Shown here: positions 1-32,000 of the stretch, one piece after another
How positions within the stretch are numbered: position 1 is the stretch's first letter
Layout: every line of letters begins with the position of its first letter
Made by a program: the position numbers and the translations under genes
DNA from: Polynucleobacter sp. MWH-Aus1W21
Lineage (GTDB): Bacteria > Pseudomonadota > Gammaproteobacteria > Burkholderiales > Burkholderiaceae
Assembly (NCBI RefSeq): GCF_018687275.1
Contig: NZ_CP061287.1
Coordinates: 1,431,733-1,463,732 of the forward strand
Length of the DNA: 32,000 nt
Direction: 5' to 3'
The notes under the pieces: generated by a model
What the model was told of the DNA's origin: nothing
The model's database searches: none
What the model saw: only the letters and a program-made list of their open reading frames with translations

Positions 1-520
1 TTGACCCAGTGGCAATGAGCTTTACGGTTTCAAGCTCTCGAGGGGAAAGACTCGCCAATAAAGATGAACTGGCTGGGCGCTCATCTGTCTTTTTATTCGT
101 CTTAAAGGCGCTCACGAGCTTGTGCGTCATCTCTTTACTAATGACAGACTCACCCGCAAAAGCCCTACGGATACCCAACAGTAGATCATCTTTTTCACTA
201 GTTTTGAGCAAATACCCCTGCGCTCCATTCTGCAGCGCCTGAATTAAATCCCCTTCATCCTCGCTAACAGTGAGCATCATCACTGTTGACTCAGGGGATG
301 CATGAAAAATGTCTGGCAAAGACTGAATACCACTTGCGCCTGGCAAATGGTTGTCTAACAAAATAACATCGGGCTTTAATGTTTTGCAAAGTCGAATAGC
401 CTCAATGGCGTCTCCGGCCTCTCCAATCACCTCAAAATCTTGCGCCTGCGAAAGCAGAGCAATTAAGCCGCGCCTAAATAAGGTATGGTCATCAACGACC
501 AGTATATGAATCTTTTCCAC
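1..520 (-). CDS. narL: NarL/FixJ-family response regulator (REC + LuxR-type HTH); the C-terminal end runs off the window
   Basis: Not in the ORF track (GTG start at 520-518, open to the window edge). My minus-strand translation reads VEKIHILVVDDHTLFRRGLIALLSQAQDFEVIG...DVILLDNHLPG... and, near the edge, LSPRELETVKLIATG (LuxR HTH). It lies 33 nt downstream of the sensor kinase stop. Confidence 0.85.
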   Translation of the reverse strand, partial: MEKIHILVVDDHTLFRRGLIALLSQAQDFEVIGEAGDAIEAIRLCKTLKPDVILLDNHLPGASGIQSLPDIFHASPESTVMMLTVSEDEGDLIQALQNGAQGYLLKTSEKDDLLLGIRRAFAGESVISKEMTHKLVSAFKTNKKTDERPASSSLLASLSPRELETVKLIATGS

Positions 521-553
521 GTTTATACCCTCACACCTTTCCACTTAGGCAAA

Positions 554-2404
554 TTATGCTGGCAATGTTAGCAGTACTTTAGCGCCAGCAGGAGTATTAG
601 CCTGAACCTGTAGATCAGCGCCAATCTTCATTGCTCGCTCTTTCATAATACTCATACCCACGTGCGTGCTATCAATCGATATTTCATCCGGGGAAAAGCC
701 AATGCCGTCATCTATGACTTGGAATATCCATTGTGGTGACTGGTTCACAACCACCTTCACATTTTTTGCCTTGGAATGCTTGCGGATATTTGATAAAGCT
801 TCTTGTATTACATGCATTACCTGTATTTGAACATCTGGCGCCAAAGGCAAGCCTTGCCCATGAATCTCTAATTCGCTATGAATGTCTGATTGATGCTCAA
901 ATTTTTGCAAAGTTGTTCGAATTGCAGTTTCAATATCCTCAGTATTTGTTCTTGTTCTAAAGTGCAACAACAACTCCCGAACATCGCTGTAACTTTCACG
1001 CAAACCTTCATCTAGCTCGCCAAGAATTTTCTTCGCTTTAGTGGTGGCCGGCTCAACCAATTCATCCTTTAGCATGCCCACTTGTAACTTCAGAAATGCT
1101 AACGATTGGGCAATCGAGTCATGTAACTCTCTTGCCAAAAGACTCCGTTCCTCAGATATTGCCGCTTCTTTTTCCATCGCTTTAATACGCACAGCCTCCA
1201 TAGCTCCTGCCAGATGGTGGGCAAGTGTTTCAAACAATGACTTTTGATCCTGATCCAAATCTGTTGGATCAGAATAAAAAATATCGATCTCACCTAGCAA
1301 ATCTTGCTGAAAGAGAATCGGAACAGTAATGAGCGTCTTATAGCCAGCTCGCACACAATGCCGCTCTGCTTCCGTTTTGGGATTAAATGTAACGACTTGA
1401 ACTTCACTAAGGCCTGTAGATTGGCCGCAATAGCAATCTCCTGAAACTACACACTGCTCTTCATGTGTAATTGTTTTTGGAAGATTTGCGCCAGATAGTA
1501 AAAAGTATCGGCGGTTCGCCTCATCAGTCCAGCGAATGGCAATAGCAGAAGCATTACTCAAGCTCATAATGCGCTCGGAAAATCCCTTGGCCAATTTTTC
1601 CAGGTTATCTTCGCGTGATACAAACGAACTTAGATCATATAAAGCTTGTAATCGATTTTGGCGTTCTTGCAAGTGCAAGGTCTTCTCCGCCACCTTAGCT
1701 TCAAGACCACCATACAAATCACTAATGGTGGAAGTCATTGAATTAAACCCAGTAGCCAAATCACCAAATTCATCCTGAGCATCAATCTTTACTCGGGTAT
1801 TGAGTTTGCCGGACTTAACACTCTCAAAACCTAAGCGTAACTTTTCCACGGGATCCAAAATAACCGAGTACCCCACATACATAATTAATAAAGTGGCAAT
1901 GAGTGAAGTTGCTAACATTGCAAACTGAAATAAATGCAACAGATTAGTCCAGTAATCTACTTCACCTTCGATTGAACCAACAAATCGATCAATACTGGAG
2001 ACAAAATTATCAACTTGTGCAATCGAAACACTATCAGATTTTTTACTCACTAAATCTGCTTTAATGGCGTTCCATTGACTAGAGATATTGGCAAAATAAA
2101 TTCGATTGACTTTATTCCAGGGTACAAAAAGCGGTCTTGATGGGTCGCCATATTTCAGGGCGATAATGCTATCGTCAAACTTATTAATCAATTTAGAGGC
2201 TGCCTCTTTATTGCCTTCGCTGACCAAAAGAGCCAATTGATATGTTTGCATACGCATACGGCCAGCCTCATTAATTGCCGCAGCGCCACCCTCTAGCTTC
2301 CAAGTTACCCATAAAGTAAAGCTGATCGATATCATGGCCAGCACCAACAGCGCAGCGCCAATGAACGTTAGCTTCTTTTTTAGGGTAAATTCTCTATTCA
2401 TCAT
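554..2404 (-). CDS. narX: NarX-like nitrate/nitrite sensor histidine kinase
   Basis: 616 aa. N-terminal TM helix, then a P-box-like AINEAGRMRMQTYQL (cf. NarX INxAGSLRMQSYRL). A second TM helix, HAMP (DEFGDLATGFNSM), a GAF-like middle region, the HisKA_3 H-box LARELHDSIAQSL, and HATPase motifs (DDGIGF, GMSIMKERA). Confidence 0.85.
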   Translation of the reverse strand: MMNREFTLKKKLTFIGAALLVLAMISISFTLWVTWKLEGGAAAINEAGRMRMQTYQLALLVSEGNKEAASKLINKFDDSIIALKYGDPSRPLFVPWNKVNRIYFANISSQWNAIKADLVSKKSDSVSIAQVDNFVSSIDRFVGSIEGEVDYWTNLLHLFQFAMLATSLIATLLIMYVGYSVILDPVEKLRLGFESVKSGKLNTRVKIDAQDEFGDLATGFNSMTSTISDLYGGLEAKVAEKTLHLQERQNRLQALYDLSSFVSREDNLEKLAKGFSERIMSLSNASAIAIRWTDEANRRYFLLSGANLPKTITHEEQCVVSGDCYCGQSTGLSEVQVVTFNPKTEAERHCVRAGYKTLITVPILFQQDLLGEIDIFYSDPTDLDQDQKSLFETLAHHLAGAMEAVRIKAMEKEAAISEERSLLARELHDSIAQSLAFLKLQVGMLKDELVEPATTKAKKILGELDEGLRESYSDVRELLLHFRTRTNTEDIETAIRTTLQKFEHQSDIHSELEIHGQGLPLAPDVQIQVMHVIQEALSNIRKHSKAKNVKVVVNQSPQWIFQVIDDGIGFSPDEISIDSTHVGMSIMKERAMKIGADLQVQANTPAGAKVLLTLPA

Positions 2405-2431
2405 TTAATAAAACTATACCTAAAAGCGATC

Positions 2432-3394
2432 ATGCAAAGAGACAAAGAACCTAATTGGCTTCACCGCCTCCACCCTGGACTATTTGGAATGTCCTTAGGG
2501 TTACTTAGTCTTTCATTTACCTGGAGCAAATACTCCCACGTCACCTCAATTTCAACCTTTTGGATTGAGCGCTTTTTCCTGGGTCTTGGCCTCTTTATTC
2601 TATGCTTTCTAGCAACCCTCTGGAGCATTAAGGCGGTTTTCTACCCAAAGGCAATTAAAGAAAAGTTTCTAAATCCCGTTTTAGGCCCCATGATGGCCTA
2701 CTTTCCAATCAGCACAATGCTTGCCATTGCTTTGCTCTTTCCTAGATTTCCAGAGTACGCAACATTTGCATACACCTTAACTGCGATTGCACTCATCATC
2801 CAAGTCACCATTGCCTGGCGCGTGGTTTACCTACTGTCCATGGGTAATATGCCTAGCGATCAAGTAACACCCGCACTCTATCTGCCGATTGTTCCAGGCG
2901 GCTTAGTTGGTGGCGCAGCATTAACTGCGATTGGATTACCTGGTTTTGGATATCTCGTTTGGGGTATGGGACTGGGGGGATGGGCGTTATTAGAAATGCG
3001 CATCTTGCATCGTTTATTTGCCGGTCCTTTGCCACCACAATACCGAGCAACGATAGGTATTGAAATGGGCCCTGCTGCAGTCAGTACTATTACCGCAGTA
3101 AGCATCTGGCCCAACATTCCTGTGGATGCTGTATTAGTTGGCCTTGGAATTGCCTCTGGGCCTATTTTCGCAGTGCTAACCAGATGGAGATCTTGGACAG
3201 CAGTTCCATTTTCATTTGGATTTTGGTCTTTCGCCTTCCCCGCAGCAGCAACAACTTCTTGCATCATTGAAGCCGTCATTCGTGGCGGATGGCCCAATGC
3301 TGCTGCAACAATCGCAATTACATTAACTACTGCCCTCGTCCTTTATTTACTGCTACGGACTTTTGTTCTATTGATTAAAAGACAGCTCTATTAG
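2432..3394 (+). CDS. TDT (TehA/Mae1/SLAC1-type) family anion/dicarboxylate transporter-like membrane protein
   Basis: 320 aa, about 10 predicted hydrophobic helices, sequence style typical of the TehA/C4-dicarboxylate transporter family. Divergent from narX with only a 27-bp spacer. Confidence 0.65.
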   Translation: MQRDKEPNWLHRLHPGLFGMSLGLLSLSFTWSKYSHVTSISTFWIERFFLGLGLFILCFLATLWSIKAVFYPKAIKEKFLNPVLGPMMAYFPISTMLAIALLFPRFPEYATFAYTLTAIALIIQVTIAWRVVYLLSMGNMPSDQVTPALYLPIVPGGLVGGAALTAIGLPGFGYLVWGMGLGGWALLEMRILHRLFAGPLPPQYRATIGIEMGPAAVSTITAVSIWPNIPVDAVLVGLGIASGPIFAVLTRWRSWTAVPFSFGFWSFAFPAAATTSCIIEAVIRGGWPNAAATIAITLTTALVLYLLLRTFVLLIKRQLY

Positions 3395-3400
3395 ATTTGT

Positions 3401-5818
3401 TCATCCGCATGAACCAACGTACCCGCAGCTAGTACAGTAATCGCAGCCATCTTTTTTGATCATGGCATGAGCTCCGCAGTCTGGGCACTTTTTACCAGCC
3501 ATAAGACTGCCTGCAGCACTTTTCTGTGAATCGATTTCACCAATTGCAAAATCTTCAGCCGACTTGAACTCAGCAATTCCCCTCTTTGCCAAAATATTTT
3601 CGATTGCAAAAGCAACAGCAGCCACTTCAGAGTCATGCCACATCGGCGCTAACGCACCATCTTGTTTTTTCTTAGTACCTAAGCGCACAGGCCCTCTATC
3701 CCAAGCTACTTTTTTCATATCGCTTAGCGCTCTTGCTAAAAAGCCCCCACGAGCCGCCAATGAAAGCATCCGCATACTAGAAGTAATCCACTGTTGCGAT
3801 TCACCACTTTGACCTACAGGCATAAAAAATTCAATGGCCCGCTCAACACTCGCCTTTTTGCCATCTACCAAACCTTCGACAGCTAAGAACGAAATCACAA
3901 GATAAAGCGTCTTTTTACCTTCTTGTGTCCAATAGGTAATTTTTTCAGCAACTGCTGGCAACTCCCCATCTGGGCGTCGATCGATTACTTTTCGAGATGG
4001 GTTGCTACGCAATTCATCCACATCCATGGCTGGCAAATCATTTTCTGTAGAAGATGGAGTCACCTGCAAAACAGAACCCAAAATATTATTGGGCCTATAG
4101 GTAGCCAATCCCTTTAGATGGGATTTCCAAGCAGTGATGTACAGATCTTTAAATTTTTCATAAGGATAATCTGCAGGGACATTCACTGTTTTGGAGATCG
4201 CAGTATCAACGTATGGCTGTACAGCTTCCATCATCAATACATGATCTTCTGCGGACATTTCCAACGCAGTAACAAAATACTCTGGAAGATTATTCACATC
4301 CCCACCTAAATCACGGTACACCCGCCAAGCATGGTCCTCTACCGCGTACTCTTTAGTAGTACCATCGGCCTCTCTCTTTTTGCGGGTATAGGTCCACGAA
4401 AACGGTGGCTCAATGCCATTGGATGCATTATCAGCAAATGCCAAGCTAACGGTTCCTGTGGGGGCTATAGAAAGCAAGTGGCTATTGCGAATTCCATGCT
4501 TTCGAATGTCCGCCTTTAAAACATCGCTCAAGCGACTCGCGAAATTTCCACCAGAGAGATATTGATCAATATCCAAAGCAGGAAATGAGCCCTTTTCCTT
4601 TGCTAATTCAACCGAAGCGCCATAAGCAATATCGCGAAGTTTCTCAGCAATTTCAGCTGCTTTAATACGTGCTGCTGCACTATTGTAGGAAAGCTTTAAC
4701 ATGATTAAAGCATCGCCAAGCCCAGTAAAACCAACACCAATACGCCTTTTTGCGCGAGCCTCTAAACCTTGCTCACCTAGCGGCCAATACGTAGCATCTA
4801 ACACGTTGTCCAACATGCGTACTTGTACTTTGACAACTTGAGCAAATCGCTCAAAGTCAAAATAAGGCTCGCCATCAAAACCAAAGGGATGGATAACAAA
4901 CTTTGGCAGAATGATCGGGCCGAGATCGCAGCAACCGTAAGGAGGTAATGGTTGCTCACCACAGGGGTTGGTAGCATCAATCCGTTCGCAATAGTACAAG
5001 TTGTTATCGCGATTAATATTGTCTAAAAATAGAATGCCAGGTTCCGCAAAGTCATAAGCAGATTGCATTACCGCATCCCAAATCTCTCTTGCTCTTACCT
5101 TTTTATATATCCAGAACCGATCTGTTCTTTGATATGCTCCCGCAGAGATTAGCGCCTCGCATGGTTTAGCTTTATGGCAAAGCTCAAGCTCGCCATCTGA
5201 GCCAACTAATTTCATAAACTCATCAGAAACTCCTACAGAGACATTAAAGTTATTCCAGCGTCCAGGCGTTCTCTTGGCGGTAATAAATTCCAGCACATCA
5301 GGATGATCTATACGCAAAACACCCATTTGCGCGCCTCTGCGTGCGCCAGCACTCTCTACGGTTGAGCAAGACTGATCAAATACGTTGATATAACTACATG
5401 GCCCAGAGGCGATCGAGGCCGTTCCCTTTACCTCAGCGCCTTTAGGACGAATTCTGGAAAAGTCATAGCCAACACCTCCGCCACGACGCATCGTTTCTGC
5501 AGCCTGCTTCAAAGCTTCATAAATGCCTGGGTACCCATCTTCATCGGAATCCTGAATGCAATCCCCAACCGGCTGCACAAAGCAATTAATCAAGGTTGCT
5601 TTAATGCCTGTCCCAGCCGAACTCATAATGCGTCCAGCCCCAATCGCGCCAGCATAAAAATTATCTAAAAATTGCTTTTCTACTGCATCTTGAATTTCGG
5701 GATCTTCAACTTCTGCCAGGCTTTTTGCGACTCTCTTAAAAATCGTATCTGCGTCAGTCTCTCCGCTTTTTAAATATTTTTCTGCTAATACATCAACGCT
5801 AATTGGCTGCATAACCAT
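3401..5818 (-). CDS. nrdJ: Adenosylcobalamin-dependent (class II) ribonucleotide reductase
   Basis: The ORF is open to 5836. I prefer the ATG at 5818 (GGAG 10 nt upstream). Typical class II RNR blocks are present ([22 protein letters not shown]), plus a C-terminal Cys-rich tail CPDCG...CDYCTSCG. It overlaps the upstream gene by 20 nt. Confidence 0.9.
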
Positions 5819-7019
5819 ATTCGATTGGCTCCACATCAGATAAAAGTCTTGTAATTAAATCGATTACTGGGCGAATTTGAGTGCCAAATGGCAATGCACC
5901 TGCGCCTCTAAAAAAAAGTCCTTTTTGAACGCTGCCCACCAATGCGCTTCCAAGAACCTTGTCAATACAAAATTGACCCCACGAACTATTCCCATCCCTT
6001 AAACCACAGTCATGCAGGCAATCAAATACCATTGTGCAGCGCGGTTTTTTGCGGGCCGTTTCTTGGAGAACACTCTCTACTTTGAGATATTTGCCAAGCC
6101 ATGGAGTCTTCACTGCTCGGGCTGGTAGACCTGCGACACTGAGGAACTCTACGATGTCTTCTTTTTTCGCGTTAGCTAAGACATGCTTAAATGCATCGTC
6201 AGCGTCACCTTCAGTAGTAACGGCAAAGGCGGTACCCAACTGCACTGCTGATGCACCCAAAGCCTGTAGCCTCTTAATATCCTCAAGACTTGAAATACCG
6301 CCAGCAGCGATTAAAGGAATCTTTCCTGCTATTCCAGCTTCTTCAAAAAATTTGAGCACTTCTGGAATAACATTTTCAAAATCAAATTTAGTGTTATGAA
6401 TATCTGTAACGCTTGATGCTCCAACATGCCCGCCAGCTAAACGGGGATTTTCAATCACAATGGCATCTGGCAGGCGACCTTTTTTCATCCACTTCTTAAC
6501 TAATAATTGAACACCTCTAGCCTCAGAAAGAATGGGGATTAAAAGGGCATCTGGATAATCTGCTGCCAAATCCGGCAAATCCAGCGGCAATCCAGCACCT
6601 ACAACAATGATGTCAGCGCCGTTTTCTAAAGAACACCTTACATATTGAGCATATTCGTTGACGGCTTTCATCACATTCACAGCGATAAGACCAAACCCGC
6701 CAGCATCTTTCTTGGCCTGAAGAATCTCACGCCTCAAAGCCTCTATATTTGCCGCATTGATTGCCTCTCGACTTTCAGAACACGGCTTGAGATGCTGGGT
6801 TTGCTCCATTAAATCAGGATGTAGACGCCTCAAATCAATCGACGAAATCGTTCCTACACCACCGGCTTTCGCCACAGCACCAGCTAAACGATGAGCCGAT
6901 ACTCCAACGCCCATACCACCTTGCACTATAGGCAATATGTTTTTCCCTTTTATCACCAAGGGAGACACGCCACTCTTAGAAAGCAACTCCATAACGTCAG
7001 TCGGAATTAATGTTGTCAT
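5799..7019 (-). CDS. Nitronate monooxygenase (NMO/2-nitropropane dioxygenase) family flavoprotein
   Basis: 406 aa. Has [12 protein letters not shown] and a TIM-barrel NMO-like pattern (IAAGGI..., [11 protein letters not shown]). Confidence 0.8.
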
Positions 7020-7050
7020 TGAATTACCTAAGTAGTGTTGTGGCTATTGC

Positions 7051-8205
7051 TTAGCCAGGCTGCCCATCTAATCGAGGTTTTGTTAACCAAGGAAAATATT
7101 TAAACAAATACAAAATAAATGCTGTACACCAGCAAATTCCAGCCCAGCCAAGAGCGGAGTGAAACCATGTTCCACTGAAGGCATGAGCCAACATCCAAAA
7201 TATTGCTGTAGCTTGTACCAATGTATAAGCAAGCGTTTCGATTACACCTGCAATTAATGGGCGGCCGGTATGCCCCATTGCAGTGCGCGTAATCATTCCA
7301 ATGATGAGCCCTGCGGTTGCGCCAATCCCAAATGCATGCACTGGTATGTAAATCGTCACAAAACCTAATGCAGAGAGCCCCAAGAGAATAAAGCCAAGTG
7401 GAATCCATAAATATGCAGCATGCAAAACCAATACGATTGGTTTAGAAACTGTTGCAAGAGGATTCCAACCCCACAACATCTTTAATTGAATCAGACCGGT
7501 AAATAGACAAACTATCGCAGTCAAATAACTTGCTGGAAAAAAAATCCACAGCAAGAAAGATGCGCCACAACAAGCAAGTACTAAGGTCGCTAAGTTTTTA
7601 TTACGAATTTGCTTTATCCCAAAAAATGCGTTAGCCGTAAAACTTGGTATAACTCTGCCCCCAATCATGATCTCAATCATCACAATCAAAAACAAAGAAA
7701 TAATCAAGACTTTATTGGCGTCAATTTGAATTCGATTATTCGCCGAAAGATAGAACACAGCATTTAAAACACCCAATACACTCAAAATGAATGGGAGAAA
7801 TAAATTTCTATACATGCGCTGATGCAAAATCAACCTGCCAATAGCAATCGCAATTGCAGGTAAAAATAAAACATCTACAACTGCTAGGTAGGGACTCAAT
7901 AATGGCCCGACTCTTCCAGCAATCCAAAGCAAAACCAATAACATTAATGACTTGCCAGTTGGAGTATCCAAGCCCGTCCAAGCTCTCACTGCCGTAAGCG
8001 CAAAACCAGCTACAACCGTAGCAGCAAAACCAAAAATCATTTCATGAGCGTGCCACTGAATACCAGGTATTTCGCTATTACCCCTGAAGCTATAGCCACT
8101 TAATTCGCATAGCCACTCAACTACGGCAATCACAGACCAAAGCGCTGCCAGCAAATAGAATGGTCTAAACCCAAGAGCAAATAAAGGCATTGTCTTTTTG
8201 GACAT
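7051..8205 (-). CDS. nnrS: NnrS family haem/copper membrane protein (NO-response associated)
   Basis: 384 aa polytopic membrane protein. The N-terminus LFALGFRPFYLLAALW is typical of NnrS, and conserved His residues sit in the helices. Confidence 0.8.
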   Translation of the reverse strand: MSKKTMPLFALGFRPFYLLAALWSVIAVVEWLCELSGYSFRGNSEIPGIQWHAHEMIFGFAATVVAGFALTAVRAWTGLDTPTGKSLMLLVLLWIAGRVGPLLSPYLAVVDVLFLPAIAIAIGRLILHQRMYRNLFLPFILSVLGVLNAVFYLSANNRIQIDANKVLIISLFLIVMIEIMIGGRVIPSFTANAFFGIKQIRNKNLATLVLACCGASFLLWIFFPASYLTAIVCLFTGLIQLKMLWGWNPLATVSKPIVLVLHAAYLWIPLGFILLGLSALGFVTIYIPVHAFGIGATAGLIIGMITRTAMGHTGRPLIAGVIETLAYTLVQATAIFWMLAHAFSGTWFHSALGWAGICWCTAFILYLFKYFPWLTKPRLDGQPG

Positions 8206-8216
8206 ATCAATTAGTC

Positions 8217-8642
8217 TTAAGACTTCGCCTCTAACTCCGCAATGCGCTTCTTTAAAGCCCGATCATTTTGGAACCGCTCAGTATCATCTCTGACTACAGC
8301 GGCAATTCCAGTCACTTTCCCAGAGGCATCGGTCAACATGGCTACGGTAAAGGCAATAGACAAAGGCTTACCTTCTTTATGTAATGCGGGTACTGTCAAT
8401 AAAGTTGTGCCATAACGGGTGGTTCCTGTATCCATTGATTTTTTATAGCCATCCCAGTGTCGATCTCTAAAACGATCAGGCGTAATGATGTCCAGGCTTT
8501 TTCCTAAAGCTTCACTAGAGCTATATCCAAAAATGCGCTCTGCTGCAGCATTCCAAAAAACAATATCCCCTTTGGCATCGGAAATTACCACTCCATCGCC
8601 CATAACATTTGCTAGCTGTTCAAAATTCACCTGATTTGACAT
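8217..8642 (-). CDS. Stand-alone PAS-domain sensor protein
   Basis: 141 aa. PAS S-box pattern (GDGVVISDAKGDIVFWNAAAERIFGY...). It ends 11 nt before the nnrS start. Confidence 0.75.
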   Translation of the reverse strand: MSNQVNFEQLANVMGDGVVISDAKGDIVFWNAAAERIFGYSSSEALGKSLDIITPDRFRDRHWDGYKKSMDTGTTRYGTTLLTVPALHKEGKPLSIAFTVAMLTDASGKVTGIAAVVRDDTERFQNDRALKKRIAELEAKS

Positions 8643-8767
8643 ACAAACCTCTATCTAAAAATTACAAATTTGGAACATTTTCCTAATAATGGGTGGTGTT
8701 TGATATAGCCCGATAGAACTATGTAACAAAGTAAGGTTTCTGATAGATCATCAAAACACCCCTTCTT

Positions 8768-8781
8768 TTGCGATAGATCAA
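8768..8781. promoter_or_regulatory. Candidate FNR/CRP-family (Dnr/NnrR-like) box TTGCG-N4-ATCAA
   Basis: TTGCGATAGATCAA sits in the divergent intergenic region between the PAS-nnrS operon and the 8819 gene. One half-site is perfect and the other matches 3/5 against TTGAT-N4-ATCAA. Confidence 0.25.
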
Positions 8782-8818
8782 ATACCATTCCAGCTAATTG
8801 GAATTTAATAAACGCATC

Positions 8819-9010
8819 ATGCAAAAGAAGTTTCCAATCAATCCACCACACCCCGAACGTGTTTGCTGGGGATGCGAGAGATACTGCCCATCGAACTCCA
8901 TGGCTTGTGGAAATGGCTCAGATAGAGCCCAACATCCGTATGAATTATTTGGTGAAGGATGGGAAACGTGGGGCATGTATAATCGAGACTTACTAAAGAA
9001 CCCGCAATAG
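8819..9010 (+). CDS. Small Cys-rich protein (resembles the DUF3079 family, from memory)
   Basis: MQKKFPINPPHPERVCWGCERYCPSNSMACGNGSDRAQHP... I prefer the internal ATG at 8819 over the track start at 8798. Confidence 0.55.
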   Translation: MQKKFPINPPHPERVCWGCERYCPSNSMACGNGSDRAQHPYELFGEGWETWGMYNRDLLKNPQ

Positions 9011-9014
9011 CGCC

Positions 9015-9488
9015 ATGAATGACTTAACTATTGCAAGGTCAATACATATTCTTAGCGTAGTGATTTGGATGGGTGGCGTTACATTTGTGACGCTAGTGCT
9101 CATACCAACTCTGAGACGATCCTCGTTTCACGTTGATCAACTGGCTATTTTCAATGTCATTGAAAATCAATTTGCCAATATCGCCAGAGTAATGGTCTTG
9201 TTGGCGGGAATTAGTGGGTTCTATATGACCTATAGATTGAATGCTTGGAACCGCTTTACAGAAATTCAATATTTCTGGATGCATGCCATGGTTTTTGTTT
9301 GGACACTCTTCTTTCTTGCTCTTTTTATAGTTGAGCCATTTTTCTTAAAAGAGCATGGAAAGATGGTCAAGAATGGGCACAACATCACCAACCTACAAAA
9401 AACTCAAATTGTGCATGCAATTATTTTGCTATTAAGTTTAGTCACAATAATTGTCTCCGTTCTGGGTGCCCACGGATTTTTTTATTAA
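9015..9488 (+). CDS. Four-helix integral membrane protein of unknown function
   Basis: 157 aa with four hydrophobic segments. Its start is 4 nt after the upstream stop, suggesting translational coupling. Confidence 0.65.
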   Translation: MNDLTIARSIHILSVVIWMGGVTFVTLVLIPTLRRSSFHVDQLAIFNVIENQFANIARVMVLLAGISGFYMTYRLNAWNRFTEIQYFWMHAMVFVWTLFFLALFIVEPFFLKEHGKMVKNGHNITNLQKTQIVHAIILLLSLVTIIVSVLGAHGFFY

Positions 9489-9512
9489 AAAATACCCGCC
9501 ATATGGACGGGC
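9484..9512 (-). terminator. Weak intrinsic terminator downstream of the integrase gene
   Basis: The minus strand reads GCCCGTCCATATGGCGGG followed by TATTTTTT. The stem is imperfect. Confidence 0.35.
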
Positions 9513-9594
9513 ATGAACCATAACTAGTTATGGAGGAGACTTGTTAAATCCTACTCCTGATATTTAGATGAAACAAGCGTTACTTATGTAACGC

Positions 9595-10635
9595 TCAAAT
9601 AGCCACCCTTTTAATCACCTCTAGCTTTTGCTCCAGGGTATAACCAACCGTCCCGTAGTTATTAAACTCTGACCCCCCACTAGAGTGCCCTGTAATACTT
9701 TCAGCTAAACGGGTTGGAATATCGTTACAAGCTTTAAGCCGATCAATAAACGCATGTCTAAACATATGGCTACGAAAGCCTAGACCCCTAAGACTTTTAC
9801 CCATTGCAGCTGAGCATGAACCATTCCCGTTCTCTTTGGCGTAGTTTGGCGCGAGCCAAGCACTTCTCTTGCGTAGCGCCCTCTCGTATAACTGGGTAGC
9901 TGCTTCAAGAGATATGCCATATAAAGGTACCGCCCGAATACTCGATTTGGTCTTGCGATCCGATAGTCTATTTTGACGAATCCAAAGATGAGGAATGGGA
10001 TGATCCAAAATGCAATCCTCAAGCCTTGCAAAAACCAGTTCTGATAAACGCATACCCGTATTGAGCTGGATTAACCCTATCAAAGCATAGTTAGAGCGAT
10101 TCTCTAGCAATCTGGCTTTTACGCTCTCAATCAAAGTGGGTGTCACCACAGCCATGTGGCGCTTAGTCTCACCCTCCCCTTTAATGCGCAGACCCCTAAA
10201 AGGACTTAAGCGATCAATATCCAAAAATCGAAAGGCTAAATTGAGTATGGCATTGAGGCAATTATGGTGCTTGCGAACACTAGATGGGGTAAGACCTCTT
10301 TTGAGCTGATGATCCCGATAGGTAGTGATATGCCAGTGCTTTAGCTCATCTAGTGGCAAATCACCATACAGATCACAAAAGTAATTGAAATAACGGGTAG
10401 CGTCATCTCGAAAACGCTTACGGTGGGATGACTTACTTTCAGCCAGGTAAATCTCAAAGGCAGTACTGAAGGTGGGTCTTTTGCCATTTGGTAAGGCTGA
10501 AAAATGATTAGCCACCAATTTACCTAAAAACTCCTCATCAAACGGCACCCCATTGACATTGACCATTCTCTGAACAAATGGGTCCTGAGTTTGGGCTTCA
10601 AATTGCTCGTTACTACGCACTAATTCCAATGACAT
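9595..10635 (-). CDS. int: Tyrosine-type site-specific integrase
   Basis: 346 aa. Catalytic signature present: Arg in NTGMRLSEL, HxxR in HMFRHAF, and GHSS...YGTVGY (His/Tyr). Confidence 0.9.
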   Translation of the reverse strand: MSLELVRSNEQFEAQTQDPFVQRMVNVNGVPFDEEFLGKLVANHFSALPNGKRPTFSTAFEIYLAESKSSHRKRFRDDATRYFNYFCDLYGDLPLDELKHWHITTYRDHQLKRGLTPSSVRKHHNCLNAILNLAFRFLDIDRLSPFRGLRIKGEGETKRHMAVVTPTLIESVKARLLENRSNYALIGLIQLNTGMRLSELVFARLEDCILDHPIPHLWIRQNRLSDRKTKSSIRAVPLYGISLEAATQLYERALRKRSAWLAPNYAKENGNGSCSAAMGKSLRGLGFRSHMFRHAFIDRLKACNDIPTRLAESITGHSSGGSEFNNYGTVGYTLEQKLEVIKRVAI

Positions 10636-10760
10636 AAGTTCTCCAAAAAAGAAATTAGTCAGTAGTACTGTAGTTTCAGATTTTGGGAATTCCTACCGGT
10701 TTTTTGAGGGTTGAAAAGTTCGAAATCCGGCCCACAGATTCGAACTTTGCACCAAAAAGC

Positions 10761-10784
10761 AATCGCACAGTCAATCGCACAGTC
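10761..10784 (+). repeat. Tandem 12-bp direct repeat AATCGCACAGTC x2 (candidate arm-type recombinase binding sites)
   Basis: Exact tandem duplication, present identically at 17978-18001. Confidence 0.8.
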
Positions 10785-10808
10785 ATTTTTTTGTCGCTCA
10801 AAGCCATA

Positions 10809-10817
10809 TGCTATATA
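10809..10817 (+). promoter_or_regulatory. Extended -10-like element TGcTATATA upstream of tRNA fragment A
   Basis: TGCTATATA here and TGATATATA at the same place in copy C (18026-18034). TTGTCG lies 15 nt upstream. Confidence 0.3.
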
Positions 10818-10839
10818 GGTTTTTGAAGAGGCACGACTT

Positions 10840-10884
10840 CTTTTAATCCGTTGGTCGCGAGTTCGAATCTCGCCCGACCCACCA
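10840..10884 (+). repeat. tRNA-Lys(UUU)-like 3' fragment, copy A (anticodon loop to CCA); att core, not a complete tRNA
   Basis: CTTTTAATCCGTTGGTCGCGAGTTCGAATCTCGCCCGACCCACCA contains the T-arm GCGAG/TTCGAAT/CTCGC, the acceptor 3' strand and CCA. No D-arm or GGGTCGG 5' acceptor strand lies upstream. Confidence 0.8.
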
Positions 10885-10894
10885 GTTATACAAA

Positions 10895-10927
10895 AGCCTC
10901 TAGAGAAATCTAGGGGCTTTTTCTTTT
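10895..10927 (+). terminator. Intrinsic terminator after tRNA fragment A
   Basis: AGCCTCTAGA-GAAA-TCTAGGGGCT (10-bp stem including one G-U pair) followed by TTTTTCTTTT. Confidence 0.75.
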
Positions 10928-11036
10928 GGGTTGTGGCAGATGTGGTTGCTGTGCGGACCCAATGGAAAATCTATGGAGTCGTTGTGGGTCAGGATGGGGG
11001 CGCTGGGTGACCGTGGGCAACTGAAACACAGAATGT

Positions 11037-11810
11037 TCAATGCAAAACAATCGCCTTTAGAAGCTTTAAAACTCGATAAACAATAGCCCCTATTGACTGC
11101 GCAAACAAGCCTACAAAGATACATACAAATGCTGTCAACCAAGGATCTGGTGAATACATCCCGAAAATTAAAAATGTAACTGCACTTATTGCCAATCCAA
11201 ACCCAATTGCAGCCTTTTGTGGCACTCCATGAATTCTTGGTCCCGGAGGAATATATTCCACCTTAATTCCTTTGTGTTCAATATCAACCCAAACGCCTGG
11301 GCCACTAGCCGATGGTGGTATGGCAGTCAAATAAGTCATAGCAATTTTTTGACCTCTATTAAATACGGGTAATTTATATTCTCTGCTCTTGTTATAAATA
11401 TCGTACTGCTGTTGTGTTGGAGTACCACCTGGTTGAACAAACATTAGCTGTTTGAATGCTGGAGACCATTCAACAATTCTAGGCGTGCCAATGATTTCAG
11501 TTCTTTCAGTCAAAAGAATGGTGTCGCCTGAATAAACCTTGAAAATAACTTCAGAAAAATCACGGCTAGTATCGTTTGTTAATTCAACCCTACTTGTATA
11601 CAAATTGGAGACTGGATTTCCTTGCCAGGTTGCCTGAATCGAGCCAAAAATAGGATCAATTGAAGAAGAGGCTATACGTTCATGGTGAACCACATACTCA
11701 AGTCGCCTCACTCTATTACGAAGGTACAGAACGAGCGCGCCAGCAAAGGCGGCAAATATATACCTTACGAATTGATTGTGAAAAATATCTTTTAAAAAGG
11801 AAAGATCCAT
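11037..11810 (-). CDS. Membrane protein of unknown function (N-terminal TM, central soluble domain, two C-terminal TM helices)
   Basis: 257 aa. GAGGA lies 9 nt upstream of the ATG. It is the last gene of a three-gene leftward cluster. Confidence 0.7.
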   Translation of the reverse strand: MDLSFLKDIFHNQFVRYIFAAFAGALVLYLRNRVRRLEYVVHHERIASSSIDPIFGSIQATWQGNPVSNLYTSRVELTNDTSRDFSEVIFKVYSGDTILLTERTEIIGTPRIVEWSPAFKQLMFVQPGGTPTQQQYDIYNKSREYKLPVFNRGQKIAMTYLTAIPPSASGPGVWVDIEHKGIKVEYIPPGPRIHGVPQKAAIGFGLAISAVTFLIFGMYSPDPWLTAFVCIFVGLFAQSIGAIVYRVLKLLKAIVLH

Positions 11811-11816
11811 CTTTTC

Positions 11817-11990
11817 TTATTCCTCTGTATTCTTATTCGAATTCTTATAAAGCAAGACTAACCCAGTAATTGGGGCAAAGAATAATCCCATAAAGAACCA
11901 AAGCCAAGCATTGCGGTTAGTTGTCTGAGCCCAATAAGCACAGAAGATCCCAAATAAGAAAAAGCCTATTCCAGAGTATTCATTCATCAT
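11817..11990 (-). CDS. Small two-helix membrane protein
   Basis: I prefer the ATG at 11990, which forms an ATGA overlap with the upstream stop. The sequence is MMNEYSGIGFFLFGIFCAYW...WLWFFMGLFFAPITGLVLL. Confidence 0.55.
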   Translation of the reverse strand: MMNEYSGIGFFLFGIFCAYWAQTTNRNAWLWFFMGLFFAPITGLVLLYKNSNKNTEE

Positions 11991-12361
11991 AGTAATTTGC
12001 ATGTCCCAAAAGCAATTCCACCACGGCCATTATTCTCAACAAACTTCATATCCGGGAACAGCTGAATATCGTACTGACTTCTAAATAAGTAGAACTTCTT
12101 GTATCCCACATGCTTATCCGCTTCCACCCTATCAATATCGTAGGAATCACAAGTGACTTTGTTGTCATTAGGCTTAATACTGCATCTATCGACTTTGGGC
12201 TTATCTGAATCATGAATTCTGGCGGAAAACTTGTACTTTTCCATTTGGGCTGGCTGGTACACATTCTCAAAATCTAGCTTTCTCGTAACTGTACAGTCAT
12301 AACTGGCTGCATTGGCTAGTCCAGCTGCTAGCAGCAATCCTAGGGAGATAAGGTATTTCAT
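11987..12361 (-). CDS. Secreted protein of unknown function
   Basis: 124 aa with a signal peptide MKYLISLGLLLAAGLANA|AS and four Cys in the mature part. Confidence 0.7.
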   Translation of the reverse strand: MKYLISLGLLLAAGLANAASYDCTVTRKLDFENVYQPAQMEKYKFSARIHDSDKPKVDRCSIKPNDNKVTCDSYDIDRVEADKHVGYKKFYLFRSQYDIQLFPDMKFVENNGRGGIAFGTCKLL

Positions 12362-12453
12362 GAAAAGCCTTTGGCAGTAGATCGATTGCTCAGTTTAGTT
12401 ATGGGATTGATAAGTGTCCAGGCTTAGTTAGAAGCAGCATATGACTAATAGCC

Positions 12454-12470
12454 TGTCGTGTTTCCCGACA
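12454..12470. repeat. TGTCG-loop-CGACA hairpin family member H1
   Basis: TGTCGTGTTTCCCGACA, immediately downstream of the 12473 ORF stop. Confidence 0.5.
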
Positions 12471-12472
12471 AC

Positions 12473-12664
12473 CTAGGCTTTCCCCGCCCTACTCTTGCGA
12501 TTTCTTTGCTCAAACTCAATAGCTTCTTCTAATACGGCTTTTTGACGTGCAGCCTCAAGAGCAGCTTCTTTTTGTTGTTTGATTAAGTGCTTGCCTGTAA
12601 TCACTTGCCGGTCATTAAGCAGTGACTCTAATGTGGGCTTACTCTTCCCAGGGGAATCTTTCAC
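12473..12664 (-). CDS. Small charged hypothetical protein (63 aa)
   Basis: ORF only. Lys/Glu-rich and helical-looking, with no recognisable family. Confidence 0.35.
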   Translation of the reverse strand: MKDSPGKSKPTLESLLNDRQVITGKHLIKQQKEAALEAARQKAVLEEAIEFEQRNRKSRAGKA

Positions 12665-12782
12665 GACTTAATTTCTCTATGATTTCACACAACGTCTTTC
12701 TGACCCGGCAAGCCCATATCACTCTAGCTAATGCTGTAAACCTTTGAAATATCAGAGGTTTATGGCTTAATTATTGGGCAGA

Positions 12783-12796
12783 ATTTCCTAGGAAAT
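12783..12796. promoter_or_regulatory. Perfect 14-bp palindrome ATTTCCTAGGAAAT; candidate operator of the Fic TA module
   Basis: Lies 28 nt upstream of the antitoxin ATG. TAAAAT at 12812-12817 would place the transcription start at or near the ATG. No SD is visible. Confidence 0.4.
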
Positions 12797-12823
12797 CAGC
12801 CCCAAATCCACTAAAATAGAACT

Positions 12824-13021
12824 ATGCCAACTAAGTTTGCTTCACAATCTCAAGTCCGCCAATACAACGTTTCTAACGCTGTGGCTTCTGCTCGGATTGA
12901 AGGTATTGTTCCAACTAAGCAGTTAGAGCAAAACCTCACTGATTACGTTGCTGGTAAAAAGAGTATTACGCAAATACTGGAAGAAACTAAACAACGTTAT
13001 GTCACGCTACGACGCGGATGA
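12824..13021 (+). CDS. VbhA-like Fic antitoxin
   Basis: 65 aa carrying the inhibitory (S/T)xxxE(G/N) motif as SARIEG. It overlaps the downstream Fic gene. Confidence 0.75.
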   Translation: MPTKFASQSQVRQYNVSNAVASARIEGIVPTKQLEQNLTDYVAGKKSITQILEETKQRYVTLRRG

Positions 13022-13592
13022 CACTTACTGCTATTCAGGTACAGACGTACTTCGCAACAAAGCAGAAATAACTAACGCACAAGATTTAGACGCCTATGAA
13101 GGTGAGCTATCTACTTTGCGCTCAATTGAAATTCTAGAGAGGCCCATAGCAGGTCAATTTGACCTTGCTCATCTTCAGCGTATTCATTTGGCACTCTTTC
13201 AGGACGTATATGACTGGGCCGGCAAGATTCGCACAGTAGATATTAGTCGTGGCAATAGTCGTTTTGCCAATGTGCGGTTCATTGAGTCAGCAGCAAGCGA
13301 TATCTTTAACAGACTGGCTCGCGAAAACTGGCTCAAAGGCTTTGATGCCGACTCCCTATCAAAAAGATTAGCTCACTATTTATCAGAGATAAACGCCCTT
13401 CACCCTTTTCGGGAAGGAAATGGTCGCGTACAACGGATATTCATCTCCCAGCTTAGTCAATCAGCTGGATTTCAGCTTAACTACTCCGATCTGGAGCAGG
13501 AGCAAATTTATCAAGCAATGGAATTGGCCTTTAATGGCGATGAAGCTATTCTTGCCAATTTGATATCCGAGCGCCTGGATCGAAATGAATAG
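12999..13592 (+). CDS. Fic-domain protein (AMPylase-type toxin, class I arrangement)
   Basis: Canonical Fic motif HPFREGNGRVQR. I prefer the start at MSRYDADD (12999), which overlaps the antitoxin by 23 nt. Confidence 0.9.
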   Translation: MSRYDADDTYCYSGTDVLRNKAEITNAQDLDAYEGELSTLRSIEILERPIAGQFDLAHLQRIHLALFQDVYDWAGKIRTVDISRGNSRFANVRFIESAASDIFNRLARENWLKGFDADSLSKRLAHYLSEINALHPFREGNGRVQRIFISQLSQSAGFQLNYSDLEQEQIYQAMELAFNGDEAILANLISERLDRNE

Positions 13593-13632
13593 GTTTGAGC
13601 AATTTACTGACCTGTCTAAGCCAATTAGACCT

Positions 13633-13677
13633 CTTTAAGATCGTTGGTCGCGAGTTCGAATCTCGCCCGACCCACCA
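13633..13677 (+). repeat. tRNA-Lys-like 3' fragment, copy B (5' part degenerate)
   Basis: Identical to copies A and C over CGTTGGTCGCGAGTTCGAATCTCGCCCGACCCACCAGTTATA (42 nt). Upstream it reads CTCTTTAAGAT rather than TCTTTTAATC. Confidence 0.75.
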
Positions 13678-13687
13678 GTTATATCGA

Positions 13688-13718
13688 GGGATCACAGCAA
13701 TGTGGTCCCTTTTCTTTT
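13688..13718 (+). terminator. Intrinsic terminator after tRNA fragment B
   Basis: GGGATCACA-GCAA-TGTGGTCCC followed by TTTTCTTTT. The same hairpin occurs at 18112-18142. Confidence 0.75.
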
Positions 13719-13805
13719 GGTTGAATGGAATGTGTTGGTGACTGCTTAGGTTCAATAGGTGATCCATTGGACCGTGAGCGACTATGAGCGTCTCAAGGGG
13801 CTTGC

Positions 13806-13828
13806 AAGTGTCGTGTTTCGAGACACTT
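13806..13828. repeat. Palindrome AAGTGTC-GTGTTTCGA-GACACTT (same element as 29312-29336)
   Basis: 7-bp stem. Its core TGTCGTGTTTC..GACA is related to the hairpin family. Confidence 0.6.
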
Positions 13829-13838
13829 AAACACGTGG

Positions 13839-13859
13839 TTTGTCGGGTAAACCGACAAA
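13839..13859. repeat. Hairpin family member H2
   Basis: TTTGTCGG-GTAAA-CCGACAAA, 8-bp stem. Confidence 0.6.
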
Positions 13860-13867
13860 TCATGGAT

Positions 13868-14269
13868 TTATGTCATATGCTCACAGCAGGTCTCTAGCCA
13901 CCCCTTCTGCCTTGCTAATTCATAAGCATAATGAAAGCGCTTCTTAAACTCAGCTCTCTTAAGACATTGTCTACCGGCGTCAATGCACTTTTCTAAAGTC
14001 CATGTTGCGGGCACGGCGGGTTTTCTTTTGAAACCCTTGATATGAGTTGTGCATTTAGTGAGCCAGCCCCTTTTGATGGCTTTTGCATAACTGACGGGAC
14101 TCTTTTTTTCCCAGTCTACTCTAGTTGTGAAATGAGCAGCCTCTTCTATACAACGCTCAAGCGTCCAATAACTCTCTTCTGTAACTGATTGATTCAAACA
14201 CCAGTTTCTCACTGGTGTTGTCGTCCTAAATTGCTTGAAAAGAGGTACTTGGGAAATTTGAGCTTGCAT
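13868..14269 (-). CDS. Hypothetical protein made of two ~40-aa internal repeats
   Basis: WTLERCIEEAAHFTTRVDWEKKSPVSYAKAIKRGWLTKCTTHI and WTLEKCIDAGRQCLKRAEFKKRFHYAYELARQKGWLETCCEHM. Confidence 0.6.
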   Translation of the reverse strand: MQAQISQVPLFKQFRTTTPVRNWCLNQSVTEESYWTLERCIEEAAHFTTRVDWEKKSPVSYAKAIKRGWLTKCTTHIKGFKRKPAVPATWTLEKCIDAGRQCLKRAEFKKRFHYAYELARQKGWLETCCEHMT

Positions 14270-14346
14270 CGATGTCTCCTACCAATTTAATCATTTCAAC
14301 TAATGACGCAGGACATTTAAGGAACTGCGTCATCATTTTGATGCTA

Positions 14347-14955
14347 TTACTTGATAAAACGAATCTTCTCGTTAATCTTGCTGAGAATTGGACCCTTCTT
14401 AGCATTGAAGACCTTCTTGTTTTCTTCAATGAGATTCTTGCCCTTGGTATCAATCGAGATAATTAGTGGGCCAAATTCTTTAACTCGGTTTACCCAAAGC
14501 GTTTCAGGCATACCCAAGTCTTTCCACTGGGCATCTTCGATTTTCTCAACCTTAGTAGCCGCTAAGACTGCACAGCCGCCTGGGAAAATCGCATGAACTG
14601 CCTTATTTTCAACACAGCCTTCCTGCGTTTCAATACCCATACCGCCCTTGCCAACAATTAACTTAACGCCGGTTTGTTTGATGAATTCTTTTTCAAACTT
14701 CTCCATACGCATTGAAGTAGTTGGTCCAATAGAAACCATTTCGTATTCACCATCTTCCTTTTGACGAACAATGGGGCCAGCATGAAAAATAGCGCCGCCC
14801 TTTAAGTCGACCGGTAACTCACGACCTAACTCAATTAAGCGGCGATGTGCAACATCACGACACGTCACCAAGGTTCCAGTAAGGTAAACAACATCACCGA
14901 TGTTTAATGCTTCTAAATCTTCGTCTTTAATGGGTGTTTGTAGAATTTTCTTCAC
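14347..14955 (-). CDS. Fe-S hydro-lyase, tartrate/fumarate family, beta subunit
   Basis: 202 aa with [10 protein letters not shown] (class I fumarase / TtdB C-terminal-domain signature). Has a 4-nt overlap with the alpha subunit gene. Confidence 0.85.
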
Positions 14956-15872
14956 AGCTTGAATCCTTCGTGGGAAATGATTTCATAGGACATATCGGCA
15001 TTAATCTTGATCTTGCCACGGCGATGTGCCCAGCAACCGGTAGATACCGCTACACCGATGGTCGATGGATGACGAGCCGATGACTCAATGTTCACACCCA
15101 TCACACTATTAGCTCCAGTCAAACCTTGTGGGCCAAGACCCAGCTCATTAAGACCTTCTGTTAACAACTCTTCCATCAATGCGGCATTCTCATTAGGATG
15201 GCTTGAAGTGACTGGACGCAAAATGGCTTTCTTAGATAAGCGAGCAGCGGTCTCAGCCGAAGTGGATACACCCACCCCAACCAATAATGGTGGGCATGCG
15301 TTTACACCACGAGAAGTAATGACATCAAATACAAACTCTGCAACGCCTTCATATCCTTGTCCTGGCATCAGTACTTTTGCGGCGCCTGGCAATGTACAAC
15401 CACCGCCAGCCATGTAAACGTCAACGATGCAATGATCAGCACCGGGAATGATTTCCCAATCGAGCCAAGGAATTTTGGATCCAGTATTGGTGCCGGTATT
15501 TTTCTCTTCAAAGGTTTCTACTGCGTTGTGACGCAATGGACCTTCTTTGGTAGCCCCCTTAGTAGCATTGAGCAAAATATCCTCTAGCTCACCCAATAAT
15601 GGGAAATTTGAGCCTGCAGATAAGAAGTATTGAATTACTCCAGTATCTTGGCAACTTGGACGATCGAGCTTATCTGCGAGCTCTTGGTTCTCTCGCATAG
15701 ACTCAAAAACTTCTTTAGCCAAGAAGTTCACTTCCTTGCTACGTAACTCACCTAGTTTAGTAGTTACATCAGTTGGTAATCGCTTGCCAATATAAGAGGT
15801 GAACCTGGATAAAACATGAGTGAGATCTGCAACAGCAGCTTCTTTATCTACGACGGATGATTGCTTATTCAC
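14952..15872 (-). CDS. Fe-S hydro-lyase, tartrate/fumarate family, alpha subunit
   Basis: 306 aa. Cys residues spaced as in TtdA/FumA N-terminal domains (CQDTG..., GGGC...). Paired with the beta subunit. Confidence 0.85.
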
Positions 15873-15899
15873 GAGTAACTCCTTTGATGTGAATGCTGG

Positions 15900-16868
15900 T
15901 TATTCGATTGCTAGTTTGGCCGCCTTGGCAAGACTAGAAAACTTAGCTGTTTCTTCGGAAATTTGCTTTGCCATCTGCGCTTGTGTATTGCCCACTGGTT
16001 CTGCGCCGATATCAAACATCTGCTTCTTAAATTCGGGTGAGTTAATGATTTTGACGATTTCAGTATTCAGTCTGGCAGTAATGTCTTTAGGCGTTGCCGC
16101 AGGTGCAAGCAATCCAAACCAAGTGCCAATATCCATATTGACTCCTGACTCTTTCATGGTTGGCACACCTGGTAATGTAGAGGAACGCTTAGCTGTTGTT
16201 ACTGCTAAAGGACGCAATTTCTTCTCTTTAATAAATGGCAAAACTGGAGTAATGGTGTCAAAAGACATGGTTACCTGACCGCCTAATAAATCAGTTGCCA
16301 ATGGGGCGGACCCCTTGTATGGAACATGAAGGATTTCAGTGTCAGTCAACATCTGGAACTGCGTGCCAATCATGTGCTGAGCAGTGCCATTACCGTTGGA
16401 ACCATAGGAGAGTGAATCAGGTTTTGCTTTAGCCGCTGCCACTACATCCTTAACTGTCTTGTATGGCGACGCTTCGGAGACAACCATAATGTTTGGCACT
16501 AAAGCGACTGTAGTAATTGGGGCGAAATCTTTTTCAAAGCTATAAGGTAGTGTTTTGTATACAGATGGCGCAATCGTGTGATGTACAGCGCCCATGAATA
16601 AGGTGTAGCCATCAGGAGCTGACTTTGCTGCTAAACCAGCGCCAAGCGTTGCGCCTGCACCAGGTTTGTTATCAACGATCACTGACTGACCCAATACTGG
16701 GCCTAACTTTTGGGCCACTGCGCGAGCTAGAACATCGGTTGTTCCTCCTGGAGGAAATGGCACGATGATGGTGATTGTTTTGGTTGGATATGACTGGGCA
16801 CATACAGACCCCACAACTCCGCACAACAATAAACTTACTAGGCTATTTTTTATTACCTTTTTAAACAT
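15900..16868 (-). CDS. Bug/TctC family tripartite tricarboxylate transporter substrate-binding protein
   Basis: I prefer the start at MFKKVIKN (GGGAGGGG SD). Has a signal peptide followed by YPTKTITIIVPFPPGGTTDVLARAVA, the typical Bug signature. Confidence 0.9.
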   Translation of the reverse strand: MFKKVIKNSLVSLLLCGVVGSVCAQSYPTKTITIIVPFPPGGTTDVLARAVAQKLGPVLGQSVIVDNKPGAGATLGAGLAAKSAPDGYTLFMGAVHHTIAPSVYKTLPYSFEKDFAPITTVALVPNIMVVSEASPYKTVKDVVAAAKAKPDSLSYGSNGNGTAQHMIGTQFQMLTDTEILHVPYKGSAPLATDLLGGQVTMSFDTITPVLPFIKEKKLRPLAVTTAKRSSTLPGVPTMKESGVNMDIGTWFGLLAPAATPKDITARLNTEIVKIINSPEFKKQMFDIGAEPVGNTQAQMAKQISEETAKFSSLAKAAKLAIE

Positions 16869-16908
16869 CTCGTCCCCTCCCTTGGTGAACTCCATTTACC
16901 TATTGGCT

Positions 16909-16927
16909 ATAGGAATGTAAGAACTAT
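16909..16927. promoter_or_regulatory. LysR-type T-N11-A box ATAG-N11-CTAT
   Basis: ATAGGAATGTAAGAACTAT lies in the divergent region between the Bug gene and the LysR gene. Confidence 0.4.
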
Positions 16928-16991
16928 AGGATTGAGTAGCACTTAAAAATCATGTATAAAGTTAAATTATTGTTAACTTTTAATTAATAAT

Positions 16992-17909
16992 ATGATCAAA
17001 GGCGTTAATCCTGCTGATTTAGGATTCTTTTCTGCTCTTGCCTCCTCTGGCAGCCTTGGGTCTGCTGGTCGCGAGCTTGGCATTACGACTGCGGCAGTCA
17101 GCAAACGACTCGCCCAGATTGAGGGGCGATTAGGTCTAAGCTTGGTTAATAGGACCACCCGCAGAATGAGCCTCACCCCTGAAGGCGAAGTGTATCTAGA
17201 GCATGCCCGAAAGATTCTTAGTGAAATCGAAGATATGGAACATGTTCTTTGGGGCTCAACACAAACTCCGAAAGGATTATTGAGAGTTAATGCGACGCTA
17301 GGCTTTGGAAGATCGCAGATCGCCCCACTCATATCCGAATTCGTCAAAAAATATCCGCAAGTCGATATACAACTCCAGCTCTCAGTGAGTCCACCCCCTA
17401 TAGCAGATGACTTATACGATGTGTGCTTTCGGTTTGGGCATCCACCCGACTCAAGGGCTATCGCTAGACTTATTGCCCCTAATAAAAGAATACTAGTAGC
17501 CTCACCTAATTATTTAAAAATACACGGTGAACCCAGCACGCCTAATGATTTGATAAAACACAATTGCATCGGCATTAGACAAGGTGATGAGGCTTATGGC
17601 TTATGGCGTTTTGCTAAGAGCAAGACCAGAAATCAAAATGAGCCTACTGAAGATATCAAAATTCGAGGAAATCTAACCACCAATGATGGCGAGATTGCAG
17701 TGAACTGGGCTTTGGATGGGCAAGGCATTTTGCTGCGTGCCGAATGGGATGTAGCTAGATACATCAAGAGTGGACGCTTGGTGCACATACTTGAAAACTA
17801 TCACACTCCAGATGCCGATATTTATGCTGTTTATTCTCAACGGCACAAGGCATCAGCCAGAGTTAGCGCCTTGATTGAGTTTGTGACAATTTCACTAAGT
17901 AAGCAATAA
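16992..17909 (+). CDS. LysR-family transcriptional regulator
   Basis: 305 aa with an N-terminal HTH (LGSAGRELGITTAAVSKRLAQIEGRLGLSLVNRTTRRMSLTPEG) and a LysR substrate-binding domain. Confidence 0.9.
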   Translation: MIKGVNPADLGFFSALASSGSLGSAGRELGITTAAVSKRLAQIEGRLGLSLVNRTTRRMSLTPEGEVYLEHARKILSEIEDMEHVLWGSTQTPKGLLRVNATLGFGRSQIAPLISEFVKKYPQVDIQLQLSVSPPPIADDLYDVCFRFGHPPDSRAIARLIAPNKRILVASPNYLKIHGEPSTPNDLIKHNCIGIRQGDEAYGLWRFAKSKTRNQNEPTEDIKIRGNLTTNDGEIAVNWALDGQGILLRAEWDVARYIKSGRLVHILENYHTPDADIYAVYSQRHKASARVSALIEFVTISLSKQ

Positions 17910-17930
17910 CCGCTATTTAAAGTAATGTCC

Positions 17931-18056
17931 AAAAGTTTGAAATCCGATCTACAGATTCGAACTTTGCGCCAAAAAGCAATCGCACAGTCAATCGCACAGT
18001 CATTTTTTGGTCGCTCAAACCCTTATGATATATAGGTTTTTTAACACCCACGACTT
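17931..18056 (+). repeat. att-flank module, copy C
   Basis: Homologous to 10714-10839, including the 12-bp tandem repeat and the extended -10-like element. Confidence 0.75.
17978..18001 (+). repeat. Tandem AATCGCACAGTC x2, second occurrence
   Basis: Exact match to 10761-10784. Confidence 0.8.
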
Positions 18057-18101
18057 CTTTTAATCCGTTGGTCGCGAGTTCGAATCTCGCCCGACCCACC
18101 A
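18057..18101 (+). repeat. tRNA-Lys-like 3' fragment, copy C
   Basis: Identical to copy A across all 45 nt. No 5' half lies upstream. Confidence 0.8.
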
Positions 18102-18111
18102 GTTATACAAA

Positions 18112-18142
18112 GGGATCACAGCAATGTGGTCCCTTTTCTTTT
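18112..18142 (+). terminator. Intrinsic terminator after tRNA fragment C
   Basis: GGGATCACA-GCAA-TGTGGTCCC followed by TTTTCTTTT. Confidence 0.75.
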
Positions 18143-18254
18143 GGCTAGATGGAATGCGGTGGTCACTGTGGGGATTCAATAGAAGATCTATTGGACGTTT
18201 CGAGTGGGGATGGTGGACGCTAAAGTGAGACTGAGCGTCTCGAAACGGGATGGT

Positions 18255-18271
18255 TGTCGGGTTAACCGACA
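18255..18271. repeat. Hairpin family member H3
   Basis: TGTCGG-GTTAA-CCGACA. Confidence 0.55.
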
Positions 18272-18298
18272 TTTCATATGTGGATAGTTGGGTGACCG

Positions 18299-18637
18299 TT
18301 AACGACCCAAAGCCTTGTCTAAACAATCTGACATAAATTGCACATACTTTATTGCCAGCTTAGTAGGGATAACGGATTTTTTACGAGCATCTGTTTTGTC
18401 TGCAAGCAACTTTACGTAACCAAGTGTCACCAAATTCTTCAATCTCCCATGTAAAGTAGCCTGGGAGCCATATTGCTGAAGAGAAATAAGATCGCCTACC
18501 AATAAGGGGATCTTTCGCGAGTCTTGCTGCATGATGTATTCAAGTAACTGAATTTCAAGGCAATCTAAAGCGCGACCTGGATTCATACGATCAAGTGCAT
18601 CAATCAGATTTAAAAAGCGAATATAGGCATTTGACAT
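18299..18637 (-). CDS. Winged-helix (MarR-like) DNA-binding protein
   Basis: 112 aa. The pattern LVGDLISLQQYGSQATLHGRLKNLVTLGYVKLLADKTDARKKSVIPT matches a recognition helix plus wing. Confidence 0.6.
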   Translation of the reverse strand: MSNAYIRFLNLIDALDRMNPGRALDCLEIQLLEYIMQQDSRKIPLLVGDLISLQQYGSQATLHGRLKNLVTLGYVKLLADKTDARKKSVIPTKLAIKYVQFMSDCLDKALGR

Positions 18638-18795
18638 CTATGAATAGTAAGCAATCCCAGGACTACATTCATTGATCATCGTCAAGCCAAACCAAGGCTC
18701 CCTTTGAGTACTCTTTTAATTTTGCGGCAGTGCATTATAAAAAATTAGAACCAATTCTCATAGTCTGGGCGTATAGTTATTTTTAAGGGGAATAG

Positions 18796-18993
18796 ATGAA
18801 GCGGATTGTAGATATCTACCGAAAAGAGCAAAGGGACCAAGTTCTCTGGACTTACATCGTCTCTCTAGGCGGAGATGGTTCTCACCCGGGTCTTGAAGAC
18901 TTTAAAAAAGAAGCTTTACGATTAGCCGTTATGGATAAACGTGGCTCACTTGCAAACTTAGATGCTTATGTCCATCTTGAAATCATCAAATAA
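18796..18993 (+). CDS. Hypothetical protein (65 aa)
   Basis: AAGGGG SD. First gene of a three-gene rightward cluster. Confidence 0.5.
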   Translation: MKRIVDIYRKEQRDQVLWTYIVSLGGDGSHPGLEDFKKEALRLAVMDKRGSLANLDAYVHLEIIK

Positions 18994-18995
18994 CC

Positions 18996-19352
18996 ATGGG
19001 TAATAGCACATTACACGCGATCGCTATTGACGAGCTTCGCCACTCAAATCCAGAGTTTTATCGAGAGTATTGCCTACTCATTGAGGGGATTAGCAATCAA
19101 ATTCGAGAGTTAGCCAAAAATCAAGCTGATCATTTAGATTACAGTAGTTTTACCGAAAGCTATGATCGAGCTAGCCATGAGCCGGTATTGCAAGTGGTCA
19201 TTGGAATTCAAAAGACAGAGTTGTACATTCATATCTATATCCACAAAGACAATTACTTTGTTATTGGACAATCTGGCAGTGGAAAAATTGCCATAAATGC
19301 TCAAGAGGCGCTAGCACTTGTAGCGCAAAAGATAAAAGCGACTAAAAAATGA
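18996..19352 (+). CDS. Hypothetical protein (118 aa)
   Basis: Starts 2 nt after the upstream stop. Its own stop overlaps the next start (ATGA). Confidence 0.55.
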   Translation: MGNSTLHAIAIDELRHSNPEFYREYCLLIEGISNQIRELAKNQADHLDYSSFTESYDRASHEPVLQVVIGIQKTELYIHIYIHKDNYFVIGQSGSGKIAINAQEALALVAQKIKATKK

Positions 19353-20032
19353 ACTGGCAACGAACAATGCTTAATAAACCCAACTCCTCTCCTCCGGGAA
19401 AAGGCGGTGTGGTGTATGTCGTTGATGATGATGAAGCGATTCGAGATTCCCTGGCTCTACTACTTAATGCCTATGGTTTTAGGGTCAGCCCTTATGAAAG
19501 TGCTGAGAGATTCTTGCAATCACTAGCTGCTAGTGATCCACAATCTTTGGGCTGTGCTTTAGTAGATATTCACCTTGGCGGCATGTCTGGAATCGAACTT
19601 CAAGAAACGCTTCTAAATATGGATCTTAATATTCCCATTGCGTTTATTACTGGCCATGGGGAGATCACCACTGCGGTAAATGCACTTAAAAAAGGAGCTG
19701 TAGACTTTATTCAAAAACCGATCAATGAAGAGATTCTTATTGGCTTAATCAATGAAATGCTATCAAAGGCTTATCTTAGTAAAGAACAATCTACGGAGCT
19801 CAAAGAGATCAAAGAGAGATTTAGACTTCTAACCCAAAGAGAAGTTGATGTGCTTGATCGCATTGTTGCTGGCAGGATTAATAAGGAAGTTGGCATGGAC
19901 TTAGGTATTTCAATTAAAACCGTAGAAGCGCATCGAGCGAACCTCATGGAAAAGCTTAAGGTAAATCGTGCGGCTAAGCTACTTCAGTTAACCTTGAGAT
20001 ATCGAGAGGCTAAGGCTAAAGGACTTATTTAA
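19349..20032 (+). CDS. FixJ/NarL-type response regulator (REC + LuxR HTH), no kinase adjacent
   Basis: VVYVVDDDEAIRDSL..., ALVDIHLGGMSG (phospho-acceptor Asp), LTQREVDVLDRIVAGRINKEVGMDLGISIKTVEAHR. Confidence 0.85.
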   Translation: MNWQRTMLNKPNSSPPGKGGVVYVVDDDEAIRDSLALLLNAYGFRVSPYESAERFLQSLAASDPQSLGCALVDIHLGGMSGIELQETLLNMDLNIPIAFITGHGEITTAVNALKKGAVDFIQKPINEEILIGLINEMLSKAYLSKEQSTELKEIKERFRLLTQREVDVLDRIVAGRINKEVGMDLGISIKTVEAHRANLMEKLKVNRAAKLLQLTLRYREAKAKGLI

Positions 20033-20040
20033 TGGGAACC

Positions 20041-20091
20041 GTTACTTAAAGTAACGCTCAAAAGTTTGGTATCCGGCCTAGAGATTCGAAC
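20041..20091 (+). repeat. Truncated att-flank module, copy D
   Basis: GTTACTTAAAGTAACGCTCAAAAGTTTGGTATCCGGCCTAGAGATTCGAAC matches 9579-9599 and then 10716-10745/17933-17962. Homology stops abruptly at about 20091. Confidence 0.65.
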
Positions 20092-21335
20092 TAATATTGC
20101 TCAAAATGCTTGCGAGTAATCTCGTAACCTTCATCCGCTTTTTTTCTACTAATAATCTCATCACGGTATGTACGCATAAAGTCTTTTGGATTTAGAAACG
20201 TACATTCACTACCATATGGATGACCGCAATACTCATACACAATTGTACGAACCTTATTTGGCTTATTTTTATTTACAAACTCAGACTCGCAATAGCCCTC
20301 GTAACATGACAGCACCTCAGGAAATGGCTTTTTCCAATTCTTTACTACTGGCGGCCTCACCAAAGGTTTCCAACCCTCCTTTTGTATTGCATCACGCAAT
20401 ACCAAGTAAGAGGTCTTAGATTCATCATATTTCCAGTATCCGAATAGGGCTATCACTGCAATAACTACCGTGGCGAATACCGCGTATATCTTCTTCCTAC
20501 GATCCCCTTTATCGCTTTGCTGCTTTTTCAAATCAGCTTCTGCCTGCTCCTTAGCCGACTCTTCAGCTTTCATTAATTCTGCTTTATTTTTTTCAAGCCT
20601 CTCAGCTACTAATTCAGCAGTATTTTGCTCACCTAAGAATTTTTGAGCACCAGCATCATAAGCATCATTTAACTCCTCACTCATATAGGCTGGCATCCAC
20701 TGCCACTCGAGCTTGCCTGTCTCTTGGTTTGTAGTTTGCTTCAGCCCAGTTTCAGAGAGAATGTCTAATTTCGCTGGGTAGATGTGCGGAAGATGATGCA
20801 AGTAAACAATGCTGCAATTTCTACTGCCAGCATATCCATGCCCATACGCCTCTTGCTTCATGTATTCCAATCCAGGATATTTGGATTCAAATTCTTTTTC
20901 TAACCTGTCTTGAGCACCTTTTTCATAAGCTGCATTAAGCCTAGCTACCAAATAAGGCTCATAGATATCCCAATAAACCCTTCCATCTTCAGTTAAGAAT
21001 AAATTTAGATATTCATCTTCCAAATCAAAGCCGCGCTGATATGCCTCTTCATTAGTAATCTGACCTTCTAATAAGATCTGAGTTTGCTTTTGGAGCTCCT
21101 CAAGGCGATCAGATTCAGCTCGCATTGCCTCTTCATGATTTGCACTAGCCTGCCACTTTGCCTCTCGAACTTCATCAAGGTGTCGCTCTGCAGCCCATGC
21201 GGCCTCTCTTGCACTCTCCCGAAGCTGACGTTGCATATCAGCCTGGCCTTCCTGGATCTTTGCGTTATCTTTACAGACACCACAAATACTCCCCCAGCCG
21301 TCCATATACTTACCACAGTTAGAGCAATTAGCCAC
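20091..21335 (-). CDS. Zinc-ribbon / coiled-coil / single-TM protein with a Cys-rich C-terminal domain, unknown function
   Basis: I prefer the GTG at 21335 (AGAGG 6-7 nt upstream) over the track's TTG at 21341. Features: CSNCG...CGVCKD, long Glu/Lys/Ala-rich helices, an internal repeat (YEPYLVARLNAAYEKGAQ / MPAYMSEELNDAYDAGAQ), TM helix IYAVFATVVIAVIALFGYW, and C-terminal CYEGYCE...YCGHPYGSEC. Confidence 0.7.
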   Translation of the reverse strand: MANCSNCGKYMDGWGSICGVCKDNAKIQEGQADMQRQLRESAREAAWAAERHLDEVREAKWQASANHEEAMRAESDRLEELQKQTQILLEGQITNEEAYQRGFDLEDEYLNLFLTEDGRVYWDIYEPYLVARLNAAYEKGAQDRLEKEFESKYPGLEYMKQEAYGHGYAGSRNCSIVYLHHLPHIYPAKLDILSETGLKQTTNQETGKLEWQWMPAYMSEELNDAYDAGAQKFLGEQNTAELVAERLEKNKAELMKAEESAKEQAEADLKKQQSDKGDRRKKIYAVFATVVIAVIALFGYWKYDESKTSYLVLRDAIQKEGWKPLVRPPVVKNWKKPFPEVLSCYEGYCESEFVNKNKPNKVRTIVYEYCGHPYGSECTFLNPKDFMRTYRDEIISRKKADEGYEITRKHFEQY

Positions 21336-21391
21336 ACTCAACCTCTATTAGTAAATTTGATTGATATTAGTATTTTGAATACGGAGTAAAC

Positions 21392-21559
21392 CTAGACTTG
21401 ATGTGATTTCACTAACGCATCTTGACCAGACTTAATTTTTTGCCTTGCCCGCTCAGCCTTTATAGCCTCTTGATCTCGCTTAACGCGATCCTTCATTGAT
21501 TTAAGCCTAGCTTGCTCTGGACTTAATGGTTTTAGCGGAGCTATTTCATTGAATCTCAT
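21392..21559 (-). CDS. Small basic hypothetical protein (55 aa), below the ORF-track cutoff
   Basis: My translation: MRFNEIAPLKPLSPEQARLKSMKDRVKRDQEAIKAERARQKIKSGQDALVKSHQV. The ATG is 2 nt after the upstream stop. Confidence 0.4.
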   Translation of the reverse strand: MRFNEIAPLKPLSPEQARLKSMKDRVKRDQEAIKAERARQKIKSGQDALVKSHQV

Positions 21560-21561
21560 GA

Positions 21562-21708
21562 CTATCCGATCTGCAGTGGTTGATGAGGCACATTATTAGA
21601 GCCAAAGATTGCTTGAAATAACTTATATGCCTGAGCTTGATTCTGGGCATAAAGAATTGTCTCCACCCACATTCCAGCCGCATTAACAGTTGCCTTATAT
21701 CGTTTCAT
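21562..21708 (-). CDS. Small hypothetical protein (48 aa), below the ORF-track cutoff
   Basis: My translation: MKRYKATVNAAGMWVETILYAQNQAQAYKLFQAIFGSNNVPHQPLQIG. The ATG is 4 nt after the upstream stop. Confidence 0.4.
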   Translation of the reverse strand: MKRYKATVNAAGMWVETILYAQNQAQAYKLFQAIFGSNNVPHQPLQIG

Positions 21709-21712
21709 AAAG

Positions 21713-22159
21713 TTATTTAGTCAAAAACTCAAGCCGATCTCTAAGTCCTTCGTTATCTAGCTCCTCAAGCCTAAGAGGATCAACGTGGTCAAGCCTACCT
21801 TTGGCAACCTCATTTTTTATGCGAATTTCATCTGTAATAACTTGGCTCTGAATTCTGCTTCCGCTATACCGCCTATTGCAAGAGTAAAAATCTCGCCCTT
21901 TAGCAGTAGCTAAAAATTTATCTCCACTTTTAAGCGCTTCAATATATTCGAGACAACGCTCATTCCACGTTTTATTTAAATCCCGAATAACCTCGTTTCG
22001 GATTCGTGCCATCTCATTTTTTGCATCTTCTACCCTTTTTCGAGCTGCTTTCGCTTCCTCTTCTGCTTTTGCTTCATCATTAACTCGAATACCCCATTGA
22101 ATGAGATTCCAACCAACAATAGTGAAAAAAATAAGTCCAACCCATCCCCAAAAGCCCAT
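21713..22159 (-). CDS. N-terminally anchored coiled-coil protein, unknown function
   Basis: I prefer the start at MGFWGWVGLIFFTIVGWNLIQW (AAGGGG SD 6 nt upstream). The longer track ORF (to 22270) lacks an SD. Confidence 0.6.
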   Translation of the reverse strand: MGFWGWVGLIFFTIVGWNLIQWGIRVNDEAKAEEEAKAARKRVEDAKNEMARIRNEVIRDLNKTWNERCLEYIEALKSGDKFLATAKGRDFYSCNRRYSGSRIQSQVITDEIRIKNEVAKGRLDHVDPLRLEELDNEGLRDRLEFLTK

Positions 22160-22279
22160 GTAAAACCCCTTATGGTTTTTAATAGTTATTGAAAACTTTA
22201 ACGCAGGCTCATGACGTTGGTAAGCCCCTGCAGGGTAAATCCTGATGAAATACTGGGGTACGCTAGGCACCCCGTTTAA

Positions 22280-22720
22280 TTAACGTTTAAACCCACTTCT
22301 TAAACTGGAGCTTGCAGATTCAATCTGCTGATCGAGCTCCCCTGCCTCTACTGCTGCTTTAATAGATTCAAGAGCTTTAACCAATCCCTCTCCACTGGCT
22401 ACTTCAACGCTAGGCTTGCCTTTGGCTAACTCCAAAGTACAACTGCCATATTTCACAGAGACACAGACCTTTCCTTCCTCACTTTGAAACCACCATGGTT
22501 TTATACGTTTTGGAACTTCCACTTGTTTACGTAATCCTGTTTCACGATCTTTCACTGTTTTGTACTTCATGACTACAAATGGTGTTCCTTCTAGCTGGCT
22601 TTTAGCGAGTTGGATCTGCTCCCAGAGTTTTGATCCCAGCTTATTTCTCCTAATAACAATGGCTGGCATATTGCGGGGTTTTTTAACGGCCACTAGCTTT
22701 AAGTGACTTAATTGGCTCAT
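22280..22720 (-). CDS. Conserved-looking hypothetical protein (146 aa), first gene of the leftward operon
   Basis: AGGAG SD 7 nt upstream. I cannot assign a family with confidence. Confidence 0.65.
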   Translation of the reverse strand: MSQLSHLKLVAVKKPRNMPAIVIRRNKLGSKLWEQIQLAKSQLEGTPFVVMKYKTVKDRETGLRKQVEVPKRIKPWWFQSEEGKVCVSVKYGSCTLELAKGKPSVEVASGEGLVKALESIKAAVEAGELDQQIESASSSLRSGFKR

Positions 22721-22777
22721 TTGAATTCTCCTATGTAGTTAATGGGCTCATTAAGTGTGTTTTCGATATAGCGCTTT

Positions 22778-22790
22778 GGTCGACCTCTTT
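22778..22790. repeat. Left copy of a perfect 13-bp inverted repeat GGTCGACCTCTTT
   Basis: Its reverse complement is found exactly at 23762-23774. Confidence 0.85.
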
Positions 22791-22877
22791 TTGACCATTG
22801 GATCGTTTTGGCTAATTTTGGATAGAAAAAATACGTTTTTTATTAACAAGGGCTAAATATTTACGAGTCGCGTAATG

Positions 22878-23022
22878 AGTTGCATTGAGATGCGAAGAAG
22901 AAATAAGTTGCAGTAAGAGATGCAGTTAGTTGCTGTATTTGGGACAAATGAGTAGCTCTGAACAGCAACTCAAGCAACAGCAACTATCTTTTGTCTCTGC
23001 TACTCCTTGCATCTCAAGCAAC
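22878..23022. promoter_or_regulatory. 145-bp compound inverted repeat with reiterated GTTGC(N)TTGAGATGC motifs (operator/iteron-like)
   Basis: AGTTGCATTGAGATGC (22878), AGTTGCAGTAAGAGATGC (22906), and inverted GCATCTCAAGCAAC (23009). Extra GTTGC/GCAAC pentamers occur at 22929, 22965, 22974 and 22980. Confidence 0.55.
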
Positions 23023-23057
23023 ACCGCGACTCCTTTCAATATTCAAGGAGATTAAAA

Positions 23058-23591
23058 ATGAAAGAAATCACAGCCCGCTTATGGGAAAACAAAATGTACG
23101 GAACAACCTTCGCCAAAGGTCAATATCGCAAAGCCATCTACAACGGAACATTGGAGATCATGGATCCCTATGCCAAGTATTTAGTAGATTTTGAGGAAGT
23201 CGAGACTTGGTTTCACTTTCCCAAGAGTCCAGTGCATGTGGAAATGGCTAATCGCTTAGCCAACCCACCAGTCAATGAAGATGGAGTTTTAATGAGTTGG
23301 ATCTATCGATACGAGAATGGCTCAAAAAGCCCTATTGAGGGATATGCGTCTTTAGATATGAACTACAGCAGAATTTATATTGAAATTAATGATTCAGAGC
23401 ACGGAATAAATGATTACTGGGAACTGCCCATACGAAGCTGTATTGCCAGAATTCCCGGAAAACCCACTCCAGCACTAATAGCCACCACGCAATCGGAGCT
23501 AAATGCCCCTCAAAAACCGTCTACAAACGGCGTATTTTCCGGTGGACATAAGCAAGCACTTGAGAACTTACAAAAGTACGCTATCCAGTGA
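23058..23591 (+). CDS. Hypothetical protein (177 aa)
   Basis: AAGGAG SD 7 nt upstream of the ATG at 23058. No recognisable motif. Confidence 0.65.
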   Translation: MKEITARLWENKMYGTTFAKGQYRKAIYNGTLEIMDPYAKYLVDFEEVETWFHFPKSPVHVEMANRLANPPVNEDGVLMSWIYRYENGSKSPIEGYASLDMNYSRIYIEINDSEHGINDYWELPIRSCIARIPGKPTPALIATTQSELNAPQKPSTNGVFSGGHKQALENLQKYAIQ

Positions 23592-23678
23592 TTTGAGGTG
23601 TTAGCTAGTATCGCGGGGTTTTGTCGTCTAAATCCCACGATATTCAGAAGATTTAGCTAAATACTTATAGAAAGAAAG

Positions 23679-23708
23679 AGGCTAAGAATATTTACATATT
23701 CTTAGCCT
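23679..23708. terminator. Perfect 13-bp stem hairpin AGGCTAAGAATAT-TTAC-ATATTCTTAGCCT
   Basis: Downstream of the 23058-23591 gene. There is no clean T-run on the plus strand, and a CTTTCTTTCT tract follows on the minus strand. Confidence 0.45.
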
Positions 23709-23761
23709 GGTCTTGTAAGTCATTGATTCTTGGAAGATCTTGAAGATTTAATGGAAGGTAT

Positions 23762-23774
23762 AAAGAGGTCGACC
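23762..23774. repeat. Right copy of the 13-bp inverted repeat (AAAGAGGTCGACC)
   Basis: Exact reverse complement of 22778-22790, 59 nt upstream of the recombinase ATG. Confidence 0.85.
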
Positions 23775-23832
23775 TTTTCCCAATAAGAAAACATACTTAA
23801 AACGCACATTTTATTTATGACAGGAAAAACAA

Positions 23833-24399
23833 ATGGCACAAGCAAAAACCTTATCTCAAACCGAACTAGACCAAGTTCTTGAGTATGTCAGTACCAAAAA
23901 GTACGCTTTACGTGACAGAGCAATGATTTTGACGAGCTTTCTCGGGGGACTTCGCGTCGCCGAAATAGCCTCTCTAAAAATGGGTGATGTTCTAAACCTA
24001 GATGGCACCATTAAAAATGAGATACGTCTCTCCGCAGCGCAAACAAAAGGCAAATTTCCTAGAACGGTGTTTGTTTCTCAACGCTTACAAACTGAGTTAG
24101 CAAACTATCTAGCTACCCGGTACATCACCAACCCCGATATTCCCTTCTTTCATACAGATCATCGCCTAGGCTTTACCCCAAATGGCTTATGCGTTTGGTT
24201 TTATCAACTCTATAAGAATGTCGGCATTAGTGGCGGCAGTAGCCATTCAGGTAGAAAGTTTTTTATAACCACCTTGGCTAATAAAGGCATCGGGGTAAGA
24301 ATCTTAGCCTCTTTGGCTGGTCACAGATCCATTGCCGTAACCCAAAGGTACATCGATGTTAACGATGAGCAAAAGAGACAGGCCGTAGAACTTATATAA
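23833..24399 (+). CDS. Small tyrosine recombinase, catalytic domain only (FimB/FimE-sized)
   Basis: 188 aa. Arg in GGLRVAEI, Lys in QTKGKFPRTVFV, HxxR in HSGRKFF, and His/Tyr in GHRSIAVTQRY. No N-terminal core-binding domain. Confidence 0.85.
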   Translation: MAQAKTLSQTELDQVLEYVSTKKYALRDRAMILTSFLGGLRVAEIASLKMGDVLNLDGTIKNEIRLSAAQTKGKFPRTVFVSQRLQTELANYLATRYITNPDIPFFHTDHRLGFTPNGLCVWFYQLYKNVGISGGSSHSGRKFFITTLANKGIGVRILASLAGHRSIAVTQRYIDVNDEQKRQAVELI

Positions 24400-24405
24400 A
24401 TTAAG

Positions 24406-24990
24406 TTAACTCTCTATCCAACCCAAGCGCTCCCATTTACGCAATGGGAGCTCATCATCTAGTCCGGGCTTCTCGCAGCTAAAACCCAGATCACGCAATA
24501 GTTGCAATACATAGGTACGGCTAACAGTTTCACCTGCCAAATACTCTTTCTCAATTAATGTTTGAATCTTTGAGAGTGTCCATTTATCTGTTACATGCCC
24601 CGCTGCTTTAGCGCCAGCCTTTAATGCTCTCGTTAATTTCTGCACTTCATTATTCGTCAGCTTCTTAGGTCTACCTAACTGCTGACAGCGTAACTCGTTA
24701 TAGCTCGTTTTATAGATCTTCTTATTACTTAAGAACCCTTTTTCTTCTTGCTGAAAGCTAGCGGTGATCGTGCCGCCCATGTCCGTTTTTCTTTTGACTG
24801 TTAATCGAATAGCCCAGTTCTGCACACTTTGACGGCTCACCCCTAATTGCCGGGCAACTTCTGCTTTAGCCACCCCCTTCATTAAAAGGCGAGCACCTTC
24901 TAAGCGGCGATGCTCAAGAAGTTTGAGTTTTCGTTTCATTTTCTTTTGGGTTGTACTAGATTTTCCAAAAAACACCTCATTTTTTGTCAA
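24406..24990 (-). CDS. IS630-type transposase N-terminal HTH/wHTH-only protein (no DDE domain)
   Basis: LLMKGVAKAEVARQLGVSRQSVQNWAIRL ... GRPKKLTNNEVQKL ... WTLSKIQTLIEKEYL...VSRTYVLQLLRDLGFSCEKP matches the IS630 N-terminal pattern. An alternative start exists at 24939 (MKRKLKLL). Confidence 0.65.
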   Translation of the reverse strand: MTKNEVFFGKSSTTQKKMKRKLKLLEHRRLEGARLLMKGVAKAEVARQLGVSRQSVQNWAIRLTVKRKTDMGGTITASFQQEEKGFLSNKKIYKTSYNELRCQQLGRPKKLTNNEVQKLTRALKAGAKAAGHVTDKWTLSKIQTLIEKEYLAGETVSRTYVLQLLRDLGFSCEKPGLDDELPLRKWERLGWIES

Positions 24991-25107
24991 CTATTTTTAT
25001 AACAATAAATCATTCTACCCATATTAAACATGGCAAAGAAAAATCCCTATTTTTCGTCAAGAGATTTTAGTTTTTTTCATCAGCAAAAAAACGCTCATTT
25101 TCGACAT
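24966..25107 (+). repeat. Three imperfect direct repeats A5-6 N C N CT(C)ATTTT(T)(T/C)G(T)CAA
   Basis: CAAAAAACACCTCATTTTTTGTCAA (24966), GAAAAATCCCTATTTTTCGTCAA (25038), CAAAAAAACGCTCATTTTCGACA (25083). Confidence 0.5.
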
Positions 25108-25163
25108 ACATTTCTCTTCATTGGCATTACCGCTCTTTAACAATTCACTCATTTCTTATTCAC

Positions 25164-25180
25164 TGTCGGGTTTCCCGACA
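25164..25180. repeat. Hairpin family member H4
   Basis: TGTCGGG-TTT-CCCGACA, perfect 7-bp stem, 57 nt upstream of the 25237 ATG. Confidence 0.6.
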
Positions 25181-25236
25181 TTAGCCCTTTCCCATATTGG
25201 TAAAGGTAATTGTTAGATTTTTATTAAGGAGGTCTT

Positions 25237-26034
25237 ATGGACCAAATAGCTGAAGTAGCTGAAAAAGTAGATGGGCAAGTAGTTACGAATCTGGTTGAAA
25301 AAATCAGTCAAGATTCGCAATTATCTGTAGGGGCCGTAGTAAACAACTTGATTGCCGAACGAAAAGCTTGGCAAACACAGGATCTCACTCGAAGCAATGA
25401 ACGCCTTTATGGCATCTTGCAAAGTTGTTACATCTTGTTTCAAAGCATGAATAGCATTAAGTCGGAAGCTATGGCTGTAAAAAAAGGGTTTTTAGAGTTT
25501 TGTAAGCAGCAAGGTTGGGACTTTAAAGACAACACACACCTGATGACTAAGGTTGTGCAATGTGTCTTTGGCAATGAAGATCGCCGTCGCGTTAGCTCTT
25601 ACGCCCTTGCGCTACGAGCGGCAGCAGAGTCAAAGACACCTAGCATGGAAATCCCACAGTTTTTCAGGGATAAAGGTGGGGTAGAAGAAGTTCGACGCGA
25701 GCGATCACCCAATCATAAGACGGCCAAGGATAAAGCAGCAGTTGGCCGCGTTGCCATGGAAGGTAGAATCTTAGCCTCCTTTCATAGCGACACTTTAGCG
25801 GGTCAATTTGAAGCGTCTGAGTACAACGGGGCCTTAGTCCTGCTCTCCACCAGAGAGGCTGATGGTAGTTTTGCAGTTCGTAGACTGGTTCAAAACGGCA
25901 CGGCTATTACTGCCGTACTAGCTAGTTTGGCGCACTCAGTAGCCAAGGAGCAACAAGAGAAAGCTCCAGCCACTAAAGCAGCCAATGATGATCAGTCTCG
26001 CGATACTGCAATAAAACAAGCTGTAGGCGCGTAA
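25237..26034 (+). CDS. Hypothetical protein (265 aa), first gene of the AAA+ cassette
   Basis: AAGGAGG SD. Helix-rich N-terminal half and a low-complexity acidic/Ala-rich C-terminus. No recognisable family. Confidence 0.7.
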   Translation: MDQIAEVAEKVDGQVVTNLVEKISQDSQLSVGAVVNNLIAERKAWQTQDLTRSNERLYGILQSCYILFQSMNSIKSEAMAVKKGFLEFCKQQGWDFKDNTHLMTKVVQCVFGNEDRRRVSSYALALRAAAESKTPSMEIPQFFRDKGGVEEVRRERSPNHKTAKDKAAVGRVAMEGRILASFHSDTLAGQFEASEYNGALVLLSTREADGSFAVRRLVQNGTAITAVLASLAHSVAKEQQEKAPATKAANDDQSRDTAIKQAVGA

Positions 26035-26107
26035 TTGCGTTGTCGTCTAAAGCGGTAAGCCAATACGGATAAGAAATGAGTGAAGCCATAACTAACTAGG
26101 AGGAACT

Positions 26108-26812
26108 ATGGCACTCAATATCTCAACCCCGTCATCACCTGATGACTTTGCATTAATGCCCCATACAAGGGCTAAGCTAGAAGCCGTATTAGACGGTACC
26201 GTAAAGTTTCCTGGCAATGGAGTATCAGCTTTACTGCTCTACGGCGTTTACGGTTCAGGAAAAACTACCATGGCCAAGCTATTGCCTGGCTGGCTCGAGA
26301 CTGTCAAGACTACCCCTGTACTGCAATCAATTCCTGTGGGCTCAATTATCGACTCCACACAGCCAAATATTGATTTTTACTCCTGCGCTCAAGGCCAGAA
26401 TGGCGCATCACTCATTGGGCAAATTCAAAGTCATGTCATGACCATGAGCTTTAACCCCAGTTGCTTACATTATGTGATTTTGGATGAAGTAGATAACCTC
26501 ACCGCAGCAGCCCATGCATCGCTCAAGGCCATCATGAACTACACCCATGTAGTTTTTGTCCTTACAACAAATCATCTTAATAAGGTAGATCCCGGAGTTA
26601 TTAATCGATCCATCGTATTGGATATGAATTCTGCTCCGACCTCTGCTTGGGTCAGCAAGATCAAGGCTATTTACGCAGCCTCCGGGAAGACGCCTCCGAC
26701 CGATCAAGCCATTGCAGGTGTTGTCAACGCTGGAAATGGATCAGCCAGAACGATTCTCACTGATATCGAAATCACTCAATCTATTCGTGAGCGGCAGTTT
26801 GAAGATGAATAA
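26108..26812 (+). CDS. Clamp-loader-like (RFC/DnaX/gp44-type) AAA+ ATPase, short form
   Basis: AGGAGG SD. Walker A GVYGSGKTT, Walker B VILDEVDNL, sensor-1 LTTN, NRS at the position of the clamp-loader SRC motif, and GNGSARTIL resembling DnaX GSxRDAL / RFC GDxR. Confidence 0.75.
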   Translation: MALNISTPSSPDDFALMPHTRAKLEAVLDGTVKFPGNGVSALLLYGVYGSGKTTMAKLLPGWLETVKTTPVLQSIPVGSIIDSTQPNIDFYSCAQGQNGASLIGQIQSHVMTMSFNPSCLHYVILDEVDNLTAAAHASLKAIMNYTHVVFVLTTNHLNKVDPGVINRSIVLDMNSAPTSAWVSKIKAIYAASGKTPPTDQAIAGVVNAGNGSARTILTDIEITQSIRERQFEDE

Positions 26813-27251
26813 GCGCAAATCTGTTGAACTGCTGATGGAAATCACTGTGCAGGCGCTTGCTGAATTGGTAAGCGGGGACGAAGGTATCGGCACCTTTGTC
26901 CTTGCTAAAAACCATGCTGTCTCCACCAGAAAGATTGTGAATAAGGTGCAATTTGAAGAGGAATGGCAACAGCAAATTGATGATAGCGAGGTTTTCTATG
27001 TTTTCACCACTTTAAAGCTAGCGCCCAACATCCTTCAGATTGCGGGCTCTAAATACCAAGACCTTAATCGCGTCTCTTGGAATTTAATTGTTCCCAATAC
27101 TTTTACGCTTGAGCCCGCGCAGAGACCCACCAACTCTATTGAGCTACTCATGATGGCAAAACTCATGCTTGAAGAAATCCAAGGCGGCCACTTCTCGTAT
27201 GAGGAATTGGTGGAGTTTTTACAAATTATTAGTCGCATACGTAAGCGCTAA
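26805..27251 (+). CDS. Hypothetical protein (148 aa)
   Basis: The ATG at 26805 overlaps the ATPase stop by 8 nt. The track ORF start at 26712 is unlikely. Confidence 0.6.
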   Translation: MNKRKSVELLMEITVQALAELVSGDEGIGTFVLAKNHAVSTRKIVNKVQFEEEWQQQIDDSEVFYVFTTLKLAPNILQIAGSKYQDLNRVSWNLIVPNTFTLEPAQRPTNSIELLMMAKLMLEEIQGGHFSYEELVEFLQIISRIRKR

Positions 27252-27294
27252 ATCCTTAACAAATCTACTTAAATTAATTTACCTTGGAGTAATC

Positions 27295-27477
27295 ATGAAA
27301 TATTTTGACGCAGTTGTACTAAATGACCGAGAAACATATAGCAGCATTGATGGCGCATATGTTGTATTGAATGCCATTGAAGATGAATGTGTAAACGAGG
27401 TTGAGATAACCGAAAAGTCTCGAATTATTCAGATTTCCGATCTTTTAGAAGCCTACTATCGATTAACTACTTTTTAA
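27295..27477 (+). CDS. Small acidic hypothetical protein (60 aa)
   Basis: GGAG SD 7 nt upstream of the ATG at 27295. Confidence 0.5.
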   Translation: MKYFDAVVLNDRETYSSIDGAYVVLNAIEDECVNEVEITEKSRIIQISDLLEAYYRLTTF

Positions 27478-27550
27478 ATATTGAAATCACCCAATACGAG
27501 CACATAGAAAAAGAATATGAAGATGGTAATTTTTGAATTTTGGGGTTGTC

Positions 27551-28099
27551 ATGCGCTACCCTAGAACAGTCTTTGTTTTTGACACCCCAGACCATGGCAT
27601 TGATCCCGAATACTTTCAGAAGATCAGCTCATCTTCACAGAAGATCTATATACGCGGGCATTCAAAACCAATTGGGACAATTGATTCTGAGCTTGATGCC
27701 ATCAAAATACTGGATGGTTATCTTAATTTCACAGGTCCAAATCGGTCTTATATGGTCATCGGCAATCTAAAGCATGTTGAATTTATTGCTACTAGCTTGG
27801 CTGATAAATACTGCTCGATCTATTGGCTCATGAATAAGAATTCCGCTTTAAGCATTCGCGCAGCTTTAGGTGCCCTGCTTGATCTTCATGAAATGGAAGC
27901 CTTATTTAACGAGGCGCTTTATTACTACACCAAATCTAGGGATCGGTATCAAGCATTGTCTGACTCCACGCATATATCAAACGATGATTTTCCCCAGCTT
28001 ATTGCGGACATCATTAATGGAGGAAAACAGGTTGAGCTACGGGCGGATATTGAAAGTTTTTTATGCGAGGAATTACATATCGGAAAATTTGAGATTTAA
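27551..28099 (+). CDS. Hypothetical protein (182 aa)
   Basis: I prefer the ATG at 27551 over the track's TTG at 27533. Its 3' end overlaps the convergent integrase gene by 4 nt. Confidence 0.6.
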   Translation: MRYPRTVFVFDTPDHGIDPEYFQKISSSSQKIYIRGHSKPIGTIDSELDAIKILDGYLNFTGPNRSYMVIGNLKHVEFIATSLADKYCSIYWLMNKNSALSIRAALGALLDLHEMEALFNEALYYYTKSRDRYQALSDSTHISNDDFPQLIADIINGGKQVELRADIESFLCEELHIGKFEI

Positions 28100-29310
28100 G
28101 CCAACTTCGCGGCTGCCATCATTGGGGTCAGTTTTGAGTAATGACGCTCAATCATTAATGTCGAGGTACCCATTTGCCTAGCTAGGGTGTGTATATCAAC
28201 CCCCTCAGCTAGTGCAAATGTGGCATAGGTATGGCGAAGACTATAAAGACTACGATTTCGCCCCGCTACATCTTTAAGCAAATTGCATTCTTTTAAGAGA
28301 TTCTCAAACTGAGGATTAAAGTTATAAGGCTGAACCCCTCTTGGGAAAGTAAATATCAGACGATCTAACCTGGCCTCTATGACGGCATTTAGATCTTTAT
28401 ACGGCAATTGATGCCAAGCAATTAATCTTTCCAAGCAATCCACTACCAAATGTTTAGCAATTAAATATCGAGGTCCTGTTTTACCGGAAAGCCAAACCTT
28501 GAGATAGCGTTGATCGCCAATCCAATGCCATTGAAGATGTTTCCAGCGCATGGGTTTGAGCTCGGTTCCAGGCCTTGCTCCCGTATAGAGTAAGAATTCC
28601 ACATAAGAGCGACAGAGCTGTCTCATCTCCTTGGTGCGCGATGATCTGCCGACGTTTTCCCAGCTAGGCATATAGGCCAATAATTGAGCGATCTCTTCCT
28701 TACTAAAGGCGGGTCTTGCTTGACTGGGGGAGCCATGAGGATCTAATAAAGGTACCCGGTATGTATCTACAATCAAGTTTTGCTCTCTAGCCAAGGCAAT
28801 GACTCGGTTATAGGTCGTTGCATGGGTGCGCTTAGTGCTTGCCTGGGGATCTCTACCCATCTGGGATAAGCGCCAAGATTCAAAATCCTTAACCAGCTCT
28901 GAAGTAATTTCCTTTAGCTGGAATTTTCCAAAAAATGGGATGAGGTATTTATTGAGAACAAACCTGTAATCCTTAAAGATAGCTTTTCCATTACCTTCTT
29001 TATTGGCAATATCCATTGCCACGAGGTCTTCTTCAGCCAACTGCTTAAATGACTTGGATTTGAGGCTTAATTCCTGGCTTATCTTAGCCATGGTCTGCTC
29101 ATAGAGTGCTATAGAGGTATGCTTGGCCTCCTCAAGATCCGCCTGGCCAGTGCTCATGGAGTGCCACTGACAATTGGGCAACCTAAAGCGGCATTGCCAT
29201 TGATTGCTGCCTGATCGCTTAAAGAGACTTACTAAACCTCGGTGGAGGTGAATTACATCAGCAGACTGGGATGCACTAGATTTGAAGAAAAGCTGGTTTA
29301 GATTTTGCAC
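28096..29310 (-). CDS. int: Tyrosine-type site-specific integrase
   Basis: 404 aa with a GTG start. Arg in YTGARPGTE, LRHTYATFAL, and MGTSTLMIERHYSK (His/Tyr). The N-terminal arm-binding-like region has KRSGSNQWQCRFRL. Confidence 0.9.
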   Translation of the reverse strand: MQNLNQLFFKSSASQSADVIHLHRGLVSLFKRSGSNQWQCRFRLPNCQWHSMSTGQADLEEAKHTSIALYEQTMAKISQELSLKSKSFKQLAEEDLVAMDIANKEGNGKAIFKDYRFVLNKYLIPFFGKFQLKEITSELVKDFESWRLSQMGRDPQASTKRTHATTYNRVIALAREQNLIVDTYRVPLLDPHGSPSQARPAFSKEEIAQLLAYMPSWENVGRSSRTKEMRQLCRSYVEFLLYTGARPGTELKPMRWKHLQWHWIGDQRYLKVWLSGKTGPRYLIAKHLVVDCLERLIAWHQLPYKDLNAVIEARLDRLIFTFPRGVQPYNFNPQFENLLKECNLLKDVAGRNRSLYSLRHTYATFALAEGVDIHTLARQMGTSTLMIERHYSKLTPMMAAAKLA

Positions 29311-29311
29311 T

Positions 29312-29336
29312 CAAGTGTCGTGTTTCGAGACACTTG
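29312..29336. repeat. Palindrome CAAGTGTC-GTGTTTCGA-GACACTTG abutting the integrase start
   Basis: Same element as 13806-13828, with an 8-bp stem. Confidence 0.6.
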
Positions 29337-29375
29337 TAGCTTAACTTCAGATTTCAGGAAGGTCGATCGGAAAAT

Positions 29376-29392
29376 TTGTCGAGTAAACCGAC
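29376..29392. repeat. Hairpin family member H5 (degenerate)
   Basis: TGTCGAGTAAACCGACA. The following CATTTCATGTGTGGATA...CGACCCAAAGC is homologous to 18268-18312. Confidence 0.5.
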
Positions 29393-29493
29393 ATTTCATG
29401 TGTGGATATCTGGTAGGCAGACTCCGACCCAAAGCAGACCATCAATTCAATAATCTGAGTACGCTAACTCTCACCCAAAACTGAGCGACCTGC

Positions 29494-29724
29494 TTAACGT
29501 AAGGCTTTATTTAACTGATCCACAATCTCGGCCCAATCAGCATCTAAAAGCAACTCATCACGAAGAAGCCTTGCTTGAGATGGTGTCCACAATGGTGCAT
29601 CCGCTAATTCAATCGCTTCATCTAAAGGAGCATGCCGATCAATGAATGCCTTAATACTATTACCATCAGAAGGTAGTCCTAATTGAAGGAATAACTCAGA
29701 GAATGGATGAAATGACTTTTCCAT
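29494..29724 (-). CDS. DUF2789-like small protein
   Basis: I prefer the start at MEKSFHPFSELFLQLGLPSD (29724; AAGGAGA SD overlapping the copA stop). The pattern LF.QLGLP...I..FI..H.PL...L.DAP.W.PSQA..L matches my memory of DUF2789. Confidence 0.6.
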   Translation of the reverse strand: MEKSFHPFSELFLQLGLPSDGNSIKAFIDRHAPLDEAIELADAPLWTPSQARLLRDELLLDADWAEIVDQLNKALR

Positions 29725-29726
29725 GA

Positions 29727-31994
29727 TTAATTTCTCCTTAAACGTAACGCATTTGTAATGACCGAGGCTGAGCTCAAGCTCATGGCAAGTGCAGCAATTA
29801 ATGGTGAGAGTAACCATCCAGTGAAAGGATATAAGAGACCAGCAGCAATAGGAATGCCCAGTGCGTTATAAAGAAACGCAAACACTAGGTTTTGCTTCAT
29901 ATTGCCTACCGTATCGTCTGAAAGCGACTTAGCAATCGCAATACCCCTGAGATCACCTTTAACTAAAGTAATTTGGGCGCTATTCATAGCAACGTCAGTA
30001 CCGGTGCCCATAGCAATACCAACATTGGCTTTTGCTAAAGCCGGAGCATCATTGATGCCATCACCTGCCATTGCAACAATCCGACCTTCATTTTGTAGTC
30101 GAGTTACCAATTCGAGCTTATCTGCTGGCTTAACCTCTCCATAGACCTCTTCAATCCCAAGGCGCTTGCCAACAGATTTAGCAGTTGTTAATCCATCTCC
30201 AGTTGCCATCACAATTCGCAATCCCGCCTCTTTTAAGGTTTGCAAAGCCTCTGGCGTAGTAGCCTTAATAGGATCAGAGACAGCTAAAAGTCCAGCAAGC
30301 TTTCCGTTGATAGCTAAATGCATCACGCTAGCGCCTTCAGAGCGGAGCTCCTCTGCTTGGGCTTTCAAAATATCAACAGAAACTCCCAGCTTATCCATCA
30401 ATGCAGTATTACCCAACGCCAAATGAAACAAGCCAACGCTACCTTGAACTCCAATTCCTGAACTAGATTCAAAGTTTTCAGGTTTCTCCAGGGGCAAATT
30501 ACCATCTCTTGCAGCACGAACAATCGCATCGGCAAGAGGATGCTCACTACCCTGATCAAGGCTTGCCGCAAGCCTTAAGACCTCATTGCCATCAAAGCTG
30601 GGGGCGGCAATGACTCTATCAAAAATTGGCTTACCCTCTGTTAAGGTGCCTGTTTTATCAATAATGAGGGTGTTCACCTTACGAAGATTTTCAATGGCCG
30701 CAGCATCACGGAACAAAATTCCTTTTGTCGCCCCCTTACCAGTAGCCACCATAATCGACATTGGTGTAGCAAGACCTAGGGCGCAAGGACACGCAATAAT
30801 TAATACAGAGACCGCATTAATTAAGCCAAAAACCCAACTTGGTTCGGGACCAAAGACCCCCCAAATGAAAAAAGTCAGCAAAGATATAGCTACAACCGTT
30901 ACTACAAAATATCCCGCAACAATATCTGCCATTCGCTGCATTGGCGCTCTGGAGTGTTGGGCTTGAGCTACCATTTGCACAATTTGAGCCAGCATGGTTG
31001 ATGAACCAACACGCTCGGCCTTAATAATCAATGCGCCATTGGTATTCATCGTTGCTCCAATCACACGATCACCGATACGCTTAGTAACTGGCAATGGCTC
31101 TCCGGTAAGCATGGATTCATCAAGCGCACTAGAGCCTTCAACAATGACGCCATCAACAGGCACTTTTTCACCTGGGCGCACCCTCAATAAGTCTTCAATA
31201 TGCACATTTGATAAGGGGATGTCTTCCTCGGATCCATCTGCCTTAATTCTTCTGGCTGTTTTGGGCGCTAAGCCCAACAAGGATTTAATTGCCGCAGAAG
31301 TTTGTGAGCGTGCCTTTAGTTCCAACACCTGACCAAGCAGAGTCAATGAAATAATGACGGCGGCTGCCTCAAAATACACACCAATCCTGCCCATAGACAT
31401 AAAGGAAGCAGGAAATACTTGTGGAGCTACCGTAGCAACAACGCTATAAAAAAATGCAGCACCTGTTCCCAGTCCAATCAAAGTCCACATATTTGGACTA
31501 CGATTGGCTATGGATTGCCAGCCACGATGAAAAAACGGCCATCCTGCCCATAAAACAATTGGTAAGGATAGGAACAATTCAACCCAGGTTTGGGTTTGAG
31601 GCTCTAGTAGATTTAATTTATGACCAAACATCGCAAGGACAGTCACCACTGTCGTCAAAGGCAGTGTCCACCAAAATCGCCTTTGAAAATCAACTAATTC
31701 TGGATTTTCTTCTTCCTCTAATTCAGGCAGCAGAGGCTCTAAACTCATCCCACAAATTGGGCAATTACCAGGATGATCTTGTCGAATTTGCGGATGCATG
31801 GGGCAGGTATAAATTGTGCCAGCCACCGAAGCAGAAGACTCTGAGTCCTGTAGCCCCCCATCTAGATACCTGCTGGGCGCTCCAATAAATTTTTCTTTAC
31901 AACCATTGCTGCAAAAGTAATACGCAATATTCTTAAGCGAGTAACTATGCTTAGACTGAGAAGTGACCGTCATCCCACAAACAGGATCCTTCAA
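29727..31994 (-). CDS. copA: Cu(I)-translocating P1B-type ATPase
   Basis: CPC ([13 protein letters not shown]), [16 protein letters not shown]-terminal TRASH/YHS-like DPVCGM and a YTCPMHP...CPICGM metal-binding module. The track start is a TTG 6 nt from the window edge and the frame stays open to the edge, so the true N-terminus may lie outside. Confidence 0.9.
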
Positions 31995-32000
31995 GGAATT

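What the first reader, a model, noticed from the sequence alone, without database searches (positions are those of the whole stretch)
25164..28099. Five-gene cassette built around a stand-alone clamp-loader-like AAA+ ATPase, next to an integrase
Five co-directional ORFs (25237-26034, 26108-26812, 26805-27251, 27295-27477, 27551-28099) are tightly packed, with one 8-nt overlap. Three have strong SD sequences. The last ORF ends 4 nt inside the convergent integrase gene. Only the 234-aa protein is recognisable. Its Walker A/B, sensor-1, NRS (SRC position) and GNGSARTIL (sensor-2 region) motifs are of the RFC/DnaX/T4 gp44 clamp-loader type. It is much shorter than DnaX, and I see no clamp, polymerase, helicase or primase gene in the island. 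I cannot place the four partner proteins in any family. Such an ATPase with four orphan partners as integrase-proximal cargo fits either an uncharacterised anti-phage/conflict system or a satellite-type replication-hijack module. A family hairpin (TGTCGGGTTTCCCGACA) lies in its 5' leader.
Basis: partly seen in the sequence, partly recalled or inferred. Interest (0 to 1): 0.7.

Follow-up and report, generated by a model that had tools for sequence, protein, structure and literature searches.

The report
Conserved core of tRNA-Lys genomic islands
The five genes are not one unit: only the first two, an orphan protein and a shortened clamp-loader-type ATPase, always travel together, as the fixed core of a family of mobile genomic islands in freshwater bacteria, and they are switched on through a leader that copies the control region of ribosomal RNA operons.

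Summary
The ORFs, overlaps, Shine-Dalgarno sites, ATPase motifs and hairpin are all present as described. The host is Polynucleobacter. The five-gene cassette is not a co-conserved unit. Across about 40 related loci, only ORF1 and the AAA+ ATPase stay together. They usually lie between a 188-aa tyrosine recombinase (window 23833-24399) and the inward-facing 404-aa integrase. ORF3 has alternative forms or is absent. ORF4 is confined to close relatives. ORF5 travels with the integrase. Sister Polynucleobacter genomes keep an 84-96% identical backbone but carry an ORF1/ATPase pair only 29%/26% identical, so the block 24407-27550 is an exchangeable module. The islands sit beside tRNA-Lys and carry defence-type cargo elsewhere (TIR, OLD/PtuA-like, MmeI-like). 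The module matches no known defence system and is absent from the phage, plasmid and viral collections.

A new point is the leader. It holds an exact rrn-type boxA (25132-25143). Two arms flanking boxA pair with the ORF1-ATPase spacer, with compensatory changes in 17 of 26 pairs. This resembles the rRNA leader-trailer helix but wraps a protein gene.

My best reading is an element-maintenance module of a tycheposon-like island under Nus-factor antitermination. Its biochemical function is unproven, and a defence role is not excluded.

The parts
18057..18103 (+). 3' half of tRNA-Lys(UUU). It is one of three copies in the window (also 10840-10886 and about 13640-13679) and marks the left side of the island.
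   Evidence: Alignment with the full tRNA-Lys of L001 and L002. ARAGORN finds no complete tRNA in the window.
18254..18313 (+). 60-nt repeat containing palindrome P (18255-18271). Its partner is at 29376-29435, so the pair is a candidate for the island end sequences.
   Evidence: the repeat finder family D3, 78% identity; P scan.
22280..22720 (-). DUF6641 protein, a recurrent backbone gene of these islands.
   Evidence: PF20346 5e-16. It is present near the module in L001-3, L013, L014, L018 and L095-L102.
23007..23591 (+). 194-aa backbone protein of unknown function. It is conserved just upstream of the small recombinase.
   Evidence: tblastn 59-90% identity in L001-L006 and L018, 28% in L095.
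23833..24399 (+). Small (188 aa) tyrosine recombinase consisting of the catalytic domain only. It forms the left flank of the module.
   Evidence: PF00589 1e-20, phrog_216 2e-37. It is found in the same position in 21 of the 22 family loci L001-L029 whose contig reaches that far; L023 is the exception.
24406..24990 (-). Variable divergent gene 'X'. Here it is an HTH protein resembling the N-terminus of an IS630 transposase. Most other loci carry an unrelated 291-307-aa family in this position.
25121..25134 (+). Leader arm S1a. It pairs with S1b (26051-26063) and overlaps the first bases of boxA.
   Evidence: (-19.2 kcal/mol, z = -6.1).
25132..25143 (+). boxA, GCTCTTTAACAA, identical to the rrn boxA core.
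   Evidence: The only match in the window. The exact 12-mer is at the same leader position in 10 of 13 subfamily loci. The rrn boxA-spacer sequence ugcucuuuaacaauuua is in PMC2724277, Table 1.
25144..25161 (+). Leader arm S2a. It pairs with S2b (26067-26084).
   Evidence: 16-nt perfect inverted repeat found by the repeat finder, I3. (-26.7 kcal/mol, z = -6.7).
25164..25180 (+). Palindrome/hairpin P in the leader (7-bp stem, 3-nt loop).
   Evidence: -10.6 kcal/mol. It is conserved at this position in all subfamily loci, followed by a T-run in L007, L009, L011 and L017, and has a different stem sequence that still pairs in L018.
25186..25206 (+). Second leader hairpin. The stem sequence differs between loci while the pairing is kept.
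   Evidence: leaders of L005, L006 and L020.
25237..26034 (+). ORF1, an orphan 265-aa mostly helical protein with the nearly invariant motif F-G-x-x-R-R-R-V-S-x-Y. It is always directly upstream of the ATPase.
   Evidence: No fold or sequence match in PDB or BFVD. The family spans 1431 50%-identity clusters.
26051..26084 (+). Trailer arms S1b (26051-26063) and S2b (26067-26084) in the ORF1-ATPase spacer.
26108..26812 (+). Collar-less clamp-loader-type AAA+ ATPase (domains I and II only).
26805..27251 (+). ORF3, translationally coupled to the ATPase. It is a variable third gene.
   Evidence: Close homologues only plus a 21-24% identical relative in L006. It is replaced by a 194-aa family in most loci and is absent in L004, L022, L029, L099 and L102.
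27295..27477 (+). ORF4, a 60-aa lineage-specific gene.
   Evidence: Found only in L001.
27551..28099 (+). ORF5, a 182-aa protein that segregates with the integrase backbone and not with ORF1/ATPase.
   Evidence: 94-96% identical in L099 and L102, where ORF1/ATPase are only 26-29% identical. No PDB or family hit.
28096..29310 (-). 404-aa inward-facing tyrosine integrase at the right end of the island.
   Evidence: phrog_1 5e-31; weak PF00589 hit. It is in the same position in nearly all loci.
29376..29435 (+). Right copy of the 60-nt repeat, with P at 29377-29393, 67 nt upstream of the integrase start. The P stem is better paired (a G-U pair) on the integrase-coding strand.

Best explanation
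The finding is the central part of a roughly 11-kb integrative genomic island of Polynucleobacter, about window 18.1-29.4 kb. The island lies beside a tRNA-Lys locus that holds several islands in tandem.

The conserved core of this island family is not the five-gene set. It is: small tyrosine recombinase, divergent variable gene X, leader, ORF1, collar-less clamp-loader-type AAA+ ATPase, optional coupled third gene, variable cargo slot, and inward-facing integrase.

Inferred: ORF1 is the DNA-binding specificity subunit and the ATPase is an ATP-driven loader or remodeller. Together they would serve the element's own DNA transactions, either replication or maintenance of the excised circle, or control of recombination. 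In this reading the small recombinase plays a resolvase-like role and the 404-aa enzyme carries out integration.

Shown: the block X + leader + ORF1 + ATPase + ORF3 + ORF4 (24407-27550) is exchanged as a unit between otherwise near-identical islands.

Shown at sequence level: the operon leader carries an exact rrn-type boxA. Two arms flanking boxA are complementary to the spacer after ORF1, and a hairpin follows that looks like a terminator in relatives.

Inferred: NusB/NusE-modified RNA polymerase reads through the leader hairpin. Once ORF1 has been transcribed, leader-trailer helices close around it as they do around 16S rRNA. This would allow processing or differential stability and set the ORF1:ATPase ratio.
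For: Synteny. Recombinase, X, ORF1, AAA+, variable genes and integrase appear in this order in Polynucleobacter, Methylophilaceae, Sulfuritalea and metagenome contigs, down to 38% ATPase identity and 30% ORF1 identity. ORF1 and the ATPase stay adjacent even where the neighbouring recombinase is a serine resolvase.

Module swap. L099 and L102 share the integrase (96%), ORF5 (94-96%), the small recombinase (90%), the 194-aa protein (88-90%) and DUF6641 (92%) with the window. Their ORF1 is 29% identical and their ATPase 26%.

Island context. The window has tRNA-Lys 3' fragments. Full tRNA-Lys genes lie next to the islands in L001, L002, L007 and L011. The integrase faces inward. Cargo in relatives includes TIR, an OLD/PtuA-like ATPase-Toprim protein (6e-30), and MmeI-like, WYL and T5orf172 genes. 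An additive island at tRNA-Lys is described for Ca. Methylopumilus in PMC10872708.

ATPase type..

Leader. boxA is exact. S2 cognate versus non-cognate duplex energies are -26.2 versus -13.4 kcal/mol, and S1 -23.5 versus -16.5. Of the cells, 88.7% are paired, and 17 of 26 pairs carry compensatory changes against 8.3 in shuffles (0 of 500 shuffles reach this); slid controls give about 40% paired. Mismatches are 12 G-U against 3 A-C on the coding strand, which favours RNA. Divergent subfamilies lack boxA but have a local terminator-like hairpin at the same ORF1-ATPase junction.
Against: No biochemical function is shown for ORF1 or the ATPase. I found no origin-like iterons, no primase, helicase or Rep homologue, and no circular contigs. 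The island ends are only tentatively placed, on a 78% identical 60-nt repeat. The HTH-like reading of the ORF1 motif rests on my comparison from memory with ParB-type HTH motifs and was not tested. The two leader-trailer helices cross each other (order S1a, S2a, S1b, S2b), so they cannot both be simple nested stems. The arms used were chosen by complementarity, which inflates the paired percentage; cognate specificity is the fairer test. Nus-factor binding, promoter position and RNase III cleavage are untested. One locus (L023) lacks the small recombinase, and one island type (L095) has an ORF1 homologue with no ATPase directly after it.
Confidence: 0.45

Rival explanations
1. ORF1 + ATPase (+ a variable third gene) is an uncharacterised anti-phage or conflict system. 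The ATPase would act as sensor or motor and the exchangeable third gene as effector. The system would simply be carried by these islands.
For: The islands carry defence-type cargo. The operon is compact and translationally coupled with a variable third gene. Alleles are very divergent inside near-identical flanks, a pattern also seen under diversifying selection in defence loci.
Against: There is no PADLOC hit beyond generic AAA+ similarity. No recognisable effector domain appears in ORF1, ORF3, the 194-aa family or ORF5. In L004, L022, L029, L099 and L102 none of the usual coupled third genes (the ORF3-type or the 194-aa family) follows the ATPase. The pair keeps the same slot between the two recombinases across very divergent islands, whereas true cargo occupies other slots and changes identity.
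Confidence: 0.25
2. ORF1 and the ATPase are accessory factors of site-specific recombination. They would control directionality, synapsis or target choice for the flanking recombinases, functionally like the AAA+ regulators MuB, TnsC or IstB of DDE transposons.
For: The pair is almost always linked to small site-specific recombinases, either tyrosine or, in L103, a serine resolvase. Palindrome P recurs in the leader, upstream of the integrase, upstream of the small recombinase in L005 and L006, and near island ends.
Against: To my knowledge no precedent exists for AAA+ regulators of tyrosine recombinases. The ATPase belongs to the clamp-loader clade. P behaves more like an RNA hairpin: T-runs follow it, G-U pairs lie on the transcribed strand, and the L018 variant keeps the pairing with a different stem sequence. 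L023 lacks the small recombinase.
Confidence: 0.15
3. The complementary arms around ORF1 are DNA inverted repeats of an invertible (phase-variable) segment flipped by the FimB/E-sized small recombinase, and not RNA helices.
For: A small catalytic-domain-only tyrosine recombinase lies 0.8 kb upstream, with a weak NCBIfam hit to tyrosine-type DNA invertases (4.8e-9, far below the cut-off). Perfect 16-nt inverted repeats flank ORF1.
Against: ORF1 and the ATPase are on the same strand in every locus examined, so no inverted variant was seen. The arm sequences differ completely between loci whose recombinases are 68-90% identical. Mismatches are biased to G-U on the coding strand, 12 against 3. The two arm pairs are arranged in a crossing order, not as a single inverted repeat.
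Confidence: 0.05

Closest known systems
Clamp-loader AAA+ subunits (RFC small subunits, DnaX gamma/tau, HolB, T4 gp44)
   Same: It has the same AAA+ clade by sequence and predicted fold. It has Walker A/B, sensor 1, an arginine finger at the SRC position (NRS), sensor 2 (GSAR) and an RFC-box-II-like N-terminal motif.
   Different: It has only domains I and II and no collar domain. No clamp, polymerase or other loader subunits are nearby. It is always paired with an orphan protein inside a mobile island. Identity to real clamp loaders is at most about 30%.
Tycheposons and additive flexible genomic islands at tRNA genes (Hackl et al. preprint 10.1101/2020.12.28.424599; Ca. Methylopumilus fGI-2 at tRNA-Lys, PMC10872708)
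   Same: The host is a streamlined aquatic bacterium. The island is tRNA-associated with repeated partial tRNA copies. It has an inward-facing tyrosine integrase at one end, a small conserved module plus variable cargo, and mostly unknown genes.
   Different: The conserved module is ORF1 + clamp-loader-type ATPase rather than a primase, helicase or polymerase. There is a second, small recombinase. Membership of the integrase in the tycheposon lineage was not tested.
rrn operon antitermination leader (boxA, Nus factors) with the 16S leader-trailer helix (PMC10250234, PMC2724277)
   Same: The boxA core is identical. Sequence directly flanking boxA is complementary to sequence just after the downstream gene, forming helices of 13-20 bp with covariation.
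   Different: The enclosed gene encodes a protein, not rRNA. There are two crossing helices rather than one nested stalk. A conserved hairpin follows boxA, in the phage lambda nut-like order of boxA then hairpin. No experiment has been done.
Gamma-Mobile-Trio (GMT) islands (10.1101/2023.03.28.534373)
   Same: These are mobile islands rich in defence cargo, defined by a small conserved gene set that includes two recombinases plus a DNA-binding protein.
   Different: The GMT genes are two adjacent recombinases plus a StbA-like protein, with no AAA+ ATPase. The only similarity is a sub-threshold GmtY hit of the small recombinase (21 bits against a 340-bit cut-off).

Membership tests
Clamp loader (DnaX/RFC/gp44) | AAA+ module with Walker A/B, sensor 1, SRC-type arginine finger and sensor 2 | tested here: met
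   Invariant GxxGxGKTT, DExD, TTN, R167 and GSAR in 20 homologues. HMM and fold matches to RFC, DnaX and gp44.
Clamp loader (DnaX/RFC/gp44) | C-terminal collar domain III that assembles the pentamer | tested here: not met
   The protein is 234 aa. Profile matches end at about position 225 of 355 in dnaX_nterm. The model shows only the alpha/beta domain plus a helical lid, and among the listed hits the best TM-score normalised to target length is with 'RFC domains 1 and 2'.
Clamp loader (DnaX/RFC/gp44) | Genomic or functional association with a sliding clamp, a polymerase or other loader subunits | tested here: not met
   No such genes are seen in the scanned genes of the window island or in the gene tables of the related loci.
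Known anti-phage defence systems (PADLOC-DB 2.0) | Significant match of the component proteins to a system model | tested here: not met
   Only generic AAA+ hits (TRIP13 1e-4, IetA 0.014) and a Cas7e hit at 0.003 for ORF1. There are no hits for ORF3-5, X, the 194-aa family or the L099 ORF1 variant; the L099 ATPase variant gives only generic AAA+ hits.
Prophage or phage satellite | Capsid, terminase, packaging or phage replication genes, or presence in viral collections | tested here: not met
   PHROG hits are limited to integrases, the clamp-loader family and DNA-binding families for the HTH protein. No family member is found in 50,697 phage records or in IMG/VR.
Tycheposon / additive tRNA island | [quoted passage not shown] | tested here: met
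   Three tRNA-Lys 3' fragments in the window; full tRNA-Lys in L001, L002, L007 and L011. The integrase lies at the island end and is transcribed inward.
Tycheposon / additive tRNA island | Lineage-specific tycheposon tyrosine recombinase and shared hallmark replication genes (primase/helicase) | not tested
   No tycheposon profiles were available. No primase or helicase was detected by Pfam.
rrn-type Nus antitermination leader | boxA consensus in the 5' leader | tested here: met
   GCTCTTTAACAA at 25132-25143 equals the rrn boxA in PMC2724277. It is conserved in 10 of 13 subfamily loci.
rrn-type Nus antitermination leader | Leader-trailer helix enclosing the downstream gene, supported by covariation | tested here: met
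rrn-type Nus antitermination leader | NusB/NusE binding and terminator read-through | not testable with these tools
   This needs transcription assays or a nusB/boxA genetic test.
Tyrosine-invertase phase switch (fim-like) | Both orientations of the segment between the inverted repeats occur in populations | tested here: not met
   ORF1 is co-oriented with the ATPase in every locus that has both genes. This rests on assemblies only; reads were not examined.
GMT islands | GmtY-GmtZ-GmtX trio | tested here: not met
   There is only a 21-bit hit of the small recombinase to recomb_GmtY against a 340-bit cut-off. The gene set differs.

The most novel reading that the evidence does not exclude
An orphan protein family (at least 1431 clusters at 50% identity, no Pfam model found for the window ORF1 or 10 long homologues) and a collar-less clamp-loader-type ATPase together form the defining machinery of a previously unrecognised class of integrative islands. 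In this reading an AAA+ loader or remodeller works with site-specific recombinases, a tyrosine/serine-recombinase counterpart of MuB/TnsC-type control, or a new way of recruiting the host replisome to an excised island. Its expression would use a co-opted rRNA-style boxA antitermination complex plus leader-trailer helices wrapped around a protein-coding gene, a regulatory design I know of for no mRNA.
Probability: 0.25. Interest if true: 0.8.

Novelty: new variant of a known kind. Interest (0 to 1): 0.6.

Why it matters
Flexible genomic islands at tRNA genes drive strain-level diversity and phage defence in abundant, genome-streamlined freshwater bacteria such as Polynucleobacter and Methylopumilus. 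About 80% of their genes are unknown, and how they move is unclear.

This work identifies a conserved and widely distributed gene pair as the fixed core of one such island family. That gives a marker for finding these islands and a concrete target for testing how they are maintained or mobilised.

The boxA leader with leader-trailer helices around a protein gene matters in its own right. If it is functional, it would extend the rRNA-type Nus 'chaperone' mechanism to mobile-element mRNAs. It can be tested directly with reporters and compensatory mutations.

Tried and rejected
1. Structure route for ORF1. The AF2 model (pLDDT 77) gave no Foldseek match in PDB or BFVD. The profile against PDB sequences gave nothing.
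2. Pfam scans of 10 long ORF1 homologues found no fused domain.
3. ORF3, ORF5 and the 194-aa family against PDB sequences gave nothing.
4. Rfam found no family in the window or the leader.
5. Plasmid, phage and IMG/VR searches returned only ordinary clamp loaders at 30% identity or less. I therefore rejected plasmid, prophage and packaged-satellite origins.
6. The search for iterons or an origin around the module found nothing convincing. The consensus promoter scan was no better than shuffles.
7. No contig has terminal overlaps indicating a circular form.
8. The attempt to find an empty attachment site through the flanking DUF2789 gene instead revealed swapped and truncated island variants.
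9. The ORF1 alignment was too divergent for a locus scan, so the ATPase alignment was used.
10. MAFFT misaligned the covarying trailer arms. I extracted fixed-length arms instead.
11. I considered P as a LexA-box-like operator or as a recombinase core site. Neither could be established.

Full report
**1. The observation**

The five co-directional ORFs, the 8-nt ATPase/ORF3 overlap and the 4-nt tail-to-tail overlap of ORF5 with the convergent integrase are as described. So are the Shine-Dalgarno sites before ORF1, the ATPase gene and ORF4.

The 234-aa protein is a clamp-loader-clade AAA+ ATPase. It hits phrog_168 'clamp loader' at 4e-15, dnaX_nterm at 3.5e-12 and PF13177 at 3.8e-6. Its best PDB sequence hit is RFC3. 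The AF2 model (pLDDT 77) matches RFC small subunits, E. coli gamma and the construct 'RFC domains 1 and 2'.

In 20 homologues at 57-68% identity, the Walker A/B residues, sensor 1, R167 (the NRS/SRC position) and GSAR (sensor 2) are invariant. The protein stops after the lid, so the collar domain is missing.

ORF1, ORF3, ORF4 and ORF5 have no meaningful hit in Pfam, PHROGs, NCBIfam or PADLOC. The hairpin at 25164-25180 is real and is one of five copies of the same palindrome in the window, against 0.09 expected. The window comes from Polynucleobacter, with 94% nucleotide identity over 14 kb to strain AM-25C3.

**2. What is conserved**

The ATPase has hundreds of close homologues, at least 327. 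I looked at about 40 loci from Polynucleobacter, Methylophilaceae, Sulfuritalea and metagenomes. They show one recurring order:
- a 188-aa tyrosine recombinase (plus strand);
- a variable minus-strand gene, X;
- ORF1, then the ATPase;
- nought to three variable genes;
- an inward-facing integrase of about 400 aa (minus strand).

This order holds down to 38% ATPase identity and 30% ORF1 identity (L013, L014, L029).

ORF1 and the ATPase are adjacent in every locus that has both. This includes a distant relative where the neighbouring recombinase is a serine resolvase (L103).

The other three genes of the finding are not part of this core:
- **ORF3.** It has only close homologues plus a 21-24% identical relative in L006. 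Most loci carry an unrelated, translationally coupled 194-aa family instead. Several loci have nothing there.
- **ORF4.** It was found only in the nearest relative.
- **ORF5.** It goes with the integrase (see section 3).

The common X gene is a 291-307-aa family. In the window it is replaced by an HTH protein resembling an IS630 transposase N-terminus. A DUF6641 protein and a 194-aa protein upstream of the small recombinase are further recurrent backbone genes.

ORF1 belongs to a very large uncharacterised family. Its profile hits 1431 clusters at 50% identity, 865 of them at E <= 1e-10. Ten long members have no Pfam domain. ORF1 itself has no fold match in PDB or BFVD.

**3. Module exchange**

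I used the flanking DUF2789 gene as a probe. It picked up Polynucleobacter genomes (L099, L102) with the same integrase (96%), ORF5 (94-96%), small recombinase (90%), 194-aa protein (88-90%) and DUF6641 (92%). Their ORF1 is only 29% identical and their ATPase only 26%. They lack ORF3 and ORF4 and carry a different X gene, or none.

Nucleotide similarity to these two genomes stops at about 24400 and resumes at 27551. The exchangeable unit is therefore X + leader + ORF1 + ATPase + ORF3 + ORF4.

Every island keeps one ORF1/ATPase pair, yet the pair can be replaced by a distant homologue. That fits a function essential to the element whose specificity co-evolves with a cis-acting site inside the block, as in the replication or immunity modules of phages and satellites. 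A defence system under diversifying selection would also produce this pattern.

**4. Island context**

The window has three copies of the 3' half of tRNA-Lys(UUU), at 10840, about 13640 and 18057, but no complete tRNA. L001 and L002 have the full tRNA at the position matching 18057. L007 and L011 have tRNA-Lys next to their islands.

A 60-nt repeat containing the palindrome lies at 18254-18313 and 29376-29435. It brackets an 11-kb unit that ends with the integrase, so I take it as the likely island limits. This placement is tentative.

Cargo in relatives is defence-like. It includes a TIR protein, an OLD/PtuA-like ATPase-Toprim protein, and MmeI-type, WYL, T5orf172 and Fic/VbhA genes.

An 'additive flexible genomic island' marked by repeated tRNA-Lys ends, with about 80% unknown genes, has been described in Ca. 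Methylopumilus (PMC10872708). The architecture also matches the published definition of tycheposons: an inward-facing integrase, a small conserved module and cargo.

No family member occurs in the plasmid, phage or IMG/VR collections. No contig looks circular.

**5. The leader**

Comparing leaders shows a conserved 12-mer, GCTCTTTAACAA, at 25132-25143. It is the only match in the window. It is identical to the rrn boxA; the rrn boxA-spacer sequence is ugcucuuuaacaauuua in PMC2724277. The exact 12-mer is at the same leader position in 10 of 13 loci of the subfamily, spanning Polynucleobacter, Methylophilaceae and Sulfuritalea.

The sequence just upstream of boxA and overlapping its first bases (S1a, 25121-25134) is complementary to the first part of the ORF1-ATPase spacer (S1b, 26051-26063). 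The sequence just downstream of boxA (S2a, 25144-25161) is complementary to the second part (S2b, 26067-26084).

The evidence for these two helices is as follows:
- The tool found the 16-nt perfect core of S2 on its own.
- The arm sequences differ completely between lineages, but the pairing is kept.
- Cognate leader/trailer duplexes average -26.2 kcal/mol for S2 and -23.5 for S1. Non-cognate combinations average -13.4 and -16.5.
- On fixed-length arms, 88.7% of cells pair, and 17 of 26 pairs show compensatory changes against 8.3 in shuffles (0 of 500 shuffles reach this). Slid controls pair at about 40%.
- Mismatches are G-U rather than A-C on the coding strand, 12 against 3. This favours an RNA structure over DNA inverted repeats.

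One caveat applies: the arms were picked by complementarity, so one search is the fairer test.

The order S1a, S2a, S1b, S2b means the two helices cross. They are either a pseudoknot-like closure that leaves the boxA core as the connecting loop, or alternative states. I cannot tell which.

The design parallels the rrn operon. There, boxA-bound Nus factors keep the leader at the polymerase, and the leader pairs with the trailer once 16S has been made (PMC10250234).

After S2a comes the palindrome/hairpin P, at -10.6 kcal/mol. In L007, L009, L011 and L017 a T-run follows it, so it looks like an intrinsic terminator. In L018 the stem has a different sequence but still pairs.

Other P copies lie after the third gene in L007 and L017, upstream of the small recombinase in L005 and L006, near island ends, and 67 nt upstream of the integrase start in the window. 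At this last site the stem gains a G-U pair on the integrase-coding strand.

Divergent subfamilies, including L099, lack boxA. They have a local terminator-like hairpin at the same ORF1-ATPase junction. Attenuation between ORF1 and the ATPase therefore seems to be a general feature of the family.

**6. Interpretation**

Shown:
- the gene pair and its fixed place between recombinases;
- the module exchange;
- the island context;
- the sequence-level leader architecture with covariation.

Inferred:
- The pair serves the element itself. I favour maintenance or replication of the excised circle, with the small recombinase in a resolvase-like role and ORF1 as a DNA-binding specificity factor.
- The near-invariant ORF1 motif G-x-x-R-R-R-V-S reminds me of ParB-type HTH motifs. 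This rests on memory and was not tested.
- The leader works through Nus-factor antitermination and leader-trailer closure.

The defence reading remains a serious rival at about 0.25. An AAA+ accessory role in recombination is possible at about 0.15. A fim-like inversion switch is unlikely, because ORF1 and the ATPase are co-oriented in every locus that has both.

**7. Verdict**

The 'five-gene cassette' reading fails its own co-conservation test. In its place there is a two-gene core of a tRNA-Lys island family, with an unexpected rRNA-like leader.

The island type is a new variant of a known kind (tycheposon-like or additive islands). The ORF1/ATPase module and the boxA leader-trailer arrangement around an mRNA are, to my knowledge, undescribed.

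Noticed in passing
window 10840-10886, about 13640-13679, 18057-18103; also 10714-10894 and 17931-18111: There are three copies of the 3' half of tRNA-Lys(UUU), and a 181-nt repeat (93% identical) that includes two of them. Several islands are stacked in tandem at one tRNA-Lys locus. A second integrase (9595-10635, minus strand) sits next to the first copy. The window has no complete tRNA.
   Followed up: partly
window 11023-12049 and L006 7815-8837: About 1 kb, covering a 257-aa and a 124-aa ORF, is 95% identical between this Polynucleobacter window and a Methylophilaceae MAG contig that also carries the ORF1/ATPase module. This points to recent exchange of island material between families.
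   Followed up: no
window 12454-12470, 13841-13857, 18255-18271, 29377-29393; 13805-13828 = 29312-29335: Further copies of the palindrome TGTCGGG-N3-CCCGACA lie outside the finding. An exact 24-nt repeat, itself a hairpin, lies next to two of them. The copy at 13805-13857 looks like a remnant of an integrase-upstream region beside a tRNA fragment.
   Followed up: partly
L095-L098, L100 (about 8415-8705 in locus coordinates): In several Polynucleobacter genomes and contigs the 404-aa integrase is cut after residue 97 (99% identical up to there). It is followed by a different island that has its own small recombinase, DUF6641 and an ORF1 homologue (29% identical to the L099 ORF1), but no ATPase directly after it.
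   Followed up: partly
window 24976-25109: Three direct repeats of about 13 nt (CATTTTTTGTCAA, TATTTTTCGTCAA, TCATTTTCGACAT) lie in the AT-rich divergent region between gene X and the leader. Similar T-rich TTTTCG motifs occur in the unrelated L099 leader. They may be operator or origin-like sites.
   Followed up: no
window 23675-23692 / 24297-24314 and 23679-23708: An 18-nt inverted repeat (89% complementary) links a hairpin upstream of the small recombinase gene with a site inside its coding region.
   Followed up: no
window 28096-29310 (integrase): By eye, the integrase seems to have unusual residues at two catalytic-pocket positions: Tyr where HxxR normally has His (YSLRH), and Thr where His or Trp is usual (MGTS). 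This would fit its weak Pfam score of 22 bits. No alignment was made to check it.
   Followed up: no
window 25133-25143 with 25211-25220: In the local fold of the leader alone, the boxA bases pair with AATTGTTAGA just upstream of the ORF1 Shine-Dalgarno site. This is a possible alternative structure. Its conservation was not checked.
   Followed up: no
window 12948-13592; L007 16380-17139: A Fic-domain protein sequence is readable in the window ORF (no family scan was run on it). A Fic/VbhA toxin-antitoxin pair lies in the neighbouring tandem island at tRNA-Lys in the Methylophilaceae locus.
   Followed up: no
window 20091-21341 and L009 5878-6924: The 416-aa zinc-ribbon and coiled-coil protein of the window island has a 33% identical homologue in the cargo slot between the third gene and the integrase of the minimal Sulfuritalea island. 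The same accessory gene therefore occupies different slots in different islands.
   Followed up: no
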